DNA of 64,000 nucleotides. Source: Lentisphaerota bacterium. GTDB taxonomy: Bacteria; Verrucomicrobiota; Kiritimatiellia; UBA8416; VGWI01. The notes beneath the pieces were generated by a model. The model saw only the letters and a list, made by a program, of their open reading frames with translations. It made no database searches and was not told where the DNA came from. Location of the stretch: positions 25,357-89,356 of the forward strand of contig VGWI01000002.1 of the NCBI GenBank assembly GCA_016873655.1. The letters run 5' to 3'. Positions 1 to 64,000 of the stretch are shown here, piece after piece. Position 1 is the stretch's first letter, and each line of letters begins with the position of its first letter. The position numbers and the translations under genes are program-made.

Positions 1-248
1 TCCGCGCCGACCTTGAGCTGGTCGCTGCACTTGGCCTCAACACCAAGACGCGCCCTGATCCTGTCACGCTGCCTGGTGAACTTGTCGCCATCGGCGTCCA
101 CCTTGGAATCGTCGTCTATCGTCTCATAGCGATACCTGATGTCGCCCTTCACCGTGACCTTGTCCGCCCATGACGACTGCGCCATGGCGGCGCCGCCCAC
201 TCCGGAAACCGCGATAACCCCTGCCATCACCCACGCCGCGTTCTTCAT
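1..248 (-). CDS. putative outer-membrane beta-barrel porin, N-terminal fragment (gene continues beyond the window start)
   Basis: Minus-strand translation from the ATG at 248-246 gives MKNAAWVMAGVIAVSGVGGAAMAQSSWADKVTVKGDIRYRYETIDDD... This has a signal peptide, an A-M-A cleavage context and an alternating beta-strand pattern. A strong SD (AAGGAGAAAGG) precedes the ATG. The gene is divergent from the pho operon. Confidence 0.45.
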   Translation of the reverse strand, partial: MKNAAWVMAGVIAVSGVGGAAMAQSSWADKVTVKGDIRYRYETIDDDSKVDADGDKFTRQRDRIRARLGVEAKCSDQLKVGA

Positions 249-480
249 GCCCGCTTCCTTTCTCCTTGTACCCGTAACCTTTTCCTTCCGTTTCACGGTG
301 CGCATTTCACACCGGACCCATTAGGCACGTGTGAGTGGCGTGTTAGAAATGAGTTAGCCCGGATTATTCATGAACGCTGCGCGTTCATTCACAACCGCCT
401 GCCGCGGTGCTGTGGCGCGACGCGGCCGGCTTCTGCTAAGCTGCGCGGCGCGCTCCGGCGCCTTCGGGGGAGGACCAGGC

Positions 481-954
481 ATGATACTGACGGACATTGA
501 CAGACTCGGGGTCGAGGCGCGCAACCTGCCCGCCTTGAACACGGCGCTGGCGTGGCTGAAGGACGCCGCGCGCCGGCCTCCGCAGGACGGCCGTGTGGAA
601 CTGGACGGGTCCCGCGTCTTCGCGATCGTTCAGACGTACACAACAAAGGACCCGGCGGCGCCTTTGAAGTTCGAGGCGCACAGGAAGTACGCGGACATAC
701 AGTTCATTCTTGCCGGACGGGAACGCTGCGGATGGGCGCCGCTGAACGCGCTGGCTGCGACCACCCATTACGACGAGGCGAAGGACATCGTGTTCGGCGA
801 GGTGAAACCGGAGTCGCACGCGCTGCTGCCACTCGCCCCCGGACACGCGGCGGTGTTCTTCCCGTCAGATGCGCACGCCCCGGGGCTGGCGTGGGGAACG
901 CCGGACACGGTGCGGAAGATCGTCATCAAGATCGCCGCCGGGCTCCTGGCCTGA
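481..954 (+). CDS. YhcH/YjgK/YiaL family protein (DUF386; TabA/EbgC-like)
   Basis: The product MILTDIDRL...HRKYADIQFILAGRE...AAVFFPSDAHAP...VRKIVIKI is about 158 aa. Its motif spacing matches E. coli YhcH. The start is taken at the internal Met of ORF 370..954. Confidence 0.8.
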   Translation: MILTDIDRLGVEARNLPALNTALAWLKDAARRPPQDGRVELDGSRVFAIVQTYTTKDPAAPLKFEAHRKYADIQFILAGRERCGWAPLNALAATTHYDEAKDIVFGEVKPESHALLPLAPGHAAVFFPSDAHAPGLAWGTPDTVRKIVIKIAAGLLA

Positions 955-1678
955 CCGCCGGGGACGCGACACGCGGAACCGCCATGTACCGGCGCCGGTC
1001 ACGGTCGGGCAGCCGTTCTATCGCGTACCTGAGCATCGTCCGCGGCATGCGCGGGGCATGTCGGTCAAGGAAACCCCTGAGCGCCGACTCGTCCCGCTTG
1101 CCCGCTTCGCGCAGCATCCAGCCCGCGGCCTTGTGGATCAGGTCCTCGCGATCGGCCAGCAGCGCCTCGGCGATGCGCAGTGTTTCGCCGAACCTTCCGC
1201 GGCGGATGAACGCGAACGTGGCGACAATCGCTATCCTGCGCTCCCACAGGCAGCGGGACCGGGCAAGCCTGTCCAGGGTGTTCGTCGGCCTGGCGAGGAG
1301 CCATTCGCCGACTATGTTCGGCGCGGAAAGGTCAACCAGGTCCCAGTTATTCACGCGGTCAGCGTTTGCAAGGTAGGCGGTATATATCCGGCGGCGACAC
1401 CCGGCGTCTTCCCGCTCGAACAGCGCAACCCACACCAGCAGGCCGCACAGCCGTTCCTCATGCCAGGGAGAACGCAACAGGCAAAGGCCGTCGCCGACCG
1501 CGGCATCGCTCGTGAACCGCCTGACAACCGCCCTGAGCGCCGGAACGCGGATGCCGAGAAACCTGTCGCCCTCGCCGTATTCGCCCCGGCCGGTCTTGAA
1601 GAAACGCGCGAGCTGCACGGCGTCGGCCGGCGACGCCGCCTTCCTGAGCGCAAGCTTCATCTCGCCAGAAACACTCAT
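926..1678 (-). CDS. DNA alkylation repair enzyme (AlkD/AlkC-like HEAT-repeat glycosylase family)
   Basis: A 250-aa ORF with WNDxDxVD-like NNWDLVDLSAPNIVGEWLL and a WMLREAGKRD HEAT-repeat signature. It is convergent with the yhcH-like gene. Confidence 0.7.
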   Translation of the reverse strand: MSVSGEMKLALRKAASPADAVQLARFFKTGRGEYGEGDRFLGIRVPALRAVVRRFTSDAAVGDGLCLLRSPWHEERLCGLLVWVALFEREDAGCRRRIYTAYLANADRVNNWDLVDLSAPNIVGEWLLARPTNTLDRLARSRCLWERRIAIVATFAFIRRGRFGETLRIAEALLADREDLIHKAAGWMLREAGKRDESALRGFLDRHAPRMPRTMLRYAIERLPDRDRRRYMAVPRVASPAVRPGARRRS

Positions 1679-1695
1679 GCTCTGCCTTCCCCCTT

Positions 1696-1872
1696 GCGCA
1701 CATTATTCATGAACCTTCTGCTGCGAGTGCACATGATACGTCACCTCATCGACTTACCTTGATGGCCGACTTTGGCGTGTGCCAACACGCCGCCATCCGG
1801 CCCTCTTCGGCAAGCCGTTGATCTGACGCACCCTGCGCCCTCTCGCGACGAAGAAACATGAATAATGTGCGC
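1696..1872. mobile_element. MITE-like 176-bp element, copy A, with 16-bp terminal inverted repeats GCGCACATTATTCATG / CATGAATAATGTGCGC
   Basis: It matches its own reverse complement at the ends, and is near-identical (2-3 differences) to the inverted copy at 27205-27380. It lies in the intergenic region upstream of phoB. It has an internal GGCGTGTGCCAACACGCC hairpin. Confidence 0.6.
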
Positions 1873-2207
1873 TTGATCCCGCCCCCGTGAAGCTCTCGTA
1901 CCGCAAGTCGGTCATCTTTGCCGTTTCGTCATCAGGCTCGACAACAGGGCGGGCGGCATTATGTCTTGCCGCCGCGAATCCGCGGGGTAGTCTGTGCGCC
2001 GTGACAGCGCCGGTCAAGAAATCAGGAGGCCCCCGCGCGAAACGGGGCATGACTCCAGGGGAGCGCGTGCTGGCCGCGATCCATTCCGCCAGGCCCGACC
2101 GCATTCCGGTGAACTGCCCGCCCGCGAAAAACGTTTTGGCCATGTGCGAAACTGCGCGCGAATCCGGCATGTGCCGGGACTGAGCCCGCGGAGAGAAGGG
2201 GAAAAGC

Positions 2208-2900
2208 ATGCCTGGCAAGGACATCCTCGTTGTCGAGGACGAGGCGGACATCGCCGCCATCCTCGCCCACAATCTTGAGCGCGAAGGGTTTTCAGCGTCG
2301 GTCGCCGCCGACGGCGAACAGGCTCTGAAAGCGGTGGCGCGACGAATTCCGGACCTGATCCTGCTGGACCTCATGCTGCCGCGCATGGACGGCCTGGAAG
2401 TGTGCCGCAGACTGAAACGCGACCCAGCCCACGCCGCGATACCGGTGATCATGGTCACCGCAAAGGGCGATGACGCCGATGTCGTCGTTGGCCTGGAACT
2501 GGGCGCCGACGACTACATTGTCAAGCCTTTCAGCGTTAAGGTGGTCTGCGCGCGCGTCCGGGCAATCCTGCGCCGGCGCGAGGAGCCGCCGGCCGGCGAA
2601 GGCAAGGATATCCGTATGCGCGACCTGGTCATCGCGCCAGGCCGCCACGAGGTAATGGTGAAGGGCAAGCCGGTTGAGATGACGGCTTCCGAACTGCGGA
2701 TTCTGCACCTGCTTGCGTCGCGGCCCGGAATGGTGCTTACTCGGCAGCAGATAATAGATTGCGTAAGGGGCACCGACTACGCGGTGACCGACCGCGCGGT
2801 GGATGTTCAAATCGTGGGGATAAGACGGAAACTGGGCGCGCTGGCGGACAGGCTCGAGACCGTACGCGGTGTTGGCTACCGGTTCAAGGAGCGGCAATGA
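2208..2900 (+). CDS. phoB: OmpR/PhoB-family response regulator (phosphate regulon)
   Basis: An REC domain (DLILLDLMLPRMDG, KPF) plus a winged-helix C-terminus (LTRQQI...VDVQIVGIRRKL...GVGYRF). It heads the pst operon. Confidence 0.85.
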   Translation: MPGKDILVVEDEADIAAILAHNLEREGFSASVAADGEQALKAVARRIPDLILLDLMLPRMDGLEVCRRLKRDPAHAAIPVIMVTAKGDDADVVVGLELGADDYIVKPFSVKVVCARVRAILRRREEPPAGEGKDIRMRDLVIAPGRHEVMVKGKPVEMTASELRILHLLASRPGMVLTRQQIIDCVRGTDYAVTDRAVDVQIVGIRRKLGALADRLETVRGVGYRFKERQ

Positions 2901-4693
2901 TGCGATTTTCCGGTTTCACGGCCCGCATGTACCTGCACTTCATCGGCGCCATGCTGGCGGTCGTCGCGTCGTCATCAATCTACAGCAGTTGCGAACTGCG
3001 CCGGTTCCGGGAAGGAAACCAGACCGGAGAACTGCAGCGCCATGCCTCCATGCTGACGATGATCCCCGCCATCGCGGACTCGAACGCCGACCCGTCCTCC
3101 ATCGACGCGGCATGCAAGGAGATCGGAAATAATACCGGTCTCAGGATTACGGTGATGGCCGCCGGCGGGCATGTCGTCGGCGATTCGCAATCCGACCCCG
3201 CCACGATGGACAACCACCTGGAGCGCCCGGAAATGAGGAAGGCCATGGAGGGCGGGATCGGGGTCTCCACGCGTTTCAGCGACACCACCCGCCGCCGCAT
3301 GTTGTACGTGGCCGCCCCGTTCGGAGCCCCCGGGAACCCGCGCGGCGTTGTCCGGGTGTCGGTCGCCGTGGAGAACCCGGACCCCGGCTTCGCCTCACTG
3401 CGGTCACACATGCTCGCCTCAACAGCCCTGGCGGCGGCCCTGTTCGCCGTCGTGGCCGCGTTCCTGTCGCGCAGAATAACCGGCCCGATCGCTTCCATCT
3501 GCGGCGCGGCGCGCAGGCTGTCGTCAGGCGACCTGGCCGCGCGCTGCGCGGTCCCGGCCGACACGGACCTCAAGAACCTGGCCGATGCCTTCAACGGAAT
3601 GGCCCGCCAGCTCGGGGAGCGCATGGAAACAATCGCCCGCCAGCACAACGAGCTGACAACCGTGCTTGAAAGCATGTCCGATGGCGTGCTCGCCGTGGAC
3701 GCGGCGGAAAGAGTCATCGAGGTCAACCGCTCCGCGGCCGCGCTGCTCGATATAGACCCGGCCATGTCCAGGGGCCGCAGCATCCAGGAAGTCGCTCGCA
3801 ACCCCGAGATGCAGAACCTTGTCGCGGCAACGCTTCGAGGCGCTTCGGCTGCGGAAGAAACCGTCATCCGCTTCGGGACCAGCGACCGGTTCCTGAGGGT
3901 CACTTCCGCGCCGCTGGTTGACCGTGAGTCGCGCACCATCGGCGCAGTCGTGGTTTTCAGCGACGTCACCAGGATGAAGAAGCTGGAGACGGTCAGGCAG
4001 GAATTCGCGGCGAACGCCTCGCATGAGCTCAAGACCCCCGTGACGGCCATCCGCGGTTGCGTCGAAACCATGAAGGACTCGTCCTTGACCCCGGAAGAGA
4101 CGCGCAGCTTCCTGGATATGCTGGATCGCCATTCGGTCAGACTGGATACGCTGGTCAACGACCTCCTGAACCTGTCGCGCATCGAGCATGACGCCGGGAC
4201 CCGCAGCATAGCGATGGAGCCGGCGCGCGTTCGGGACATCCTTCAGAAAGCCTGCGACTCGTACGCCGAAAGAGCCGGCGCCAAGAACATGAGTATCCTG
4301 CTTGAATGCCCCGACGCCCTGTCCGTGAACGCGAACCCAGGCCTCCTGGAAGAGGCGATCGGCAACCTCCTGGACAACGCGATCCGGTATTCGGGTTCCG
4401 GCTCCCCGGTGCGTGTCGAAGGCAGGCTCGCCGGGCCGGGCAACGTTGAGCTGCTGGTAAAGGACGAAGGTCCGGGCATTGAGGCGAAGCACCTCGATCG
4501 GATATGGGAACGCTTCTACCGGGTTGACCCGGCCAGGAGCCGCAGCCTGGGAGGCACCGGGCTGGGACTGTCCATCGTAAAGAATATCGCCGTTGCGCAC
4601 GGGGGAAAGGTCAGGGCCGAAAGCGAACCGGGTAAGGGTTCCAAGTTCGTGATTTCAATGCCGGGCAGACGGGCCGAAACGTGGGAGTTGTAG
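2897..4693 (+). CDS. phoR: sensor histidine kinase (PhoR-like; periplasmic sensor, HAMP, PAS, HisKA, HATPase_c)
   Basis: The ATG at 2897 overlaps the phoB stop (ATGA). It has two TM segments flanking a domain of about 150 aa, an H-box SHELKTPVTAI, and N/G1/G2 boxes (LLDNAIRYS, DEGPGI, GGTGLGLSIV). Confidence 0.8.
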   Translation: MMRFSGFTARMYLHFIGAMLAVVASSSIYSSCELRRFREGNQTGELQRHASMLTMIPAIADSNADPSSIDAACKEIGNNTGLRITVMAAGGHVVGDSQSDPATMDNHLERPEMRKAMEGGIGVSTRFSDTTRRRMLYVAAPFGAPGNPRGVVRVSVAVENPDPGFASLRSHMLASTALAAALFAVVAAFLSRRITGPIASICGAARRLSSGDLAARCAVPADTDLKNLADAFNGMARQLGERMETIARQHNELTTVLESMSDGVLAVDAAERVIEVNRSAAALLDIDPAMSRGRSIQEVARNPEMQNLVAATLRGASAAEETVIRFGTSDRFLRVTSAPLVDRESRTIGAVVVFSDVTRMKKLETVRQEFAANASHELKTPVTAIRGCVETMKDSSLTPEETRSFLDMLDRHSVRLDTLVNDLLNLSRIEHDAGTRSIAMEPARVRDILQKACDSYAERAGAKNMSILLECPDALSVNANPGLLEEAIGNLLDNAIRYSGSGSPVRVEGRLAGPGNVELLVKDEGPGIEAKHLDRIWERFYRVDPARSRSLGGTGLGLSIVKNIAVAHGGKVRAESEPGKGSKFVISMPGRRAETWEL

Positions 4694-4788
4694 GTGCTTG
4701 CCCCGGAAGAGGAACAGAGAACTTGCCTTGCCGTATCCACAGCGGTTACGCTCGGCGCCCTGCAAACACGTTGATGGATGAAAGAAGC

Positions 4789-5607
4789 ATGATCCCCACC
4801 AGGAAAACCGCCGCGCTCCCGTCAGGAACGGCCCTTGCCGCCTGCGTCCTGCTCCTCTTTTCCGGCTGCGGCAGGCGCGAAGGGCACGCGGTGAACGTGA
4901 TGGGTTCCACTTCGGTCCAGCCTTTCGCCGAACTGGTCTCCGAAGAATACATCCGCCTGCACCCGGACAAACGCGTTGAGGTGCAGGGCGGCGGGTCAAC
5001 GGCAGGAATCCAGGCCCTGGCAAGCGGGCTGGCGGAGATAGGTATGTGCTCGCGCAGCCTGAAACCGCAGGAGGCCTCCGATGCCGTGCCCCTGACGATC
5101 GCACGCGACGCGCTGGCGATCGTTGTGCACAGAAGCAACCCGATATCGGATCTCTCCATCCAGCAGCTTCGCGAGGTGTTCGCCGGCCGCGTCGCCGACT
5201 GGAAGGACGTCGGCGGAAAGCCCGGCCCGGTCCGGGTAATCACTCGCGAGGAGGGGTCCGGAACGAGGGAAGCCTTCACCCAACTCGTGATGGCCAAGGC
5301 GCGGATATCCGACCGCGCCCTGACGCAGGAATCGAACGGATGCGTGCGGGAACTGGTCGAGGGCGACAGGGCCTCGATCGGCTACATGTCGCTCGGCCTC
5401 GTGGGCGACGCGGTGAAACCGGTGCGCGTTGACGATATAACGCCGACCCACGAGAACGTTCTGAACAATTCCTACAAGCTCGTTCGCCCGTTCCTCTTCG
5501 TGACCAACGAGCGCACCGGCCCGCAGGCGCGCGAGTTTATAGACTTCATTCTCTCCGACAAGGGGCAATCAATCCTCGAGGAGGAAGGGCTGGTGAGAGC
5601 GCGATGA
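4789..5607 (+). CDS. pstS: phosphate ABC transporter substrate-binding lipoprotein PstS
   Basis: A signal peptide with an LFSGC lipobox, plus PstS-family motifs GGGSTAGIQAL and TREEGSGTREAF. Confidence 0.8.
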   Translation: MIPTRKTAALPSGTALAACVLLLFSGCGRREGHAVNVMGSTSVQPFAELVSEEYIRLHPDKRVEVQGGGSTAGIQALASGLAEIGMCSRSLKPQEASDAVPLTIARDALAIVVHRSNPISDLSIQQLREVFAGRVADWKDVGGKPGPVRVITREEGSGTREAFTQLVMAKARISDRALTQESNGCVRELVEGDRASIGYMSLGLVGDAVKPVRVDDITPTHENVLNNSYKLVRPFLFVTNERTGPQAREFIDFILSDKGQSILEEEGLVRAR

Positions 5608-6467
5608 GACAGGACAGGATCATCAGGTTCATTCTGATGCTCGTCGCCTTCTCCGCCATCGCCGGCCTGGCGTTGATCGCCTTCTTCATCTTCAAGGAGG
5701 GCGTGCCGCTGATATTCCAGGTCGGATGGCGCGACTTCTTCCTGTCATCCGAGTGGCATCCGTCGGAAGGCCTCTTCGGCGTGTTCGCGATGATCATGGG
5801 CACACTCATGGTAACCGCCGGCGCCATGCTGATCGGCGGCGTGTTCGGGCTCAGCCTGGCGATCGTGATGACCCAGTTCTCCGGGCCGCGGCTGGCGGGC
5901 GCGCTGAAACCTGTCATCGAACTCCTGGCCGGCATTCCCTCGGTCGTCTACGGGTTCATCGGCGTGAAAACGATTGTCCCGCTCATACGCGACCACCTCG
6001 GCGGGCCGGGACTTTCTGTGCTCGCCTGCTCGATTGTCCTCGGCGTGATGGTGCTTCCCACCGTCGCAAGCATCTCCATTGACGCTTTCCGGGCCGTGCC
6101 GCGTTCGTTCTGGGAAGGCTCGCTCGCCCTCGGCGCCACACGGTGGCAGACAACGTGCATGGTGATGCTCAAGGCCGCCAGGTCCGGCCTTGTTGCCGCG
6201 GTCATCCTCGGCATGGGCAGGGCCGTCGGGGAAACAATGGCGGTCATCATGGTGGCCGGCAATTCGCTTGCCATCCCCGACAGCATCCTGGCACCTGTCC
6301 GGACGCTCACGAGCAACATCGCGCTGGAAATGGGGTACGCGTCCGGATTGCACCGCAAGGCGCTCTTCGCCGCCGGCGTCACGCTCTTCGTCATCATCAT
6401 GATCCTGAACACGGCAGCCATCACCCTTTCGTCAAACCGCGCGCGGGCGAAGGGAGGCGCGAAGTGA
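5604..6467 (+). CDS. pstC: phosphate ABC transporter permease PstC
   Basis: A 6-TM permease with an EAA-like loop. It overlaps the pstS stop. Confidence 0.85.
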   Translation: MRQDRIIRFILMLVAFSAIAGLALIAFFIFKEGVPLIFQVGWRDFFLSSEWHPSEGLFGVFAMIMGTLMVTAGAMLIGGVFGLSLAIVMTQFSGPRLAGALKPVIELLAGIPSVVYGFIGVKTIVPLIRDHLGGPGLSVLACSIVLGVMVLPTVASISIDAFRAVPRSFWEGSLALGATRWQTTCMVMLKAARSGLVAAVILGMGRAVGETMAVIMVAGNSLAIPDSILAPVRTLTSNIALEMGYASGLHRKALFAAGVTLFVIIMILNTAAITLSSNRARAKGGAK

Positions 6468-7300
6468 GGCTCTCGCCAGCCGCATCGCAACGCGCCGCCG
6501 TGGCGGTCATGTGGACAATGACGGCCGCAACGATCGGCGTTCTTGCCTTTGTCATTCTCTACGTCCTTGCGCGGGGACTCCCGCACGTCACGTGGGAATT
6601 CCTCAGCCGCGCGCCCGAAAGCATGGGCCGCAGGGGCGGCATATTCCCCATGATCGTCGGGACACTGGCGGTTTCCGGCATGGGCGTGCTCATATCCGCG
6701 CCGATAGGCGTGGCAACGGCCATCTACCTGACCGAGTACACGCGCAAGGGCATGCTGACCACGATCATACGCTTCGGAGCCGATTGCCTCGCCGGCATCC
6801 CGTCCATCATCTTCGGCCTGTTCGGGTTCGTGTTCTTCGCCGTCGGCCTCGGCATGGGCCTCTCAATTCTCTCGGGCGGCCTGACGCTCGCGCTGATGGT
6901 GCTTCCAACAATCATCAGGACCAGCGAGGAAGCAATCCGCGCGGTGCCGCAGTCGTTCCGCGAAGTGAGTTTCGGCCTGGGCTGCACGCGCTGGCAGACG
7001 GTTCTCTTCGTGGTGCTGCGCTCGGCGCTGCCGGGCATAGGAACCGGCATCGTCCTCTCACTCGGACGCAGCATCAGCGAAACAGCCGCCGTCATGCTGA
7101 CCGCCGGTTCGGCCATGGGCCTCCCGCAGTCCCTTTTCGATTCCTCCCGCACACTCGCCCTGCACTTCTATATCCTCGCGCGCGAAGGACTCCCCATGTC
7201 CAAGGCCTACGCAACCGCCGCCGTCCTCATAGTGGCCATGCTCGGATTGAACCTGCTCGCATACGGGCTGATGAAACGTTTTCACGCGAAGGCGAGGTAA
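6464..7300 (+). CDS. pstA: phosphate ABC transporter permease PstA
   Basis: GTG at 6464 overlaps the pstC stop. The product VRLSPAASQRAAVAVMWTM... is a PstA-type permease. The long ORF 6143.. upstream is out of context. Confidence 0.8.
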   Translation: MRLSPAASQRAAVAVMWTMTAATIGVLAFVILYVLARGLPHVTWEFLSRAPESMGRRGGIFPMIVGTLAVSGMGVLISAPIGVATAIYLTEYTRKGMLTTIIRFGADCLAGIPSIIFGLFGFVFFAVGLGMGLSILSGGLTLALMVLPTIIRTSEEAIRAVPQSFREVSFGLGCTRWQTVLFVVLRSALPGIGTGIVLSLGRSISETAAVMLTAGSAMGLPQSLFDSSRTLALHFYILAREGLPMSKAYATAAVLIVAMLGLNLLAYGLMKRFHAKAR

Positions 7301-7303
7301 GGT

Positions 7304-8074
7304 GTGACTGAACAGCCGGCAAAACCGATGATGGAGACGCGGGGCCTGACCGTGCGCTTCGGCAACGCCGTCGCGCTGAAGAACATCTCTCTGGAGGTCC
7401 GCCGGAACGAGCGCCTTGCCATAATCGGTCCGGCACGCAGCGGGAAAACCACCTTCCTGCGCTGCCTGAACAGGCTCAACGACTTCGATCATGACTACAG
7501 CCGCTCCGGCGACATACTGCTCGACGGAACCGATATCCACGGCCCGGAGATGGACGTCGTCGCGCTCCGCAGGCGCATCGGAATGGTCTACGCCGTGCCG
7601 GTCCCGTTGCCGTGGTCAATCCGCGAGAACATCACCTACGCGATGAGGATGGCGGGCATCCGCAACCGCCGCGTACATGCCGAAAAGGTCGAGTCCTCCC
7701 TGAAACTGGCAGGGCTGTGGGATGAAGTGAAGGACCGTCTCGATTCGCACGCGCAGGACCTCTCGGGCGGACAGCAGCAGCGGCTCTGCCTCGCCCGCGT
7801 TCTCGCGCTCGAGCCCGAAGTGCTGATTCTGGACGAGCCCTGCTCCGGGCTGGACCCCATCTCCACCGCGCGAATCGAGGACGTGCTCGAGGAATTGAAG
7901 GCCCGCCAGTCCATCGTGCTGGTCACGAACAACACCATGCAGGCCTCGCGCGCATCCGACCGCACCGCGTTTTTCCTGATGGGCGAACTCGTCGAGGTCG
8001 GCGAGACGAAACAGCTCTTCACCGCGCCGCGGGAAGAGAGAACAAACGACTACCTGACAGGACGCTTCGGATGA
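7304..8074 (+). CDS. pstB: phosphate import ATP-binding protein PstB (copy 1)
   Basis: An ABC ATPase with Walker [10 protein letters not shown], signature LSGGQQQRL and Walker B ILILDEP. N-terminal [11 protein letters not shown] is PstB-like. Confidence 0.9.
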
Positions 8075-8838
8075 CGGACAACGGACAGGTGAAAATCAGA
8101 ACAGAGCGGCTGAACCTCCATTACGGCGCGTTCCACGCCCTGAAGGATGTGGACATGGCCGTGCCGCCGCGCATGATCACCTCCATCATAGGCCCGTCCG
8201 GGTGCGGCAAGTCCACTCTCCTGCGCTGCCTCAACCGCATGAACGATCTCATAGGCACCGCGCGCGTCACGGGCCGCATCCTGCTGGACGGGAAGGACAT
8301 CCTTGCCGGCGGCACGGCAATGACATCGCTGCGCCGCAGGGTCGGCATGGTCTTCCAGCGCCCGAACCCGTTCCCGCTGTCGGTCTTCGACAACGTGTCA
8401 TACGGGCCGCGCGTGCACGGCGAGCTGGACCGCCGCCGCCTTGCCGGAATAGTCGAGTCCGCCCTGCGCGCCACCGGCCTGTGGGAAACACTGAAGGACA
8501 GGCTGAACGAGCACGCCCTCTCGCTCTCGCCGGAACAACAGCAGCGCCTGTGCATCTCGCGCCTGGTAGCCGTCGAACCGGAGGTCCTTCTGATGGACGA
8601 GCCCTGCTCGGCCCTTGATCCGATCGCTACGGGCCATGTCGAAGACCTGATGAAGAACCTCGCACAGAACTACACCATCGTCATCGTAACGCACAACATG
8701 CAGCAGGCGGCCCGTGTTTCCGATGTCACCGCCTTCATGTACCTCGGCAGACTGATCGAGTCCGGCCCCACGAAGGACATATTCGTCAAACCGAAGGAAA
8801 AACAGACCGAGGACTACATCACGGGGCGCTTCGGCTGA
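8071..8838 (+). CDS. pstB: phosphate import ATP-binding protein PstB (copy 2, tandem paralog)
   Basis: Walker [10 protein letters not shown], signature LSPEQQQRL and Walker B LLMDEP. It overlaps copy 1 by 4 nt. Confidence 0.9.
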
Positions 8839-8870
8839 AGCCCCGCGCCGACGCGGAAAGGAAAGCGAAC

Positions 8871-9542
8871 ATGAGAATCCTGCTGGAACGCGAGATTGAC
8901 AGACTGAAGAAGCTCATCCTGGGCATGAGCGCCGAAGTGGAAAGCGAAGTCCACACCGCATGCAACGCCCTGCTGCAGAGAGACGACAAGACCGCGCAGG
9001 CGCTGATAGACGACGTCGACAAGGTTGACACAATGGAGTTGGACGTCGAGGAGGAATGCCTCAAGATCCTCGCGCTTCACCAGCCGGTCGCGGCCGATCT
9101 CCGGTACATCGTCTCGGTAATGAAGATCAACCGCGATCTCGAACGCATATCGGACATAGCGGTCCATATGGCCGAGCGGACCCTGAAGATATTCGCCGAA
9201 CCGGACTTGCTGCTGCCGGCCCAGCTCTCCGACATGTCCGTCCGCGTGCAGGCGATGCTCAAGAAGGTCCTCGACGCGTTTGTCCGGCTCGACGTCGAAG
9301 CCGCCCGCAACGTATGCATGGCCGACTCGGAGGTGGATACGCTCAACCGGGAAGTCCTCCGCCAGGTGAAGGAAGGCGTCCTGCGCAAGCCGGAACAGTT
9401 CGACGCCCTGTTGCAGGTGATGCACGTGTCCCGGCACCTCGAGCGCATCGCCGACCACGCCACGAACATCGCCGAAGACCTGATCTACATGGTGGAAGGC
9501 CGCATCGTCCGCCACTCCCCTGAAGTGTCCGACAAGGGCTGA
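8871..9542 (+). CDS. phoU: phosphate signalling complex protein PhoU
   Basis: A duplicated PhoU domain (DLRYIVSVMKINRDLERISD / HVSRHLERIADHATNIAEDLIY). Confidence 0.9.
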   Translation: MRILLEREIDRLKKLILGMSAEVESEVHTACNALLQRDDKTAQALIDDVDKVDTMELDVEEECLKILALHQPVAADLRYIVSVMKINRDLERISDIAVHMAERTLKIFAEPDLLLPAQLSDMSVRVQAMLKKVLDAFVRLDVEAARNVCMADSEVDTLNREVLRQVKEGVLRKPEQFDALLQVMHVSRHLERIADHATNIAEDLIYMVEGRIVRHSPEVSDKG

Positions 9543-9580
9543 GAGAGCGCGGCGCCCGGAATCGCAACCGCTCTCTTTCC
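9542..9580 (+). terminator. stem-loop after phoU (AGAGAGCG...CGCTCTCT followed by TTTCC)
   Basis: An imperfect 8-bp stem with an 18-nt loop and a short T tract immediately after the phoU stop. It is a weak intrinsic-terminator candidate. Confidence 0.35.
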
Positions 9581-9865
9581 CGATCTGAGGCATTTCTGCA
9601 AACCTGTGTTGGCGGCGAATGCCGGCTTCACTGGTTGCAGACAGCTTTTTAGCAATTCTCTGTTGCCCGCCACGTCCGCCCGGCCAGAACCTGCGCCATG
9701 ATGCGCGATATGACTGGGCATCCAGAGGGCAGTCGCGGATGAACGCACCTTGCTGCCCACTTCATGGGGTGGTAGCCTCTGGACGCAAAAGAAAACGGGC
9801 AAGCAGGTTCAGGCGACGCTTGACAACCCGCCTGAACGCGACGTTTTGCCTGAGAAAGGAAGACG

Positions 9866-10657
9866 ATGCGACGCCTCTTCGTCGTACTGGCCAAGCTGAT
9901 CGGGCTTCTCCAGATCTACTGGGGCCTGACGTATCTCTCCTCCATCGCTCTGTTCATCGGGCAAATGCCCAGAACGGAATCCTGCGAATTCAGGCCGCTT
10001 GCCGTTCAAATAGGTGGAATTGCCGCCTTCGCGCTCCTTTCCTTCGGCATGGCGTGGGCATTGCTGACCCGGACTGAATGGCTTGCCGACAAGCTCAAGA
10101 TCCGGGCAGACGACCCGCTTCCTGCGCTGTCTGACGATGTTGTGCTCCGGGCGGGAGTCAAGCTCGTCGGCGTCTACATCCTTGCCAATGCGATCCCCGG
10201 CCTTGTCAAAGCGATAGCGGAGGCGAGTGCCTACGGCCTTTGGGAAGGGCGTCTCGCCGCCATATGGATCAGGATCGCTCCTTCGGTGCTGCAAGTCGGG
10301 CTTGCGTTGTTCCTCGCGGTCAGAACAGGCAGTCTCTTGCGCCTTCTCGCCATGGGAGAAAAGACTCAGGGCAGGAAGATCATCATCGGCGGGGTCGTGA
10401 CCGTGGCTATCCTGCTTCTGCTCGGCCGGGGACTGACAATCCATCCGTGGCTCCAAAACCGGGGGAACCACTCATTCAAACCCATCCGGCGCCCCCCTCC
10501 GGAGAGTTGCATCGTCATTACCGGGAAGGATACCAACACCCCTGCGGCACGCGGCTGGTACGCCAGGCCGTATGCAGGCCCGGTCACAAACGATGTTCCT
10601 GACGGGACGAATTCCACTGTCATGGAGATCGATGTGCGCCTCCCTGCCTCCCCTTGA
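9866..10657 (+). CDS. hypothetical integral membrane protein
   Basis: A 263-aa ORF with 5-6 hydrophobic spans and no recognisable domain. The true start is uncertain. Confidence 0.4.
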   Translation: MRRLFVVLAKLIGLLQIYWGLTYLSSIALFIGQMPRTESCEFRPLAVQIGGIAAFALLSFGMAWALLTRTEWLADKLKIRADDPLPALSDDVVLRAGVKLVGVYILANAIPGLVKAIAEASAYGLWEGRLAAIWIRIAPSVLQVGLALFLAVRTGSLLRLLAMGEKTQGRKIIIGGVVTVAILLLLGRGLTIHPWLQNRGNHSFKPIRRPPPESCIVITGKDTNTPAARGWYARPYAGPVTNDVPDGTNSTVMEIDVRLPASP

Positions 10658-10719
10658 AGATGGCATTGGCGATTCGGGCCGATTTACATCGCAACTGATC
10701 CCGCGTATAGTCGCCGGGT

Positions 10720-12135
10720 ATGCGCCAACGTGACACATCGAGCGCGATTCAGAGTGTTCTGGCGGCGAGCATTGACGCCTGCGCCGTGTTCGCCGGCTTC
10801 ATGCTCGCCACGAAGGCCAGGTTCGATACGGGGCTGATCCCTCTGAGGCACGGCCGCCCCCCGCACCTCTACGAAATGTATGCGGCTGGCGCGGCCGTGG
10901 CGGTCCCGCTCTTCCTGTTCGTCTACCAGGCGCTCGGCCTCTACGTGCGCCCGCAGACGGGCAACTTCGAGAACCGGATACCCCGGATCGTCCGCGGCAG
11001 CATCATCGGCTCCGTTCTCGCCGTGGTAGTGGCGTTCGTGCTGAAGAACGAGATGGAATTCTCCAGCATGGTGATACTGCTTGCCGCGCCGATCACCACG
11101 GCACTTGTCCTGCTCGAACGATATGTCGTCTACCGCGCGGAATGGAACATGGCCCGGCACAGCCCGAAGACCAGCCGCGTGATCGTCGTCGGCACCGATC
11201 CGGTTGCGGTGCGGCTCAGCCGCACAATCCGCAAGGAGCCGATGCTCCGCGCGGAAGTGGTCGGATACCTGCGCGCCGGCGTGGAACCGGCCGCCGCGGA
11301 TATCCCCGCCGACAGAATACTCGGCACGCCGGACGACCTGCCGCGCCTCATAGGCGAGCTGGGAGTCGACCGCGTGATCCTGACGGGGGCCGGACTCGGA
11401 AGAAAGGCGATCCTGGACTTGCTCCTGCTGTGCGAGCGGCGGATGGTGACGTTCAACATGGTCCCGGACCTGTTCAGCATCATGACCAGCAGCATGGATG
11501 TCCAGTCGCTGAACGACATCCCTCTCCTGAGCGTGGGGCACTGGCCGCTGGATCACCTGTGGAACCGGGCGCTCAAGAGAACCGAGGATATCGCCGGCTC
11601 CATCTTCGGGCTCGTCATAGGCGCACCGGCAATCGCCCTCGCCGCAGCCGCCATACGCGCGACATCGCCGGGGCCTGTTTTCTTCCGCCAGGAACGCTGC
11701 GGACTCAAGGGCAAACCATTCACACTGTATAAGCTGCGCACCATGCGGATTGACGCGGAAGACGGAACCGGACCCGTCTTCACGGTTCCCGGCGATCCGC
11801 GCACGACGAAGGTGGGCGCCTTCCTGCGCCGGCACAACCTGGATGAACTGCCGCAGCTTTGGAACGTCTTCAAGGGCGACATGAGCCTCGTCGGGCCGAG
11901 GCCCGAACGCCCGCACTTCGTCGAGCGGTTTCGCGAAGACATCAACCGCTACATGTGGCGGCACGTCTCAAAGCCCGGCATCACCGGCTGGGCGCAGGTG
12001 AACGGACTGCGCGGAAGCACAACGAGCATCGAGGAACGCGTCCGCTACGATCTCTACTACCTTGAGAACTGGTCGCTGGCGTTCGATCTGAAAATACTGC
12101 TGCGCACCGTGTTTGCGCGCGAGAACGCGTACTGA
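10720..12135 (+). CDS. undecaprenyl-phosphate sugar phosphotransferase (WcaJ/EpsB-type exopolysaccharide priming glycosyltransferase)
   Basis: An N-terminal membrane domain plus the C-terminal bacterial sugar-transferase core (PGITGWAQVNGLRG, DLYYLENWSLAFDLKIL). Confidence 0.85.
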   Translation: MRQRDTSSAIQSVLAASIDACAVFAGFMLATKARFDTGLIPLRHGRPPHLYEMYAAGAAVAVPLFLFVYQALGLYVRPQTGNFENRIPRIVRGSIIGSVLAVVVAFVLKNEMEFSSMVILLAAPITTALVLLERYVVYRAEWNMARHSPKTSRVIVVGTDPVAVRLSRTIRKEPMLRAEVVGYLRAGVEPAAADIPADRILGTPDDLPRLIGELGVDRVILTGAGLGRKAILDLLLLCERRMVTFNMVPDLFSIMTSSMDVQSLNDIPLLSVGHWPLDHLWNRALKRTEDIAGSIFGLVIGAPAIALAAAAIRATSPGPVFFRQERCGLKGKPFTLYKLRTMRIDAEDGTGPVFTVPGDPRTTKVGAFLRRHNLDELPQLWNVFKGDMSLVGPRPERPHFVERFREDINRYMWRHVSKPGITGWAQVNGLRGSTTSIEERVRYDLYYLENWSLAFDLKILLRTVFARENAY

Positions 12136-12399
12136 AACAACAGGCGCGTTGCACTAGCATCCCATAGGGAACGTTTCACGATCACAAAACCCCGTATTTG
12201 CTGATGTTTTGAAATAGTCTGCGAGATTGTGATTCTTGAACTTCCCTTCGTAATCCTAATCGTAATCCTACTCATAATCCTCTCTGTAGCAGATGATTAC
12301 GATTACGATCAGGATTCCTGTGGGATGTCAACAGGCGCGTTGTTCAGGAAGGGCATCGGGAATGCCCGGAATGTTCGCCGGCGGCAGGTTCTTTCCCCG

Positions 12400-13758
12400 C
12401 TATTCGCGCCCGCGCTTCAGGTTGTGCTTCCTGATGAGCCGCTGGAGGTAGGCGCGCTCGATGCCTGCTTCCTTCGCCGCCTGCGATACGTTGCCGTGAT
12501 GGCGGCGCAGCAGATCCTGCACGTAGTCGGCCTCGAACTTGCGGACAAGGTCGTTCTTCACATCCTTGAACGGACGGTCGGCGCTGAAGTCCAGCCCGCG
12601 CGAGTCCTCTTCGGTCTTCAGAATCCCCATGTAAAGAAAGGCGCTCAGGTCTATCGGCCGTTTCTGGCTGTAACACGCTATTTCGACCAGGTTCCGCAGC
12701 TCGCGGACATTGCCGGGCCATGTGTGGTTCCGGAGCGTCTCCATCGCCTTTTCGAAGTTGGCAACCTGTCCCATCGCATCCGGCCCCAGGAAGTCCTTCA
12801 GGAACGACTCGGCCAGCACCGAAATGTCGTCCTTCCGCCTGCGAAGCGCCGGAAGCTCGATGCGCGCAATGGAAAGACGGAAGAATAGATCCTCGCGAAA
12901 GCGCCCGGCCTGCACCTCGTTTACCAGCTTCTTGTTCGTGGCCGAAACGATGCGCACGTCCACGTGGCGGACGGTGTTGCTGCCAACCCGCCGGATCTCG
13001 CGCTTCTCAAGCACCCGCAGCAGCTTCGGCTGAAGCTCGGCGCTGAGGTCGGCAATCTCGTCAAGAAAGACCGTGCCGCCGTCGGCATGCTCGAACGCGC
13101 CGACACGGTCGGTGTTTGCGCCGGTGAAAGAGCCTTTCTGGTGACCGAACAACTCGCTCTCGATCAGCTCGCGGGCAAGCGAGGCGCAGTCAATCACGAT
13201 GAAGGGTTTGTCTTTCCGGCGGCTGTTCCGGTGAATCTCCTCCGCGACCACTTCCTTGCCGGTCCCGGTCTCGCCCTCGATCAGCACGGTCGCGTCGGTC
13301 GGCGCGTAGGTCTCTATCTCGTGAAAAACCCGCCGCATCGCCACACTGCGCCCGAGCAAGGCGCCAAGCGACGTCCGTTCGCTCAGGACGAATTCACGCG
13401 TCTCCTGGAGCGGACAGAACACGATCCGCGCCTTGCCAAGCTGGATCTCGGTGCCTTGCCCAAGGTACGCCTCTGACACCCTGACGCCGTTGACGTACGT
13501 GCCGTTCGTGCTGCCGACATCCCGAACCACGTACCCGTCATCGGGGGTCATCTCGATCTCACAGTGCCCTTTGGATACGGTGTCGTCAGGCAACTGCAGA
13601 TCGTTGTCCGGAGAACTGCCGATCGTGAATGCATCCTTGTCCAGGATGAACTCCCGGCCCTGCAGACCGCCGGATACGACAAGCAGCTTCGCCTTCTTAA
13701 TCAGCATCTGCCCGCACGGGCCGGGCTGCGTAATGATGAGTGTCGGACTGTCCACCAT
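12400..13758 (-). CDS. sigma-54-dependent transcriptional activator with N-terminal FHA domain (FHA, AAA+ sigma54 interaction, HTH)
   Basis: An FHA core ([22 protein letters not shown]...STNGTYVNG), Walker A GETGTGKE, a GAFTGA-like GSFTGA, ESELFGH and a C-terminal Fis-type HTH. It lies 60 bp downstream of the lipid-like operon on the same strand. The alternative start is the Met at 13707. Confidence 0.8.
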
Positions 13759-13817
13759 GGCTGCTGCATACTCCGCGTTTCAAGGATGCTATACCCGCGT
13801 ACTCTTGTGCACAAGCC

Positions 13818-14891
13818 TCAAGGGCCGCGGGATGGGATGGGAGGACGTGGAGAGCCTGTGTGGGACCGCAATTCGACCAGCGCCTCTTCGCGGGTGAAAG
13901 AGCGTTCGCCGGCGTCGGCCATCATGTCCGCAAACCGCTTGCCGGAGAAGTCGAGGTTACGGCTGACCGAGTAGACGGCGTAGTGCGAGGGGTCCATGAA
14001 TGGCCTGTCGGCATCGAAAGCGTTTGACAGGGCGGAAACCATGCGGCCGAGGCCGACGCCTGCCCACATGGGGAGGCAGACTGTCTTGAAACGTTTCCCG
14101 GCCAGGAATACGTCCGCAACCATATGCGTGAACTCGTCAATGCTCGTTCGCTCCAAGTCAACCACGTTGATTGCCCTGCCCGCGGCGGCCCTGACCGTTG
14201 CCGCGAGGAAGCAGGCCTTCGCAACGTTGCGCACATGTGCAAGCGGCCACCTGTTTGCGCCGCGCCACGGCCCAAAGTGGACGATGAAAGGTGAAGAGCG
14301 CAGAAAGGAAGCGACTCTGGAAGTCAGCGTCAGGTCCCCGACGCCCCAGACCTGCGCCGGCCGGAGGATGGAATAGCGATCGGGTTCGAGTCCGGAGCGA
14401 ACGGCTTTCTCGGCCTCGATCTTGAACGCCGGGTACGGATTGGGCGGAAACGGCGAGAGCGGCAGGGCATCCTCGTCCTGGCCGTCGAAATCCCTCAGTC
14501 CGTAGACGTCGGTGGTGGAAACAAACACCAGGCGGCCGACATCGAATTCGTGCGCCAACTCAACCAGGACTCGAACCGGGTCAAGGTTGGTCCTCCGGAA
14601 TCGGGCGGTTCGTCCGGTATCCGTCGCACGGCCGGCGCAATGCACGATCGCATCCAGCTTTCCGCCCGCGGCTGCTTCGCGGACCGTGGCGCGGAGAGAT
14701 GCCGGCACGGTGATGTCGGTTCGCAGGAACGTGGTCTTCTCCAGGCCGGCCAGCACGTCGGCGGGTCTTTCGCCCGCGCCGGGGCGGCGCCTGTGGAATG
14801 TGCCGTACGTATTCCAGCCGCGCAGCGCAAAGAGCGCCGCCGCATAGCTGCCGATGAATCCGCCGGCGCCTGTGACAAGAACGGTGTTCAC
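13818..14891 (-). CDS. NAD-dependent epimerase/dehydratase-family (extended SDR) oxidoreductase
   Basis: A Rossmann motif, [15 protein letters not shown]. It overlaps the upstream gene by 4 nt (ATGA). It is the last gene of the 7-gene operon. Confidence 0.8.
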   Translation of the reverse strand: MNTVLVTGAGGFIGSYAAALFALRGWNTYGTFHRRRPGAGERPADVLAGLEKTTFLRTDITVPASLRATVREAAAGGKLDAIVHCAGRATDTGRTARFRRTNLDPVRVLVELAHEFDVGRLVFVSTTDVYGLRDFDGQDEDALPLSPFPPNPYPAFKIEAEKAVRSGLEPDRYSILRPAQVWGVGDLTLTSRVASFLRSSPFIVHFGPWRGANRWPLAHVRNVAKACFLAATVRAAAGRAINVVDLERTSIDEFTHMVADVFLAGKRFKTVCLPMWAGVGLGRMVSALSNAFDADRPFMDPSHYAVYSVSRNLDFSGKRFADMMADAGERSFTREEALVELRSHTGSPRPPIPSRGP

Positions 14892-16183
14892 GCAATGATC
14901 CCATTCCTGCGCCCGACATCCGCAAAGACGGAAAGGGCGGCGTCTATCTCAATCTCGGTCAGTGTGCTCATTGCGCTCACTCGCAGCCTGCATTCCTTGC
15001 GTCTCACAGCCGGGTATGTGACCAGGTTCGTGAAGACTCCGTTCGCGCGCAGCTCGTTGTGGAAGGCCGCAAGTTTCTGTTCATCGCCGACGATGACAGG
15101 GATTATCGCCGACTCCGTGTCACCGGTGTCGAAACCCAGCGCCTTGAGCCCGTCGCGCAGGCGGGCGATATTCCTCCACAACCTGTCCCTGCCTGCCGCA
15201 TCTGCGCGAATGAGGCGCAATGCCTCGACGAGTCCTGCCGCCGTCGGTGCGGGCATGCTGGTGGAGAAGAAATAGGTGCGCGCGTAGTAACGCAGGTAGC
15301 GGACGACGGACGCGCTTGCCGCGCAGTAGCCGCCTATGGCGCCGGGCGTCTTGCTCAGCGTACCGCAGAGCAGATCAATCCCGCGCGTGCAGCCGAAGTG
15401 CTCGGGCGTGCCCAGACCGGTCGGGCCGACGACTCCAAGTCCGTGCGCATCGTCCACCATCACGCGTGCGCGGTGGCGCCGGGCCAGGTCCGTGATCTCG
15501 TCAAGCGGCGCCAGGTCGCCGTCCATGGAGAAGACACCGTCGGTCACTATGAGCCTGCCGCGGACGGAGTCGGGTATGCGCTGGAGCACTCGCTCAAGGT
15601 GGCGCATGTTGCGGTGCAGGTAGACCTTTATTTCGGCGCCGGAGAGGCGGCAGCCGTCGAATATCGATGCGTGGTTCGAGGCGTCGTTGACAACAACATC
15701 CCCTGGTCCGCACAGGGCGGAGATGATGCCGACGTTCGCGGAGTAGCCGCACGGGAAGAGGATTGCGTCTTCCGTTCCGTAGAGCCCGGAGAGCTCCTCT
15801 TCAACAAGGCGGTGCAGCGGAGTCGTTCCGGCGTACAGGGAAACCGCGCCCATGCCGTAGCCGTACTCGGCGCATGCCTTGATGCTTGCGGCGACAACGG
15901 CGGGATGTGTTGTCAGCGCCAGATAGGAATTGGACCCGAGCATGGTCACTTTGTGGCTGTGGCCGTCGTGCTCGCGGACCGTGCACGTGTGGGCTGCCGG
16001 CCCCTCCATTCGCAGGCCGAGCCCTTCAGTGTACGAAGCCGGGTTGGCGCCCAGGTAGGAATCAAGGGCGTCGGCCTTCGCGAAGATGTCCGCATCGCCG
16101 TCTTGCGGAATGAAGTCCTCGAAGCGCCGTTCGGTCCCGTCCTCGCCACTGTCGCCGGGCAGCTTTCCCGGTTCCTTGTTCAT
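14888..16183 (-). CDS. alpha-oxoamine synthase family PLP-dependent acyltransferase (Spt/Kbl/BioF-like)
   Basis: A class I/II aminotransferase fold with a PLP-Lys context, [17 protein letters not shown], plus SMDGDLAPL and DDAHGLG. It has an N-terminal extension of about 60 aa. The ATG at 16183 overlaps the upstream stop. Confidence 0.8.
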
Positions 16184-17397
16184 GTGGTTGCCTTTCTCCT
16201 TCGGTGGCAGCGAAGCGGAGTGTGCGAATCGCAATACACCGTGCACAGGTTGCAGTTGGTACAGCCCGACCGTTCAGCCGAGCCCGACAGAAGACGCGCC
16301 GGCAAACCAGGGTCATGGACCAGCGGTCTGCACAGCGAAACGGCATCGAGTCCGTGTTCCGAACGCGCGCGGAGCATTCCGTCCGGCGAGCGAATGCCGC
16401 CCACGGCCCAGACGGGCACAGGCACCGCTTTCCGGATGGCGGCCGCGGCCGGTACGTTGTAGTTCTCGCAGAACGGTATCAACCCGCGAAGATGGAACCG
16501 TGCGAACAGCGCCTTCCACGGCGTCCTTGCCCAGCGCGGGATACGCGCGAAGAGGGGATTGACGCACAGTGCAACATCCACCGGGCAGGCGCCGCGGATG
16601 ATGTTGAGCGCCGTCTCCATGGTTCCGTAACTCACTTCGAAGGCGTCAGCTCCGGCAGCGGCCGCGCGCCGTGCAGCGGTCACCGCGTCAGCCGTTGTCA
16701 GCCCCGGCCTGTTGTCGTCGCCGGCGCTCAATTTGACGAGGATGCCGAAATCAGGGCCTGTTTCCTCGCGGATGGCGCGCACTATTTCCTCGAGAAACAC
16801 CGGGCGGTCGCCCCAGCGGTCGCGGCGATTGTTTGTCCATGGCGACAGGAACTGGTGCACAAGGTAGCCGTGCGCGCCGTGCACCTGCACCCCGCTGAAT
16901 CCCGCCTTTTGCGCGCGCGCCGCGGCCGCGGCGAACTCGGCGACAACGCCGGCGACTTCGGAGTCGGACAGCCGGCGCACCTTCTGCCGGAAGTATGTGC
17001 ACCGGCGGGTGGACGCGCCGACCGCCTCCATTCCGGTGGCTTCATGGCGCGTCTGCCGGCCGGCGTGGGCCAGCTGCATGAACAGCGGGACGAGCGAGCC
17101 CGCCGAACGCGCAACTCGAACCGTTTCAGTCCAGGCCGGCAGCTTGTCATCAGAATCGATCCCGCACTGGCCCGGCTGCATCGCGCGGCCCTGCCGGGAA
17201 ACGAATGCAAAGCCTGTTATCAACGCGCCTGTTCCGCCCTTCACGAGTTGCGCGTACAGTTCACCCAGCGCCGGAGTAGGGAAGCCTTCGGAATCAGCCA
17301 TGCCCTCATAGGTGGCGGAGCGAACGATGCGGTTGGCGGCCGTGACCGAACCGAGGCGAAGCGGTGTTGCAAGAGACTGCGTAAGTCCGGAAGTCAT
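16180..17397 (-). CDS. Old Yellow Enzyme-family NADH:flavin (FMN) oxidoreductase / ene-reductase
   Basis: The motifs [10 protein letters not shown] and [28 protein letters not shown] are OYE signatures. The start is the Met at 17397 (ATGA overlap). Confidence 0.8.
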
Positions 17398-18398
17398 TTG
17401 CCCTCTCTTCCGGCAAGCAGCCGCTTTGCCTCCGCAACAGCTGCAAGCGCGTGCTGTCCGGCGTCGCGGGCTTCGCGCGGGCACGGCGGTGGACACGTCA
17501 TGGGCAAAGCGCGGGCGTCTGCAGCGGCAAAGAACACGCCGGCCTCGTTCGAGGGAAACGCACGGCCGATCCTCGTGAGGCCGGCCCGTGCACATTTCGC
17601 GGCGAGTGTGCCGCCGTCCCCGGCTGGAAACGAGAAGAGCAATTCGTATTCCCCCGCGCCGCCGAACAGGGCCGATTCGGGCGGCGCGCCGATTGCAGCG
17701 CAGGCCTGTTTCACTCCCTCGGAATAGGGTATCGCCGGCAGCTCCACTTCAAGGCGCATGCCTGGACTTGCGCGCCTCATCATCCACAGCGCATCCGCCA
17801 GGCCACCGCTGGTATCCGTGCCGGCAACGGCGGCTTCACGCGCCAGCGCAGCGGCGTTAACGCGCAGCTCCAGCGCCGGGGTGGGCGCCCCTGTCAGCGC
17901 GGCGGCGTTCATGTGCCCCAGGGCGCCGGAGATCCACAGATCCTGCTCCACGGCGGGAAGCACGCGTTTCAGCGGGGTGCGCGCCGCGAGCGGGCCCATC
18001 GCGAAGCCGGCATAGCGCCATTCGCCGGCTGTGCCGAGGTCGCCCCCGCACAGCGCACAGCCGGCGGAATCGAGAATGCGGGACAGCCCGCCGCAAAGGG
18101 CGGAGACGAAGTCGGCGGATACGTCGGCCGGCAGCGAAATGGAATGGAGCATGAAGCGCGGCTCCACGCCCGCTGCGAGCAGGTCGCTCAACGTCGCGAC
18201 CGCAAGATTCGCGCCCAGCAGGTCCGGGTCCGCGGAAGTGAACAGGTCCTCCTTCTCGCTGAATTCGTCCACCGTCAGGCCCCACACCGCGCCGCCCACG
18301 CGGATGAATTCGGCGTCGCTTTCGAACGGCGCGTTGAGCTGTTCCGGACTGCGCCTGAAGCGCGAAGCGATCGCCGCTATCGTTTCGTATTCGTTCAT
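17394..18398 (-). CDS. AIR synthase-related (PurM superfamily, ThiL/HypE-like) ATP-dependent enzyme
   Basis: An N-terminal ESDAEF...[13 protein letters not shown] region and a C-terminal domain typical of the PurM/ThiL fold. It is 334 aa. Confidence 0.65.
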
Positions 18399-19333
18399 GG
18401 CGCAGTTCCTTCCGGCGAAGCGGGGCCGCGCGTTCCGCAGATCAGGTCAAGGCGGCGCGCGTGCAGCTCAATACTGACCGGCAGACCGCCGTGCGAATCG
18501 CCATCGAACTCGACGGAGACCGGCCGTTCCGTGCGCATGGAGAACCTTCGGCAACTGCCGGTGAAGACTCCTTCCGCGTTCACGGCCGAACCCGCGTAGA
18601 AGGCCGGGAGAAGCGCGAGCATGCCGGTTCGGCTGCGTCCCGAGACGGTCACGACCGTCAGCAGGCCGTCGTCCGGAGACCGGTCCACACTCAGCCGCAG
18701 GCCGGAGGCGATCCACGGATTCTTGAGAACAGCCACGTGGTTCACGCCGCGGAGTTCCATGCGCCGGCCGTCCAGAAGTATCTCCGCGTCGAACCTGCGC
18801 ACGGTCGCGATGGCGCAGAGAAGCGCCATCGCCGTGCCCGCGGTGTCGCCAGTGAACCGCCGCAGGCGGTTCGCGATATCCGCCGTTTTTGCTCCCAGCC
18901 CGATGTTGCAGCCGCAGCCGAACCATGAGGTCGCCGGACCGCCGGCATTCTGGAACCCGATTGATGCCACATCAACCTTTGTGGCAAGGCCATCCAGCAG
19001 CACCTGCAGCGCCGCGGCCGGATCCGTCGGGATGGAATGAAAGCGGCAGAAGTCGGGGCTTGTCCCGGCGTACAGAACGCCCATGCGCCTCTCCGCGGCG
19101 GGCGCATCAGCCAGCCCGGCGAGCACCGCGTTGATGGTTCCGTCTCCGCCAACCGCGACAACGACATCAAACCCGGGGGCTTCGGTTGCCAGTTGCCGTG
19201 CATGGCCGAGGTCGCGCGTCACAACCGGTTCAAAGTCGGCTCCGGCGCGTTTCATGCCCTCTGTCCAGAACTTCCATCGCTTCCGGCCGCGGCCGGCGCG
19301 GGATCCGGGATTCAGGATCAACAGGTATTTCAC
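18395..19333 (-). CDS. DAGK_cat-family lipid kinase (YegS/BmrU/sphingosine-kinase-like)
   Basis: YLLILNPGSRAG plus VVAVGGDGTINAVL, the GGDGT signature of diacylglycerol kinase catalytic domains. The GTG start at 19333 overlaps the upstream stop (GTGA). Confidence 0.75.
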   Translation of the reverse strand: MKYLLILNPGSRAGRGRKRWKFWTEGMKRAGADFEPVVTRDLGHARQLATEAPGFDVVVAVGGDGTINAVLAGLADAPAAERRMGVLYAGTSPDFCRFHSIPTDPAAALQVLLDGLATKVDVASIGFQNAGGPATSWFGCGCNIGLGAKTADIANRLRRFTGDTAGTAMALLCAIATVRRFDAEILLDGRRMELRGVNHVAVLKNPWIASGLRLSVDRSPDDGLLTVVTVSGRSRTGMLALLPAFYAGSAVNAEGVFTGSCRRFSMRTERPVSVEFDGDSHGGLPVSIELHARRLDLICGTRGPASPEGTAP

Positions 19334-20619
19334 CGGTAGATGCCCAGCTTGTCGTAAACAGGCGTTCTGCCGCCGCGGTCCCAGCCGGCGATCAGTTCCT
19401 GTGTCTGCGGCCAGCGCAGCGGCATGTCGGACAGGGAGTTGCGCCGCGCTATCGCCGCGATTGCGGCGCCTTGCGTGCAGCAGAGCCAGTCGCAGCAAGG
19501 TTCGCGGAAGGCATCGCGCATCCTGGCGAGGATTGTCTCGAACGGCTCCTCGGCCACGTTTCCGAACGAGACGTTGAGAAACTCGCACGGCTGCACTTCT
19601 CCGTGCGCGTTCATGTAGAAGCGGTCCACGCCGCCGGCGGTACAACCGAGAACATCCGGCGACTCCTCGAAGACCTGCGCCGCAAGCGACGGATGGCCCT
19701 GGAAGGCGCGTGAATTGTAGCGGAGGTGCTGGGCACGGAGATGACGCAGCACGGCGGGGTCGGTCTGCATTTCCTCGCGGCGGCCGAGCCAGCGGCCTGC
19801 GGGCTTGGGATGGATGAGCTGCACGAAATCGCAGCCCTGGTCCCCTGCGAAATCCATCAGGTCCGTCAATCTGCCGTCGCGGACTTCCTGTTCGGAAAGG
19901 ACGCTGTTCACCGCGGTGACGAAGCCGTGCTTCTTGAACATCCGCAGCGCCCGGACCGCGGAACCGAAGGAGCCTGCGACGCCGGTCATTCGATCATGCT
20001 TCTCCCGGCTGGTGGAATGGACAGAGATCATGACCCCGTAAAGTCCCGCGTCTTCCAGTTCGCGCAGCATGTTTTCTTCGAGCCCGTCGCCGGTGGTGTT
20101 GACCCATATCTCGGAACGTTCATCCAGCGCCCGCATCAGGGCGATCAACCGGTCAAAGCGCAGAAGCGGTTCGCCGCCCTCGATGTCGAACATGGCAACG
20201 CCGGCGTCGCGCATGGCCACGGCCGAAGCGGCCATCAGTTCCGCGTCCATGTCCGCGCCTCGGTCCGTCCTCTGGTAGCAATGCTCGCAGCGGTAGCGGC
20301 AGGCCTTTGTCATCGAGAACACCACCGTGGTCGGGCCGGGCGGCCGCCTGACGAGTTTCGCGTCGAGCGCGTGGAAGAAGGCGGGGGACGGGTAGGCTGG
20401 CAGGTAGAGGTGCAGCTTGATGCCGGACCTGGTGCGGACGGCCTTGTTGTGCCTGAAGACGAGCAGCAGTCGGAGCGCCCGCGAAAGGAACAGGATGTAG
20501 TCCTTCGGCGACCAGCGCAGCTCGCCCATGCGGCGGGCATAGCGGAGCGCGACGCCTGCCGCTATTCGGACATACGTCCACGCCTTGGCCGGTCCGGTGA
20601 TGAAACGGCTGTCTTTCAC
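19330..20619 (-). CDS. radical SAM enzyme with C-terminal SPASM/twitch-type auxiliary cluster domain
   Basis: CRYRCEHC is a CxxxCxxC motif. The SPASM-like region is GCTAGGVDRFYMNAHGEVQPCEFLNVSFGN, and an extra CCDWLCC follows. The GTG start at 20619 overlaps the UbiA stop. The alternative start is the Met at 20529. Confidence 0.75.
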   Translation of the reverse strand: MKDSRFITGPAKAWTYVRIAAGVALRYARRMGELRWSPKDYILFLSRALRLLLVFRHNKAVRTRSGIKLHLYLPAYPSPAFFHALDAKLVRRPPGPTTVVFSMTKACRYRCEHCYQRTDRGADMDAELMAASAVAMRDAGVAMFDIEGGEPLLRFDRLIALMRALDERSEIWVNTTGDGLEENMLRELEDAGLYGVMISVHSTSREKHDRMTGVAGSFGSAVRALRMFKKHGFVTAVNSVLSEQEVRDGRLTDLMDFAGDQGCDFVQLIHPKPAGRWLGRREEMQTDPAVLRHLRAQHLRYNSRAFQGHPSLAAQVFEESPDVLGCTAGGVDRFYMNAHGEVQPCEFLNVSFGNVAEEPFETILARMRDAFREPCCDWLCCTQGAAIAAIARRNSLSDMPLRWPQTQELIAGWDRGGRTPVYDKLGIYR

Positions 20620-21608
20620 GAGCGGGCGTCCTTGTGAAGATCGAAGAGGAAGCCGATGAACACATAGCTGGCAGTGAGCAGGTACAGCGCAAGCGTGCCG
20701 TTGAAGATGGCGATCATCGTCACCTGGCCGGCCACGCAGGCGCGGATATTCGTAACCAGGCTGAAATACGTTCTGTCGCCCAGCGGATGACGGAAGTAGA
20801 GAACGGCCGTCCAGAGCTGAAGAAACAGTGTCATCACAGCGCAGAAGACGAAGTCGCGCATGAACAGCACGTCGCCCAGCGGCAGCCAACCGAGAGAATG
20901 CAGCAGCACGAAAAGGAGCGTTGGGAGAAATGCGCCGGCGACGCCGGCATAGCGGGCGGCGTTCAGGCCGTACTTGACGACAAACGTCTTCTTCCCCGCC
21001 GCCCTGTCACCCCTGTAGTCCTTGAAGTAGGTATAGTATGTCATCAGCGCGTTGATCAGCGCCACCAGCGCGAAAGCCGATATGCGGTTGCTGGTGAAGA
21101 GCGGCGTTGGAGGCGGTCCTGAGGCAAGAAACCCGTATGCCATGCACGTCGCGATGGAGAGTCCGAAGACCGCGTTTCCGACAAGCGACCATGCCTTCGC
21201 GTATTCGTACAGGATGTTCAGAAGCACCCCGATCACGGCGGGAACAACGGACCACGGTTCGAGGAACCATGACACGGCTCCGACCAGGAAGAGGAGCCCG
21301 ACCGAGACAAGCATGGCGGCCCCGGGGTTGAGTTCGCCGGTAACCATCGGCCTGTTGGGTGCGTTGATGCGGTCTTCCTTCAGTCCGAAGAAGTCGTTGA
21401 TGACCTGGTTGACGCCGTAGCTGAGGAACAGCATGCCGAGTATCAGGGCCTTGCGCCCCGCCCCCCCGGCGCCGGGGCAGCAGAAGTCATAAAAGGATAC
21501 GCCTATCCAGCCGGCTATGCCGGTGACAAACGAGAAGTACAGCCGCATCGAGCGGATGTAAGCGAAGATGAAGGCGAGGGTGGAGCCGGAGCCGGAGCCA
21601 ACATTCAT
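20616..21608 (-). CDS. UbiA-family aromatic/alkyl prenyltransferase (ChlG/DGGGPS-like subfamily)
   Basis: It has 8-9 TM helices. The Asp-rich motif VINDFFGLKEDRINAPNRPMVTG resembles the NDxxDxxxDxINxPxRP motif of chlorophyll synthase and DGGGPS. It is the first gene of the operon. The long N-terminal part of ORF 20616..22064 is discarded as non-coding. Confidence 0.8.
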   Translation of the reverse strand: MNVGSGSGSTLAFIFAYIRSMRLYFSFVTGIAGWIGVSFYDFCCPGAGGAGRKALILGMLFLSYGVNQVINDFFGLKEDRINAPNRPMVTGELNPGAAMLVSVGLLFLVGAVSWFLEPWSVVPAVIGVLLNILYEYAKAWSLVGNAVFGLSIATCMAYGFLASGPPPTPLFTSNRISAFALVALINALMTYYTYFKDYRGDRAAGKKTFVVKYGLNAARYAGVAGAFLPTLLFVLLHSLGWLPLGDVLFMRDFVFCAVMTLFLQLWTAVLYFRHPLGDRTYFSLVTNIRACVAGQVTMIAIFNGTLALYLLTASYVFIGFLFDLHKDARS

Positions 21609-21764
21609 TGCCGCATTGAACCCTGAAGCGGGAGCGGCTTCAATCGCTTTCTTTTCGTCCCGGCAACCTGACGTGGCAGGCTGGACTGAAAGGCCAGGAA
21701 CGAATATTGTGGCCGGGTTGTTCGAATGAAGTTCTGATGCGGCGCGTGTCGGAGGACGGCGGTC

Positions 21765-23255
21765 ATGCCTCGAATAGACGAGTTCCTGCGGATAATGCTC
21801 GAGCGGGGGTCCAGCGACCTTCACATGGTAAGCGGGCACAGGCCGTACCTGCGCGTCTCCGGAGACGTGACGCCGATCGAGGAGATGGCGGCCCTCTCCA
21901 GCGATGAGATCCGCGGGATTGTCGAGGAAATAGCCCCGGAAGACAACCGCGCCCAGTTCAGCGCCGATTGGGACACGGACTTCGCCTACCAGAACTCGGA
22001 CCTCGAGCGCTTCCGTGTGAACTGTTTCATGGATAGCAACGGCGCGGGCTCTGTCATCCGCCACATACCGGGCGCCATCCCCACTTTCGACCAGCTCGGC
22101 CTTCCCCAGGTCCTGCGCGAGATGTGCCTGCTGACCAAGGGCCTGGTGATAGTCACCGGGCCCACGGGCTGCGGAAAATCAACCACCCTCGCGGCCATGA
22201 TAGACCTCATCAACAGGACAAGGGCCGAGCACATTGTTACGATCGAGGACCCGATCGAGTTCATGCACAAGCCCAAGATGTGCCTCATCAACCAGCGCGA
22301 AGTTCACAAGCACACGAAGAGCTTCTCGGCAGCGCTGCGGGCTGCCCTGCGCGAAGACCCCAACATCGTGCTCGTGGGCGAAATGCGAGACCTTGAAACC
22401 GTGGAAATCGCGCTGGAAACCGCGGAAACCGGCCACCTCGTGTTCGGCACGCTGCACACAAACACCGCCGTCTCCACGATCGACCGGATCATCGACAAGT
22501 TCCCGTCCGGCGAACAGAACCAGATACGCACGATGCTCGCCGATACGCTCAAGGGCGTTGTCGCCCAGACACTGTGCAAACGCCGCACCGGCGGACGCGT
22601 TGCGGCAATGGAGATCCTGGTGGTCACTTCCGGAATAGCTTCGAACATACGCGACGGGAAGTCGCACCAGATCGCCTCTTCGATCCAGACAGGCGGCGCG
22701 CTCGGAATGTGCCTCTTCGAAGACAGCCTTTTTGCACTCGTACGCGACGGGGCAATAACCACGAAGGAAGCGTATCTGAAGGCCGTGCGGAAAGACCTCA
22801 TACGCAAGAAGCTGCTCGACGCCGGCTTCCCGCTGGACGTCGGCGCGGACGAGATCCGCAGGAACGAGGGCAGCCTGGAAGAAGGGACATCGGCCCGCCC
22901 GGAAGAGGACATGCTCACGGAGTGCAGGGAGCGTCTGCGAACCGACCCCGACAACGTGGACTCGCTGTGCGACGCGGCATGGATCATGTCCGCCGGCGGC
23001 GATCTGAGCCTCAGGAAAGGGCGCGATGCCGTGAAGCTGGCCGAGCGCGCGGCGAAACTGACCGGCGGCAACGACATGCACGTCCTGATAGTTCTCGCCG
23101 CCGCGCAGGCGGAAAGCGGCAACTTCAAACGGGCGGTTGGTTTCGCGACCCAGGCGCTGGAACTGGCCGAGATCGCGGGAAGCGACAGCATTGCCGAACA
23201 ACTCCGCGCGCACCTGGCCACGTATGAGCAGAACCGCGCGCTGGGCCGGACCTGA
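21765..23255 (+). CDS. pilT: type IV pilus retraction ATPase PilT-like with C-terminal TPR-like extension of about 150 aa
   Basis: Walker A GPTGCGKSTT and PilT motifs (His/Asp boxes, GMCLFEDSL). The residues after about 345 are alpha-helical and TPR-like. Confidence 0.8.
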   Translation: MPRIDEFLRIMLERGSSDLHMVSGHRPYLRVSGDVTPIEEMAALSSDEIRGIVEEIAPEDNRAQFSADWDTDFAYQNSDLERFRVNCFMDSNGAGSVIRHIPGAIPTFDQLGLPQVLREMCLLTKGLVIVTGPTGCGKSTTLAAMIDLINRTRAEHIVTIEDPIEFMHKPKMCLINQREVHKHTKSFSAALRAALREDPNIVLVGEMRDLETVEIALETAETGHLVFGTLHTNTAVSTIDRIIDKFPSGEQNQIRTMLADTLKGVVAQTLCKRRTGGRVAAMEILVVTSGIASNIRDGKSHQIASSIQTGGALGMCLFEDSLFALVRDGAITTKEAYLKAVRKDLIRKKLLDAGFPLDVGADEIRRNEGSLEEGTSARPEEDMLTECRERLRTDPDNVDSLCDAAWIMSAGGDLSLRKGRDAVKLAERAAKLTGGNDMHVLIVLAAAQAESGNFKRAVGFATQALELAEIAGSDSIAEQLRAHLATYEQNRALGRT

Positions 23256-23333
23256 GAAGTTGCCGGCGCGCCGGCGGAACGCCGGACGCCCGCTGCTTGC
23301 CGTCGCAACTGTTTTGTGGTCTCATAACCCGTC

Positions 23334-25529
23334 ATGACCCGTCTGCTCACGATTGCGCTGATGGTGGCCGCCTCCGCGGCGGGCGCCGCGGCGCCCGTCC
23401 TGAAGTTCGAGCCGTTCCATTCGGACGTGGCCCGGCTTATTGTTTCGGAAGTCGCCCGCGACCACCTGAGCCACCGCGCCGCGGACGATACGGTTTCCGC
23501 CCGGGCATGGACAAATCTTCTCTCCGGCCTGGACTATGACCGCCTCTATTTCACCGCCGAAGACATCCGCGCATTCCGTTCGGCCGAGTTGACCCTCGAC
23601 GACGACCTGCGTGCCGGGGACCTGGACTTTGCCGCCGCCGTGTTCTCGAAGTTTGTCGAACGCGTGGAGGAACGGCTCTCCTTTACGGAGAGCATCCTCG
23701 CAAAGGGCTTCGATTTCACGAAGGACGAGTATTTCGAATGGCGCCGGCGCGACATGCCGTGGCCGGCCGCCGGCGCGGAACGGGACGAACTCTGGCGCAG
23801 GAAGATCAAGAACGACTACGTGCGCGAACTCGTGTTGCGCCGCATTGCGGCCAACGCAGCAACGAACGCGCCGTCTGCGGAATCCGCCGCCACCAACGCT
23901 CCGCCGGCGGGCGCGGAGACTTCATCCACGAACTCCGCCCCGCCGCAGGCAATACTCCCTGAGAAGACCGTGGAGGAGACAATCCTTGAGCGGCAACGGC
24001 AGGCGATGACTGTTTTCCGCGACAGCGATTCCGAATGGCTGCTGCAGAAGTACATGTCCGCCTTCACCCGTGCGTACGATCCGCATTCGGACTACATGTC
24101 GCCGAGCACTGCCGAGGATTTCGACATCGGAATGAAACTCTCACTGTTCGGGATCGGTGCGCTCCTGAGCCCGGATGACGGGGCGGCGAAGGTGGTCCGG
24201 CTCATACCCGGCGGACCCGCGGACCGCGACAAGAGACCCTTCAGGCTGCAGCCCAACGACCGGATCGTGGCCGTCGCACAGGGCAGCGACCCGCCGGTGG
24301 ATATCCTGCACTGGCCGCTTCACAAGACGGTCGCAATCATCCGCGGCCCGAAGGGGACGAAAGTGGTTCTCACCGTGATTCCGGCTTCCGATCCGACCGG
24401 TTCGACGACAAAGACCGTCGACCTCGTGCGGGACGAGGTCCGCCTCGAGGACCAGGAGGCGAAACTCAGGATTGAAGACGTGCGCGGCGAGAATGGCGAA
24501 GGCCCCGTCAAGGTCGCCGTCGTCAGGATCCCGGCATTCTACGCGAACATGAAGGTCCGCTCGAAGCGCAGCCCGGAATACAAAAGCGCCGCCCAGGACG
24601 TCGAGGCCCTGATCGCCCAGGCGTTGAAGGAGGGAGCGAAAGGCATGGTTCTCGACCTGCGCGGCAACGGAGGCGGATCCCTGCTCGAAGCGATCCGCAT
24701 GACGGGCCTGTTCATCCGGAACGGCCCCGTGGTACAGGTCATGGAATCGGAGGGCTTCACCGTGCTTCAGGACCGCGACCCCTCCATCGCCTTCGCAGGT
24801 CCGCTGGTGGTTCTCGTGAACAGGCTCAGCGCGTCCGCCTCCGAGATTCTCTCCGCGGCGCTGCAGGACTACGGCCGCGCAATCATCGTCGGCGACGCGA
24901 AGACGCACGGCAAGGGCACCGTGCAGTCGGTCCGCCCGCTCGGTCCGGATCCGAAGTTCGGTTCCATCAAGGCCACGACGGCGGTGTTCTACCGCGTGAA
25001 CGGACTCTCGACCCAGCTCGAGGCGGTCCGGCCGGATATCCCCCTGCCCTCGCCGCTGGACTACATGGAGCTTGGCGAGGAGTTCCTGCCCAACCCGCTG
25101 CGGTCTTCCCCCGTGCCGCCGGCCGTCTACGGCCCGCTGTTCGACCTGTCAGCCCTCACAACCGAGTTGAAGCGAAGGTCGGAAACGCGCCGCGCCGCCG
25201 ACCCGCGACAGCCGGTCTACGCAAAGGTACTGCAGCGCGTGCGCGAACTGCACGAAAGCCGCAGGCTCCCGCTCAAGCTTGAGGACCGCATGTCGCTTGC
25301 GCGCATGGAAGAGGAAATCCGGGATATCGAAAGCGATTTCAGCGACTCCGGCGAGGAAGACGACACCGGCCGGAACGGCAAGCCCGACCTGGCGGAGGAG
25401 GAAGCCGTCAGGATAGTCGCGGACATTGTCACCCTCTGCCCCGACATGGAAGGACAGATTCTCGACAACCGCGGGCCGCCGGACCTGGGCAACTGGCTCC
25501 AGCAGATGCTCAGACGCAGCGCGCTGTGA
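23334..25529 (+). CDS. prc: tail-specific (C-terminal processing) S41 protease Prc-like
   Basis: A signal peptide, a PDZ region and an S41 core (GNGGGSL, LVNRLSASASEI). A low-complexity ATNAP-rich linker is present. Confidence 0.8.
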   Translation: MTRLLTIALMVAASAAGAAAPVLKFEPFHSDVARLIVSEVARDHLSHRAADDTVSARAWTNLLSGLDYDRLYFTAEDIRAFRSAELTLDDDLRAGDLDFAAAVFSKFVERVEERLSFTESILAKGFDFTKDEYFEWRRRDMPWPAAGAERDELWRRKIKNDYVRELVLRRIAANAATNAPSAESAATNAPPAGAETSSTNSAPPQAILPEKTVEETILERQRQAMTVFRDSDSEWLLQKYMSAFTRAYDPHSDYMSPSTAEDFDIGMKLSLFGIGALLSPDDGAAKVVRLIPGGPADRDKRPFRLQPNDRIVAVAQGSDPPVDILHWPLHKTVAIIRGPKGTKVVLTVIPASDPTGSTTKTVDLVRDEVRLEDQEAKLRIEDVRGENGEGPVKVAVVRIPAFYANMKVRSKRSPEYKSAAQDVEALIAQALKEGAKGMVLDLRGNGGGSLLEAIRMTGLFIRNGPVVQVMESEGFTVLQDRDPSIAFAGPLVVLVNRLSASASEILSAALQDYGRAIIVGDAKTHGKGTVQSVRPLGPDPKFGSIKATTAVFYRVNGLSTQLEAVRPDIPLPSPLDYMELGEEFLPNPLRSSPVPPAVYGPLFDLSALTTELKRRSETRRAADPRQPVYAKVLQRVRELHESRRLPLKLEDRMSLARMEEEIRDIESDFSDSGEEDDTGRNGKPDLAEEEAVRIVADIVTLCPDMEGQILDNRGPPDLGNWLQQMLRRSAL

Positions 25530-25559
25530 CATGTCCCGCGGCGGCAGGAAAATTCAGCA

Positions 25560-26384
25560 GTGGACATCTCTTTCACCAAGATGCACGGCGCCGGCAACGA
25601 CTTTATCGTTGTTGACGACCGCGACGGGACGTTCCCGGAAGCGGACCGGGCCTGGATCGCCGGCATCTGCGCGAGGAACACCGGTGTCGGCGCGGAAGGC
25701 GTCATCCTGGTGCGCCGGTCGGACACGGGCGATGCCGCAATGCGCTTTCTCAATCCGGACGGACGGTCCGCCGAGTTCTGCGGCAACGGCGCGCGCTGCG
25801 CCGCGCGCTTCGTCTCCCGCATGAGCAACGGCAAGTCCGCAATCCGCCTTGAGACGGATTCGGGCCTGCTGAACGCGGAGGCGGGCGAAGATGTCGTCTG
25901 GATTGACATGCCGCGCCCGTCGGGACTGCGCCTGAACGAGAACCTGGCCGCGGGGGATGGAATGCTCACTTGTCACCGGGTCACGGTCGGTGTTCCGCAC
26001 GCGGTGATTGTTGTGGATGACCTCGCGGGCGTTGATGTGGCTGGCACAGGGCGCTCGGTCCGCATGCACGCGGCATTCGCGCCGGCCGGGACCAACGTTG
26101 ATTTCATCGCCCCGTCCGGCCGTTCATCTCTCTCGATCAGAACCTACGAGCGCGGAGTCGAGGCGGAAACCGGGGCCTGCGGATCGGGAGCGGTTGCGGC
26201 ATGTCTGGCTGCCGCGCGGCTTGGGTTGATCGAACTGCCGGCAACGGCCCGCACCCGCCTCGGTTACGAGCTGTCCGTCGCCGCCGAAGCCGCCGGCGAC
26301 TCGTTCGACCGCGTCCGGCTCGGCGGCACGGCGGAGTATGTGTTCGCCGGAACCGTCCGCTACGGAAAGGAGTTCCCGCGTTGA
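25560..26384 (+). CDS. dapF: diaminopimelate epimerase
   Basis: MHGAGNDFIVVDD, an active-site Cys context FCGNGARC, and a second-domain GSGA motif. Confidence 0.85.
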   Translation: MDISFTKMHGAGNDFIVVDDRDGTFPEADRAWIAGICARNTGVGAEGVILVRRSDTGDAAMRFLNPDGRSAEFCGNGARCAARFVSRMSNGKSAIRLETDSGLLNAEAGEDVVWIDMPRPSGLRLNENLAAGDGMLTCHRVTVGVPHAVIVVDDLAGVDVAGTGRSVRMHAAFAPAGTNVDFIAPSGRSSLSIRTYERGVEAETGACGSGAVAACLAAARLGLIELPATARTRLGYELSVAAEAAGDSFDRVRLGGTAEYVFAGTVRYGKEFPR

Positions 26385-27151
26385 GGATAGCGACGTTCAA
26401 CGCGAACTCCGTGCGGTCGCGGCTGGATATCATCACTGCATGGCTCGGGAAGCATGAGCCGGACGTGCTGTGCATCCAGGAAACGAAGGTGCAGGACCCG
26501 GACTTCCCGGCAATCGCCTTCTCCGGCATCGGCTATCACGCCGTGTTCCGCGGAGAGAAGTCCTACAACGGCGTCGCGGTCCTCTCGCGCCTGAAGCCGG
26601 ATGATGTGAGTTTCGGGCTGAACGACGGCGAACAGCCGGACGAGACCCGCCTCGCATACGCAAGGTTCGGCCGCCTGCACGTTGTCAACACGTACGTGCC
26701 GCAGGGACGCGAACTGGACCACCCGATGTACGCCTACAAGCTGCGCTGGCTGAAGCGGCTGCGTTCGTGGTTCGACCGCCGGTTCTCGCCGCGCATGCAG
26801 GTGGCATGGTGCGGCGACATGAACGTCGCCCGGGAGCCGGCCGACGTGCACAACCCGCAGGAGCAGTCAGGCCACGTCTGCTTTCACGAGGACGTACGCA
26901 AGGCATTCGCGGAGGTAGTCGACTGGGGGTTCGTCGACGTGTTCCGGAAGCACCACCCCGGGCCGGGCGCGTATTCGTTCTTCGATTACCGTATGCCAGG
27001 GGCGGTTGACCGCGGACTCGGATGGCGGGTCGACCTGGTCATGGCCTCAAAGCCACTTGCGAAACGCTCAACCGCGTGCTTCATAGACCTCGACCCGCGC
27101 CGCGCCGAACGCCCGTCCGACCATACCTTCGTCGTCGCCGACTTCGAATAG
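26381..27151 (+). CDS. xth: exodeoxyribonuclease III (Xth family AP endonuclease)
   Basis: A TTG start overlapping the dapF stop. The product MRIATFNANSVRSRLD...CIQETK...DHTFVVADFE matches the EEP nuclease family. Confidence 0.8.
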   Translation: MRIATFNANSVRSRLDIITAWLGKHEPDVLCIQETKVQDPDFPAIAFSGIGYHAVFRGEKSYNGVAVLSRLKPDDVSFGLNDGEQPDETRLAYARFGRLHVVNTYVPQGRELDHPMYAYKLRWLKRLRSWFDRRFSPRMQVAWCGDMNVAREPADVHNPQEQSGHVCFHEDVRKAFAEVVDWGFVDVFRKHHPGPGAYSFFDYRMPGAVDRGLGWRVDLVMASKPLAKRSTACFIDLDPRRAERPSDHTFVVADFE

Positions 27152-27204
27152 CCGTCCCTGCCTCGCGGCCGCCGTGGCGCGCCCCGCGGGTCACGCCGGC
27201 GCTA

Positions 27205-27380
27205 GCGCGGATTATTCATGTTCTTCGTCGCGAGAGGGCGCAGGGTGCGTCAGATCAACGGCTTGCCGAAGAGGGCCGGATGGCGGCGTGTTGACACACG
27301 CCAAAGTCGGCCATCAAGGTAAGTCGATGAGGTGACGTATCATGTGCACTCGCAGCAGAAGGTTCATGAATAATGTGCGC
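27205..27380. mobile_element. MITE-like 176-bp element, copy B (inverted relative to copy A)
   Basis: Its reverse complement matches 1696-1872 with 2-3 mismatches. The terminal repeats are GCGCGGATTATTCATG ... CATGAATAATGTGCGC. It abuts the rhaB stop codon. Confidence 0.6.
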
Positions 27381-28888
27381 TAAACTCCGCAGATTCCGCG
27401 GAACCTGGCGTATGCCTGCTCCCACGCGCCGGGGTCGCGCGGCTTGTATGTCCTGATCGGGAACGCTTTCCGGATCAGCGGCTGGGCGTCGGCCATCGAA
27501 CGGATAACCCCCATCCCCATGGCCTGGACCATCATGTTGCCAACCGCCGTCGCCTCCTCCGGCCCGGCAAGCACGGGCAGCCCGAGGCAATCGGCGGCAA
27601 ACTGGTTCAGCAGCATGTTCCTGCTTCCGCCTCCGACAATATGAACCACCTTCGTCCGGCCGTTGCAGGCCGCGCATATCTGCTCGTTCACAAGCCGGTA
27701 CTTCAGGGCAAGGCTCTCGTAGACGACGCGCAGGAACGTGCCCCTGTCGGCCGGAACCTTCTGGCGCGTGCGGCGGCAGAACGCCGCTATCGCCTTCTCC
27801 ATGTCGGCCGGGTTGTAGAATCCGGTATCGTCCGGATCCACAAACGCCGTGAAAGCCGGGGCTTTCTCCGTCATCTGGTCAAGCACGCTCCACGCGGGCT
27901 CCCTGCCGTCTTTCGTCCGCCAGACACGCCGCAGTTCCTGCACGAGCCACGTGCCCATGCAGTTCTTCAGGAACCGCGTGTTGCCGATCCCGCCCTCGTT
28001 GCTGATGTTGCAGGCCATCGCGGCTTCGGAGGTGATGGGGTTCGCGACCAGTTTGCCAACGAGCGACCATGTGCCCGAACTGATGACCAGCGCTTCCGCC
28101 GGGTCTGACACCGGCGCGGCGGCAAAGGCGGACGCGGTGTCGTGCGACGCCACGGCAACCAGAGCAGCCCGGCTTACGCCGGCGGCTGAGGCCAGGCCGG
28201 CATGCAGACGCCCCACCTTCGCGCCGGGTTCGACGATCCGCGGCATGATGCGTTTCGGAATGCCCAGAGCGCGGAGAATCTCCCCGCTCCAGCAGTGGCG
28301 CCGCGCGTCCATCAGCTGCGTAACGCTCGCCCACGATGAGTCCACGCAGCGCGCGCCGCCAAGGTAGTAGTAGAACAGCGACGGCACAGGCAGGTAGAAG
28401 CACCCGGGGTTCAGCCACCCGCCCCGGTTCTGCATGAACCACAGAAGCTGGTTGCTGACGTTGAACGGCTGGAAGTGGACGCCCGTGATCCCGTAGATGC
28501 GCTCCGGGGCCATCCGTTTCTTCACCTCATCAACCATGCGGTCAAGCCTGTGGTCGCGGTAGCAGTACATCTTCCCAAGCGGATCGCCGTCGGCGGTCAT
28601 CATCTGCCCGTCGGCGCCCCATGTGTCTATGCCTATTGAATCCAGCGAGCGGCCTTCGCTGCGCCCGAACTCCTCGAGACCAAGCAGTATGTTGCGGTAG
28701 AGAAGAGTGTCGTCCCAATGCGCGCGCTCGGCGAGCCGTCCCTTCGCGTCCGCGACGCGGAAGGTCACGCCTTCGTGCGGGAAACGGTGCACCTCGCGCA
28801 TGGAGAAACCGCCCCGCCCGATCGTTCCGGCAAAGCACTTTCCGCCGGATGCGCCAAGATCAACCGCAAACAGACGCGCCTTCTTCAC
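27380..28888 (-). CDS. rhaB: rhamnulokinase (FGGY kinase family)
   Basis: The motifs AVDLGASGG, IGIDTWGAD, VASHDTASA, SSGTWSL, NISNEGG, LKNCMGTWL and HIVGGGSRNMLLNQFAADC match E. coli RhaB nearly motif for motif. Confidence 0.85.
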   Translation of the reverse strand: MKKARLFAVDLGASGGKCFAGTIGRGGFSMREVHRFPHEGVTFRVADAKGRLAERAHWDDTLLYRNILLGLEEFGRSEGRSLDSIGIDTWGADGQMMTADGDPLGKMYCYRDHRLDRMVDEVKKRMAPERIYGITGVHFQPFNVSNQLLWFMQNRGGWLNPGCFYLPVPSLFYYYLGGARCVDSSWASVTQLMDARRHCWSGEILRALGIPKRIMPRIVEPGAKVGRLHAGLASAAGVSRAALVAVASHDTASAFAAAPVSDPAEALVISSGTWSLVGKLVANPITSEAAMACNISNEGGIGNTRFLKNCMGTWLVQELRRVWRTKDGREPAWSVLDQMTEKAPAFTAFVDPDDTGFYNPADMEKAIAAFCRRTRQKVPADRGTFLRVVYESLALKYRLVNEQICAACNGRTKVVHIVGGGSRNMLLNQFAADCLGLPVLAGPEEATAVGNMMVQAMGMGVIRSMADAQPLIRKAFPIRTYKPRDPGAWEQAYARFRGICGV

Positions 28889-29547
28889 TACCTGACTCCC
28901 TCCATCATCTTGATCCTGTGCTTCGGCCCTTCCAGCGCCATGAGGTCATTGACCTGTTTCGACGAAAGAAACCGCGGCTTGCCGACAACCGCGGCGGCGA
29001 CCATGGACTTTGCCGCGTCCTCGACGACGACGCAGCGGTAGTAGGCCTGCTTCATCGTCACCCCGAGCGCGGCTATGCCGTGGTTCACCATGAAGATCGT
29101 GTCGCACTTCGCCGCCTTCGCCGCCATTGCATCCGCAAGCATCTGCGTGGTCGGCGTGATGTATGGCACGGTGCCGACACGTCCGAGATCGCACACGAAC
29201 TCGGCGAACATCGGCCGCAACCGCGCGCCGGAGCTGATGACCCCTGACGCCCACGGTGAATGGGTGTGGAACACGCATGTCACGTCCGGACGCTCGTGGT
29301 ATATGGCGAGGTGCATGTTCACCTCGGAAGTGGGCTTGCGCGCGCCGGACACCTGCTTCCCCGTCTCAAGCTCCATGCCGCACAGATCGGCCGGGGCCAT
29401 GTCGTCCATCGCCACGCCGCTGGGCTTCATCCAGACAATCCCGCCCTCCCGCGCGCTGATGTTCCCGCCGGCGCCGGCCACCAGCCCGGCATTCGCGATC
29501 TTGATTCCGTACTGAACCAGTTCCTTCCTCACAGCCAACGAAGCCAT
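28888..29547 (-). CDS. class II aldolase/adducin-family aldolase (rhamnulose-/fuculose-1-phosphate aldolase-like)
   Basis: Zn-binding His motifs (HTHSP, MVNHG) in the class II aldolase fold. It overlaps rhaB by 1 nt. Confidence 0.8.
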   Translation of the reverse strand: MASLAVRKELVQYGIKIANAGLVAGAGGNISAREGGIVWMKPSGVAMDDMAPADLCGMELETGKQVSGARKPTSEVNMHLAIYHERPDVTCVFHTHSPWASGVISSGARLRPMFAEFVCDLGRVGTVPYITPTTQMLADAMAAKAAKCDTIFMVNHGIAALGVTMKQAYYRCVVVEDAAKSMVAAAVVGKPRFLSSKQVNDLMALEGPKHRIKMMEGVR

Positions 29548-29796
29548 CTTCTACCTCCCCTTGCTCTTCAGGTCTTGCCAAAAAGAAACCGGATTGTACC
29601 CAAACGGTTGCCATGCCCGCAAGTTTCCGGCAACGGCCGTTGAACGGCCCTGATACTCACACATTCCCGAACCTTTCCTGAAGCTGATTCTTCCGCAAAG
29701 CAGCGGGCCGAATACCGTCGCCTCTCGATCCGGCACTGCCGGAGGGTCGTCAAGAAGACGGTTTTCAAGGGAACGAGGAGCAGATACATTGGCGCC

Positions 29797-30330
29797 ATGA
29801 CAGGCCGACAGTTCTACGATTGGCAGACCGGCGGCGGCGGGGACGACGTCATGCGCATGGTAAACGCGCTTGAGCGATCCGAGCTGCCTTGGTGTGCCAT
29901 TGGAGGAGTGGCCGTCAATCACTGGGCCAGAGAGCCCATGGTTACGCGGGACGTTGATTTTGTTGTCGCCGTTGACCATGTTGAGAGGGCTGTGGACGCC
30001 ATGGCTGCAGCCGGGTTCAAGGCCGAAAGGCACGAATGGTCCATCAACTTCACCGGCAGGTCACAAGTCAGCATGCAGCTCAGCACCGAGGACTTCTACC
30101 GCGAGTTCCCGTCGCGCTCGGTTCCGGCGGATGTCCACGGCATTCTGTTGAGAGTGGCGTCTCTCGAAGACACGCTTGCGGGCAAGATCAAGGCATGGAG
30201 CGACGCCGCGCGGCGTCCGAGCAAGCACATCAAGGATCTGGGCGATATCGCCCGTTTGGTTGAGGCGCACCCGCGGCTCCAGTCCGCTCTCCCAGGCAGT
30301 GTCCGAAAGGCGCTTGAAGCAAACACCTGA
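29797..30330 (+). CDS. minimal nucleotidyltransferase-fold protein (MNT/AbiEii-like; uncharacterised)
   Basis: An NTase signature, GGVAVNHWAREPMVTRDVDFVV (GG...T.D.D), plus a C-terminal helical region. It is on the opposite strand to the flanking rha genes. Confidence 0.45.
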   Translation: MTGRQFYDWQTGGGGDDVMRMVNALERSELPWCAIGGVAVNHWAREPMVTRDVDFVVAVDHVERAVDAMAAAGFKAERHEWSINFTGRSQVSMQLSTEDFYREFPSRSVPADVHGILLRVASLEDTLAGKIKAWSDAARRPSKHIKDLGDIARLVEAHPRLQSALPGSVRKALEANT

Positions 30331-30402
30331 AACCTGACCACGAGTCAGGCGTCCTGAGCCCCGCCTGACTTGCCGTCATACGCCCGGCTGAGCGGGCCGG
30401 GC

Positions 30403-31662
30403 TCAACCGCGTTTGTTCAGCACCTTCTTCTCGTACTTCCTTGCCTCGGCCAGCCAGGCTGCGCCGACGGGGACGCCGGCGGCGAGACAGTGGTAGTCCC
30501 ACACCGCGGATACCGGCATGTTCTTCGCCTCTTCCATCAACGCGAGTCTGCCGGTGAGGTCGCCGTCAGCTTCGAGTTCCTTGAGCTTCGCGGCCGGCGA
30601 GAGCAGCGCCTCAAGCATCGCGCGCAGCATCGCGCGCATCCCGATTGCCCACGCAGCCACGCGGTTGATGCTGGCGTCGAAGTAGTCCAGCCCGATGTGC
30701 ACACGGTTAATGCAATCGCAACGCACTATTTCGTCGGCCACGGCGCGGATGTCGTCGCCCAGCACCACGACGTGATCGCTGTCCCACCGGACGCCGCGAC
30801 TGACATGCAGCAGTACGTCGTCCAGGAACAGCAGGACCGACGAGAGCTTGTCGGATATCGTCTCGGTCGGATGGAAATGGCCGCTGTCCAGGCAGATGGC
30901 CTTGCGATTCTCGATCGCGTACGCAAGGTAGAACTCGTGCGACCCGGCAACGTAGGACTCGGTGCCGATGCCGAAGAGTTTGCTTTCCACGGCGTCCATG
31001 TTGTGCCGGGGATTCAGCGGCCCGGCGAATATCTCGTCGAGCGACTGTTGAAGCCGCCTGCGCGGGGACATGCGGTCGGCCGGAGCATCCTTGTAGCCGT
31101 CGGGAATCCAGACATTCGTGATGCAGGTCTTGCCCAGCGTCTTCCCGAACGCCGCGCCTATCTCGCGGCACGCGATCCCGTGCCGCACCCAGAACCTGCG
31201 CGTTTCCTCGTCCGGACTCGTGAGGGTGAATCCGCCCGCCGCCCTGGGATGGGCGAAGAACGTGGGGTTGAAGTCCACGCCAAGCCCCTGTTCCTTCGCC
31301 CATCCGGCCCAGCCGCGGAACTGGTCGAAGGATATCGCATCACGGTCAACCTTCTTCCCGCCGAATTCGCCGTAGATGGCATGGAGATTCAGGCGGTGCC
31401 TGCCCGGGATCAGGCTGTAGGCCTTTTCGAGATCGGCGCGCAGTTCTTCCGGCGTCCGCGCGCGGCCCGGATGGTTGCCGGTGGCCATGATGCCGCCGTC
31501 GGTGAGCGATCCGGCGTTCTCGAATCCGCCAACGTCGTCGCCCTGCCAGCAGTGCATTGAGAGTGCGACTGCACGAAGCGCCGCAAGCGCCGCTTCCGTG
31601 TCAACGCCCGACTCGGCATAGCGCTCACGCGCCAGTTGGTACGCCTTCTCGACAGCCTTCAT
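30403..31662 (-). CDS. rhaA: L-rhamnose isomerase
   Basis: A 419-aa product from the internal Met at 31662, the same length as E. coli RhaA. Its characteristic motifs include HCWQGDDVGGFE, RLNLHAIY and DSGHFHPTE. Confidence 0.85.
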   Translation of the reverse strand: MKAVEKAYQLARERYAESGVDTEAALAALRAVALSMHCWQGDDVGGFENAGSLTDGGIMATGNHPGRARTPEELRADLEKAYSLIPGRHRLNLHAIYGEFGGKKVDRDAISFDQFRGWAGWAKEQGLGVDFNPTFFAHPRAAGGFTLTSPDEETRRFWVRHGIACREIGAAFGKTLGKTCITNVWIPDGYKDAPADRMSPRRRLQQSLDEIFAGPLNPRHNMDAVESKLFGIGTESYVAGSHEFYLAYAIENRKAICLDSGHFHPTETISDKLSSVLLFLDDVLLHVSRGVRWDSDHVVVLGDDIRAVADEIVRCDCINRVHIGLDYFDASINRVAAWAIGMRAMLRAMLEALLSPAAKLKELEADGDLTGRLALMEEAKNMPVSAVWDYHCLAAGVPVGAAWLAEARKYEKKVLNKRG

Positions 31663-31842
31663 CGAATGTCCTCCGGATGTTCCCCGACGAATGCCGGTCA
31701 GGGTAGCAGACGCCCGCTGCGAGTGGAAACCGAAACCACGTACGTCACGCGGGCCGGGGCATTGCATGCCGTGGTGTCTCGCGGCGCCGGACTCTCTTCC
31801 TTGACGCCGGGGGCGGGACGGCCCGATACTCCCGCCACTGCG

Positions 31843-32340
31843 ATGAAGCCGGATATCTCCGTATACAACGTTCTGAAGTGTCTGCCTTTCTGGTCCATGT
31901 TCTTCGGATGGGCCATAGCGCAGGGCACGAAGATGCTCTGCGTTCTCTACTATTCCGGCAAACTCGACTTCAGCTACATCGTCAGCACCGGCGGCATGCC
32001 CAGCGCGCACTCGGCGATGGTCACGGCGCTTGCAACTTCCGTCGGCATGGTGCTCGGGTTCGCGTCCGTTGAGTTCACGATGTCGCTCGCCTTCGCGCTC
32101 GTGGTGATGTTTGACGCCTCGACGGTACGCCGCGCGGCGGGCCAGCAGGCGCGCCTGCTGAACGAGATAGTCGACGAACTCTTCAAGGAGCACCATCTCT
32201 CCGAACGCAAGCTGAAGGAACTCCTCGGACACACCCGGATGGAAGTGTTCATGGGGCTGCTGATGGGCCTCGTGACGGGCATAATGGTCACGAGTCTCGG
32301 GACGCTGATCTCAGAACAAGCATCACTCCGTCTGCGGTGA
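31843..32340 (+). CDS. divergent PAP2/acid-phosphatase-like membrane protein (DUF212/YuiD family)
   Basis: MKPDISVYNVLKCLPFWSMFFGW...GGMPSAHSAMVTALATSVG, with a PAP2-like PSxHS motif. Confidence 0.6.
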   Translation: MKPDISVYNVLKCLPFWSMFFGWAIAQGTKMLCVLYYSGKLDFSYIVSTGGMPSAHSAMVTALATSVGMVLGFASVEFTMSLAFALVVMFDASTVRRAAGQQARLLNEIVDELFKEHHLSERKLKELLGHTRMEVFMGLLMGLVTGIMVTSLGTLISEQASLRLR

Positions 32341-32542
32341 CTTCCATGGACCCGGCGCCGACCCGCCAGCGCTCTTCCCCTCCCGCCGGCGGCGTCACGG
32401 CCATTTCACCCTGAATGATCTCGCAGAGAAATTTCTCGTGCCGCGGCAGAACGGCCCGGCGTCCGCTGGGAGTGGGCACGTTCACCCCGGACACCGCGCG
32501 CGGCGGGTGATGGACATCCGGGGTAACGATCTCGAGAGTCAT
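32288..32542 (-). CDS. atpC: ATP synthase F1 epsilon subunit (short form, beta-sandwich domain only)
   Basis: The C-terminal 84 aa of ORF 32288..32947, MTLEIVTPDV...GRRAVLPRHEKFLCEIIQGEMAV...ADGVMLVL, match the epsilon N-domain. The gene lies directly downstream of atpD. Confidence 0.55.
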   Translation of the reverse strand: MTLEIVTPDVHHPPRAVSGVNVPTPSGRRAVLPRHEKFLCEIIQGEMAVTPPAGGEERWRVGAGSMEVTADGVMLVLRSASRDS

Positions 32543-32561
32543 CGTGCTCGGCGGCACGGCG

Positions 32562-34810
<2,249 letters not shown>

Positions 34811-34834
34811 TCCACACCCCCGTCGAAGAAAGCG

Positions 34835-36385
34835 CTACGTTGACTTTCCTTTGCCCTTCGCCCCGGCCGAAGGCGCAAAAACCCGCTGGAACTGCTGCAT
34901 GGCCGCCTCGAGCATCGCCGCCATTTCAGGGCCGAGCCGGCCTGTCGCCTTCATCCCGTCGGCGAAACCCGGATAGCCCACGGCGACAAGCTGCACCCAT
35001 TCGGACTGAAACCGCGCAACATCCTCGACAGCGATGCCGTCTAAATATCCCTTTCCGGCAGCCCAGAACACGCTGGCCTGCGCCGCCACCGGCATTGGTT
35101 CGTGAGGAGGCTGCTTCAGAAGCTCCGCAAGCCGGCGGCCGCGGCGAAGCTGCTGCATCGTCGCCTTGTCGAGATCGGAGGTGAGCTCGGCGAAGGATGC
35201 GACCTCCCTGTACTGCGCAAGCTCCATGCGAAGCTGGATGGCGACTTTCCTGATCGCCCCGATCTGCGCCTTGCCGCCAACGCGCGATACGCTGAGCCCG
35301 ACGTTCACGGCGGGCCTGAATCCTTCATGAAAGAGGTCGCCGTCGAGATATATCTGCCCATCGGTTATCGAAACGAGATTCGTTGGAATGTAGGCGGAGT
35401 AGTCGCCCTGCTGCGTCTCGGCGATCGGCAGAGCGGTGATCGAGCCACCTCCGAGCGCGCTAGTCACGCGGCCGGCGCGCTCGAGCAGCCGGCTGTGCAG
35501 GTAGAATATGTCGCCGGGGTACGCCTCCCGGCCCGGCGGCCGGCGCAGCAGGAGCGACAGTTCCCTGTACGCAACGGCGTGCTTGGAGAGATCGTCATAG
35601 ACTATCAGCACGTCGCGGCCCCGGTCGCGGAAGTACTCGGCCATGGCGCAACCGGCGAACGGGGCTATGAACTGGAGCGGGGATGAGTCGCCGGCGGTCG
35701 CGGCAACAATGATCACGTTCCCGAGCACGCCGCGTTCCCGGAACAGCTCGGCCGTCGCGGTCACGTTGGACATCTTCTGTCCTATCGCCACGTAAATGCA
35801 CACCACGTCGCCCGGTTCCTGGTTGAGAATGGCGTCTATCGCGACGGTGGTCTTGCCCGTCTGCCTGTCGCCGATGATGAGCTCGCGCTGGCCGCGCCCG
35901 ATGGCCGTGAGCGCATCCACGCTCTTCAGCCCGGTCTGCAGCGGCACCGACACCGGCTCGCGTTCGGAGATGCCGGGCGCGTCGGACTCGATCCGGCGTG
36001 TTTCCGAGGTCCGCACCGGCCCCTTCCCGTCAAGCGGCCGCCCAAGCGGGCCGACGATACGGCCCAGCAGCGCCTCGCCAACCGCGGTCTCGAGAACCCG
36101 GCAGGTTCGGCGCACAACGTCGCCCTGGTGAACCGCGGCCGGGTCGCCAAGAACAACCACACTGACGCGGTCGCGCTCAAGATTCATGACCATTCCCGGC
36201 TGGCCGCCGGGGAACTCGACCATTTCGGCCGCCATCGCGCCGGGCAGGCCGTCCACGCCCGCGATGCCGCCGCCGGCCTCGATCACGTACCCGGTCTCTT
36301 CCGGACCGAGCTGCTCCCTGTGATTGCGCAGCGCCGATTCCAGAGCCGCGTTCACGACCGAAGGATCTATGTTCAGAACGTTCAT
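34835..36385 (-). CDS. atpA: ATP synthase F1 alpha subunit
   Basis: The internal Met at 36385 gives MNVLNIDPSVV... It has Walker A GDRQTGKT. The 77-aa N-terminal extension of the ORF is rejected. Confidence 0.9.
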   Translation of the reverse strand: MNVLNIDPSVVNAALESALRNHREQLGPEETGYVIEAGGGIAGVDGLPGAMAAEMVEFPGGQPGMVMNLERDRVSVVVLGDPAAVHQGDVVRRTCRVLETAVGEALLGRIVGPLGRPLDGKGPVRTSETRRIESDAPGISEREPVSVPLQTGLKSVDALTAIGRGQRELIIGDRQTGKTTVAIDAILNQEPGDVVCIYVAIGQKMSNVTATAELFRERGVLGNVIIVAATAGDSSPLQFIAPFAGCAMAEYFRDRGRDVLIVYDDLSKHAVAYRELSLLLRRPPGREAYPGDIFYLHSRLLERAGRVTSALGGGSITALPIAETQQGDYSAYIPTNLVSITDGQIYLDGDLFHEGFRPAVNVGLSVSRVGGKAQIGAIRKVAIQLRMELAQYREVASFAELTSDLDKATMQQLRRGRRLAELLKQPPHEPMPVAAQASVFWAAGKGYLDGIAVEDVARFQSEWVQLVAVGYPGFADGMKATGRLGPEMAAMLEAAMQQFQRVFAPSAGAKGKGKST

Positions 36386-37182
36386 TACCGGTCCGATGTC
36401 CGGTGCCACTTCGGCAGCCTTGTGGCCCGGGTTTCCGCGCTGCGCGCGCCGCCCGACTTGCGGTGCACGCTGATCCAACTCTCCGCACAAAGGGCGGGAT
36501 ACGAGGTAAGCACGTCGAAAACAAGTCTGCCCGACTCCCTGCCCCTGAGGTTCCGCTCGCCGAACCTGGCGGTGAACCATGTTGACGCCTTCACGGCCGG
36601 CGCGAAAAGCAGCCACAGCAGCGCGCTCTTGAGCTTGAAACCCGCGCCGGCGAAGTCCGCGATATCCATGCCGATCGAGTGCGCCTGGTAGAGGTAGACC
36701 GGCAGATACACCGGGTGGTTGTGGAAAGTGAAAGCCTTGCCCGGCGGGACATCAAACCCGATGAACGCGCGCTTGACCTTCAGGAAGCCGGTAAAGAAAT
36801 AGTGCAGCCTCGAGCTGAGCCTGTTTATGTTCGGGGAAAGCACCACCAGGAAGCCGCCGTCCCTGAGCACGCGCGCCGCCTCGGCAAGCGTGCGCGCGTG
36901 GTCGGAGAGATGCTCTATTACGTCGCACAGGACCACGCAGTCGAACGCCGCGTCCGGGAAAGGCAGGCCGGAAATCACGCTCACTCCCGTCGTCACCGGC
37001 ACGCCGTCAGGAACAGTGTCGTACTCCGAGTAGTTCGTGCCGCGCACCGGGTAGCCGTCCGCCTTCAGCCGCCTCAGCAGCCTGCCCTCGCCGCAGCTTA
37101 TTTCGAGCACTTCGCCGCCGGGGCTGACGTGCTTGCGTATGAGCCTGTGACACCCGCGCTGTCGCTCATTCATGTCTGTCAT
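36385..37182 (-). CDS. class I SAM-dependent methyltransferase
   Basis: SAM-binding motif I, VLEISCGEGRL, and motif II, DCVVLCDVIEH. Its stop overlaps the atpA start by 1 nt, so it occupies the position where atpH usually sits. Confidence 0.7.
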   Translation of the reverse strand: MTDMNERQRGCHRLIRKHVSPGGEVLEISCGEGRLLRRLKADGYPVRGTNYSEYDTVPDGVPVTTGVSVISGLPFPDAAFDCVVLCDVIEHLSDHARTLAEAARVLRDGGFLVVLSPNINRLSSRLHYFFTGFLKVKRAFIGFDVPPGKAFTFHNHPVYLPVYLYQAHSIGMDIADFAGAGFKLKSALLWLLFAPAVKASTWFTARFGERNLRGRESGRLVFDVLTSYPALCAESWISVHRKSGGARSAETRATRLPKWHRTSDR

Positions 37183-37356
37183 GCGTTCACGCGCTCCTCA
37201 ACTGTTCGCCGGCACGGATGCGAACACTGAACATCATGGGACCAAACCGCGCAAGGCCGGATTTCGACGCGGCCCTGCGCAGGGGTTGCCGGTTGACCCG
37301 CCATACGACCGCACAGTAGACTCGACATCGGATACAGGAGGGAGGAGCTTCCACCG

Positions 37357-39183
37357 ATGAAACGCCTTGCTATGGCAGCCGTCTTCTTCGCCGGCCTCGC
37401 CGCCGCGATGGAGCTTTCAGATCTTTCGCCCGAAGCGAGGAAGCTCTTCCCGGAAGAGCGCGAGGGAATAGTCGAGCTGCCGGACGGCGCAACGGTCCGC
37501 GGCATCGTTGTCCAGGACACGCCAGCGTCCGTCGTGCTCAAGACGCGCAAGTCGGACACGGTTACCATGTCGCGCGAGTACAGGCGGGCAGACATCAAGT
37601 CCTTCCAGTATCTCGACATCGAACCGGCGTTCGCGGCCGTCCTGCTCGACATGGAACTCGACGAGGAGAACAGCCTGCCGCTGGAGGACCTGGACCGCGC
37701 CGTCGCCCTCTTCGACGAGTTTCTCGCCAAAGCCGCGCCGCGCGCGGTGGACCGCCAGGCCGTGACGGAGAAACGCGCGCTGCTCGCGGACGAGCTGGAA
37801 AAAGTCCGGCGCGGCTGGGAGAAGATCGAGGGGGCCTGGCTGGCCCCGGTCCAGGCCGCCGTGAAGAGATTCGACGTGTACACACGCCGCATAGGCGAAC
37901 TGGAGAAGAGGGCTGACTTCAAGACCAACCCGAAGGTGTCCCAGGCGCGCGATGACCTCGTGGAGAAACGGCGCGCCACGGCAAGGGCGCTCCCGGGAAT
38001 GATGCAGACTAGGGTGCCGGAACTGGTCGGGAAACGCGCATTCGATGAGGTGGTCGACGAAATGGGCGCGTTCATGAGTTTCTGGATCAAGCAGGTTGTA
38101 CGCACTGAAGGCCCGGCCGCGAAAGTGATGGGCGAGATGGATTTCGACTACATCATGCGCCTGCAGAACCAGATCATGGATGCGTACCGCGCCTCCGGCA
38201 TCGGCACCACCATCACCCGCATGCCCCCGCAGGCGAAAGACATGGTCTACGTGCCCGGCGGCTATTTCCTGATGGGGCGGCGCGACGCAAAACCGAACGA
38301 CCCGGCTTTCCCCATGCACTTCGTCTATGTGCCGCCGTTCCTGATGGACAAGTACGAGGTGAGCAACGCCGAGTACCGGCGGTTCGTCGAGCACGTGCGC
38401 GCCACCGCCGACTCCTCGATGGAACACCCGGACGCGCCGCCGCTGAAGAGCCACGACCCGGACGGATGGACAAGGCCCGAACTGGGCAAGGACCGGCAGC
38501 CGGTCGTCGGCGTGGACTGGTTCGACGCCTACGCCTACGCCAAGTGGGTCGGGAAGTCGCTCCCGACCGAGGCGCAGTGGGAGAAAGCCGCGCGCGGGCT
38601 CGACGGGCGCCTCTACCCGTGGGGCGACGACCCGCCGGAGAAGACGGCCGTGAACTTCGCGCCCGGCCGCGAATTCCTGGCAAGGGAGATCGACCGGCAG
38701 AAACCGCCGCCCCCGCCGCCGCCCCCGCCGCGCTTCGGCTGCGGCTGCATAGCGAAGAACGAGGAACCGCCGCCCCCGCCGCCGCCCACGGAGCTGAAGG
38801 CGGCCACGTACGACGTTGACAAATCGCTGCCGGCGCTCGCGCTTGAGCTCAAGGCGGGCGAGATGTTCGAGTGGAGCAAGGAATACCCGAGCCCGTACGG
38901 AGTTCTCCACATGGCCGGCAACGCGGCGGAATGGGTGCTGGATGGCTACGAACCGGCCTTCTACGGCGAATCGCCAGTTCGCAACCCGCTCGCGGCCGCC
39001 GGGCCCAATTCGCCGCGAATTCATCGCGGCGGGTCCTACCTGTCCCGGAATCCGGACGACCTGAAGACCTACTCGCGCGGTATTGCCACAGGAGAGAAGG
39101 AGAAGTCCGGGAACGACGCCGGCGGACGGCCAATGGTCGGGTTCAGGTGCGTGAAGAACCTGGATATCGCGGGAGGCAACTGA
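37357..39183 (+). CDS. secreted FGE/SUMF1 (formylglycine-generating enzyme)-domain protein with poly-proline inserts
   Basis: A signal peptide and an N-terminal helical region of about 290 aa. The FGE-sulfatase domain includes YVPGGYFLMG, VSNAEYRRF, GVDWFDAYAYAKW and RGGSYL. PPPPPPPPRFGCGCIAKNEEPPPPPPP is inserted in the domain. Confidence 0.8.
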   Translation: MKRLAMAAVFFAGLAAAMELSDLSPEARKLFPEEREGIVELPDGATVRGIVVQDTPASVVLKTRKSDTVTMSREYRRADIKSFQYLDIEPAFAAVLLDMELDEENSLPLEDLDRAVALFDEFLAKAAPRAVDRQAVTEKRALLADELEKVRRGWEKIEGAWLAPVQAAVKRFDVYTRRIGELEKRADFKTNPKVSQARDDLVEKRRATARALPGMMQTRVPELVGKRAFDEVVDEMGAFMSFWIKQVVRTEGPAAKVMGEMDFDYIMRLQNQIMDAYRASGIGTTITRMPPQAKDMVYVPGGYFLMGRRDAKPNDPAFPMHFVYVPPFLMDKYEVSNAEYRRFVEHVRATADSSMEHPDAPPLKSHDPDGWTRPELGKDRQPVVGVDWFDAYAYAKWVGKSLPTEAQWEKAARGLDGRLYPWGDDPPEKTAVNFAPGREFLAREIDRQKPPPPPPPPPRFGCGCIAKNEEPPPPPPPTELKAATYDVDKSLPALALELKAGEMFEWSKEYPSPYGVLHMAGNAAEWVLDGYEPAFYGESPVRNPLAAAGPNSPRIHRGGSYLSRNPDDLKTYSRGIATGEKEKSGNDAGGRPMVGFRCVKNLDIAGGN

Positions 39184-39221
39184 TCGGCACTCAACCGCAA
39201 GGCGGGAAGGAGGATGACACC

Positions 39222-39692
39222 ATGGAAATCAGGATCGACAGGATTCTCTGTCCGGTGGACTTCTCGATGAACTCGGAACACGCGCTGCTGTATGCAACCG
39301 CCTTCGCAACTTCGCACGGTGCGGAACTGCTGCTGCTTCATGTCGTTCCCCCGCCGGTTTACGAGGGAATGGATGTCGGCGGATTCTATGAACTTCCCGC
39401 CGAGGCGGTGCAGGAATTGGCCGATGCCTGCAACCGCCGCCTGGAGCAGGTTGCGGAGTCGGCACGGAAGCGCCATCCGAAGGTGGCGGCGAAACTTGTG
39501 AGCGGCAACCCGTTCCTCGAAATCGTGAAGACCGCGCGGGAAGAGAAGGCGGATCTGATCGTGATGGGCACGCACGGCCGCACGGGCATGGCGCATGTCC
39601 TCATGGGCAGCGTGGCGGAACGGGTGGTGCGCAAGGCACCGTGCCCGGTCCTGACCGTGAAACATCCGGAACACGAGTTCGTGATGCCGTAG
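39222..39692 (+). CDS. universal stress protein (UspA family)
   Basis: A strong SD, GGAAGGAGGA. The motifs ILCPVDFS...LLLHVV and ADLIVMGTHGRTG...GSVAERVVRKAPCPVLTV are present. Confidence 0.85.
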   Translation: MEIRIDRILCPVDFSMNSEHALLYATAFATSHGAELLLLHVVPPPVYEGMDVGGFYELPAEAVQELADACNRRLEQVAESARKRHPKVAAKLVSGNPFLEIVKTAREEKADLIVMGTHGRTGMAHVLMGSVAERVVRKAPCPVLTVKHPEHEFVMP

Positions 39693-39807
39693 GAATATCC
39701 GCCCGCCGACCGTGTCGCCGGACGCTGCACGACCGATCCCGAAGCGGGGGGGGCGGGAGGACAATCAGGAGTTGCCCGGACCCTCGAGCAGCTTCCTGAG
39801 ACTCCTG

Positions 39808-40881
39808 TCACGGTCGGTTGTGCCGTCCCTTCAGGTCCTTCTTCACGGTTTTCACGTAGCGGCCGAACGCCCTGTCTTTTCTCCGTTTCTCGACGCGGGA
39901 CATGTCGTGATACTCGGCTTCCTGCCTAAGTTTGAGGTAGCTTTGGTAGCGGTCTTCGCTCAACTCCCCGGCATCCAGCGCCGCCAGGACCGCGCAGCCC
40001 GGCTCTCGCGTATGCGTGCAGTCGGCGAAGCGGCATAGCGCGCTGTGTCCGCCAACCTCCCCGAAGGTCGCATCGACGCCTTTGCCGGTCCCAAGGAGCC
40101 CGAGTTCGCGCATGCCGGGGGTATCGATAAGCATGGCGCCGCCGTCGAGAACCACCAACTGCCGGCGTGCCGTCGTGTGCGTTCCTTCGCCGGTCCCGCT
40201 TACGCTTCTGGTCTCCAACGCCTCGCCGCCCATCAGGCGGTTGATCAGCGTGGTCTTCCCGACACCCGATGAGCCGATGAGGCAATACGTCCTGCCCGGC
40301 TCAAGGCATTCCCGGAACGCCCGCAGTCCGATGCCTGTGCTATTGCTGAGCGGGAGAATGCCGGCGGAGATGCCGTTGTTTCTGATTTCGTCCATCTGCC
40401 GCCGCAGTTCATCGCCCGAGACCAGGTCCATCTTGCTCAGCACGATCCGGGGCTCAATCCGTCCGTCGTTGGTCATCACCAGGTACCGGTCAAGCCGGGG
40501 CAGGTTGAAGTCGTACTGGCAGCCCTGGACAATGAAGGCAACGTCTATGTTCGCGGCGATCATCTGGAAATCAACGGACTTGCCGGGGCGTTTGCGCCGC
40601 AGGAAAGTCTTCCGCGGCAGCACTCCATGAATAATGGCCGGGCCTCCCGGCGGCGTCAGCCGGACACACACCCAATCGCCGACACAAGGCAGGTCCACGG
40701 CGGACTGAACGGTGAACCGCAACCTGCCCGCCAGTTCCGCCTGAAGTTCGCCAAGCTGGTTGCGGACAAGAAAAGCATCCCTGTCCACGGCCGTGACGCG
40801 TGCAATGGCGTATCCCTCCTGCCGGAAGGGGGCCGCACGCTCCTCGAACCATCCGTCGAATCCCAATGAGGCCAGTTCCAT
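39808..40881 (-). CDS. rsgA: ribosome small-subunit-dependent GTPase A
   Basis: An OB domain, circularly permuted GTPase motifs (LSKMDL, GSSGVGKTTLINRL, DTPGMRE) and a C-terminal Zn finger, CRFADCTHTREPGC. The start is the internal Met at 40881. Confidence 0.8.
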   Translation of the reverse strand: MELASLGFDGWFEERAAPFRQEGYAIARVTAVDRDAFLVRNQLGELQAELAGRLRFTVQSAVDLPCVGDWVCVRLTPPGGPAIIHGVLPRKTFLRRKRPGKSVDFQMIAANIDVAFIVQGCQYDFNLPRLDRYLVMTNDGRIEPRIVLSKMDLVSGDELRRQMDEIRNNGISAGILPLSNSTGIGLRAFRECLEPGRTYCLIGSSGVGKTTLINRLMGGEALETRSVSGTGEGTHTTARRQLVVLDGGAMLIDTPGMRELGLLGTGKGVDATFGEVGGHSALCRFADCTHTREPGCAVLAALDAGELSEDRYQSYLKLRQEAEYHDMSRVEKRRKDRAFGRYVKTVKKDLKGRHNRP

Positions 40882-41325
40882 GGTCTTCCCGCAATGCAGG
40901 TATGGCGGACCTGCGGCAATCCTCTTATCACCGCCCGCGCCAGAACAGAAAGGCGCCTTCAGCACAGACGCACATCCCCGGGCGTCCCGCGAAGATGGGA
41001 TGTTCTTCCATCCGTCACGGCTTTCCCCCGGACAGTAAGACCGGCGAGGGAGGAGTGGCAAGCGGGTTCCTGTGGCTTGGGGCGAGTCCGTCCCCCGCTC
41101 CGCTTCCTCCGCGACCTCAGCGCCTCCGCGAGATACAGGCCTCCCATACGGCGGCCAAGCCCATGGTTGCACGCAAAATACAGGGTTTTCGGCCTTGCTT
41201 TCGCCGGTCTCCATACGATAGCGTGTGCGGTTCGCGGCCGGTTATGCCGCGATCACTGTTTGCGGTCCCCCGTGCCTCGGGGTACGGAATGAGGGACGCA
41301 GGTGTCTGTAAACCAGGTGTAATCA

Positions 41326-43140
41326 ATGGCAGCAACAAAGAAACAGAAGCGGCGCGTGAACTACGATCTCAAGCAGTTCACCGGCAACGAAGTGGCCGAA
41401 ATGGCCAAGATGTACGAAGAGACCCTGAAGGACTTCTCCGAAGACTCCATCGTCAAGGGCAAGGTGCTGGAAGTACGTGGGAATGAAGTCCTTGTGGATA
41501 TCGGCTACAAGTCCGAAGGCGTCATCCCCCTCAACGAATTCAGCGACCGGCCGGACCTCAAGGCTGGTGACGAGATTGACGTCCTGATCGAGCAGATCGA
41601 AGACGACAACGGCATGGTCGTTCTCAGCAAGGAACGGGCTGACCAGGAAATCAGATGGGCCCGCGTGCGCGAGAGCTGCCAGGAAGGCGGCGTTGTCCAG
41701 GGCCAGATCAAAGCCCGTGTGCGCGGCGGCATGATTGTCAGCGTGGAAGGCGTGGACGCGTTCCTGCCTGGCTCGCAGATTGACGTGATGCCGGTGCACA
41801 ACACCGACCCGTTTGTCGGCAAAACATTCGACTTCAAGGTGTTGAAGATCAGCTCCGAGCGCCGCAACATCATCGTTTCACGTCGCGAGCTGATCGAGGA
41901 AACGCTCAAGTCGAAGAGAAAGCAGCTCCTCGAAACCATCGAAGTGGGCCAGACCCGCAGGGGTGCGGTGAAGAACATCACCGACTTCGGCGCGTTCGTG
42001 GACCTGGACGGCATGGACGGGCTCCTCCACATCACTGACATGAGCTGGGGCCGTATCCGCCATCCGTCGGAGATGGTGAACGTCGGCGACGAAGTCGAAG
42101 TGCTCGTTCTCGACGTTGACCGCGACAAGGAGCGTGTCTCGCTCGGACTGAAACAGAAGACGCCGAACCCGTGGGAGAATATCGAGAGCAAGTACCCGGT
42201 CGGCAGCCGCCTGCGCGGGAAGGTAGTCAACCTGGTTCCCTACGGCGCATTCGTGGAAATCGAGCGCGGTGTGGAAGGCCTCGTGCACGTCTCGGAAATG
42301 TCGTGGACAAAGCGCATCGCCCGCGCGTCGGACATGCTCAACGTCGGCGACGAGGTGGACGTGGTTGTCCTGAACGTGAACTCCGGGGAGCAGAAAATCG
42401 CTCTGGGCATGCGCCAGACGGAAGCCAACCCGTGGGATACGGTGCAGGAGAGATACCCGGTCGGCAGCCGCGTAAGCGGCGCTGTCCGCAACTTCACCTC
42501 CTACGGCGCTTTCATCGAGCTCGAGAGCGGCATAGACGGCATGATCCACGTTTCGGACATGTCCTGGACGCGGAAGATCAACCATCCGTCAGAGCTGCTC
42601 GAGAAGGGCCAGACGGTCGAAGCGGTCGTCCTCGAGGTGGACCCGGAGAACAAGCGCATCAGCCTCGGCCTCAAGCAGGCCCAGGACGATCCGTGGCACA
42701 CGATCGCCGCGCGGTACCACATCGGCCAGCTCGTCAAGGGCAAGGTCACGAAGGTCGCCAGCTTCGGTGCGTTCGTGGAGATCGAAGAGGGCGTGGACGG
42801 GCTCGTCCACATCTCGCAGCTCAGCGATTCGCACGTGGCGAAGGTCACAGACGTGCTGCAGGTCGGTCAGGACGTCGAAGCGCGGGTCATCCGCATCGAC
42901 CGCGACGAACGTCGCATAGGGTTGAGCATCAAGGCAGTCGGTATGGCCGAGGAAGACGTCGTGCGCCAGCAGGAGGATATGTCCATCGGGCTGCGGCCGG
43001 GTGAAGACATGGTTGATCTGGCCGGCGCGTTCGAGGAAGCCTTCGGCACCGCGGGCGAGGAGTGGAGGCCGGGCGGCGGCGGACGCCGTGACCGCGACCG
43101 CGACCGCAGTCGGCGCGAGGACAAGGACGAGGAAGGCTGA
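41326..43140 (+). CDS. rpsA: 30S ribosomal protein S1 (six S1 domains, RD/RGG-rich tail)
   Basis: Repeated S1 motifs (GxV.G.V.....GAFV.L..GV.GL.H.S). The C-terminus is GGGRRDRDRDRSRREDKDEEG. Confidence 0.95.
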   Translation: MAATKKQKRRVNYDLKQFTGNEVAEMAKMYEETLKDFSEDSIVKGKVLEVRGNEVLVDIGYKSEGVIPLNEFSDRPDLKAGDEIDVLIEQIEDDNGMVVLSKERADQEIRWARVRESCQEGGVVQGQIKARVRGGMIVSVEGVDAFLPGSQIDVMPVHNTDPFVGKTFDFKVLKISSERRNIIVSRRELIEETLKSKRKQLLETIEVGQTRRGAVKNITDFGAFVDLDGMDGLLHITDMSWGRIRHPSEMVNVGDEVEVLVLDVDRDKERVSLGLKQKTPNPWENIESKYPVGSRLRGKVVNLVPYGAFVEIERGVEGLVHVSEMSWTKRIARASDMLNVGDEVDVVVLNVNSGEQKIALGMRQTEANPWDTVQERYPVGSRVSGAVRNFTSYGAFIELESGIDGMIHVSDMSWTRKINHPSELLEKGQTVEAVVLEVDPENKRISLGLKQAQDDPWHTIAARYHIGQLVKGKVTKVASFGAFVEIEEGVDGLVHISQLSDSHVAKVTDVLQVGQDVEARVIRIDRDERRIGLSIKAVGMAEEDVVRQQEDMSIGLRPGEDMVDLAGAFEEAFGTAGEEWRPGGGGRRDRDRDRSRREDKDEEG

Positions 43141-43169
43141 GGCGCCTTCTCAAGATCAGGTAAACGCGG

Positions 43170-43200
43170 AAAAGGCGCCTTTCACGGCGCCTTTTCCTTC
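43170..43200 (+). terminator. rho-independent terminator after rpsA
   Basis: AAAAGGCGCC-TTTCAC-GGCGCCTTTTCCTT: a 10-bp GC stem followed by a T-run. Confidence 0.55.
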
Positions 43201-43217
43201 TACGGAGGTATCTGCCC

Positions 43218-44483
43218 GTGGAATCGGTTCTGGACATCCTCAAGCAGCGCGGCCTTTTCGACGCCGTAACCTCGGAAGAACTCGCCCGGACACTTCGCGA
43301 GCCGGTGACACTGTATGCCGGCTTCGACCCGAGCGCGCCGAGTCTCGGTGTCGGGAACATGGTGACGCTGATGGTGCTGTCCCATTTTCAGCGCTGCGGA
43401 CACCGCGTCGTCGCGCTGGTCGGCGGAGCCACCGGCATGATCGGCGACCCGTCCGGCAAGTCGGCCGAACGCCAGCTCCTCGGCCGTGAAGACATCGATA
43501 GAAACGTGCGGGGCATCACCGGGAACATCTCGCGGTTCCTGGACTTCGAACACCCATCCGCCCCGGCCCGCCTCGTCAATAACGAAGAGTGGCTTGGCCG
43601 CTTCACTTTCATCGAGTTTCTCAGGGATGTCGGCAAGCATTTCCGGATGGGCGCGATGCTTTCCCGCGACAGTGTGCGCGCGCGTCTCGACAGCGAGGGC
43701 GGGATGAGCTTCACCGAGTTCAGCTACGCCCTGCTGCAGGCGTATGACTTCCTCCATCTCCATGACACCTGCGGGTGCGTTCTCCAGGTCGGCGGATCAG
43801 ACCAGTGGGGCAACATCACCGCCGGAACCGACCTCGTGAGACGGCTGCGCGGCCGCGAGGTGTTTGGTCTGACGTTTCCCCTTCTGACCGACTCTGCCGG
43901 CCAGAAGTTCGGTAAGAGCGAGGGCAACTCCGTGTACCTCGACGCGGGGATGACATCGTGTTACGCGTTCTACCAGTTCTTCCTGCGCGCGGCCGATTCC
44001 GACGTTGACCGGCTGCTGCGGGTATTCACGTTCCTGCCGGAAAATGAGCTGGCCGCGCTTGCGGAACAGACACGGACCGCGCCCGAGAAGCGGGAAGCGC
44101 AGCGGACACTTGCGGAAGAAGTGACGCGGATGGCGCACGGCCGGGCCGGACTGGAAAAGGCGCGCCGCGCAAGCGAAGTGCTCTTCGGCGGGCCTGTCGC
44201 GGGAATTGCCGCGGATGACGCGCTCGAAATATTCGCGCACGTTCCGTCAACCGAAGCGGCCCGCGGCGGATTCGTGGGCCGCCCGGTGGCTGAAGTGGCC
44301 GCGGAAAGCGGCCTGTGCCAGAGCAAGAGCGCGGCCCGCCGGCTTGCGCAGAGCGGCGGGCTCTATGCGGGCGACCGCCGTGTCTCGCAGGAAGACACGG
44401 TGCTCGAAGGCGACCTGCTTGACGGCAGACTGCTTGTTCTCCGGTCGGGCAAGAAGACCTTCCGCCTTGTGAAACTGGTGTAG
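43218..44483 (+). CDS. tyrS: tyrosine--tRNA ligase
   Basis: A GTG start with an SD, GGAGGT. A HIGH-like region GFDPSAPSLGVGN, a KMSKS-like KFGKS, and a C-terminal S4 domain. Confidence 0.9.
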   Translation: MESVLDILKQRGLFDAVTSEELARTLREPVTLYAGFDPSAPSLGVGNMVTLMVLSHFQRCGHRVVALVGGATGMIGDPSGKSAERQLLGREDIDRNVRGITGNISRFLDFEHPSAPARLVNNEEWLGRFTFIEFLRDVGKHFRMGAMLSRDSVRARLDSEGGMSFTEFSYALLQAYDFLHLHDTCGCVLQVGGSDQWGNITAGTDLVRRLRGREVFGLTFPLLTDSAGQKFGKSEGNSVYLDAGMTSCYAFYQFFLRAADSDVDRLLRVFTFLPENELAALAEQTRTAPEKREAQRTLAEEVTRMAHGRAGLEKARRASEVLFGGPVAGIAADDALEIFAHVPSTEAARGGFVGRPVAEVAAESGLCQSKSAARRLAQSGGLYAGDRRVSQEDTVLEGDLLDGRLLVLRSGKKTFRLVKLV

Positions 44484-44555
44484 CCGGCAGACCTTGGGCC
44501 TGCCGGCTGTCATGGCGATTCCTGCGATGGGACTGTCTGGAGACGGGTTTGCCAA

Positions 44556-47402
44556 ATGTCACGCGACGCCATCCTTATCACCGGTGCACGTGAACACAAT
44601 CTCAAGGACGTCACCGTCTCCATCCCTCGCAACCGCCTCACGGTCATCACAGGCCTGAGCGGGTCGGGCAAATCCTCCCTCGCCTTCGACACGCTCTACG
44701 CGGAAGGCCAGCGCCGTTACGTCGAAAGCCTGTCCGCCTACGCGCGCCAGTTCCTCGACCAGCTTCAGAAGCCCGACGTTGATTCCATTGACGGGCTGTC
44801 GCCGGCGATAGCGATCGAACAGCGCACCGCCGGTTCGAACCCGCGCTCGATCGTCGCGACAACCACGGAGATCCACGACTATCTCCGGCTCCTCTACGGC
44901 AGCGTAGGCGTCGCGCATTGCCCCCGCTGCGGCAGAAGGGTCGCCCGACAGAGCGCGGAGCAGATCGTTGACCAGCTTCTCAGGCTCCCCGAAGGCGCGA
45001 AGGTCTCGCTCCTTGCTCCGCTCGTGCGCGGCCGCAAGGGGACGCACGATGACGTCTTTGCCGAGCTTCGCCGCCAGGGATTCGTCCGCGCTCGAATTGA
45101 CGGCGCGCTATGCGAAACCGACAGCCTTCCGAAACTGGAGAAGACGAAGGCGCACACGATAGAGGCCGTCGTGGACCGGCTTGCGGTCTCGGCGAAGGTC
45201 AGGACTCGCCTCACCGATTCCGTCGAGCTCGCCCTGAAACACGGCAAGGGGCTGATCTCGGCCCTGGTCCAGCGCGAGGGCACGGAGGTTTCCGAACAGG
45301 TGTTCTCCGAACTCAACGCCTGCCCGGACTGCTCGATCAGCTTCGAGGAACTCAAGCCCCGCCATTTCTCCTTCAACAGCCCATACGGCGCATGTCCCGC
45401 GTGCTCCGGGCTGGGAACGGTTCTCGTGTTCGACGAGGAACTGCTCGTCCCCGACCCCTCGCTATCCATCGCCGACGGCGCAATCCAGGCCTGGCGGCGC
45501 GGCGGGCGCAGGCTGATCCTCTATTACCGCGGCCTGCTCCGCTGCGTGGCCGCACATTACGGTTTTGACACCGCCACGCCATACAAGGACCTGCCGGAGA
45601 ACATACGCCGGATACTCATGTACGGGTCTGACACGGAAGAGGTCGAGTTCGGCTACTGGCGCGGCGGCGCGTACCGGCGTCACATGAAACCGTTCGAGGG
45701 GGTGATCCCGAACCTCCGCCGCAGGCTGGAGGAAACCGACAGCGACTACACGCGCCAGCGCCTGCGCGGCTACATGAGCCGCAAGCCCTGCGGCGACTGC
45801 CGCGGCACCCGCCTGAAGCCCGAGGTGACCGCGTGCACCGTGGCCGGCAGGAGCATAGTCGAAATCCTCCGCATGTCGGTTGACGAAGCCGCGGTATTCT
45901 TCAAGAACATCGAACTCGCCGAAAGCGAACTGGGAATCGTGAGGGACGTATTGAAGGAGATACGCGCCCGGCTGGGATTCCTCGTTCACGTCGGGCTCGA
46001 ATACCTGACGCTGGACCGGGAGAGCGGCACGCTTTCCGGCGGCGAAGCCCAGAGAATACGCCTGGCGACCCAGATCGGGTCCGGGCTCGTCGGCGTTCTC
46101 TACGTCCTCGATGAGCCCACCATCGGCCTGCATCAGCGCGACAACCAGCGGCTCATATCAATGCTCAAGGCGCTCCGCGATCTCGGGAACACCGTCGTAA
46201 CCGTCGAACATGACGAGGAAATGGTCCGCCAGGCGGACTACGTGATAGATCTGGGACCAGGGGCCGGGCGGCACGGCGGCGAAGTGATCTGCGCCGGAAC
46301 GGTCGCCGAACTGCTCTCCCACCCCGTCTCGCTAACGGCGAAGTTCCTGCGCGGCGAGGAGACCGTGCACACCCCCGCCCCGCGCCGCCCGCGCAACAAG
46401 GCGGAACTGCGCATAGTCGGCGCGAAGGAAAACAACCTTCTCTCAATCAACGTGACCATCCCGCTCGGCCTGCTCGTCTGCGTTACCGGCGTGTCCGGCA
46501 GCGGCAAGAGCACGCTGGTTGACGAGATCCTCAAGAAGGCCCTGTTCCGCCATTTCTTCAATTCCCCCGAAACCCCGGGCCGGCACACCCGCATAACGGG
46601 CCTGCAGCACCTCGACAAGGTGATAGTGATAGACCAGTCGCCCATAGGCCGCACGCCACGCAGCAACCCGGCAACCTACACCGGCGCCTTCGACGTGATA
46701 CGCGGACTGTTCGCGCAGGTGCCCTCGGCACGGGCGCGCGGCTACAAGGCCGGCCGCTTCAGCTTCAACGTCAAGGGCGGCCGCTGCGAGACGTGCAAGG
46801 GCGACGGAATGCTGAAACTCGAAATGCATTTCCTGCCCGATGTCTACGTAACCTGCGAACAATGCGGCGGCGCGCGCTACAACCGCGAAACGCTGGAAAT
46901 CCGGTACGCGGACCGGACCATCGCCGAAGTGCTCGGTCTGACGATTGACGACGCCCTGGAGACGTTCCGCAACGTGGCTGGAATCGAGCGGCGGCTCCGG
47001 ACCCTCTCGGAAGTGGGACTGGGCTACTTGCATCTGGGCCAGCCAGCCACTACACTTTCCGGCGGCGAGGCGCAGAGGGTGAAGCTCGCGGCGGAACTCA
47101 GCAAGGTCTCCACCGGCCGCACGCTGTACCTTCTCGACGAGCCCACGACCGGCCTGCATTTCGCCGACATTCAGAAGCTGCTGCAGGTTCTGATGCGGCT
47201 GCGCGACGCCGGGAATTCGATTGTCGTCATTGAACACAATCTTGACGTCATCAGAACGGCCGATCATATCGTTGATCTCGGCCCGGAAGGCGGCAACCGC
47301 GGGGGGCGGCTCGTCGCCGAGGGCACGCCCGAGGAGATTGCAGAATGCCCGGACTCCTACACGGGGCACTACCTGAAAGAAGTGCTCGGAAAACAGGCAT
47401 GA
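44556..47402 (+). CDS. uvrA: excinuclease ABC subunit A
   Basis: Two ABC modules (GLSGSGKSSLAFDT, GVSGSGKSTLV), Zn-finger Cys pairs and a length of 948 aa. Confidence 0.95.
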   Translation: MSRDAILITGAREHNLKDVTVSIPRNRLTVITGLSGSGKSSLAFDTLYAEGQRRYVESLSAYARQFLDQLQKPDVDSIDGLSPAIAIEQRTAGSNPRSIVATTTEIHDYLRLLYGSVGVAHCPRCGRRVARQSAEQIVDQLLRLPEGAKVSLLAPLVRGRKGTHDDVFAELRRQGFVRARIDGALCETDSLPKLEKTKAHTIEAVVDRLAVSAKVRTRLTDSVELALKHGKGLISALVQREGTEVSEQVFSELNACPDCSISFEELKPRHFSFNSPYGACPACSGLGTVLVFDEELLVPDPSLSIADGAIQAWRRGGRRLILYYRGLLRCVAAHYGFDTATPYKDLPENIRRILMYGSDTEEVEFGYWRGGAYRRHMKPFEGVIPNLRRRLEETDSDYTRQRLRGYMSRKPCGDCRGTRLKPEVTACTVAGRSIVEILRMSVDEAAVFFKNIELAESELGIVRDVLKEIRARLGFLVHVGLEYLTLDRESGTLSGGEAQRIRLATQIGSGLVGVLYVLDEPTIGLHQRDNQRLISMLKALRDLGNTVVTVEHDEEMVRQADYVIDLGPGAGRHGGEVICAGTVAELLSHPVSLTAKFLRGEETVHTPAPRRPRNKAELRIVGAKENNLLSINVTIPLGLLVCVTGVSGSGKSTLVDEILKKALFRHFFNSPETPGRHTRITGLQHLDKVIVIDQSPIGRTPRSNPATYTGAFDVIRGLFAQVPSARARGYKAGRFSFNVKGGRCETCKGDGMLKLEMHFLPDVYVTCEQCGGARYNRETLEIRYADRTIAEVLGLTIDDALETFRNVAGIERRLRTLSEVGLGYLHLGQPATTLSGGEAQRVKLAAELSKVSTGRTLYLLDEPTTGLHFADIQKLLQVLMRLRDAGNSIVVIEHNLDVIRTADHIVDLGPEGGNRGGRLVAEGTPEEIAECPDSYTGHYLKEVLGKQA

Positions 47403-49936
47403 GAAGCCTGTTTCTGCCTTTCACGATGGCCGCGCTGCTGGCCGCCATGCCGGCCGCCGCCGACACGGCGGCGTCAACAAACCAGGCCGCCGCCCTTCTC
47501 CGCGCCCGGTCCGCCATCCAAGACGGGCTCTTCCGGATGGCGGCGGCGGAATTGACCCCGTGCCTCGACAACTCCGCCGCCTCCTCCTCGGAAGCGCGCG
47601 AAGCCCTGCTGCTTCTCTGCAGGGCTCTGTTCGAGGACATGCGCGGCGCCGATATCGTCCGATACACGGACCCGGCGCAGCCGTGGATCGCCCGGGCCGG
47701 ACCTTCGCACGAGATATCGTTCTGGCGTGCCGGCGGCTTGTTCCTCGAGGGTCGCGACGAAGAGGCGTGCTCCGCCCTGAAGGAAATCGAGGACGTTTTC
47801 CCCGCCGGATCTGAATACGCCGGACGTGTTCTGCGCCTGTCGGCGCGCTGCGCGGCGCGCTGCGGCAGGCCGGCCGACTCGATCGCGGCAATGCAGCGCT
47901 TTGACAATGAGCATCCGGGCTCACCCGATTCTTTGCGCAACCTCCTCGAACTGGCATCACTTCTCCGGAAAACCGGCCGCACCGACGATGCCATCGCGGC
48001 GCTCCGCCGGCTCGCCGCGATGCCGGAGGCGGCCGATGCCGTGACTGAAGGACGTTTCCTGCTTGGCCAGATCTTGAGCGAGTCGGGCCAGATGGCCGAG
48101 GCCGAAACCGCGCTGCTTCCCCTTTCCGGCGGAGGCCCGACCGTGACAACACAGCTCCAGGCGCGGGCATGCATCCTCCTTGCTCAAGTCCGTTCGGCGG
48201 CCGGAAGACCGGACGAAGCGATCGAATCCGCCCGCAGCGCCTTCGCGCTGGCAGTGGCGCCCGAGGTGAAAAGACGCGCGGGCCTGGTGCTCGGGAAGCT
48301 GCTGGTCGAACGCGGCGAGGTCGAAGAGGGCGTTCCGCTCGTCAAGGCTTTCATCGCTTCGGGCGCAACAAACGAGGAGGCGCAGGTCACCCACCTGCAG
48401 CTCGCCGAAGAACTCCTGAAGCAGGGCCGCTACGACCGGGCCGCCCAGGAATTCCAGAACTTCGAGGAGGCGTTCCCTGCCAGCGCAAGAAGCGGTTTCT
48501 CCCTGCGCGGCAAGGGATGGGCCATGTACCGGCTGGGCCGCTTCTCCGAAGCCGCGGCATCCTTCGCCGGGGCCGCCGAGCGCATGAAGGATAAACAGGA
48601 CCAGCTCCTGTGCCGGTTCAGAACCGGCGACGCCCTGTTTGCGAACGCTTCCTACAGGCAGGCCTTCGCCGCCTACGAATCGGTCCTTGCCGATGCGGAT
48701 GCCGGCGACCTGGCCCCGGGCGCGGCCTTCCAGGCCGCTGAATGCATGATGCGGGAAGGCGAAAAAGCCGCCGCGCTCGCAGCGTTCACCAACATGGTTG
48801 CCCGCTGGCCCACCAACGCCCTCGCCGCCGACGCGCTGCTGCGGATTGCCGAGGCCCACAGACAGGAAAGGCGCTGGGGTGACGCCGCCCGGGCATACGA
48901 AACGGCAGCCGCTTCCGTCACCGACACAAACCGCCTCGCCGAGGCCATGCACGGGCTCGGGATCGTGCATTACCAGCTGTTCGACTTCGCCTCGGCTCTG
49001 CGCAACTTCAACGCTGTGATCGCGCGCACTCCAACATCCAAGGCGGCGGAACAGGCCGAGTACATGGCAGGCCTGTGTAACTACTGGCTGGGCCATGACG
49101 AAAAGGCCCTTGCGGCCTGGGACGCGTTTCTCCAGAAACGCCCGGCCTCGGAATGGGCGCCGGACGTCCATTTCTGGCGCTCAAAACTGAGGTTCAACAA
49201 TGACAGTTTTGCCGCCGCACAGAGCAACTTCCTCGCCTTCGCGGAATCGTACCCCGCGCACCAGATGGCCGATGACGCGCTTCTGTGGGCGGCGCGCGCC
49301 GCCGCGCGCCGGCGGGAATTCCTGCGGGCCACCGAGTTGCTGGGCCGCCTCCTGCGCGATTTCCCCGGGTCCGACAGGCTTGCCGAGGCGCGGTTCACCC
49401 AGGCCGAAACGCTTATGGAACTGGCGCGCTATCCCGAGGCGATCCTTGCCCTGGACGAGATCATCCAGAAGTACCCCGACAGCGAACTCGTGCCGGCCTC
49501 CTGGGGCAGGAAGGGCGACTGCCACTTCACGCTCGGCGCCGAAGACCCGCGCCGTTACTCGGAAAGCATGGACTCGTATGCCGCCGCCGCCAACCACCCG
49601 GCTTCGCCCCCGGACCTGGCGCTGCAGGCCGAGTGCAAGATCGGCCGGTGCATGGAGAAGCTCGGGAGGCCTGACGACGCCCTGAAGCAGTACTACATGA
49701 AGGTCGTTGTCCCGTTCATGGCCCAGCGCGAGAAAGGGGTTTGGCAGAACGAAGCCGCCAAGGTATGGTTCACGAGGGCGGCGTTTAACGCGGCCGATCT
49801 GCTCGAACAGCGCGGCGAATGGAAGAAGGCCTCGCGCATCCTGGAAAGGGTGGTCGAGGCGGGTGTTCCTTCGGCAGCACAGGCGCGCGAGCGGATAGAG
49901 AAAATTACGGCGGAACACGCGGGCGCCTTTCGCTGA
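47399..49936 (+). CDS. large TPR-repeat protein with signal peptide
   Basis: The ATG overlaps the uvrA stop. The signal peptide is MRSLFLPFTMAALLAAMPAAA, followed by many TPR-like helical repeats. It precedes exbB/exbD. Confidence 0.7.
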   Translation: MRSLFLPFTMAALLAAMPAAADTAASTNQAAALLRARSAIQDGLFRMAAAELTPCLDNSAASSSEAREALLLLCRALFEDMRGADIVRYTDPAQPWIARAGPSHEISFWRAGGLFLEGRDEEACSALKEIEDVFPAGSEYAGRVLRLSARCAARCGRPADSIAAMQRFDNEHPGSPDSLRNLLELASLLRKTGRTDDAIAALRRLAAMPEAADAVTEGRFLLGQILSESGQMAEAETALLPLSGGGPTVTTQLQARACILLAQVRSAAGRPDEAIESARSAFALAVAPEVKRRAGLVLGKLLVERGEVEEGVPLVKAFIASGATNEEAQVTHLQLAEELLKQGRYDRAAQEFQNFEEAFPASARSGFSLRGKGWAMYRLGRFSEAAASFAGAAERMKDKQDQLLCRFRTGDALFANASYRQAFAAYESVLADADAGDLAPGAAFQAAECMMREGEKAAALAAFTNMVARWPTNALAADALLRIAEAHRQERRWGDAARAYETAAASVTDTNRLAEAMHGLGIVHYQLFDFASALRNFNAVIARTPTSKAAEQAEYMAGLCNYWLGHDEKALAAWDAFLQKRPASEWAPDVHFWRSKLRFNNDSFAAAQSNFLAFAESYPAHQMADDALLWAARAAARRREFLRATELLGRLLRDFPGSDRLAEARFTQAETLMELARYPEAILALDEIIQKYPDSELVPASWGRKGDCHFTLGAEDPRRYSESMDSYAAAANHPASPPDLALQAECKIGRCMEKLGRPDDALKQYYMKVVVPFMAQREKGVWQNEAAKVWFTRAAFNAADLLEQRGEWKKASRILERVVEAGVPSAAQARERIEKITAEHAGAFR

Positions 49937-49962
49937 CATTACCGCGTACGGGAGCCTGAAAT

Positions 49963-50622
49963 ATGCCCTTGTATCTCCTTTCACGCGGCGGCGCGCTGGT
50001 CTGGGTCATCTTCGGCGCCGGCATGGTCGCCCTCGGCGTCTTCATCGAACGGTCGCTGCATCTCCACAGGGCGCGCATACGCGCCGAGGACTTCATGCGC
50101 GGCATAAAGAACAACCTCATCCGCGGCAACATTTCCGAATCCCTTTCCATATGCGACGGCACGCCCGGCCCGGTAGCCCACGTCGTCAAGACGGCCATCC
50201 TTCACAGGTCCGGCGGCAAGGATGAGATCCAGAAGGCGATGCAGGAGGCGGCGCTCTCCGAGACCTCGCGCATGGAACGCAGGCTGGTAGTGCTCGCAAC
50301 AGTCGCGCAGATTGCTCCGGTCCTCGGCCTCCTCGGGACCGTGCTGGGAATGCTCCGGTCGCTCCTGGTGATCCGCGGACACGGCGCCCTCGTGCAGTCA
50401 ACCGATGTCACGGACGGCCTGATGTCGGCGCTGGTTACAACGGCGGCCGGCCTGTCAGTCGCCATCCCGTGCTATATCGGGTTCAACATACTTGTGATAC
50501 GGATCGACCGGCTCGTGCTCGACATGGAGCGCGTCGCGTCGGAAATGACTGCATTCCTCGACGAAAACAGGGCAACCATCGGGACGGGCAACAATCATGT
50601 TCCTTCGGAAACCGGCAAGTGA
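49963..50622 (+). CDS. exbB: MotA/TolQ/ExbB proton-channel family protein
   Basis: A 3-TM topology with a conserved TolQ-like motif, LGTVLGM. Confidence 0.85.
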   Translation: MPLYLLSRGGALVWVIFGAGMVALGVFIERSLHLHRARIRAEDFMRGIKNNLIRGNISESLSICDGTPGPVAHVVKTAILHRSGGKDEIQKAMQEAALSETSRMERRLVVLATVAQIAPVLGLLGTVLGMLRSLLVIRGHGALVQSTDVTDGLMSALVTTAAGLSVAIPCYIGFNILVIRIDRLVLDMERVASEMTAFLDENRATIGTGNNHVPSETGK

Positions 50623-51088
50623 CCGGGCATCCGGTCTGAGAACCAGGTTCGTTCCGCGCAGTAGGATCGCGCAGGGCCTCTTCGGCGCGGCGCCGTGGGC
50701 GGATGTCGTTCTGCTCGTGATCTTCTTCCTGCTCGTGGGCTGGAGCGTCTCGCTCCAGCCTGGCCTGGTAGTCAACCTGCATCCCGCGCCGTTCACCGAC
50801 GGAACTCCGCTGGGCCGGATAGCAGTCATCCTCCCCGGGCCCGGCCAGGGCACGGCGGAACCCGGGGACGAGATGGTGTTCTTCGACGACGAACGCTTCA
50901 GGCTGGGAAGCCCGGCGCAATGTGAACGCCTCCGTCAGATGTTCGCACGGGCGGCGGCAAAACAGAACGACATGAGCCTGATCGTTGTTGCCGACCGCAA
51001 CATCCGGCACGGCACCGTTCTGCAAGTGTTGAACATGGCGCTGGAAGCAGGAATACCGCGCGCAAACCTGGCCGAAAGGGCAGAATGA
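50597..51088 (+). CDS. exbD: ExbD/TolR biopolymer transport protein
   Basis: A single N-terminal TM (VVLLVIFFLLVGW) and a periplasmic ExbD fold. The start is uncertain. Confidence 0.7.
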   Translation: MFLRKPASDRASGLRTRFVPRSRIAQGLFGAAPWADVVLLVIFFLLVGWSVSLQPGLVVNLHPAPFTDGTPLGRIAVILPGPGQGTAEPGDEMVFFDDERFRLGSPAQCERLRQMFARAAAKQNDMSLIVVADRNIRHGTVLQVLNMALEAGIPRANLAERAE

Positions 51089-51825
51089 CACGGGGGGCGG
51101 GCGGAGCGTTGCGGCGCGCGTGGCGGGCGGTTTTCCAGCGGGGAGGGAGGCGCGGCGACACGGTTCTGGCCGTCATGGTCGCACTCTGGATTTCGATCTG
51201 GTTCGTCTGGCCTTCGCCGCCCCGGAGCCGGGCGCCCGCGGCCCTGCCGGCCCCGCGCGTGTCGCTCGTGCAACTGCCGCGCGAACAGGGCCTCGTCTAC
51301 ATGGGACCGACATTGTTCGGCCGCACATCTCCGCTGGGCTTTACAGTCGCCGAAAAGCGCGATTCACGGCCCGGAGAACTTCCTTACCGTCCCTCGACGC
51401 CGACAGCGACGCTGACGAACATTCCCCCGCGCGCCCCTGTCGCGACGCCGCCGGTTTTCGCGCCCGAGATTGCTCTCCCTGACAGAGCGGCATGGAGCCT
51501 GCGCATGGCCCCGGAACAGGACGCTTTTGCACTGACGGAGCCACCAGCCCACGGCTTGCACGTCGTCCTGCGCGGCGCCCTCAAGGAATTCGACTTGCGC
51601 GTGCCGCCGTTCCCCGCCAGCATTACCAACCGTCAGACACTGGCGTGGAACATCCGCGCCTACGTGGAAACGGATGACGAAGGCAAGGCCCGCAACGTGT
51701 TCGCGGAGGCATCCTCGGCGGAACCGTGGGTCAGGGCTGAGGTGATCCGCACGCTGCAGGCGTCGCGCCTGGCAAAGCCGGCCCCGCCGTGCGCCGGTCG
51801 CGTCGAGGTGGGTTACGAGCCGTAA
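51085..51825 (+). CDS. TonB-like energy-transducer protein (Pro-rich periplasmic linker)
   Basis: An N-terminal TM, a Pro/Ala-rich linker and a C-terminal domain, in the exbBD context. The domain assignment is weak. Confidence 0.45.
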   Translation: MTRGAGGALRRAWRAVFQRGGRRGDTVLAVMVALWISIWFVWPSPPRSRAPAALPAPRVSLVQLPREQGLVYMGPTLFGRTSPLGFTVAEKRDSRPGELPYRPSTPTATLTNIPPRAPVATPPVFAPEIALPDRAAWSLRMAPEQDAFALTEPPAHGLHVVLRGALKEFDLRVPPFPASITNRQTLAWNIRAYVETDDEGKARNVFAEASSAEPWVRAEVIRTLQASRLAKPAPPCAGRVEVGYEP

Positions 51826-51862
51826 CCGTTTGCCGGAATCCGGAGCGGAGTAGTACTGAACA

Positions 51863-53170
51863 ATGATCAGAATCGCAAACTGGACCACGCCCGACGGACG
51901 CAGGTCCGCTGAATCGTTCTGCAAGCGGCCCGCGTTCGACGCGGCAGCGGAGAAGACGGCGGCAAGAATTCTCGCCGACGTGCGGCGCGAGGGCGACGAC
52001 GCCGTTCTTCGCTATGCCCGCAAGCTCGACGGCGCGAACCTGAAGGCCGCCGGAATGCGCGTCGAACCGGAGGCGTTCACGAGAGCCGCGGCAGCGGTGG
52101 ACAATGATTTCAAAACAGCCGCCCGCGATTCTCTGCACCGCATAACAGCTTTTTCGCACAAAGGCATGCGGCCCGACTGGATAATGCCGAGCCCGCGCGG
52201 CGGCCGCCTCGGCGAAAAGTTCACGCCGCTTGACCGCGTGGGCGTCTATATTCCGGCGGCGGAAGCGCCCCTGGCTTCCACCGCGCTTATGACCGCGGCC
52301 ATCGCGCGTTGCGCAGGCGTGCGTGAAATCGTCGCCTGCACGGCTGCAATCCGCGGCATGGACGTCAATCCCTACGTGCTGTTCGCCCTTAAACTCGCCG
52401 GCGCAACGGAGGTGTACAGGGTCGGTGGAGTGCAGGCCATTGGGATGATGGCGTACGGGACGGACACGGTGCGGCCGGTCCAGAAGATAGTCGGTCCCGG
52501 CGGCGCGTACGTGACGGCAGGCAAGAAACTCGTGTACGGCACGGTCGCACTGGACCTCGTGGCGGGGCCGAGCGAAATAGCGGTTCTTGCCGACGCCGCC
52601 GCAAACCCCCGCATCGCCGCGGCGGACCTGCTCTCGCAGATCGAACACGGGACCGGCAACGAGAAGGCGTTGCTCGTCACCACTTCCGCGTCCGTCGCGA
52701 AAAGGACGGCAACGGAACTGGAGCGCCAGAGCCGCAGCCTTTCCCGCAGCGCGGCAATCCGCCGCAACATGCGCGGCGGCGTTCTGATCGTGATCGTGCC
52801 GGACATGGAGACAGGCGTCGAGATCTGCAACACGTTCGCTCCGGAACACCTGGAACTGCTCGTCCGCCGCCCGATGGCATGGCTGCGCCGCGTGCGCTGC
52901 GCTGGCGCCGTGTTCGTAGGGCCATGGACGCCGGAATCGGCCGGCGACTTCGCCGCCGGCCCCAGCCACGTCCTGCCGACCGGCGGAACCGCGCGCATGT
53001 TCTCGGGTCTCACGGTGGACGATTTCCGCAGGCGAACCAGCTTCATGGCACTCACCCGCGCTGACCTCGAGGAAATGCTTCCGACTATCGAGGCGTTCGG
53101 AAGGGTCGAGAGGCTCGACGGACACGCCATGTCCGCGCGGCTGCGGTTCGAAGAGGGCGCGAAGGAATGA
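51863..53170 (+). CDS. hisD: histidinol dehydrogenase
   Basis: HisD motifs, including EHGTGNEKALLVT and PEHLEL. Confidence 0.9.
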   Translation: MIRIANWTTPDGRRSAESFCKRPAFDAAAEKTAARILADVRREGDDAVLRYARKLDGANLKAAGMRVEPEAFTRAAAAVDNDFKTAARDSLHRITAFSHKGMRPDWIMPSPRGGRLGEKFTPLDRVGVYIPAAEAPLASTALMTAAIARCAGVREIVACTAAIRGMDVNPYVLFALKLAGATEVYRVGGVQAIGMMAYGTDTVRPVQKIVGPGGAYVTAGKKLVYGTVALDLVAGPSEIAVLADAAANPRIAAADLLSQIEHGTGNEKALLVTTSASVAKRTATELERQSRSLSRSAAIRRNMRGGVLIVIVPDMETGVEICNTFAPEHLELLVRRPMAWLRRVRCAGAVFVGPWTPESAGDFAAGPSHVLPTGGTARMFSGLTVDDFRRRTSFMALTRADLEEMLPTIEAFGRVERLDGHAMSARLRFEEGAKE

Positions 53171-54198
53171 TCCGCCGCACCGTTACCGGCCTCGCGGCGT
53201 ATGTGCCGGGCGAACAGCCGCGCGACGCCGGTGTCACCAAGCTCAACACGAACGAGAACCCATACCCTCCCTCGCCGGCCGTGGCACGGGCGCTGGCGGC
53301 ATTCGATCCGGCGCGCCTGCGGAAATATCCGGACCCGGTCTCCGGCGCGCTGCGCGCGCGCCTGGCCGACCTGTACTCGTTTTCCGCCGGCTCAGTGTTT
53401 GTCGGCAACGGCTCCGACGAGGTGCTTTCGCTCTGCGTTCGCGTGTTCGTGGATGACGGCGGAACGGTGGGCTACTTCAACCCTTCGTACTCCCTCTACC
53501 CCGTCCTCGCCGACATACGCGGCATCGCGAAGAAGCCGCTCGAACTTGATGCCGACTTCGGATGGGCCATGCCGGCCGACTATGACTGCGACCTGTTCTT
53601 CATCACCTACCCCAACGCGCCGACAGGCACGGTCTTCCCGCGCGCCAGGATCGAGGAGTTCTGCGACCGGACACGCGGGACGGTGGTCATAGACGAGGCC
53701 TACGCCGAGTTCGCGGACGGGGACTGCCTCGAACTGGCGCGCACCCGCCGGAATGTGCTCGTCGCGCGCACGCTTTCGAAATCGTACTCGCTCGCCGGCC
53801 TGCGCGTGGGCTATGCGCTGGGCCCGGCTGAGCTCATCGGGGCGATGGACAAGGTACGCGATTCCTACAACCTGGACGCGCTGTCGCAGGAAGCGGCGCT
53901 GGCCGCGCTGTCGGACGTGGACCACATGCGCCGCAACGCGGCGCGCGTGCGGGCCACACGGCAGCGCATGACCGCGGCGATCGAGGCCATGGGCCACCGC
54001 GTGTGGCCTTCGCAGGCCAACTTCATCTGGGCAAAACCGGCGGGGATCGCCGCGCAGGCCCTGTACGAAAACCTGAAGGCGCGGCGCATATTCGTGCGAT
54101 ACTTCGCGGGACCACGCACGGGCGACTTCGTCAGGATAACCGTCGGCACGGATGCCGAAGCCGACGTTCTTCTCAAGGCCATGGAGGAACTGAAATGA
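53167..54198 (+). CDS. hisC: histidinol-phosphate aminotransferase
   Basis: KLNTNENPYPPSP and a PLP Lys in RTLSKSYSLAGLRVGY. Confidence 0.9.
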   Translation: MIRRTVTGLAAYVPGEQPRDAGVTKLNTNENPYPPSPAVARALAAFDPARLRKYPDPVSGALRARLADLYSFSAGSVFVGNGSDEVLSLCVRVFVDDGGTVGYFNPSYSLYPVLADIRGIAKKPLELDADFGWAMPADYDCDLFFITYPNAPTGTVFPRARIEEFCDRTRGTVVIDEAYAEFADGDCLELARTRRNVLVARTLSKSYSLAGLRVGYALGPAELIGAMDKVRDSYNLDALSQEAALAALSDVDHMRRNAARVRATRQRMTAAIEAMGHRVWPSQANFIWAKPAGIAAQALYENLKARRIFVRYFAGPRTGDFVRITVGTDAEADVLLKAMEELK

Positions 54199-54788
54199 AC
54201 AGGAAACGCAGCGCCGTCGTGCACAGGAAGACGCGCGAGACGGATATACGGATCAGTCTCGACATCGACGGAACCGGCTCATGCTCGGCGAGCACCGGCA
54301 TGCCGTTCATGGACCACATGATCGAGCTGCTGGCGAGACACTCGCTGTTCGACCTGACTCTCAGGGCGCGCGGCGACCTGCAGGTCGATTACCACCATAC
54401 GGTCGAGGATATCGGACTCGCGCTCGGAACGGCGCTGGACAAGGCGCTCGGAACACGGAGGGGAATCCACCGCTACGGCTGGTGCATGGCGGCAATGGAT
54501 GAAAGTCTGGGCAGGGCGGCCGTGGATCTGGGCGGCCGGCCTTACCTTGTCTACGAGATCGCCAACCGGCGCCGCAAGATTCTCGAATTCGATTTGGGCC
54601 TGATCGAGGAGTTCTTCCGCGCGTTCGTCGTGCAGGGGCGGATGAACCTGCACGTTGCGCACATGTACGGCTCCGAACCGCACCACGCATACGAGAGCGT
54701 GTTCAAGGCGGCGGCGCGGGCGCTGCGCATGGCATGCGCGCTGGACCCGCGCGAGAAGGGACTCCCGTCGAGCAAGGGCAAGATCTGA
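54195..54788 (+). CDS. hisB: imidazoleglycerol-phosphate dehydratase
   Basis: The ATG overlaps the hisC stop. RKTRETDI, DHMIELL and HHTVEDIGLALG are IGPD motifs. Confidence 0.9.
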   Translation: MNRKRSAVVHRKTRETDIRISLDIDGTGSCSASTGMPFMDHMIELLARHSLFDLTLRARGDLQVDYHHTVEDIGLALGTALDKALGTRRGIHRYGWCMAAMDESLGRAAVDLGGRPYLVYEIANRRRKILEFDLGLIEEFFRAFVVQGRMNLHVAHMYGSEPHHAYESVFKAAARALRMACALDPREKGLPSSKGKI

Positions 54789-54800
54789 AGAAAGGACGAG

Positions 54801-55538
54801 ATGCCGCAGTTCACCATATACCCCGCGATAGACCTCAAGGACGGCAGATGCGTGAGACTCAGGCAGGGCCGTGCGGACGACGCCACCGTGTATGCCAACG
54901 ACCCCGTCCAGGCGGCGCTGCACTGGAAAGAACTGGGCGCCAGGCGCCTCCACGTTGTTGACCTTGACGGCGCCTTCAGGGGAGAACCGGTGCACACGGA
55001 AATCGTCAGGCGCATCGTTGACGCCATCGGCATTCCAGTCCAGCTCGGCGGAGGGCTGCGGACCGACGCCGATATCGAAAAGGCGCTCGCGGCGGGCGTC
55101 GGAATGGCGATCATTGGCACACGGGCTCTGGCGTCGGCCGACACGATCCGCGCCATGGCGCGGCGGTTCGGGGAGCGGCTGGCTGTCGGGATAGACGCGC
55201 GGAACGGGCTTGTGCAGGTGAAGGGCTGGGTGGAAACAACGGGGCGCACGGCGCTGGATCTCGCACGGGAAGCCGACGCCGAAGGCGTGCGCGCGATCAT
55301 CTGCACAGACACCGCGACCGACGGCATGATGCGCGGCCCCAATATCCCGGGCATGGACGCGGTATGCGCGGCCGTATCGTGCGATGTGATAGCATCCGGC
55401 GGAGTGTCCTCCCTCGACGACATCCGCAGGCTGCTGGCGCTGAAGCGCCCGAACCTCTCCGGGGCGATCGTGGGCAAGGCTCTCTACGAGGGGGCAGTGA
55501 CCCTCCCGGATCTCAATGCAGCGGCGGAGGAAGGCTGA
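54801..55538 (+). CDS. hisA: 1-(5-phosphoribosyl)-5-[(5-phosphoribosylamino)methylideneamino]imidazole-4-carboxamide isomerase
   Basis: IYPAIDLKDGRCVRL and a (beta/alpha)8 HisA signature, VGGGIRS-like GGGLRT. Confidence 0.85.
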   Translation: MPQFTIYPAIDLKDGRCVRLRQGRADDATVYANDPVQAALHWKELGARRLHVVDLDGAFRGEPVHTEIVRRIVDAIGIPVQLGGGLRTDADIEKALAAGVGMAIIGTRALASADTIRAMARRFGERLAVGIDARNGLVQVKGWVETTGRTALDLAREADAEGVRAIICTDTATDGMMRGPNIPGMDAVCAAVSCDVIASGGVSSLDDIRRLLALKRPNLSGAIVGKALYEGAVTLPDLNAAAEEG

Positions 55539-55539
55539 A

Positions 55540-56820
55540 GTGAATGTTGAACGCACCGATCTCCCGAATGGCGTGCGCGTGATATCCGCGCGAATGCCGT
55601 CGGTTCAAAGCGCCAGCATCGGCCTGTGGGCAGGCGTCGGGGGCCGCCACGAGCCGGCGGCCGCGTGCGGAATCAGCCACTTCATCGAGCACATGCTCTT
55701 CAAGGGAACGGCGTCGAGGTCGGCAAGGCAGATATCCATGGCGGTCGAGGGCGTGGGCGGCCACCTCAACGCGTTCACACAGGAGGAATGCACCTGCTAC
55801 TACGCGCAGGTGCCGTTCGACCACGCCTGGCGCGCTTTTGCGGTGCTGGCCGACATGTACCTGAACGCGGAGTTCAACGGACAGGAGCTCGACCGCGAAC
55901 GCGGCGTCATAATCGAGGAGATCATGATGTATCGCGACGAGCCGCCGCACCATGTGCAGGATCTCCTTACCGAGGCACTGTGGAGAGGCCACCCTCTCGG
56001 GCGCCCCATTTCCGGAAGCCCCGAAACCGTGCGGCGCATTTCGCGCGCGGACATGCTCAAGTACCGGGAACGCTGCTACACCGGCCGCAACACGGTCGCG
56101 GCGTTCGCGGGCCGGGTCGAACACAAGGCATGTGTCGCCGCGGTTGAGCGGTGGCTCTCGGAACTGCCGCCGGGGAAGCGGGCGTCTTTCCGGCCGGCCG
56201 CCGCCGGCATGCCGCAGGATGACGTGCGCATCGTCGGGCGCGACGTGGAACAGAGTCACGCGGCGATCGGAGTCCGGATCTTCGGCAGAAACGATCCCCG
56301 CCGTTTCCCTCTCTCGGTCCTCAACACGATCCTCGGCGGCAACATGAGCTCAAGGCTGTTCCAGCGCCTGCGGGAACGGCACGGATTCGCCTATTCGGTT
56401 CACTCCTCCGTGCAGCTCCTTGCAGACAGCGGCGCGCTGGTCATCGAGGCAGGGCTGGACCGCAAACGCGCCGCAAAGGCGCTGACCATGGCGGTGGCAG
56501 AACTGTCCCGCCTCGTGCGCTCCGAACCGGGCCGCGCGGAATTGAAGCGCGCGAAGGACTTCATCATCGGACAGATCAGGCTCGGGCTGGAAAGCACTTC
56601 GCGCCAGATGCTCTGGATAGGCGAGAACCTGGTCTCTCGCGACAGGTTCGTGCCGCCCGCGGAACTTGTGGAGAAGATCGAGGCGGTTGACGCCAGGGCC
56701 GTGCGCGAAGTCGCGCGGGACATATTCACGCGCAACCGCATCTCGCTCGCGATCGTCGGCCCGGAAAGCGCCGCGCCGGACGAGGGCGCCGCCCGGCGCG
56801 TGCTCGATTCAATCGGGTAA
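55540..56820 (+). CDS. M16-family zinc peptidase (pitrilysin/insulinase-like)
   Basis: A GTG start 2 nt after the hisA stop. It has an inverted zinc motif, HFIEHMLFKG (HxxEH), and a downstream E. Confidence 0.8.
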   Translation: MNVERTDLPNGVRVISARMPSVQSASIGLWAGVGGRHEPAAACGISHFIEHMLFKGTASRSARQISMAVEGVGGHLNAFTQEECTCYYAQVPFDHAWRAFAVLADMYLNAEFNGQELDRERGVIIEEIMMYRDEPPHHVQDLLTEALWRGHPLGRPISGSPETVRRISRADMLKYRERCYTGRNTVAAFAGRVEHKACVAAVERWLSELPPGKRASFRPAAAGMPQDDVRIVGRDVEQSHAAIGVRIFGRNDPRRFPLSVLNTILGGNMSSRLFQRLRERHGFAYSVHSSVQLLADSGALVIEAGLDRKRAAKALTMAVAELSRLVRSEPGRAELKRAKDFIIGQIRLGLESTSRQMLWIGENLVSRDRFVPPAELVEKIEAVDARAVREVARDIFTRNRISLAIVGPESAAPDEGAARRVLDSIG

Positions 56821-56837
56821 ACAGGAAGAGGTCGGCC

Positions 56838-57230
56838 ATGAAGGGGAAAAGTCTCTTACTCCTGGTGTTCGGTATCCTTATCCTGGTGAAGGGCGTCTGG
56901 TGCATGGCCGGCCCAGGCTCTATCAAGCGCGCGGCGGCGGCATGGGCTTTCCTGAACGAGAAGCTCCGGCCGGTCATCGTCGGGCTGATGCTGGCGATAT
57001 GCCTCCTGCTCTGGGGAACGGTGCTCGTGTACGACCCTCTCATCGACTGGATGCTCGGCGCGCTCGGGCTCTGGTTCGGCGCGCTGGCCGTGTTGAGCCT
57101 CGATCCGAAACGCATGCGGTCACTGACGGCCGCGACTGCGCTGAACCGCGGGACGGGCCTCATCCGCCTGTTCGGCGCCGCCGGAGCCGCGCTGGCGCTC
57201 TGGATGATATGGGTCGCTGTGAAGTCATAG
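56838..57230 (+). CDS. small hypothetical membrane protein (4 TM)
   Basis: An SD, AGGAAGAGG. It is hydrophobic and 130 aa, with no domain assignment. Confidence 0.45.
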   Translation: MKGKSLLLLVFGILILVKGVWCMAGPGSIKRAAAAWAFLNEKLRPVIVGLMLAICLLLWGTVLVYDPLIDWMLGALGLWFGALAVLSLDPKRMRSLTAATALNRGTGLIRLFGAAGAALALWMIWVAVKS

Positions 57231-57255
57231 TGAGTCCGCAGCGGGAAGAGGATGC

Positions 57256-58827
57256 GTGATGCGGCGTCCGCTTGTCGGCGTTGCCGTGGCCTTTCTGGCC
57301 GGGACGGCAATTGGGCTGAATTCATCCGTCCACATGTCATGGCTTGCCGGCGCGGTCATTCTCTGGGCCGGCGCATTGCTGCTGGCAGGCCGCCGCCGCT
57401 TCAGCGCCGGACCCGGTGATGTGTTTCTCCTGCTGGCCGTATGCGCCTCGGCGGCGGCATCGGCGGCACTGCGCACCGGGGCGGCCGGCGAATGCCGCAT
57501 CGAACCGGCGGCCGGCTCACCCTTGACGGCTGTGTGCGTTGCCGACGGCGAGAAGGTCGCCACCCGCTCCGGGCGCGCCTGCGTGCGGGTTCCGATGCGC
57601 CTCACGGAGCAGACGCCGACCGATCCGGCCGCGCCGCCCGGGACGGAATTCGACCTGCTGCTGTTCGGCTCCTCCGAAAAACCCGTGCCTCTCAGGGGAG
57701 AGACGTGGAGAATCCACCGCGCCCGTGCCGGCCGCGAAACGGCGGGAGGCAAACAGACACTGACGGCCTTCGCCGACTCGGCCTGGCGGGTGAGCCGGGC
57801 CGGGAGAGATATCGTCGGCCTCTGCCACGCCGCACGCCGCGCTGCCGCGCGCCGCCTTGCCGTCGGGATCGAGGATGAGCCCGAAACCGTGGCGGTCATC
57901 AGGGCGCTCATGCTCGGATACCGCGCCGGCATGGATCGCGAAATCGCCGACCTGTTCGCGCTGACCGGGACCCTTCACATCTTCGCCATATCCGGACTGC
58001 ACGTCGCCATACTGGCGGGCCTGCTGACAACCGCGATGAGCGCGCTCCGCGTCTCCCGGCCGCTGTGGGGCATATTCCTCGCCCCGCTTCTCGCCGCATA
58101 CGTCGTCTCCACCGGGGCTTCCCCAAGCGCGCTGCGCGCACTCGCCATGGCGTGCATCTACTGGGCGGCGCCGCTGGCGCACCGCAAGCCGGACGGCGCC
58201 TCCGCACTGGCAGCGGCCGCGGTGATCATACCGGCGGCAGCGCCGGCGCAGGTTGCGGATCCCGGCTTCATCCTCTCATTCACGGCGGTACTCGGAATGA
58301 TCGCGCTCTACCCCGCGCTGGACAGGAGTCTCCCTGGCCGGCTTGAGCCCGACCCGCTCGCGCCCGCCGGACCGCCGTCCCATGCCGACCGCTGGCGGGC
58401 GGCACTGCGGCAGTTGCGCGACCTTGCCATTCTCTCGCTCGCCGCATGGCTGGTGTCGGTGCCGCTGATAGCGTGGTATTTCGGGCGCGTCTCGTTTGCC
58501 GGGCTGCCGGCGAACCTGTTCGTTGTTCCGGGCTCGTTCCTGGTGCTTGTCGGCGGATGCATGTCTCTTCTTGCCGGCCTGGCACACGACTGGTTTGCCG
58601 CGGTCTTCAACTCCGCCAACCTCGGGCTGGTGGGAGGCATGGTCGGGATCGTCCGCTGGTTCGCTTCGTTGCCGGGGGCATGGACGGAGGTGGCGAGGCC
58701 GTCGCCGACGTGGATTGCAGCCTGGTACCTTCTTCTCGCCGGATGGTGCTTCGCGTCGCCGGCCAAAAAACGTGGACAGTCCGCAGGTACAGTGGGAGTA
58801 TTTCCCACTCCCGAAGGAAATGCCTGA
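57256..58827 (+). CDS. comEC: ComEC/Rec2-family DNA internalisation channel protein (no C-terminal MBL domain)
   Basis: Multi-TM, with the competence domain LTGTLHIFAISGLHVAILAG. Confidence 0.7.
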   Translation: MMRRPLVGVAVAFLAGTAIGLNSSVHMSWLAGAVILWAGALLLAGRRRFSAGPGDVFLLLAVCASAAASAALRTGAAGECRIEPAAGSPLTAVCVADGEKVATRSGRACVRVPMRLTEQTPTDPAAPPGTEFDLLLFGSSEKPVPLRGETWRIHRARAGRETAGGKQTLTAFADSAWRVSRAGRDIVGLCHAARRAAARRLAVGIEDEPETVAVIRALMLGYRAGMDREIADLFALTGTLHIFAISGLHVAILAGLLTTAMSALRVSRPLWGIFLAPLLAAYVVSTGASPSALRALAMACIYWAAPLAHRKPDGASALAAAAVIIPAAAPAQVADPGFILSFTAVLGMIALYPALDRSLPGRLEPDPLAPAGPPSHADRWRAALRQLRDLAILSLAAWLVSVPLIAWYFGRVSFAGLPANLFVVPGSFLVLVGGCMSLLAGLAHDWFAAVFNSANLGLVGGMVGIVRWFASLPGAWTEVARPSPTWIAAWYLLLAGWCFASPAKKRGQSAGTVGVFPTPEGNA

Positions 58828-58830
58828 GCA

Positions 58831-60120
58831 ATGAACACCGGAAGCTACATCGCCGCCGCGGCGGCGCTTTGCATGTTGTGCGGAACGCGCGGCCTGTCGG
58901 TGGAAACGCGCGGGAAGCAGGCCTCGACCAACGCCGTCGCGGAGGATCCATACGAAGAGATCGAACGGCTGGCCGAAGTACTGGTCCTCGCGGGCAAGCA
59001 CCATGTCGGAACAAACAGCTTCCACTCGATGGTGGAAGGGGCGCTCGGCGGGTTGATGCGCTCGCTGGACCCATACAGCGACTTCCTTGACTCTGATGCC
59101 TACTCGGACATGCAGTCCGACACTTCCGGCAAGTACAGCGGCATCGGGATACAGATCGGCATGCGCGATGGCGTGCTCACCGTCATCGCCCCGATAGAGG
59201 ATTCTCCCGGCTACCGCGCGGGGTTGATGCAGGGGGACAGGATCATCGACATCGACGGCAAGGATGCGGCAGGCATGTCCCTCAAGAACGCGGTGGACAT
59301 GCTGCGCGGACCGTCCGGCGCGAAAGTGGTCATAAGTGTTCTACGCTCGGGCGAACGCGAGCCGCGAACATTCGAGGTCGTTCGCGAGGAGATATCCGTT
59401 TCCAGCATCAAGGGCGCCCGGATACTCCGCGACGGCGTGGGCTATGTCCGCGTAGCCCAGTTCACGGACCCAACCCACGACAAGCTGAAGGAGGCAATAT
59501 CACGGCTCATCGGCGAAGGCATGGATTCGCTGGTGCTGGACCTGCGCGATAACCCGGGCGGGCTTCTGAAGTCGGCCGTGCAGGTCTGTTCACTCTTTCT
59601 GGACAAAGGCTCGCCAGTCGTCATCACCCGCGGGCGCGAAGGCCCGCGCGGCGAACTCCGCATGGAAACAGCAGCCCGCCCCGCCCACCCGAAGCTGCCG
59701 CTGGTCGTGCTTGTGAACGGAGGGAGCGCGAGCGCATCGGAAATAGTGGCCGGCGCAATGCAGGACCATGGCCGCGCCATCGTTGTGGGAGACACCACTT
59801 TCGGCAAGGGATCGGTGCAGACAATCATTCAGCTTACAACCGATCCGTCCGCGGCCGTGCGGCTTACCACCGCGCACTACCGCACTCCGAAGGACCGCCT
59901 GATACAGGGCAAAGGCATAGACCCGGACATCGTGATCAAGCTGACGCCTGACGAATGGCGCGGCGTCCTTACCGCGCGAGCGCGCATCGAGGCGGCCGGA
60001 CTGCCGGGGACAGGCACAGCACGCGAGGACGAACCTGCAGCCGTTGACCGGCAGCTTGAAAGGGCGGTGGACCTCCTTCACGCAATCCGGGTATTCAACG
60101 GGATCGGCATGCGGCGCTGA
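58831..60120 (+). CDS. ctpA: carboxy-terminal processing peptidase (S41A, CtpA-like)
   Basis: A signal peptide, a PDZ domain (GIGIQIG...GDRIIDIDG) and an S41 core (DLRDNPGGLL, LVNGGSASASEI). Confidence 0.85.
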   Translation: MNTGSYIAAAAALCMLCGTRGLSVETRGKQASTNAVAEDPYEEIERLAEVLVLAGKHHVGTNSFHSMVEGALGGLMRSLDPYSDFLDSDAYSDMQSDTSGKYSGIGIQIGMRDGVLTVIAPIEDSPGYRAGLMQGDRIIDIDGKDAAGMSLKNAVDMLRGPSGAKVVISVLRSGEREPRTFEVVREEISVSSIKGARILRDGVGYVRVAQFTDPTHDKLKEAISRLIGEGMDSLVLDLRDNPGGLLKSAVQVCSLFLDKGSPVVITRGREGPRGELRMETAARPAHPKLPLVVLVNGGSASASEIVAGAMQDHGRAIVVGDTTFGKGSVQTIIQLTTDPSAAVRLTTAHYRTPKDRLIQGKGIDPDIVIKLTPDEWRGVLTARARIEAAGLPGTGTAREDEPAAVDRQLERAVDLLHAIRVFNGIGMRR

Positions 60121-60151
60121 GCCGCTGTCGCGCTGTCCGGCGAAACACAAA

Positions 60152-61189
60152 ATGAACGTTCTTGGCATAGAGACGTCTTGCGATGAAACAGCCGCGGCCG
60201 TGGCCGCGGGTCCTCGCGACATACGCTCGAGCGTCATCTTCAGCCAGGTGGAACTGCACGGCCCGTACGGCGGCGTGGTGCCGGAGATAGCTTCGCGCTG
60301 CCACGTTGATTCCCTGCCGGGCGTTATCGACGAGGCGATGAGAACGTCGGGCATGGCATGGAGCGACCTTGATGCGATTGCGGTGACGCACGGGCCGGGC
60401 CTGGCAAGCTCGCTTCTGGTTGGAATGGCGACGGCCAAGGGACTTGCGCTCCGGCTCGGCATACGGCTCTGTGCTTCGAACCACCTCGAAGGGCACATCT
60501 ACTCGCTGTTTCTTGCCGGTGGCGCGCCGGGAATAGAGGAAGCCTGCCCGTTCGTCGCGCTTGTCGTGTCGGGCGGCCATACCTGCCTCGTGCGGGTGGA
60601 AGGGCTGGGGAAATACGGCCTGCTGGGCCAGACGATCGACGACGCAGCCGGCGAGGCGTTCGACAAGGGCGCCAGCCTGCTCAAACTAGGGTACCCGGGC
60701 GGACCTGTGATAGACCGTGTCGCCAGGGGCGGAAACCCGGGCAGCGTGCGTTTTCCGCGCGGCAGGGTTCGCCCGGGCCCCGGCCTGGAAGGACTGAACC
60801 CGGATCTCTGCTTCAGCTTCAGCGGACTCAAGACCGCCCTGCTCTACCACCTGCGCGACAATCCCGCCGAGGGCAACCCGGCAAGAACCGCCGACGTCGC
60901 GGCAAGTTACCAGCAGGCCATCATCTCCGCGCTCGTGGAGCGATGCGACGCGGCGCTGCGTGACGGCGACCGCTGCATCGGCGCATGCGGCGGGGTATCT
61001 CTCAACAGCGCCCTGCGCGCCCGGCTCGGGGAACTCGCGGCACGCCGCGGCATCCGGCTCCTGCTGGCCGAGCCGAAACACTGCGGCGACAACGCAGCCA
61101 TGATCGCCGGCCTGGCCGCCGCCGGCCGCGGCATCTGGGACGAAACAGCCTTCCTCGCCGACGCCGACCCCAGCCTGCCGGTTTGTTGA
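60152..61189 (+). CDS. tsaD: tRNA N6-adenosine threonylcarbamoyltransferase
   Basis: MNVLGIETSCDETAAAV, with the HxxxH metal-site context HLEGHIYS and GGVSLNSALR. Confidence 0.9.
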   Translation: MNVLGIETSCDETAAAVAAGPRDIRSSVIFSQVELHGPYGGVVPEIASRCHVDSLPGVIDEAMRTSGMAWSDLDAIAVTHGPGLASSLLVGMATAKGLALRLGIRLCASNHLEGHIYSLFLAGGAPGIEEACPFVALVVSGGHTCLVRVEGLGKYGLLGQTIDDAAGEAFDKGASLLKLGYPGGPVIDRVARGGNPGSVRFPRGRVRPGPGLEGLNPDLCFSFSGLKTALLYHLRDNPAEGNPARTADVAASYQQAIISALVERCDAALRDGDRCIGACGGVSLNSALRARLGELAARRGIRLLLAEPKHCGDNAAMIAGLAAAGRGIWDETAFLADADPSLPVC

Positions 61190-61294
61190 TGGCTATCCGC
61201 CTCTCCTTCTGATTCCGATGCGGACTCTCCGAACGTGCGCCAAGCAGCAGTCCACCTGCCCGATCCGCCATTCGATCACACTGTGGCATTGCAT

Positions 61295-61316
61295 TGTGCA
61301 TCGTATGTGATGCACA
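61295..61316 (+). promoter_or_regulatory. palindromic operator candidate TGTGCATC-N6-GATGCACA upstream of the antitoxin gene
   Basis: A perfect 8-bp inverted repeat 30 bp upstream of the antitoxin ATG. It is preceded by a direct repeat, GCATTGCATTG. This is typical of a type II TA autoregulation site. Confidence 0.4.
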
Positions 61317-61346
61317 CTATGACCATCAGAGACGGAGGTAAGGCCG

Positions 61347-61637
61347 ATGAAGTTCATGACAGTGAGGGAGTTCCGCCTGAACACGGGCGGCGCGCGAAAA
61401 ACCTTGGAGAAGGATGAAGACTTGGTCCTGACGTCGAACGGCCGCCCGTTCGCCGTCGTCTCGCGAGTGCACGCGGATTCGCTCGACAAGGAACTGTCTG
61501 CCATGCAAAGGGCCCGGGCACGGGTGGCCATTGACCGCCTGCGTGATGCTGCACGTGCAGACGGCTCGGATGGCATCACCATGGACGAGATAGACGGCAT
61601 CGTCCAGGGGGTGCGACAGAAGAAGGTTAGGGCGTGA
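61347..61637 (+). CDS. type II antitoxin (Phd/YefM-like)
   Basis: A 96-aa product with an SD, GGAGGT. It overlaps the downstream PIN gene by 4 nt. Confidence 0.6.
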   Translation: MKFMTVREFRLNTGGARKTLEKDEDLVLTSNGRPFAVVSRVHADSLDKELSAMQRARARVAIDRLRDAARADGSDGITMDEIDGIVQGVRQKKVRA

Positions 61638-62053
61638 GGGTTGTGCTCGATACGAATGTGCTCGTCTCTGCGCTCAAGACGCACTCCGGCAATTGCGCTG
61701 TGATCTTGGATCTGGCCGTCAGCGGAGATTTGGAGATATGCGCCGACCAAAGGATCCTGGACGAGTACGAGAGGGTTTGCGGCGAGCCCCGGTTGAGGCT
61801 CGATCAACAGGCCATCCGAACTGTTCTGGGTTTTCTGCGAACCACAGTCGAAAGAGTTGTTCCGCGTCCGCTGGATCTGGCACTTCCCGATTCCGACGAC
61901 CTGCCGTTTATTGAAGTGGCGGCACAAGCCGGGGCCGTGTTGATCACCGGCAACAAGAAACACTTCCCCGCGGACTCATGCCGCACGGTGAGCGTGTTCA
62001 ACCCGGCAGAATTCGTAGAGGTACTGCGAAAGAGCTCGGCTCCACCCCGGTGA
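61634..62053 (+). CDS. vapC: PIN-domain ribonuclease toxin (VapC-like)
   Basis: MRVVLDTNVLVSAL... The acidic residues D6, E, D and D are distributed as in PIN domains. It is 139 aa. Confidence 0.75.
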   Translation: MRVVLDTNVLVSALKTHSGNCAVILDLAVSGDLEICADQRILDEYERVCGEPRLRLDQQAIRTVLGFLRTTVERVVPRPLDLALPDSDDLPFIEVAAQAGAVLITGNKKHFPADSCRTVSVFNPAEFVEVLRKSSAPPR

Positions 62054-62162
62054 CAAGCGTCAGCCCCCGCCTGTGGCGGGGCAAGCTTCCAAGTTCACCC
62101 CGCTTTTTGGCGGGGCTGATGACAATCCTGACCGGCCTTGCCGTCGGGGCTGCTCCACGGCC

Positions 62163-62190
62163 TTGACTTGACCGCCCATTGGGGTAGCAT
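62163..62190 (+). promoter_or_regulatory. candidate sigma70 promoter for tRNA-Gly (TTGACT-N16-TAGCAT)
   Basis: A -35 TTGACT and a -10 TAGCAT, about 18 nt upstream of the mature tRNA 5' end. Confidence 0.35.
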
Positions 62191-62208
62191 CACCCAAGCT
62201 TTCCCTTC

Positions 62209-62282
62209 GCGGGCGTTGCTTAGTGGTAAAGCGTCAGCCTTCCAAGCTGATGACACGGGTTCGATTCCCGTCGCCCGCTCCA
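62209..62282 (+). tRNA. tRNA-Gly (anticodon UCC)
   Basis: The cloverleaf was folded by hand. The acceptor is GCGGGCG/CGCCCGC. The D-stem is GCTT/AAGC. The anticodon stem is TCAGC/GCTGA with loop CTTCCAA. The T-arm is ACGGG-TTCGATT-CCCGT. The discriminator is U, and CCA is encoded. Confidence 0.85.
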
Positions 62283-62456
62283 CCGAGCCAACTGCGCAAA
62301 CCGGCAAGTCTCCCAAGAATCTCGCAGACTTTTCGAGTTTCACGAGAGAACAGGCTGGATAGGAGCGATGTCATTTCACATAGTATCCATCAACAGAAGC
62401 CGCTGGCGGCTTCTCCGGTTATACCGACGGCAAAAGCATCAACAGGAGAGACGACC

Positions 62457-62558
62457 ATGGCAAAGGAACGCAGTGCCAGGAAAGAAGCAAGGAAGGCCCC
62501 GGCGATGACGATGAAGGAGAAGAGAGAAGCGAAGAAGGCCAAGAAGGCGGCGAAATAG
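62457..62558 (+). CDS. small lysine-rich basic protein (33 aa), hypothetical
   Basis: An SD, AGGAGAG, 6 nt before the ATG. The product is MAKERSARKEARKAPAMTMKEKREAKKAKKAAK. It is not in the ORF track because it is under 60 aa. Confidence 0.35.
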   Translation: MAKERSARKEARKAPAMTMKEKREAKKAKKAAK

Positions 62559-62729
62559 CCCGCCGGATCAAAGAACAAGACGGCGCGCCGAACACGTTTC
62601 GCACTGCCGGACGTTAATCCACACGCGAAGGCACGGCAAGGCGTCCCCGCCGAACCGCGGCCTTCAGGACGCCGTTCGGCCAGAGACGCTGACGGGTCAG
62701 GAACCAGCAAGGCCGGTTCGCTCCGGAGG

Positions 62730-62846
62730 TCAGGGAACCCTGGAATGCTGCTGCCTGGCGCGCTTCTCCGAGGCGGCCTTTGCCTGTTTGGCTTCCCGCT
62801 GTTTCAGGTCTTTGGCCTTGTCGTGCTTGCTTTTCTTGTCGCCCAT
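62730..62846 (-). CDS. small lysine-rich basic protein (38 aa), hypothetical
   Basis: Minus-strand ATG preceded by AAGGAG. The product is MGDKKSKHDKAKDLKQREAKQAKAASEKRARQQHSRVP. It is convergent with the 33-aa ORF. Confidence 0.3.
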   Translation of the reverse strand: MGDKKSKHDKAKDLKQREAKQAKAASEKRARQQHSRVP

Positions 62847-62932
62847 ATTGCGGCTCCTTTCCGGCGTATCGCCTGCTCTTCTCCGCTTGTCGCAATCACC
62901 TCGACGTCATCAGCCGGACCCGAATGCCGGCT

Positions 62933-63514
62933 TCAGACAAGGTCGCAGGCATCCGGCGGCATCCAATGCGCGTCCCGGTTGTTCCACTTCACGTTGCATC
63001 CGACCGGATTGGTCAGGGCAACACGCGGGGGCCGGCCGGCGAGATGATCTTCCAGCGCATTAGCCAAGTCGTTGACCTTCACCTTCGAGGAGTCGCGGGG
63101 ACTGTCCACCCCGCGGCCGGTATAGACAAGCCTGCGCCCGGCGTCGAAAACATAGAAGTGCGGGGTTCGCAGGGCGCCGTAGGCAAGCGCAACGGCCTGG
63201 CTCTCGTCGTAGAGGTATACCCACGGGAACTTGTGCTGCTTCATTCGTTCGACCATGAACTCGAACGCGTCCTGGGGATATGTCTTGCTGCTGTTCGAGT
63301 TGATGCCGACAAAACGGACGCCCAGAGGCTCAAACCGTTCAGCCGTCCGGCGAGTGATCTCGTCGGAACCCACGACATACGGGCAATGGTTGCACGTGAA
63401 GAAGACTACCAGCACTTTGGACTCGCTGAAGTCCGAAAGACTGTAAGTTCGCCCGTCCGTCGCCGGCAGCTTGAAGTCCGGCGCCCTGTCTCCCAGTTGC
63501 AGTGTAAACCCCAT
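62933..63514 (-). CDS. thioredoxin-fold thiol-disulfide oxidoreductase (TlpA/redoxin-like)
   Basis: An internal Met gives a 193-aa product, [17 protein letters not shown]...[12 protein letters not shown], a CxxC redoxin motif. Confidence 0.7.
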
Positions 63515-63906
63515 TGCCGCCTCCCCGCATGGACTGTCCACGCCCAGTCCGTTGCTCTTACCTTGCCGCGTCCGGCGGCAGAGGGCACGCGCGACCGCGC
63601 CATGTCTCCGCTCCGGACTTCGTTCAGTCCGAACCCATATACGCCTGCAACTCGGGCTTTGTCCATCATGGGTTCGTCTGTTGGCGCTAACCCGCCGCGC
63701 GGGCGGCGAGTCGAAGTTGCCTGTCCTCTCTGGCCCCACCTGCGATATGTCCCGGTTTCGGCGAGCAGAAGCCGGCCCACGCCGGAGATCTCCGGCACAG
63801 GTCTCCCGCATTGGTAACGACACAAGTGGAACAGCGTTTATTGCGGCCTTGACCCGTTCTGCGGGGCGCGTTGACAACAAGGCTGCCTGCGGCCTATCCT
63901 CGCGAC

Positions 63907-64000
63907 ATGCTGCCACAGTGGATTGTAGAGAAGAAGCGCGACGGCGGCACACTCTCCGAGGAAGAGATCCGATCCTTCATCGCCGGTTTCGCGGACGGCG
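63907..64000 (+). CDS. pyrimidine-nucleoside (thymidine) phosphorylase, N-terminal fragment (continues past window end)
   Basis: [31 protein letters not shown] matches the conserved N-terminus of DeoA/Pdp (..II.KKRDG..LS.EEI..FI.G). Confidence 0.6.

Follow-up and report, generated by a model that had tools for sequence, protein, structure and literature searches.

A 175-bp palindromic MITE dispersed across bacterial phyla has its ends in common with IS1380-family elements

Most described bacterial MITE families belong to one genus, and MITEs are among the least catalogued bacterial mobile elements. Several of the described families are palindromic, including Correia/NEMIS in Neisseria, ERIC in enterobacteria, RUP in pneumococcus and Nezha in cyanobacteria; their members are 100–200 bp long, non-coding and intergenic, occur in many copies and form long hairpins. 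Elements of the IS1380 family are, according to ISfinder, about 1.55–2.0 kb long, with one ORF, CC-initial ends and a 4–5-bp target duplication. The family includes IS1380, ISEcp1 and IS1247, and the last of these is 1672 bp long, with 16/13-bp terminal repeats and a 5-bp duplication (PMC3281130). IS1380 transposases also serve as the prokaryotic outgroup of piggyBac (PMC10813416).

Here we describe a MITE that is present in two copies in a 64,000-nucleotide stretch of DNA (hereafter the window) from a Lentisphaerota MAG, itself derived from metagenome assemblies. In length, lack of coding capacity, intergenic position, copy number and long hairpin, it resembles the palindromic MITEs named above; it differs from them in its end sequence, in a 4-bp YTAR duplication where theirs is TA, in occurring in many phyla where each of theirs is limited to one genus or family, and in having an identified IS1380 partner family. 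Its terminal repeat matches that of 1.64–1.84-kb NF033539/PF13701 elements found in this work, and its duplication is likewise short (4 bp), but the window MITE is without a transposase, has only 15–16 nt per end in common with these elements and has a long-hairpin interior, which IS1380 insertion sequences do not have. The ends of the IS1380 family are CC-initial (consensus CCCG), whereas the window copies begin CGCAC and CGCGG, of which only the first C fits. A 4-bp duplication at a TA-centred palindromic target is also a property of piggyBac, for which the target is TTAA; that of the MITE, YTAR, includes TTAA but is degenerate and extends even to CTTG. CCC ends are likewise found both in piggyBac and in the consensus of the MITE family, although the window copies begin CGC.

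Two copies of the element and their insertion sites

Comparison with other family members places copy A at positions 1697–1871 (175 bp, minus strand) and copy B at 27206–27379 (174 bp, plus strand). The strands refer to the family 'R' orientation and were assigned with nhmmer and an oriented family profile: for copy A, the minus strand scores 72.8 bits and the plus strand 11.8, and for copy B, the plus strand scores 79.2 bits and the minus strand 20.0. As the preliminary description had it, the two copies are near-identical and lie in opposite orientation. Copy A matches the reverse complement of copy B at 171 of 175 positions, and the three substitutions and one 1-nt indel that separate them comprise a C/T difference in the apical hairpin, an indel of A, and GT versus CC in one terminal repeat. 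The location originally given for the copies (1696–1872 and 27205–27380) was correct, with exact ends that took in one duplicated target base per side; in the same way, the 16-bp terminal inverted repeats reported there do exist, but their outer G/C belongs to the duplicated target.

The left terminal repeat of copy A, CGCACATTATTCATG (1697–1711), is the perfect complement of the right one, CATGAATAATGTGCG (1857–1871), at 15 of 15 positions, and the repeats of copy B are complementary at 13 of 15. CGCACATTATTCATG agrees at 12 of 15 positions with CCCGSATTATTCATGA, the consensus of both the family and its IS1380 partners, and the ends of the window copies (CGCAC.../CGCGG...) depart from the insertion-sequence consensus (CCCGS...) at two to three positions. 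With up to three mismatches, the terminal-repeat pattern occurs eight times in the window, against 0.38 occurrences expected by chance. A profile search of the window returned the two full copies, which had been listed at the outset, and one isolated terminus, which had not. This terminus (354–376, plus strand), which reads TTAG followed by CCCGGATTATTCATGAACG (nhmmer E = 3e-5), belongs to a second subfamily, and no partner end was recognized for it. It is intergenic and lies upstream of a DUF386 gene; a listed ORF (370–954) opens at an ATG inside the isolated repeat, and the true DUF386 start is the ATG at 482 (157 aa in contig L120; in the long ORF, the Pfam domain does not begin until residue 38).

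The absence of coding capacity, also claimed at the outset, holds. Family members differ in length (150, 164–166 and 178–180 nt) by non-multiples of 3, which argues that the element has no coding capacity, and the ORF across copy A that we scanned (1754–2458, minus strand) has no Pfam match; the remaining ORFs listed across copies A and B appear to be spurious. A small-peptide reading was considered and rejected: the ATG of the repeat opens ORFs of 16–51 codons, and by inspection their frame is not kept between subfamilies. Rfam has no match, at gathering or E-value thresholds, on the element in the window or at four loci, and the sole sub-threshold match is an unrelated fungal snoRNA (E = 0.17). 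A tRNA gene at 62209–62279 (plus strand; 75 bits) is the sole Rfam match in the window.

Copy A sits between divergent genes, a DNA-alkylation-repair gene (926–1678, minus strand; Pfam PF08713; 250-aa protein) and a gene for an OmpR-type response regulator (2208–2900, plus strand). The 'R' orientation of the copy is that of the repair gene, the start codon of which lies 18 nt beyond the element; the ribosome-binding site, AAGGGGGAAGG, directly follows the element, and the better-folding strand of copy A coincides with the sense strand in the 5′ leader of this gene. A PAS/HAMP histidine kinase is encoded with the response regulator near copy A, within 2208–4693. Farther along, the segments 7419–7482 and 8183–8246 are 72% alike (repeat family D2); our guess is that the stretches within 7419–8246 are paralogous ABC-type ATPase genes, in which case a phosphate (Pho/Pst)-like locus may lie near copy A.

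Copy B sits between convergent genes, an Exo_endo_phos gene (26201–27151, plus strand) and a rhamnulokinase gene (27380–28888, minus strand), both designated by their Pfam/NCBI names. Near the rhamnulokinase gene and aldolase genes, the gene table of contig L124 includes a 177-aa protein with an AbiEii domain (29797–30330, plus strand), a toxin-like nucleotidyltransferase domain known from abortive infection. Two 29-nt copies of AGRAACCGCCGCCCCCGCCGCCGCCCMCG, 63 nt apart and 93% identical (repeat family D10), lie at 38699–38790 and are probably a repeated Pro/Gly-rich coding motif.

A search for target-site duplications had been proposed at the outset, and both copies have one of 4 bp. That of copy A is a perfect direct repeat, CTTG at 1693–1696 and again at 1872–1875, and is off-consensus relative to YTAR. 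The duplication of copy B is imperfect, with CTAG at 27202–27205 and CTAA (plus strand) at 27380–27383, and the rhamnulokinase stop codon TAG (minus strand) falls within the right-hand target.

An exact-sequence lookup of the repair protein led to four other contigs. One of them (L120) has the element as the window does, and two (L121 and L122) terminate inside it; the fourth (L123; ENA ERZ27245471) encodes an identical 250-aa DNA-alkylation-repair protein next to a precise empty site. L123 reads ...GGGATCAGGGGGGAATGCAGAGCATG, and the window (reverse strand) and L120 read ...GGGATCAAG followed by the 175 bp and then by CAAGGGGGAAGGCAGAGCATG. The 4-mer is single in the empty site, where it reads CAGG on the other strand with one SNP, and double in the filled allele, which shows a 4-bp duplication and recent insertion or precise excision. 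Copy A was inserted or excised recently, as the flanking protein is still identical across the population, and the empty site is compatible alike with an element that was never inserted and with one that was precisely excised. A further contig, L124, found through the kinase, breaks off within copy B, 27 nt beyond the rhamnulokinase stop codon. Of the five additional contigs retrieved through the genes flanking the copies, three (L121, L122 and L124) end inside or at the element.

A dispersed family and its IS1380-family partners

We scanned a genome collection with the pattern ATTATTCATG-N(130–160)-CATGAATAAT and obtained at least 119 loci. Together, 121 scan matches and the two window copies gave 123 extracted sequences, of which 110, among the matches listed, have GC-rich family-type ends; the family therefore has at least 110 members, and the further copies that the preliminary description had proposed to count extend beyond one genome. 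The other 13 sequences look like chance, and a hand estimate puts chance matches at roughly 20. The family consensus runs from CCCGSATTATTCATGA to TCATGAATAATSCGGG and is flanked on either side by (Y)TA(R).

The members listed span about 12 phyla. Carriers among the matches listed are Nitrospirota (many), Planctomycetota, Verrucomicrobiota, Acidobacteriota, Gamma- and Zetaproteobacteria, Myxococcota, Desulfobacterota, Bacteroidota, Krumholzibacteriia, Rubrobacter and Thermobaculum, according to MAG labels, which can err (two contigs are filed under Klebsiella). Pelagicoccus sp. SDUM812005 is the one record among these matches that bears neither a MAG nor an isolate-bin label. One long-read Pirellulaceae MAG contains more than 20 loci, and the closest relatives of the window copies among the matches listed come from a Verrucomicrobiota MAG, at 73% identity. 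A main subfamily comprises at least about 90 members, the window copies included, and 27 full-length copies of the main type are present in 646 kb of metagenome loci. Other subfamilies have only the ends in common, with unrelated interiors. Two of them, a 150-nt type (L015, L035, L046, L063, L073 and L113) and a GGGTGG type (L093, L101, L115 and L118), form hairpins too, with one strand folding better. No neighbouring gene recurs in the 119 loci listed, and the contexts of the copies are mutually unrelated.

A blastn search of a plasmid collection (E ≤ 10) gave chance matches only, and of six exact 16-mer matches in viral contigs, five fall in coding DNA by chance and the sixth is a 236-bp element. 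In the literature, the terminal-repeat strings were found only as primers, and searches for MITEs together with Nitrospira, YTAR or IS1380 returned no description of the family. Judged by Rfam, the plasmid collection and the searchable literature, this MITE family is apparently undescribed; the kind of element is well known, and the spread of the family over about 12 phyla is far wider than supposed.

The flanks of the family define its target. In a pooled set of 171 short elements (L001–L256), 83 have perfect 4-mer duplications, including CTAG/CTAG in 40, CTAA/CTAA or TTAG/TTAG in 30 and TTAA/TTAA in 9. We considered an IS630-type duplication of TA alone, as read from flanks of the form (C)TA/G...C/TA(G), which predicts that a left xTAG is paired with a right CTAx. 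This model is ruled out by the counts of non-palindromic direct 4-mers, which far exceed the pairs expected were these bases part of the inverted repeat; because such 4-mers are common, we place the duplication at 4 bp, with YTAR as the preferred target. About half of the duplications in the family are imperfect, which exceeds the prediction from simple decay. Single mismatches in the 171 short elements are skewed: 22 have G/C as the element-adjacent base and differ in the outer base, compared with 6 of the opposite pattern, and the skew is reversed in the few full-length insertion sequences (3 versus 0). The skew in the short elements could arise if a transition extends the stem or if a donor flank base is carried over, as in piggyBac.

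A scan of metagenomes for the consensus end CCCGSATTATTCATGA yielded at least 120 loci. Among the metagenome matches listed, nine pairs of ends lie 1644–1837 bp apart and have YTAR flanks. These nine long elements (L177, L180, L188, L204, L212, L213, L233, L239 and L250; ends CCCGGATTATTCATGA) begin with CCCG or CCTG and each contain one long ORF of about 450–475 aa. Their flanks are CTAG/CTAG, CTAA/CTAA or one-off variants of these, with a perfect 4-bp YTAR duplication in 4 of 10. In length, single ORF and 4-bp YTAR flanks, they fit the description of the IS1380 family.

We scanned four of the nine ORFs and identified each of these four as an IS1380-family transposase. They match PF13701 with E-values of 1e-109 to 1e-152, and two of them score 395 and 334 bits against the equivalog model NF033539, which has a cut-off of 180. 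No IS5 or IS630 model scored in any of the four, and PF01609 appeared only as a weaker secondary match. An IS5-like enzyme had been expected beforehand because YTAR is the IS5 motif; this candidate fits the target but was rejected, as the enzymes encoded by the scanned elements with these ends are of the IS1380 type. The four transposases are 36–49% identical in pairwise comparisons and are associated with the same 16-nt ends, and this association of divergent enzymes with the same ends explains how the ends are conserved across phyla. Beyond these 16 nt, the autonomous insertion sequences have nothing in common with the MITE. A further member of the clade, P0208, has ends CCCCCATCATTCATGA and occurs at two different sites, with CTAG on both flanks; more than 7,900 protein clusters match at E ≤ 1e-30, mostly on contigs of insertion-sequence length.

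A transposase gene flanked by the same repeats, which the preliminary description had proposed to look for, is thus present in IS1380-family elements of other metagenomic contigs, and the likeness of the ends identifies IS1380 as the cognate enzyme family of the MITE. In the 64-kb window, tblastn found no IS1380 homologue, as is expected for a MITE. One 8-kb block from a Chromatiales symbiont contains both an IS1380-type transposase remnant (L066:500–1084) and a MITE of the family (6362–6541).

We modelled a partner transposase (pLDDT 72, pTM 0.75) and compared it with solved structures, of which the Tn5 transposase was the best match (E = 2e-7), followed by the weaker match to piggyBac (6x67; E = 6e-5). 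Sequence searches of the PDB, with a single sequence or with a profile, gave no piggyBac match for the transposase, and the link to piggyBac is seen only in the fold search, behind Tn5.

A 16-mer resembling the terminal repeat near an ISNCY transposase (L021) provided another candidate enzyme. We checked this lead by protein search and at six loci and rejected it: the insertion sequence begins at TGTAGATAGCA and has a long duplication, and the 16-mer is flanking DNA. This ISNCY-type element of Nitrospira (L125–L130 and L021:1–1105), with ends TGTAGATAGCA...TGCTATCTACA, is itself very abundant and encodes a 420-aa transposase with more than 8,000 related clusters. Its duplication is about 17 bp in L125, and the copy in L021 has an in-frame TGA.

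The whole-length hairpin

An internal hairpin had been noted in the preliminary description. It is present, at 1774–1791 (GGCGTGTGCCAACACGCC), but its extent was underestimated, because it is merely the tip of a hairpin formed by the whole element, which is an imperfect palindrome well beyond these 18 nt. The tip corresponds to the conserved apex of the family, GGCGTAYT...ARTACGTCGAGG, in which a G.U pair is kept in 22 of 29 sequences. Folded as RNA, copy A has an MFE of −79 kcal/mol on the plus strand (z −9) and of −105 kcal/mol on the minus strand (z −12).

We aligned 29 sequences of the main subfamily with less than 90% pairwise identity, and RNAalifold predicts a stem over the whole length of this alignment. 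In these sequences, 90% of cells are paired, compared with 73% in column shuffles and 31–41% when the partner is slid; compensatory changes have altered both sides in 33 of 46 pairs, and the observed pairing values were reached by none of 500 shuffles. The two strands are not equivalent. In the orientation defined by homology (5′ ...TTCGTCGCGA ... GCAGCAGAA... 3′), almost every member folds 10–30 kcal/mol better, and an energy-free count of mismatches between the arms gives 187 G.T against 122 A.C (29 elements versus 10, p = 0.003, for copies that share ancestry). Because the members are not phylogenetically independent, part of this strand bias may be inherited.

Near-invariant internal motifs outside the ends (TCGTNGCGA, GCAGYAG and AGGCGTA...TACGTCGAGG) are found across phyla. 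The internal loops are conserved as well; near the ends they comprise a C.A mismatch and a bulged A, and at the apex a G.U pair. Among the matches listed, at least 10 phyla retain the hairpin, the internal loops and the strand preference. Beyond nucleotide 16, the autonomous insertion sequences have no arm complementarity and none of the internal motifs; the fold therefore belongs to the MITE and is not an inherited transposase-binding region, and transposase binding does not explain the internal conservation or the strand-biased hairpin. The most likely role of the whole-length hairpin would be to aid the mobilization or persistence of the main subfamily. That the main subfamily goes further and encodes a functional structured RNA or single-stranded DNA form, which would make it more than a passive hitch-hiker, is an idea we put forward tentatively and consider unlikely; such a form may, for example, recruit or regulate the transposase, or may have been adopted by the host for the processing or stabilizing of transcripts.

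Probable mobilization by IS1380-family transposases and alternative readings

The element is very probably a 175-bp non-coding, fully palindromic MITE mobilized by IS1380-family transposases. The preliminary description had called it a recently mobilized non-autonomous transposable element, and this is supported by the terminal repeats, the target-site duplications, the empty site in L123, the large dispersed family of at least 110 members and the ends in common with IS1380 elements. The agreement of the ends suggests mobilization in trans by an IS1380 enzyme, for which similarity in fold to Tn5 and piggyBac transposases would predict cut-and-paste chemistry. A DDE transposase of the IS1380 family, supplied from elsewhere in the cell, would bind both terminal repeats and then excise the MITE, which would be integrated through a 4-bp staggered cut at (C/T)TA(G/A) or at near-cognate sites such as the CTTG of copy A. 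With TAG or TAA inside the target, stop codons would often be hit exactly, as in the case of copy B.

The conservation of the hairpin also raises the prospect that the element is primarily or additionally a structured-RNA gene or a functional single-stranded DNA hairpin that spreads on IS1380 ends, with a fold that regulates neighbouring genes, processes or stabilizes transcripts, or aids its own transposition. The strong covariation, the better folding of one strand in nearly all members, the excess of G.T over A.C mismatches and the retained G.U pair all speak for this reading, although the shared ancestry of the members weakens the argument from strand bias. The internal motifs, near-invariant across phyla and absent from autonomous insertion sequences, point in the same direction, but other subfamilies that have these ends in common are unrelated in their interiors. 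Rfam has no match at its thresholds, and simple consensus scans detected neither a sigma-70-like promoter nor an intrinsic terminator in the element. The well-folding strand of copy A is sense in the 5′ leader of the downstream gene; in general, however, the genomic contexts are unrelated to one another, and the copies are not co-oriented with flanking genes. In tandem contexts, 15 copies are sense and 30 antisense, and convergent contexts number 23 and divergent ones 10; the orientation result is weak, because it derives from crude longest-ORF gene calls that mis-call copy A of the window itself. On balance, we regard this reading as improbable, although less so than any of those that follow.

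A MITE of another superfamily, either IS630/Tc1-mariner (TA duplication, CTAG target) or the IS5 group (YTAR, 4 bp), is very improbable. Flanks that are mostly CTAG or TTAG resemble a TA duplication at first sight, but CTAA/CTAA and TTAG/TTAG are common, few pairs are of the kind that a TA model predicts, and four bases are duplicated rather than two. YTAR is the duplication motif of IS5 (PMC10359306), yet the four ORFs scanned from the nine full-length elements are all of the IS1380 type, and the two tested against NF033539 score far above its cut-off. One locus with similar ends does contain an IS630-family transposase gene (L141:3161–4856; NF033545, PF13358), placed between a good and a weak terminal repeat with CTAG/CTAG flanks; its ends are weaker and it looks like a nested insertion, probably of an IS630 element in a MITE-like element. 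Only the slightest probability attaches to a REP/REPIN-like palindrome moved by a RAYT (an IS200/IS605-like single-strand transposase) or to an integron attC-like site. The whole-length imperfect palindrome with its preferred strand recalls such elements, but REP/RAYT and attC systems have neither a target duplication nor DDE-type terminal repeats, whereas this element has a 4-bp duplication, a precise empty site and ends that match IS1380; moreover, no neighbouring gene recurs in the 119 loci listed, and the copies are dispersed rather than arranged in cassette arrays. The duplicated regulatory segment of the host that the preliminary description had offered as its alternative is just as remote and is already contradicted: copy A does lie in a region of divergent promoters and immediately precedes a ribosome-binding site, but copy B lies between convergent genes, the sequence occurs in about 12 phyla in unrelated contexts, and a sister strain is without the element at the same site.

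As a MITE very probably mobilized by IS1380-family enzymes, the element belongs to a family that its ends tie to one IS1380 clade and that has hosts among Nitrospira, planctomycetes, verrucomicrobia, Lentisphaerota, acidobacteria and several proteobacterial classes. It breaks short-read assemblies, as seen in three of the five flank contigs, and it generates spurious ORFs, such as the one that opens in the solo terminal repeat (370–954). Because it inserts on stop codons and beside ribosome-binding sites, the expression of neighbouring genes can change. The family constitutes a natural data set on target choice by IS1380 enzymes, the bacterial relatives of piggyBac, and on why non-autonomous elements evolve long hairpins.

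Follow-up and report, generated by a model that had tools for sequence, protein, structure and literature searches.

The described systems closest to the locus analyzed here are bacterial sphingolipid synthesis of the Caulobacter and Bacteroidota type (Spt, bCerS, CerR and ceramide kinase), the archaeal ether-lipid pathway (GGGPS, DGGGPS, CarS, GGR and Tes), the pathways that activate an alcohol to a diphosphate before alkyl transfer (ThiD/ThiL with ThiE; plant VTE5/VTE6 leading to ChlG or VTE2), and those in which an alpha-oxoamine synthase (AOS) is followed by an NAD(P)H reductase, i.e., CAI-1/LAI-1 synthesis (CqsA/LqsA with a reductase) and capnine sulfonolipid synthesis (CapB AOS with CapC reductase). 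A block of seven genes resembles each of them in part: (i) as in sphingolipid synthesis, an AOS, an epimerase-family reductase and a DAGK_cat kinase are encoded in one locus, with a dedicated ACP in some variants; (ii) as in the archaeal pathway, a DGGGPS-related UbiA protein with closely matching Asp-rich motifs is accompanied by a reductase and a radical SAM enzyme; (iii) in a logic parallel to diphosphate activation, a predicted lipid-alcohol kinase is followed by a ThiL-like kinase in the same operon as UbiA; and (iv) an AOS is paired with an NAD(P)H reductase. No description of this seven-gene system was found in the literature. None of the seven proteins reaches an NCBIfam equivalog cutoff (best scores of 61 bits against 296 for DGGGPS, 50 against 313 for ChlG, 80 and 85 against 500 for AhbD and NirJ2, and 107 against 184 for ThiL), and the block, which the initial annotation had proposed to be undescribed, was thus not placed in any well-characterized pathway.

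In this Lentisphaerae-type bacterium the genes lie on the minus strand, from position 21608 to 13818 of the window (the whole analyzed DNA stretch of 64,000 nt), as seven ORFs in frame, each with a start codon and a TGA stop. The initial annotation had located all seven correctly; its domain assignments were upheld by Pfam, and every motif that it quoted was found in the proteins. The 4-nt start/stop overlaps that it reported are present at all six junctions, but the one at 14888-14891, given there as ATGA, reads GTGA. For the five genes covered whole on other contigs, an independent gene caller predicted identical proteins of the same lengths (330, 429, 312, 334 and 405 aa). Upstream of the operon is a divergent intergenic region of 156 nt (21609-21764), the presumed promoter region, in which Rfam gave no match at E ≤ 1 and neither a convincing sigma-54 or sigma-70 consensus nor any other recognized element was found. 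A sigma-54 activator gene is located 59 nt downstream of the block.

Relatives of the radical SAM protein occur in 259 GTDB species, from which 80 loci were fetched for comparison. In 34 of these loci the full set of seven genes is found with its order unchanged, six lack the OYE gene alone, 18 follow the order until a contig end cuts them off, and 11 have a rearranged gene order. Such sharing of gene order with other species, including the six loci without OYE only, is far beyond chance, and the seven genes constitute a single tightly coupled block. Same-order clusters span at least 12 phylum-level labels, so that synteny, which might have been lost in related genomes, is retained. No gene outside the block is conserved among the compared loci, and members of different phyla are mixed together in the radical SAM tree; the block therefore behaves as a mobile unit, kept across many phyla independently of its neighbors. 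Catalytic residues are retained in the alignments of all seven families, with a median identity of 66% for UbiA across 71 loci and of 57% for the radical SAM protein across phyla. Several rearranged loci contain added genes for a KS, an ACP, a dehydratase and an MMPL exporter. In Riflebacteria, a 'Deltaproteobacteria' MAG and unclassified MAGs, the KS, ACP and MMPL exporter genes, with or without the dehydratase gene, stand inside the cluster beside the AOS-SDR pair, and these insertions come from independent lineages. An enoyl reductase is absent from the expanded clusters with KS, ACP and dehydratase, and no polyprenyl-diphosphate synthase gene was found in or near any cluster variant. Three loci (L062, L041 and L080) have a UbiA-radical SAM-DAGK-ThiL core with no adjoining AOS gene, which suggests that the core may accept another input.

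We give roughly an even chance to a reading of the block as a single biosynthetic module, inherited together, that makes an amphiphile associated with the membrane by the steps set out below, whose chemistry is predicted from family membership. An amphiphile is suggested by the membrane-embedded UbiA protein, the KS/ACP/MMPL insertions, the DgkB/YegS-like kinase, and the fusion of distant radical SAM relatives to PlsC-type acyltransferase or fatty-acyl-reductase (FAR-type) domains. The product would most likely be a phosphorylated amino-alcohol membrane lipid of no described kind. The initial annotation had also favored a lipid system, inferring as an example a prenylated or ether-linked sphingoid or amino-ketone lipid; the insertions, the DGGGPS match, the UbiA-radical SAM fusions and the PlsC/FAR fusions strengthen that view. 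As a lead toward a new class of lipid, the operon is strong.

The PLP-dependent AOS (14888-16183; 431 aa; Aminotran_1_2, 173 bits) would probably produce an alpha-amino ketone by joining an amino acid (Ser, Gly or Ala type) to a long-chain acyl thioester, either acyl-ACP or acyl-CoA, in a condensation. Its K278 is invariant, and its best PDB matches are Sphingobacterium SPT (269 bits; approximately 42% identity) and E. coli KBL (253 bits), with 150-206 bits for CqsA and cysteate-C-fatty acyltransferase structures. The NCBIfam scores meet no cutoff (Kbl 361/460, BioF 360/426, Spt 337/640, ALAS 256/338 and CqsA 208/428), and the SPT substrate-wall loop (A79-G-S81-R-F83-L-N85) is replaced by G-A-V-S-L-Y-A-G. 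The AOS forms a clade of its own, at equal distance from Spt, Kbl and BioF; that it is as near to short-chain Kbl and BioF as to Spt, with a loop unlike both, speaks against the amphiphile model. The extended (epimerase-type) SDR, a presumed ketoreductase (13818-14891; 357 aa; Pfam Epimerase, 92.7 bits), would convert the ketone to a vicinal amino alcohol, i.e., a sphingoid-type base. Its GxxGxxG and Y153-x3-K157 motifs are invariant in 42 sequences, and its best NCBIfam match is OleD 2-alkyl-3-oxoalkanoate reductase (65 bits against 580). The SDR gene adjoins the AOS gene in most loci, rearranged ones included, and this adjacency, together with a bacterial SPT as the best solved AOS relative, points to a sphingoid-type module. 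If the acyl chain were 2-enoyl, its C=C bond, conjugated to a carbonyl or thioester, could optionally be reduced by the Fe-S OYE-family FMN ene-reductase of YqjM type (16180-17397; 405 aa; Oxidored_FMN, 155.8 bits), whose PDB matches are YqjM-class OYEs and the FadH N-domain. This protein has a C-terminal Cys cluster and no NAD(P)H/FAD domain; in 50 sequences H173-x2-H176-x-Y178 is invariant and C379-x2-C382-x2-C385-x3-C389-x7-C397 nearly so. Found in 51 of the 80 loci and missing from six otherwise complete clusters, OYE is the dispensable member of the block.

One might also read the locus as a standard bacterial route to ceramides and sphingolipids (Spt, CerR-type reductase, ceramide kinase) that happens to lie beside unrelated genes. 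Bacterial SPT is the nearest solved structure to the AOS, which is encoded together with a DAGK_cat kinase and a reductase of the epimerase family, and the Caulobacter ceramide pathway has these three enzyme types as well. We regard this reading as the least probable of the alternatives, since all three Spt equivalog models fail (337 against 640, 328 against 500 and 277 against 670) and a ceramide-synthase-type N-acyltransferase is absent from the block and its conserved neighbors. Described sphingolipid pathways have no UbiA, radical SAM, ThiL-like or OYE protein; in the block, the first three are not bystanders, as almost every locus inherits them along with the other genes, and some loci encode a UbiA-radical SAM fusion. 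The AOS-SDR pair could instead make an alpha-hydroxyketone or amino-ketone autoinducer-like molecule, then prenylated and phosphorylated, so that the product would be a diffusible signal or specialized metabolite and no bulk membrane lipid. CAI-1 is likewise made by an AOS and an NAD(P)H reductase, the AOS does match the CqsA-type model and CqsA structures, the block is patchy and apparently horizontally mobile, like accessory metabolite clusters, and the regulator gene lies just downstream. However, CqsA gives the lowest score among the AOS subfamilies, the CAI-1/LAI-1 and capnine systems (against which the AOS scores lower than against Spt and Kbl) lack partners of the UbiA, radical SAM or kinase type, elsewhere the regulator is not a conserved neighbor of the cluster, and a co-occurring receptor or sensor kinase is absent. 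The MMPL lipid exporter, the KS/ACP additions and the high cross-phylum identity of UbiA and the radical SAM protein fit a structural lipid better, and a signal is improbable.

In the amphiphile model, a hydroxyl of the amino alcohol would be phosphorylated by the soluble DAGK_cat/YegS-type lipid kinase (18395-19333; 312 aa; DAGK_cat 82.3 bits, YegS_C 70.4 bits), in which GGDGT is invariant across 68 sequences; its best PDB match is S. aureus DgkB (2qv7), and it scores 100.1 against a cutoff of 118.65 with TIGR00147 (YegS/Rv2252/BmrU). The product, a lipid phosphate with one chain, would be structurally analogous to GGGP, which archaeal DGGGPS uses as its acceptor. With a polyprenyl diphosphate from the host as donor, the UbiA-superfamily integral membrane transferase of DGGGPS/ChlG type (20616-21608; 330 aa; Pfam UbiA, 87.7 bits) could then attach another hydrophobic chain to the free OH or NH2 of this phosphate and so fill the slot of the N-acyltransferase (bCerS) in ceramide synthesis; we put this step at somewhat below even chances. 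UbiA is the sole membrane protein among the seven, with multiple hydrophobic segments and the signatures N71-D72-x2-G75-x2-E78-D79-R-I-N-x-P-x-R-P and D197-x2-G-D201; in 63 of 68 family members the middle Asp of the canonical NDxxDxxxD is replaced by Gly. The best NCBIfam scores (PRK12884, 73 bits; DGGGPS, 61 bits) are far under the cutoffs. At E ≤ 0.001, a PDB sequence search matched UbiA to a single protein, M. jannaschii DGGGPS (6m31; E 1.9e-11), with near-identical INDxF..DRINxPxRP and FxDxxGD motifs, which argues for a chain-adding enzyme. The JGI label for the family is 'geranylgeranylglycerol-phosphate geranylgeranyltransferase'. Unlike the archaeal pathway, the block has no GGGPS, G1P dehydrogenase or CarS gene nearby, and its reductase is of OYE type, not GGR type. 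The non-canonical first Asp-rich motif and the lack of a linked polyprenyl-diphosphate synthase gene weigh against the amphiphile model.

The radical SAM enzyme with an auxiliary Fe-S domain (19330-20619; 429 aa; Pfam Radical_SAM, 63.3 bits) would alter an unactivated position of the UbiA product by cross-linking, ring formation, desaturation or oxidation. It has a conserved N-terminal helical extension of about 95 aa, and C107-x3-C111-x2-C114 is invariant across 79 sequences. The SPASM assignment of the initial annotation stands in Pfam, barely over the cutoff (22.3 against 21.5 bits), but the 'CCDWLCC' string cited for it is only partly kept in the family: C326, C345 and C380 are invariant in the 79 members, C381 is present in 60 and C375 in 39, so that a single auxiliary ('twitch-like') cluster alone is secure. 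An AF2 model (pLDDT 90) retrieved only generic folds from the PDB with Foldseek (TM approximately 0.5; SkfB, SuiB, viperin, DesII, BlsE, MoaA, PqqE and anSME), and no close solved relative was found there. Natural UbiA-radical SAM fusions are represented by P0244 and P0245, each a 90% cluster with at least six full-length members. On independent contigs the fused gene is followed by DAGK, AIRS, AOS and SDR genes, with a nitroreductase/Fer4 gene after SDR in place of OYE. The fusions suggest that the radical SAM enzyme is held at the membrane. An SDR-radical SAM fusion (P0242) is a singleton.

Weak NCBIfam scores could also be taken to indicate cofactor, tetrapyrrole or quinone tailoring, in which a ring system is processed by an AhbD/NirJ-like radical SAM enzyme and prenylated by a UbiA resembling ChlG or heme O synthase, with the AOS acting as ALAS or Kbl: UbiA scores 50 and 47 with ChlG/BchG, and the radical SAM protein 85, 80 and 68 with NirJ2, AhbD and NirJ; the AOS scores 256 with ALAS, and chlorophyll a synthase is the second UbiA PDB match (E 0.002). 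All of these scores are far under the cutoffs (313, 500 and 338), and those of the AOS for Kbl, BioF and Spt exceed that for ALAS. Other tetrapyrrole or quinone genes never adjoin the block, no cobalamin, TPP or other riboswitch was found upstream, and a pathway of this kind would have no use for a lipid kinase, KS/ACP or MMPL, which makes it very unlikely.

A joint purpose for both kinases and UbiA is offered by a different scheme, in which a lipid alcohol made by the AOS and SDR, with or without OYE, is converted to a monophosphate by the DAGK-type kinase and to a diphosphate by the ThiL-like enzyme, and itself serves as the electrophilic UbiA donor; UbiA would transfer the alkyl group either to an acceptor that is common in the cell or to another copy of the molecule, and the fused radical SAM enzyme would process the adduct. 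To our knowledge, every characterized UbiA-superfamily enzyme uses a diphosphate-bearing electrophile. The DAGK gene lies directly upstream of the ThiL-like gene, which encodes the nearest known type of phosphate-to-diphosphate kinase, wherever both were detected, and a polyprenyl-diphosphate synthase is never associated with the block; moreover, KS, ACP and dehydratase without an enoyl reductase would yield a 2-enoyl chain and, after AOS and SDR, an allylic C3 alcohol. UbiA donors must form stabilized (allylic or anomeric) cations, but OYE, encoded in most clusters, would eliminate the very C=C bond on which the allylic character of the alcohol depends. Primary hydroxyls are the usual targets of DAGK_cat kinases, the nearest relatives of UbiA by sequence take GGPP or phytyl-PP, and an acceptor is not evident. 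The kinase families also differ from VTE5/VTE6 and ThiD. This scheme is doubtful, if the strongest of the alternatives.

In the amphiphile model, the ThiL-like enzyme would add a second phosphate to the lipid monophosphate, in the way that ThiL acts on thiamine phosphate, the resulting diphosphate being an activated head group or the form handled by UbiA. Neither this step nor that of the radical SAM enzyme has a compelling necessity in the model, and the loci with no adjacent AOS gene also count against it, as does the modest likeness to ThiL (TIGR01379, 106.9 against 184). The protein, a PurM-superfamily ATP-dependent enzyme (17394-18398; 334 aa; Pfam AIRS, 48.8 bits) with invariant D28, D44, D195 and S197, has ThiL as its nearest relative in both sequence and predicted fold: its top phmmer matches in the PDB are all ThiL, and Foldseek with an AF2 model (pLDDT 92) placed A. 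aeolicus ThiL first (E 6e-24; TM 0.71-0.77), with SelD and HypE next in rank. A role in activating amides or carbonyls, as typical of PurM, HypE or PurL, may also apply. The TM-scores of HypE and SelD against the model are similar to those of ThiL.

Translation of the seven minus-strand intervals between positions 21608 and 13818 gave uninterrupted open reading frames (ORFs) of 330, 429, 312, 334, 405, 431 and 357 amino acids, in agreement with the initial annotation. Its domain calls were confirmed by Pfam for every one of the encoded proteins: (i) a UbiA prenyltransferase, (ii) a radical SAM (rSAM) protein, (iii) a DAGK-type kinase, (iv) a PurM-type (ThiL-like) protein, (v) an OYE protein, (vi) an alpha-oxoamine synthase (AOS) and (vii) an SDR reductase. 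The stop codon is TGA in all seven ORFs, with a 4-nt overlap with the next start. Five of the six junction strings had been read correctly (GTGA at 20616-20619 and 19330-19333; ATGA at 18395-18398, 17394-17397 and 16180-16183), and the sixth (14888-14891), proposed as ATGA, is GTGA. The same lengths of the first five genes were obtained from gene calls on independent contigs carrying identical proteins, and a UbiA protein with 100% identity, originating from a 'Lentisphaerae bacterium' MAG, is present at NCBI. The G+C content is approximately 64% across the whole window and no compositional anomaly was observed at the block. No Rfam match to a riboswitch or leader was found upstream of the operon, and scans for promoters and terminators gave chance-level output. 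A gene encoding an FHA-domain sigma-54 activator (12400-13758, minus strand; FHA, Sigma54_activat and HTH_8 domains) follows the operon downstream on its own strand after a gap of 59 nt. The activator was rejected as an eighth member of the set, since none of the other loci has a homologue of it with the cluster, and no sigma-54 element was found upstream of the operon despite the adjoining activator.

Relatives of the rSAM protein were identified in 259 of 185,579 GTDB species representatives (one genome per species), distributed over at least 12 phylum-level groups. All seven proteins were compared by tblastn with 80 fetched loci. The complete set is present in compact form and in conserved order in 34 of them, a further six keep this order and lack only the OYE gene, and 18 are colinear up to the contig end; 11 loci are rearranged or expanded, and the other 11 contain partial sets, mostly colinear, that were not classed as contig-truncated. 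The DAGK and ThiL-like genes are neighbours wherever both were detected among these loci, and the AOS and SDR genes lie side by side in most loci, including the rearranged ones. These comparisons show a module of seven co-inherited enzymes with intact active sites and one membrane transferase. The view that the block is an undescribed lipid or amino-lipid operon withstood the two of its three refutation checks that could be run (homology to known pathways and loss of synteny) and is strengthened by the newer evidence.

Between lineages, no conserved genes were found outside the block, prenyl synthase, acyltransferase and head-group transferase genes included. In a neighbour-joining tree of the rSAM protein the phyla are intermixed: Elusimicrobiota form two distant clades, Phycisphaerales are placed inside Lentisphaeria, and Desulfovibrio groups with Lentisphaeraceae. 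Because the flanks are unconserved and the phyla intermixed, the block behaves like a self-contained unit that is mobile by horizontal transfer. According to the record titles, for which MAG binning is a caveat, its carriers include Verrucomicrobiota, Kiritimatiellia, Lentisphaeria, Planctomycetota, Armatimonadota, Elusimicrobiota, Sumerlaeia, Gemmatimonadales, Desulfovibrio, 'Deltaproteobacteria', Eisenbacteria, Auribacterota, Riflebacteria, Acidobacteriota and Alphaproteobacteria. One locus (L071) lies at about 883,858-891,025 of NZ_CP152277.1 in the completely sequenced genome of Elusimicrobium posterum Dip510, a bacterium that is probably in culture, as it is a named strain with a complete genome.

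Two cluster copies occur on different contigs of a single assembly, Alphaproteobacteria bacterium PG1894_72 (L068 and L076), and another in PG1894_49 (L074). These alphaproteobacterial copies group with the Elusimicrobium versions and with no proteobacterial clade, which suggests a recent transfer. In an Omnitrophota MAG (L070, 9974-11293) an orthologue-level rSAM gene (44% identity) stands alone, with the six other genes all missing within 10 kb, and its neighbours are housekeeping genes (SecDF, Mfd-like, SurA, PdxA and KsgA).

None of the seven proteins obtained an equivalog assignment with the curated cutoffs of NCBIfam release 20, all best scores being well under the cutoffs. The heme, chlorophyll and menaquinone clusters were rejected, with scores of 50 bits vs. 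313 for ChlG, 80 vs. 500 for AhbD, 85 vs. 500 for NirJ2 and 31 vs. 430 for MqnP, and with no such genes among the neighbours. The AOS, reductase and DAGK-kinase trio works as the opening steps of sphingolipid synthesis in bacteria do, and the UbiA, reductase and rSAM trio echoes archaeal diether/tetraether synthesis; the operon lies outside both pathways, because the equivalog cutoffs were not reached and because bCerS on the one side and GGGPS, G1PDH and CarS on the other are missing. A description of this gene combination was not found in the CC-licensed PMC and bioRxiv full text, where absence is not proof. The operon was classified as lipid biosynthetic, composed of known superfamilies in an undescribed combination.

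Members of the UbiA superfamily are polytopic membrane proteins with two Asp-rich motifs (NDxxDxxxD and DxxxD). The protein encoded by the first gene, the sole membrane-integral member of the set, belongs to this superfamily (PF01040, 87.7 bits vs. a cutoff of 34.2; multiple hydrophobic segments). Its second motif (D197-x3-D201) is invariant across the family; in the first, N71, D72 and D79 are kept, the middle Asp is replaced by Gly in 63 of 68 members, and an extra residue, E78, is invariant. The only PDB sequence match at E <= 0.001 is the M. jannaschii DGGGPS, with closely matching motif regions (VINDFFGLKEDRINAPNRP vs. VINDIFDIEIDRINKPSRP), and the UbiA protein is nearest to archaeal DGGGPS-type enzymes. 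It scored below the DGGGPS equivalogs (61 bits vs. 296 for NF009521 and 52 vs. 353 for NF009522), and neither GGGPS nor G1PDH is encoded in the block or among conserved neighbours. According to the one related paper, DGGGPS-like genes are common in bacteria, where their role is acknowledged as unclear, and they are counted in surveys of the 'lipid divide' (PMC6431249). The clade described here sits in a non-glycerol, AOS-based context. Its public labels are 'ubiquinone biosynthesis protein' (UbiA) and 'geranylgeranylglycerol-phosphate geranylgeranyltransferase', and public annotations of cluster members are generic or wrong.

The rSAM protein was assigned to the radical SAM superfamily by a CX3CX2C motif invariant in 79 sequences. 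A full SPASM domain carries seven Cys residues in a C-terminal auxiliary domain. The Pfam SPASM match is marginal (22.3 vs. a cutoff of 21.5), with three invariant auxiliary Cys residues and a fourth kept in 60 of the 79 sequences, and the protein likely carries one auxiliary cluster. The homologues are full-length and share 57-76% identity across many phyla. The protein defines a putative new, very strongly conserved subfamily (approximately 57% identity across phyla). The assignment of a function from structure was given up, as the confident AF2 model (pLDDT 90) has no close structural relative and its best matches are generic radical SAM folds (TM ~0.5). A RiPP maturase of the SkfB, SuiB or PqqE-like type was considered and rejected: the operon has zero intergenic space for a precursor gene, and the matches to SkfB and SuiB are equally generic (TM ~0.5). 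RRE domains have a strand-first order; the N-terminal extension in the model is arranged as helix-helix-helix-hairpin-helix and is not strand-first.

In more distant rSAM relatives (approximately 30% identity) the protein is joined to a PlsC acyltransferase, FAR-type reductase or methyltransferase domain, which suggests a broader clade, as yet unstudied, of radical SAM enzymes that modify lipids. The large fusion proteins of this kind are P0249 (1467 aa), P0273/P0279/P0327, P0332 and P0349, with DUF362, class I methyltransferase, PlsC or FAR-type NAD_binding_4 domains; P0332 and P0349 are singleton clusters.

The DAGK-type protein is a predicted lipid kinase of the DgkB/YegS-like type, with an invariant GGDGT motif, DAGK_cat and YegS_C Pfam matches above the cutoffs and a score just under that of TIGR00147 (YegS/Rv2252/BmrU; 100.1 bits vs. 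118.65). The PurM-type protein belongs to the PurM superfamily (AIRS, 48.8 vs. 24). Its closest relative by HMM score, PDB sequence search and fold is ThiL, with SelD and HypE close behind; the model (pLDDT 92) matches A. aeolicus ThiL with an E-value of 6e-24 and a TM-score of 0.71-0.77. The score for the ThiL equivalog (TIGR01379) is 106.9 bits vs. a cutoff of 184, and the public label 'thiamine-monophosphate kinase', often attached to this protein, is unsupported. No fusions of the ThiL-like protein were found among the best 120 clusters.

The OYE protein (155.8 bits to PF00724) contains the invariant residues H173, H176 and Y178 (H-x2-H-x-Y) and is of the YqjM class with a predicted Fe-S extension. 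A Cys motif that binds a [4Fe-4S] cluster is known from FadH and enoate reductases. The C-terminal five-Cys motif of the OYE protein is nearly invariant and forms a predicted [4Fe-4S] site. This 405-aa protein lacks the FAD/NAD(P)H domain that FadH and BaiCD carry at the C-terminus, and its matches span the N-domain only. The five-Cys motif and the lack of an NAD(P)H domain make it similar to the Fe-S flavin module found at the N-terminus of FadH and enoate reductases.

The AOS displays the general features of its family (PLP-binding Lys278, an N-S-Y motif and a C-terminal Arg) and is equidistant from Kbl, BioF and Spt, the best solved relative being the Sphingobacterium SPT (approximately 42% identity). 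A canonical ceramide pathway is not indicated by the Spt equivalogs (NF047600, 337 vs. 640; NF047599, 328 vs. 500; NF047603, 277 vs. 670), and the cutoffs for Kbl (361 vs. 460), BioF (360 vs. 426), ALAS (256 vs. 338) and CqsA-type enzymes (208 vs. 428) were likewise not reached. In SPT, the loop A79-G-S81-R-F83-L-N85 walls the amino-acid and acyl pocket, and serine recognition is mostly water- and backbone-mediated (PMC10196870). The AOS family has G-A-V-S-L-Y-A-G throughout in place of this loop. Because the serine contacts are of this kind and the loop differs, the attempt to derive the amino-acid specificity from SPT structures was given up and no amino acid was assigned. The SDR is of the extended, epimerase type with an intact YxxxK motif.

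Several variant clusters were distinguished. The Riflebacteria operon comprises 12 genes (UbiA-OYE-MMPL-KS-ACP-dehydratase-AOS-SDR-rSAM-DAGK-ThiL and a 367-aa ORF with no Pfam match), and additional KS and ACP genes likewise occur in the clusters of a 'Deltaproteobacteria' MAG (L072) and other MAGs. The added KS, ACP and MMPL genes suggest that the AOS uses an acyl-ACP and that a lipid is exported. The UbiA-rSAM-DAGK-ThiL core occurs without an adjoining AOS in a few loci (L062, L041 and L080). In an exhaustive search of 1.84 billion representatives, we found two UbiA-rSAM fusion proteins, P0244 (739 aa) and P0245 (721 aa); the 90% cluster of each holds six or more full-length members from independent contigs. 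In some lineages the UbiA transferase is thus physically coupled to the rSAM enzyme. Their gene context is [UbiA-rSAM]-DAGK-AIRS-AOS-SDR-nitroreductase/Fer4-GDSL lipase. An SDR-rSAM fusion was found as one singleton. In the UbiA-rSAM fusion lineage (L081, 15132-16628; also L082) OYE is absent, and a nitroreductase-family FMN protein with ferredoxin-type Cys motifs and a GDSL lipase/esterase follow the SDR. The nitroreductase/Fer4 protein may have taken over from the flavin/Fe-S reductase in this lineage by non-orthologous replacement; as a general OYE substitute it was rejected, being confined to the fusion type.

The pathway that we tentatively favour would begin with the AOS, which would condense a long acyl thioester with an amino acid. 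The Fe-S OYE would optionally remove a conjugated C=C bond, if present, the SDR would reduce the ketone to an amino alcohol, and the DAGK-type kinase would phosphorylate it. The DGGGPS-like UbiA would then place a second chain, probably isoprenoid, onto this GGGP-like single-chain lipid phosphate; the rSAM enzyme would modify the product at the membrane, and the ThiL-like enzyme would make a diphosphate. Both the product and the order of the steps are inferred. In the main rival model, which is rather unlikely, the same enzymes would instead provide the UbiA donor, with the two kinases turning a cluster-made alcohol into a diphosphate: this would use the kinase pair more economically and explain the lack of a prenyl synthase, but OYE, which is widespread, would abolish the allylic character that such a donor requires. 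Canonical ceramide, RiPP, heme, chlorophyll and quinone readings were all rejected, and a signal molecule, a cofactor or tetrapyrrole, a plain ceramide or a RiPP is much less likely.

The operon could direct the synthesis of a new class of bacterial membrane lipids, a rather doubtful proposal: a sphingoid-type amino-alcohol phosphate or diphosphate, whose second chain would be an isoprenoid or other diphosphate-activated alkyl group, not an amide-linked fatty acid, installed by the archaeal-DGGGPS-like UbiA, the product then being remodelled by a UbiA-tethered rSAM enzyme from a new subfamily. There is a real chance, though below even, that a new lipid class is produced. Such a class would have been passed on horizontally between uncultivated bacteria, probably anaerobes for the most part, of the PVC, Elusimicrobiota, Armatimonadota, Riflebacteria and other lineages. 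If true, it would combine sphingolipid with archaeal ether-lipid chemistry, would be made by an unprecedented enzyme set in hundreds of mostly uncultivated species, and could serve as an environmental biomarker whose genetic basis is known. The public annotation of the UbiA and PurM-type proteins would be corrected, a ThiL-like kinase would possibly have its first lipid substrate, and an rSAM subfamily that works physically coupled to a UbiA transferase would be new to enzymology. The conservation of the block is unusually deep and wide, and this genomic prediction bears on the evolution of sphingolipids and isoprenoid lipids and on radical SAM enzymology. It is directly testable, as the self-contained block of 7.8 kb is carried by Elusimicrobium posterum Dip510.

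Further features were noted elsewhere in the window. Divergent from the operon are genes (21765-23255 and 23334-27151, plus strand) for a PilT/T2SSE-type ATPase, followed by a tail-specific protease (S41), DapF and an endonuclease/exonuclease/phosphatase-family protein, which look like an ordinary housekeeping context. A rhamnose-type catabolic set (27380-32232, minus strand) encodes an FGGY sugar kinase, a class II aldolase and an L-rhamnose isomerase; the RhaA ORF is 609 aa long and its Pfam match begins at residue 194, indicating either an internal true start or an N-terminal extension. Two adjoining ABC-transporter ATPase ORFs, PstB-like by position, precede PhoU (7304-9542, plus strand). 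The remaining features include F1 ATP synthase beta, gamma and alpha genes (32562-36616, minus strand), a 608-aa FGE-sulfatase-domain protein (37357-39183, plus strand) and one tRNA (62209-62279, plus strand), which is the sole Rfam match in the window.

Follow-up and report, generated by a model that had tools for sequence, protein, structure and literature searches.

An undescribed seven-gene operon with a coupled alpha-oxoamine synthase and reductase in uncultured anaerobic bacteria

The operon and its recurrence

The window is the whole stretch of DNA that was analysed, 64,000 nucleotides long. On its minus strand lies a seven-gene operon that extends from 20616-21608 (UbiA) down to 13818-14891 (SDR), with the seven genes packed into 7.8 kb. 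The gene order is UbiA, SPASM radical SAM, DAGK-type kinase, ThiL-like, Fe-S OYE, alpha-oxoamine synthase (AOS) and SDR, so that the AOS and the SDR form the last pair. The features of this region are as follows.

20616-21608, minus strand: UbiA-superfamily membrane prenyltransferase, 330 aa, closest to archaeal DGGGP synthase (Pfam UbiA PF01040, 86.6 bits, above cut-off)
19330-20619, minus strand: radical SAM enzyme with SPASM/twitch domain, 429 aa (Pfam Radical_SAM and SPASM)
18395-19333, minus strand: soluble DAGK/YegS-family lipid kinase, 312 aa (Pfam DAGK_cat 81.5 bits, YegS_C 69.5 bits)
17394-18398, minus strand: PurM-superfamily ThiL-like ATP-dependent enzyme, 334 aa (Pfam AIRS 48.8 bits)
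16180-17397, minus strand: OYE-type flavin ene-reductase, 405 aa (Pfam Oxidored_FMN 154.9 bits)
14888-16183, minus strand: alpha-oxoamine synthase, 431 aa, distinct clade (Pfam PF00155, 173 bits)
16085-16183, minus strand: extra N-terminal segment of the AOS, residues 1-33 (family alignment, AlphaFold, profile offsets)
15842-15844, minus strand: codon of Val114, the residue that governs amino-acid selectivity, counterpart of ThAOS Val79, of the Val in E. coli Kbl and of Ser102 in S. paucimobilis SPT
15350-15352, minus strand: codon of Lys278, PLP-binding lysine of the GTLSK motif, invariant in the family alignment and aligned with Kbl, BioF and SPT-like motifs
13818-14891, minus strand: extended ('epimerase-like') SDR of 357 aa, which putatively reduces the 3-keto group of the AOS product (Pfam, motifs)
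12400-13758, minus strand: sigma-54 activator with FHA domain (Pfam), 59 nt downstream of the SDR

All six cassette junctions in the window are 4-nt overlaps, ATGA or GTGA. The original prediction had placed an overlap of the AOS stop and the SDR start at 14888-14891, and this overlap is real: the plus-strand letters tcac read GTGA on the coding strand, with the GTG start of the SDR (14891-14889) and the TGA stop of the AOS (14890-14888) having 4 nt in common. Public gene calls agree, and the 431-aa and 357-aa products are both found in those of two independent assemblies. The ATG of the AOS at 16183 is preceded by GGAGAAAGG and overlaps the upstream OYE stop as ATGA. Downstream, the terminator scan returned nothing convincing between the SDR and the sigma-54 activator, and promoter and terminator counts over the locus were not above chance. 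Since the activator is not conserved beside the cassette at other loci, we consider it a neighbour outside the conserved cassette and ruled it out as a dedicated regulator.

All seven genes occur in the same order at about 33 loci of PVC phyla, Armatimonadota, Sumerlaeia and others, in lineages that include uncultured Kiritimatiellia, Lentisphaeria, Planctomycetota and Armatimonadota; all carriers are MAGs. Full-text literature searches returned no description of the cassette. The seven-gene operon is an undescribed one, present in uncultured anaerobic bacteria of many phyla. The original prediction had considered the pair as a unit with a lipid kinase upstream. The kinase is indeed there, with DAGK_cat and YegS_C domains and in the same operon, but the larger unit is the seven-gene cassette with UbiA, radical SAM, ThiL-like and OYE genes, a context that changes the likely product.

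Across the cassette loci the 4-nt overlap is the most frequent junction type. The AOS and SDR genes overlap by 4 nt or 1 nt in 24 of 45 related loci, a count for which our script took the candidate start nearest the upstream stop. Catalytic motifs are kept in all seven cassette proteins, as seen in the family alignments. The OYE gene is missing from four cassette loci (L006, L020, L027 and L033) and from its usual place in a fifth (L043). The AOS-SDR pair is also found without the rest of the cassette at six further loci, where it adjoins alkaline-phosphatase-superfamily and HGD-D genes. Since the pair also stands alone, it functions as an independent unit.

Only the seven genes recur across 39 loci, with no extra conserved neighbours and hence no neighbour-based hint at the product. 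No head-group transferase, transporter or regulator is conserved near the cassette at these loci. Genes for an acyltransferase, ACP or acyl-CoA ligase are absent from the main window ORFs scanned and from the set that recurs around the cassette at other loci. The absence of a bCerS-like acyltransferase that the original prediction reported holds for the parts of the window that were scanned and for the recurring genes at the 39 related loci, and for this reason its statement that the locus is not the canonical ceramide pathway is correct.

The alpha-oxoamine synthase

The hallmarks of the alpha-oxoamine synthase family are a PLP lysine, a PLP-stacking His, an Asp/His pair, a C-terminal Arg for the substrate carboxylate, and the fold. 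In the family of the cassette AOS the invariant residues include K278 (GTLSK), H171 (NHAS), D244/H247 (the DDAH pair) and RLR 399-401. Judged by its sequence, the AOS has the full catalytic set of an alpha-oxoamine synthase, yet it falls in none of the characterised subfamilies. It scores under every curated cut-off of the NCBIfam equivalogs for Kbl, BioF, Spt, ALAS and CqsA. The top score, 361 bits, is to a Kbl model with a cut-off of 460, and the second Kbl model gives 314 bits against 493. BioF (TIGR00858) follows with 360 bits against 426, and the three Spt equivalogs return 337, 328 and 277 bits against 640, 500 and 670, respectively. The ALAS score is below those of Kbl and Spt. CqsA is the weakest AOS-subfamily match (208 bits, cut-off 428), and a CqsA-type autoinducer synthase with its reductase was ruled out on this basis. 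Controls pass their own models, with 728 and 747 bits for E. coli Kbl and 497 for E. coli BioF, and SPT-like sequences from Aquificota, Desulfurella and Cloacimonadota reach 589-615 bits on the Spt model.

Among solved structures the best sequence matches of the AOS are SPT (269 bits) and Kbl (253 bits). The AlphaFold model (pLDDT 83) has TM scores of 0.83-0.86 to SPT, Kbl, ThAOS and ALAS, with SPT at 0.84-0.86. As these enzymes score alike, the fold comparison does not discriminate between substrates, and neither sequence nor fold scores, similar for SPT, Kbl and ThAOS, separate long-chain from short-chain acyl use.

In a neighbour-joining (NJ) tree, the AOS family forms its own clade (bootstrap 100/100) and does not cluster with Kbl or BioF. 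The SPT-like sequences, which are genome sequences labelled by NCBIfam and a proxy for proven Spt, are also monophyletic (100/100). In 83 of 100 bootstraps, E. coli Kbl and BioF lie outside a group composed of the AOS family, a Leptospiraceae clade and the SPT-like sequences. The Leptospiraceae clade is the sister of the cassette AOS family.

These data bear on the most ordinary account of the pair, namely housekeeping genes that belong to threonine catabolism (Kbl/Tdh) or biotin synthesis (BioF) and ended up in the operon by chance. The names that JGI gives to some homologues, 'glycine C-acetyltransferase' or '8-amino-7-oxononanoate synthase', would agree with it. The AOS, however, misses the Kbl and BioF cut-offs that the controls pass, the SDR is not Tdh-like, and bioA, bioB and bioD are absent from the window ORFs scanned and from the genes that recur at related loci. 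Chance placement is excluded because the seven genes keep a fixed order with 4-nt overlaps at about 33 loci in many phyla. We therefore consider this account hardly credible. The original prediction had named, as the outcome that would speak against it, an AOS grouped with BioF or Kbl and an SDR grouped with Tdh; the outcome was a different one, since the AOS has its own clade and the SDR matches no Tdh.

The N-terminal extension of the AOS is shorter than the 60 or so residues first proposed. The Pfam domain begins at residue 78, and about 40 residues likewise precede the domain in canonical AOS enzymes. In the Kbl model alignment, AOS residues 76-430 correspond to model positions 41-397. Residue 77 is equivalent to position 43 of S. 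multivorum SPT, and residue 79 to position 66-67 of S. paucimobilis SPT. The AlphaFold model is disordered at residues 1-16, with a short helix at 21-24, the canonical N-terminal helix at 35-46 and a hairpin at 66-81. From the profile offsets and the modelled secondary structure, the truly extra part comprises about residues 1-33 (33-37 aa). Residues 1-18 vary within the family, and residues 19-36 carry a conserved RxFEDFxPxxGxxDIxxK motif.

A single active-site position bears on the amino-acid substrate. The position of ThAOS Val79 governs amino-acid choice; its Val is kept in all KBLs, and the Ser found there in SPT admits the serine side chain (PMC11906848). The equivalent residue, Val114 in the window, is Val in all 50 members of the AOS family and Ser in all 24 SPT-like sequences; among the references, E. 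coli Kbl has Val and BioF has Ser. The motifs NHAS, TDGVFSM, GTLSK and GGY of the family are also Kbl-like. The residue that follows Val114 is Ser or Pro in the AOS family and Arg in Kbl, SPT and ALAS. On these residues, glycine or another small amino acid is a more likely substrate than serine. Given the KBL-type Val114, a serine-derived 1,3-diol sphingoid base is less likely than an amino alcohol derived from glycine or alanine. Val114 and several Kbl-like motif positions thus speak against the classical sphingoid 1,3-diol, whose primary hydroxyl the kinase could use.

The reductase and the coupled pair

The SDR matches the Pfam families Epimerase (PF01370, 92.7 bits), 3Beta_HSD (43.8 bits) and NAD_binding_4 (34.3 bits). 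Its best NCBIfam match is OleD, with 65 bits against a cut-off of 580, and no threonine dehydrogenase is found among its PDB and NCBIfam matches. In the window the extended-SDR motifs are TGAGGFIG, STTDVYG and YPAFK, and TGAxGFIG, STTDVYG and YPxxK are kept in 32 sequences. As far as motifs can tell, the catalytic set of the extended-SDR type is intact. On weak scores the enzyme leans towards lipid-acting relatives (OleD, 3beta-HSD, NAD_binding_4). OleD, the 2-alkyl-3-oxoalkanoate reductase of the OleABCD system, acts directly after a Claisen condensation and reduces a beta-keto lipid with an alpha substituent, but no OleA, OleB or OleC homologues accompany the cassette.

The pair shares several features with Spt and CerR of Caulobacter and with the Spt-like loci of anaerobes (PMC11334938). 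In both cases the AOS lies directly beside an SDR of the 'NAD-dependent epimerase/dehydratase' type, and the logic leads from an amino acid and an acyl-thioester to an aminoketone and then to an amino alcohol. SPTs are the best solved relatives of the cassette AOS, and the lipid kinase of the cassette has a parallel in CpgB of Caulobacter. Two other loci of our comparison, L081 and L066, look like canonical sphingolipid loci, each with an AOS beside an epimerase-type SDR and a PAP2 gene; the order in L081 is SPT-like gene, SDR, PAP2 gene. The window SDR is 28% identical over 281 aa (48.9 bits) to the SDR of L081, our proxy for CerR, which indicates remote homology.

The cassette could accordingly be read as a canonical start of sphingolipid synthesis, with a divergent serine palmitoyltransferase, an SDR acting as CerR or 3-ketosphinganine reductase, and the ceramide synthase elsewhere in the genome. 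Spt-like genes with no bCerS or CerR nearby are common in MAGs of anaerobes (PMC11334938), and both the SPT matches in sequence and fold and the AOS-SDR neighbours at canonical-looking loci fit such a reading. Nevertheless, the AOS lies about 170-390 bits under the three Spt cut-offs, far from the level that the SPT-like sequences reach, and separates from these sequences in the tree as a clade of its own. It has Val where SPTs carry Ser. The cassette includes no bCerS, and its strict linkage to UbiA, radical SAM, ThiL-like and OYE genes in one operon has no counterpart in ceramide synthesis. We regard a canonical sphingolipid start as quite improbable.

The resemblance of the pair to Spt/CerR or Kbl/Tdh, proposed originally, thus stands in part. 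The pair is conserved and translationally coupled, and AOS-SDR adjacency does occur at sphingolipid-like loci; by cut-offs and tree, however, the AOS is neither Spt nor Kbl. The likeness to Kbl and threonine dehydrogenase consists in the top HMM score, Val114, the Kbl-like motifs and a dehydrogenase partner. The AOS differs from Kbl in falling below both cut-offs, in having Ser or Pro for the Arg after the Val, and in about 35 extra N-terminal residues. For the SDR no specific relation to SDR-type Tdh is detectable; its genomic context is a biosynthetic cassette, and the partner of Kbl in E. coli, tdh, is unrelated to it.

The same likeness can be read in reverse. A non-decarboxylating glycine C-acyltransferase would produce a 2-amino-3-oxo acid, which an OleD-like SDR would trap as a 3-hydroxy-2-amino acid, a long-chain homologue of threonine, for modification by the rest of the cassette. 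This reading draws on the KBL-type Val114 and motifs, on the Kbl model as top NCBIfam match and on the fact that OleD, the best curated match of the SDR, reduces alpha-substituted beta-keto acids. It has to face a shortfall of about 100-180 bits from the Kbl cut-offs, which E. coli Kbl clears with 728-747 bits, the replacement of the Arg found in Kbl, SPT and ALAS, and the separation from E. coli Kbl in the bootstraps. Moreover, an OleD score of 65 bits is generic, and the sequence gives no sign of whether decarboxylation is retained. All in all, we consider a long-chain threonine homologue a fairly improbable product.

The other five enzymes and a possible product

The UbiA enzyme is most similar to archaeal DGGGPS. 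Enzymes of the UbiA superfamily are polytopic membrane proteins with two Asp-rich motifs (NDxxDxxxD and DxxxD), and they require a diphosphate substrate. The conserved motifs of the cassette protein are NDxxGxxEDRxN and KDYxGDxxxGK: all 33 sequences show an atypical form, NDxxGxxED, of the first Asp-rich motif, and the second is present. Its best NCBIfam matches are PRK12884 (72.6 bits) and the DGGGPS models, with 60 and 50.7 bits against cut-offs of 296 and 353. The best solved relative is DGGGP synthase (6m31, 47 bits), followed by a weak match to chlorophyll synthase (E 0.003). DGGGPS works on a lipid phosphate with one tail and gives it a second, isoprenoid one by forming an ether at a hydroxyl that has a charged group on one side and a lipid chain on the other. 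The cassette enzyme differs from it in its weak similarity, under all cut-offs, and in the NDxxGxxED motif, and no GGGPS or G1P dehydrogenase gene recurs nearby at the 39 loci. We know of no UbiA-family enzyme that prenylates an amino alcohol.

The best PDB match of the lipid kinase is DgkB (60 bits), and its GGDGT motif is conserved. The ThiL-like protein retains DTSGGL and GGDxG motifs and has ThiL as its best PDB matches (48 bits); on profile scores, however, it is not ThiL (106.9 bits on TIGR01379, cut-off 184; SelD 34.8). The OYE has a C-terminal four-Cys motif, read from the conservation string as S.CxnCNxC..CD......C, and no NAD(P)H/FAD domain; its best NCBIfam matches are the N-terminal domains of FadH/mycofactocin OYE, NamA, BaiCD and BilR. 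The radical SAM enzyme conserves CxYxCxHC and C-terminal cysteines. Its NCBIfam matches (GeoRSP, NirJ2, AhbD-like) are all far under cut-off, and its family profile retrieves SkfB (50 bits) and then MoaA, PqqE, BlsE and anSME from the PDB. By single sequence or family profile, no lipid-specific relative such as tetraether synthase was found in the PDB, only generic SPASM/twitch matches (the same five and DesII).

Similarities of this kind could point to tetrapyrroles, with ALAS, an AhbD/NirJ-like radical SAM enzyme, a ChlG-like UbiA and a BilR-like OYE. Such a reading is unlikely given the ALAS score below those of Kbl and Spt, a selectivity residue that is Val and not the Thr of ALAS, and the lack of porphyrin genes with the cassette.

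Instead of a membrane lipid, the cassette could also build a prenylated small molecule such as a cofactor, an electron carrier or a signal. The aminoketone would give a heterocycle or head group, to be activated as diphosphate by the two kinases and coupled by UbiA. Coupling of parts via diphosphates is known from the thiamine and methanofuran pathways. The succession of a lipid-kinase-family enzyme and a ThiL-like enzyme fits the passage from alcohol to monophosphate to diphosphate, the form that UbiA enzymes need. Radical SAM enzymes and Fe-S ene-reductases are frequent in anaerobic cofactor pathways, and the spread of the cassette over phyla resembles that of an accessory trait. However, the UbiA is closest to an ether-lipid enzyme and not to aromatic prenyltransferases, and to our knowledge the DAGK_cat enzymes with an established function act on lipids. 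No cyclase or condensation enzyme for a heterocycle is found in the cassette or among recurring neighbours, and the genes beside the pair-only loci are not cofactor genes. A prenylated small molecule seems unlikely to us.

We favour, tentatively and at somewhat less than an even chance, a coupled aminoketone synthase and ketoreductase module that feeds phosphorylation and prenylation, with a sphingoid-like isoprenoid lipid as the inferred product. The AOS would join a small amino acid to acyl-CoA or acyl-ACP to give an alpha-amino ketone, where Val114 favours glycine, with alanine or serine possible. Reduction of the keto group by the SDR would give a vicinal amino alcohol, probably a 1-deoxy or 1-deoxymethyl base of sphingoid-like type. 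The Fe-S OYE may saturate a conjugated C=C bond, an optional step because the gene is missing from some cassettes. The DAGK-type kinase and the ThiL-like enzyme may place one or two phosphates onto the amino-alcohol lipid or a prenol. The DGGGPS-like UbiA would then attach an isoprenoid chain as second tail, where ceramides have the N-acyl chain added by bCerS, and the SPASM radical SAM enzyme may carry out a tailoring reaction that needs no oxygen. What we assign to the ThiL-like and radical SAM enzymes is guesswork. The expected product would be a two-tailed amino-alcohol (phospho)lipid of anaerobes with an isoprenoid chain. The coupled pair, the lipid kinase in the operon and OleD as best curated match of the SDR fit the sphingoid-type amino-alcohol intermediate of the original prediction; Val114 makes a serine-derived base less likely.

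A similar chemistry serves for sphinganine-analogue metabolites in fungi, with the fumonisin AOS and C-3 ketoreductase (Fum8/Fum13) and the sphingofungin pair (SphA and its reductase). There an AOS links a small amino acid (alanine in fumonisin) with a long acyl chain; an SDR dedicated to the 3-keto group then produces a 1-deoxy sphingoid-like amino alcohol within a secondary-metabolite cluster. The fungal AOSs, by contrast, are eukaryotic, PKS-fed and distant (SphA, PDB 9pep, gives 96 bits to the cassette AOS), and their clusters have no prenyltransferase or kinases.

In its boldest form, the proposal is that the cassette makes a previously unknown class of membrane lipid, in which a sphingoid-like amino alcohol, produced by a new AOS clade with its reductase and probably from glycine or alanine, carries a UbiA-attached isoprenoid second chain instead of an N-acyl chain. 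Such a lipid would combine the logic of bacterial sphingolipids with that of archaeal ether lipids, and the ability to make it without oxygen would have passed among at least eight phyla of uncultured anaerobes. We regard the proposal in this full form as rather unlikely. Sphingolipid-like lipids are abundant and structurally diverse in anoxic waters, and most have no assigned producer or pathway (PMC11334938). In the cassette, an aminoketone-forming enzyme and an archaeal-type prenyltransferase come together within a small set of genes that is complete in itself. If the cassette product is a lipid, this would add a new way to build a two-tailed membrane lipid, with a bearing on the 'lipid divide' debate, provide orphan sediment lipids of the nitrogen-containing isoprenoid type with a genetic marker, and define a new AOS subfamily for biocatalysis. 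With seven genes in so short a stretch and no other requirement, the cassette is directly testable by heterologous expression. Database names deserve correction as well, as some homologues now labelled glycine C-acetyltransferase or BioF fit neither definition.

The AOS-SDR pair and its operon

The alpha-oxoamine synthase (AOS) and the extended, 'epimerase-like' short-chain dehydrogenase/reductase (SDR) are both encoded on the minus strand and are the tail of a seven-gene operon of 7.8 kb (13818-21608), hereafter the cassette, whose genes are listed from first to last.

Genes of the cassette in the window
20616-21608, minus strand: UbiA prenyltransferase
19330-20619, minus strand: SPASM radical SAM enzyme
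18395-19333, minus strand: DAGK/YegS lipid kinase
17394-18398, minus strand: ThiL-like PurM-superfamily enzyme
16180-17397, minus strand: OYE ene-reductase
14888-16183, minus strand: AOS, 431 aa
13818-14891, minus strand: SDR, 357 aa, GTG start

The overlap between the AOS stop and the SDR start, proposed in the original prediction, is real: the plus strand reads tcac at 14888-14891, that is GTGA on the coding strand, and the two codons share these four bases. The AOS ATG is preceded by GGAGAAAGG, and the gene calls made on this sequence in two independent public assemblies yield the same 431-aa and 357-aa products. All six cassette junctions in the window are ATGA or GTGA overlaps, and each of the seven proteins has conserved catalytic motifs.

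A sigma-54-dependent activator with an N-terminal FHA domain (12400-13758, minus strand) starts 59 nt past the SDR stop. We found no convincing terminator between the two genes, and the activator may be co-transcribed with the cassette in the window; it is absent beside the cassette in other loci. ORFs on the opposite strand of the cassette (467 aa, 15059-16462, plus strand; 507 aa, 16204-17727, plus strand; and others) were discarded as artefacts of the 64% G+C; their recurrence in other loci simply follows that of the sense genes. The other scanned ORFs of the window are housekeeping or unrelated genes (pst/pho, rhamnose catabolism, ATP synthase, TyrRS, UvrA, hisD/hisC, tsaD), with no ACP, acyl-CoA ligase, GNAT or prenyl-diphosphate synthase among them. 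Between the rhamnose-catabolism genes, a 177-aa ORF (29797-30330, plus strand) matches the AbiEii nucleotidyltransferase toxin of type IV toxin-antitoxin systems.

Distribution of the cassette

A protein search returned a large family of homologues of about 420 aa, 63-80% identical to the window AOS, with its N-terminal motif covered by the alignments. Two long contigs carry the same seven genes in differing surroundings. A scan of species-representative genomes gave at least 80 loci, which were then searched with the seven window proteins using tblastn. Among them, around 33 host all seven genes in unchanged order and six host the AOS-SDR pair only. The seven-gene operon is fixed and its overlaps are conserved, with the pair standing alone in the latter six loci; when the start nearest to the upstream stop is chosen, the commonest junction at every cassette position is a 4-nt overlap. 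After clustering the flanking ORFs of 39 loci, the seven cassette genes were the only recurrent ones, and the cassette is therefore self-contained. The sole cassette gene missing from some lineages is the OYE, which alone is absent from four loci (L006, L020, L027, L033) and is not at its usual position in a fifth (L043).

Full cassettes are labelled Kiritimatiellia, Lentisphaeria, Victivallales, Phycisphaerales, Planctomycetota, Armatimonadota, Sumerlaeia, Auribacterota and others, while shorter contigs labelled Elusimicrobiales and Eisenbacteria hold as much of the cassette as fits. All carriers among the matches listed are MAGs, and the Armatimonadota carrier (L026, OY781964.1) is a complete 5.2-Mb chromosome. 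The AOS of this and two other non-PVC cassettes (L016, Sumerlaeia; L028, Elusimicrobiales) are nested among PVC sequences at 62-67% identity, a pattern that suggests the entire cassette has moved horizontally; mis-binning may instead explain the short contigs.

Identity of the AOS and SDR

The AOS bears every catalytic residue of its family (H171, D244, H247, K278 and the C-terminal RLR), and it scores below the cut-off of every curated subfamily model, including those of glycine C-acetyltransferase (Kbl) and serine palmitoyltransferase (Spt or SPT).

Scores of the window AOS against curated subfamily models
Kbl: 361 bits, cut-off 460
BioF: 360 bits, cut-off 426
Three Spt models: 337, 328 and 277 bits, cut-offs 640, 500 and 670
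ALAS: 256 bits, cut-off 339
CqsA: 208 bits, cut-off 428

Controls behaved as expected, with E. coli Kbl at 728-747 bits, BioF at 497 bits and sequences from Aquificota, Desulfurella and Cloacimonadota forming a tier at 589-615 bits with the Spt model. By sequence, the closest solved structures are SPT (269 bits), Kbl (253) and the Thermus AOS, ThAOS (250); fold comparison does not separate the three, all with TM of 0.83-0.86. The AOS is predicted to work like Spt and Kbl yet fails the Spt, Kbl and BioF membership tests.

In a neighbour-joining tree of 85 sequences (bootstrap of 100), the homologues accompanied by the SDR form one clade (100/100), the SPT-like tier forms another (100/100), and neither clade includes E. 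coli Kbl or BioF (83/100). A Leptospiraceae clade, also N-terminally extended, may be the sister group of the AOS family (50/100). Downstream of the AOS in one of its loci (L069, 8986-13411) lie an FGGY-family kinase and an enzyme of the Pyridoxal_deC fold, which sphingosine-1-phosphate lyase also uses.

The SDR displays the extended-SDR signature (TGAGGFIG, STTDVYG, YPAFK) and passes the Pfam thresholds for the 3beta-HSD and the fatty-acyl reductase NAD_binding_4 domains. Among curated models, it matches the lipid keto-reductase OleD best (65 bits), ahead of sugar-nucleotide enzymes, and its top PDB match reaches just 43 bits, with no threonine dehydrogenase (Tdh) in the PDB match list. Both enzymes of this coupled pair are intact, the AOS belonging to a new clade and its partner being an extended SDR, and the tight clustering of the AOS with Kbl or BioF and of the SDR with Tdh, which would have spoken for threonine catabolism or biotin genes, was not seen.

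An N-terminal extension of the AOS does exist, but the 60 aa originally assigned to it are overstated. The Pfam aminotransferase domain starts at residue 78, and a small N-terminal domain precedes that point in all AOS enzymes, canonical ones included; the true extra segment is approximately residues 1-33. Kbl model positions 41-397 align to residues 76-430, and residues 77 and 79 correspond to 43 of S. multivorum SPT and 66-67 of S. paucimobilis SPT, respectively. The AlphaFold model (pLDDT 83) shows disorder at 1-16, a short helix at 21-24, the canonical N-terminal helix at 35-46 and then a hairpin at 66-81. Residues 1-18 vary among homologues, and residues 19-36 hold the family-wide motif RxFEDFxPxxGxxDIxxK.

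The amino-acid scope of ThAOS is set by Val79, 3.5 Å from the substrate C-alpha; KBLs all have Val there, SPT (Ser102) and AONS have Ser, and ALAS has Thr (PMC11906848). At the position of V114, its equivalent, 50/50 members of the window AOS's own family carry Val, as does E. coli Kbl, and 24/24 SPT-like sequences and BioF carry Ser. Nearby motifs are also Kbl-like (NHAS, TDGVFSM, GTLSK, GGY), and the following residue is Ser or Pro, where Kbl, SPT and ALAS have Arg. This pattern makes glycine or some other small amino acid a likelier substrate than serine; serine could still be used, because wild-type ThAOS, despite its Val, takes Gly, Ala and Ser (PMC11906848). The sequence gives no indication of acyl chain length. 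Within the AlphaFold model, no internal stretch other than the MGAVSL loop around V114 (residues 111-116, nt 15836-15853) has pLDDT <50.

A candidate lipid pathway and analogous loci

The pair very probably forms a module leading from an aminoketone to an amino alcohol, within a dedicated biosynthetic cassette of seven genes, and is not Kbl/Tdh or BioF. A reverse-Kbl route to 3-hydroxy-2-amino acids would suit the Kbl-like residues around V114, and has the sub-threshold Kbl score against it. The closest known kinds of pair, all of which the window AOS would resemble in its mode of action, are bacterial Spt with its reductase, Kbl/Tdh, and the pairs of AOS and 3-ketoreductase behind the sphinganine-analogue toxins of fungi. 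We found no published description of the cassette in the literature.

The UbiA has its top PDB match in archaeal DGGGP synthase (47 bits), with chlorophyll synthase a weaker second (E 0.003), and its top NCBIfam models are archaeal UbiA/DGGGPS types; its first Asp-rich motif (approximately residues 70-90) reads NDxxGxxEDRxN instead of the usual NDxxDxxxD in 33/33 cassette sequences. The kinase is, by homology, a DgkB/YegS-type lipid kinase, and the PurM-superfamily protein is clearly ThiL-like (ThiL 107 bits, under its cut-off, versus SelD 35). The OYE resembles the FMN/4Fe-4S N-terminal part of FadH, BaiCD and short BilR; this short form retains the FMN barrel and a conserved C-terminal four-Cys motif without the NAD(P)H/FAD domain, and therefore needs an external electron donor. 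The radical SAM enzyme matches only generic SPASM/twitch enzymes, also with a family profile.

In the proposed pathway, the AOS would condense an acyl-thioester with a small amino acid into an alpha-amino ketone, which the SDR would reduce to a vicinal amino alcohol. The OYE would saturate a conjugated double bond, a step dispensable in some lineages, and the lipid kinase and ThiL-like enzyme would phosphorylate, possibly pyrophosphorylate, the amino-alcohol lipid or a prenol. The DGGGPS-like UbiA would add an isoprenoid second tail in place of the ceramide synthase bCerS, and the radical SAM enzyme would perform an anaerobic tailoring step. Taken with all its steps, this lipid pathway is tentative, a little short of an even chance. 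A prenylated small molecule or cofactor is a less likely product, with the DGGGPS-like UbiA and the lipid-type kinase speaking for the lipid instead. Under the lipid pathway, the product may be a hybrid sphingoid and isoprenoid lipid class.

Another alternative is a divergent start of the canonical Spt/CerR route, with the ceramide synthase encoded elsewhere. It fits a Black Sea study in which Spt-like genes occur in 38 phyla, often with no bCerS or CerR nearby (PMC11334938); the Spt scores and the Val at position 114 argue against it. The same study reported hundreds of orphan sphingolipids in anoxic water (PMC11334938), a setting where an unassigned amino-alcohol lipid pathway would matter.

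Three contexts support the proposed mechanism by analogy. Two verrucomicrobial loci (L081, 2079-5386; L066, 4213-7666) have consecutive genes for an SPT-like AOS, an epimerase-type SDR, which is a remote homologue of the window SDR (28% identity, 48.9 bits), and a PAP2_3/PAP2_C (sphingomyelin-synthase-like) protein; the arrangement resembles a compact sphingophospholipid locus that has no bCerS next to it. Two pair-only planctomycete loci (L044, 6973-8634; L049, 6818-8662) have a Phosphodiest/alkaline-phosphatase-superfamily gene directly upstream, and in a further pair-only locus (L038, 9734-14187) the pair is followed by a methyltransferase gene and by two genes for HGD-D (2-hydroxyglutaryl-CoA dehydratase D-component).
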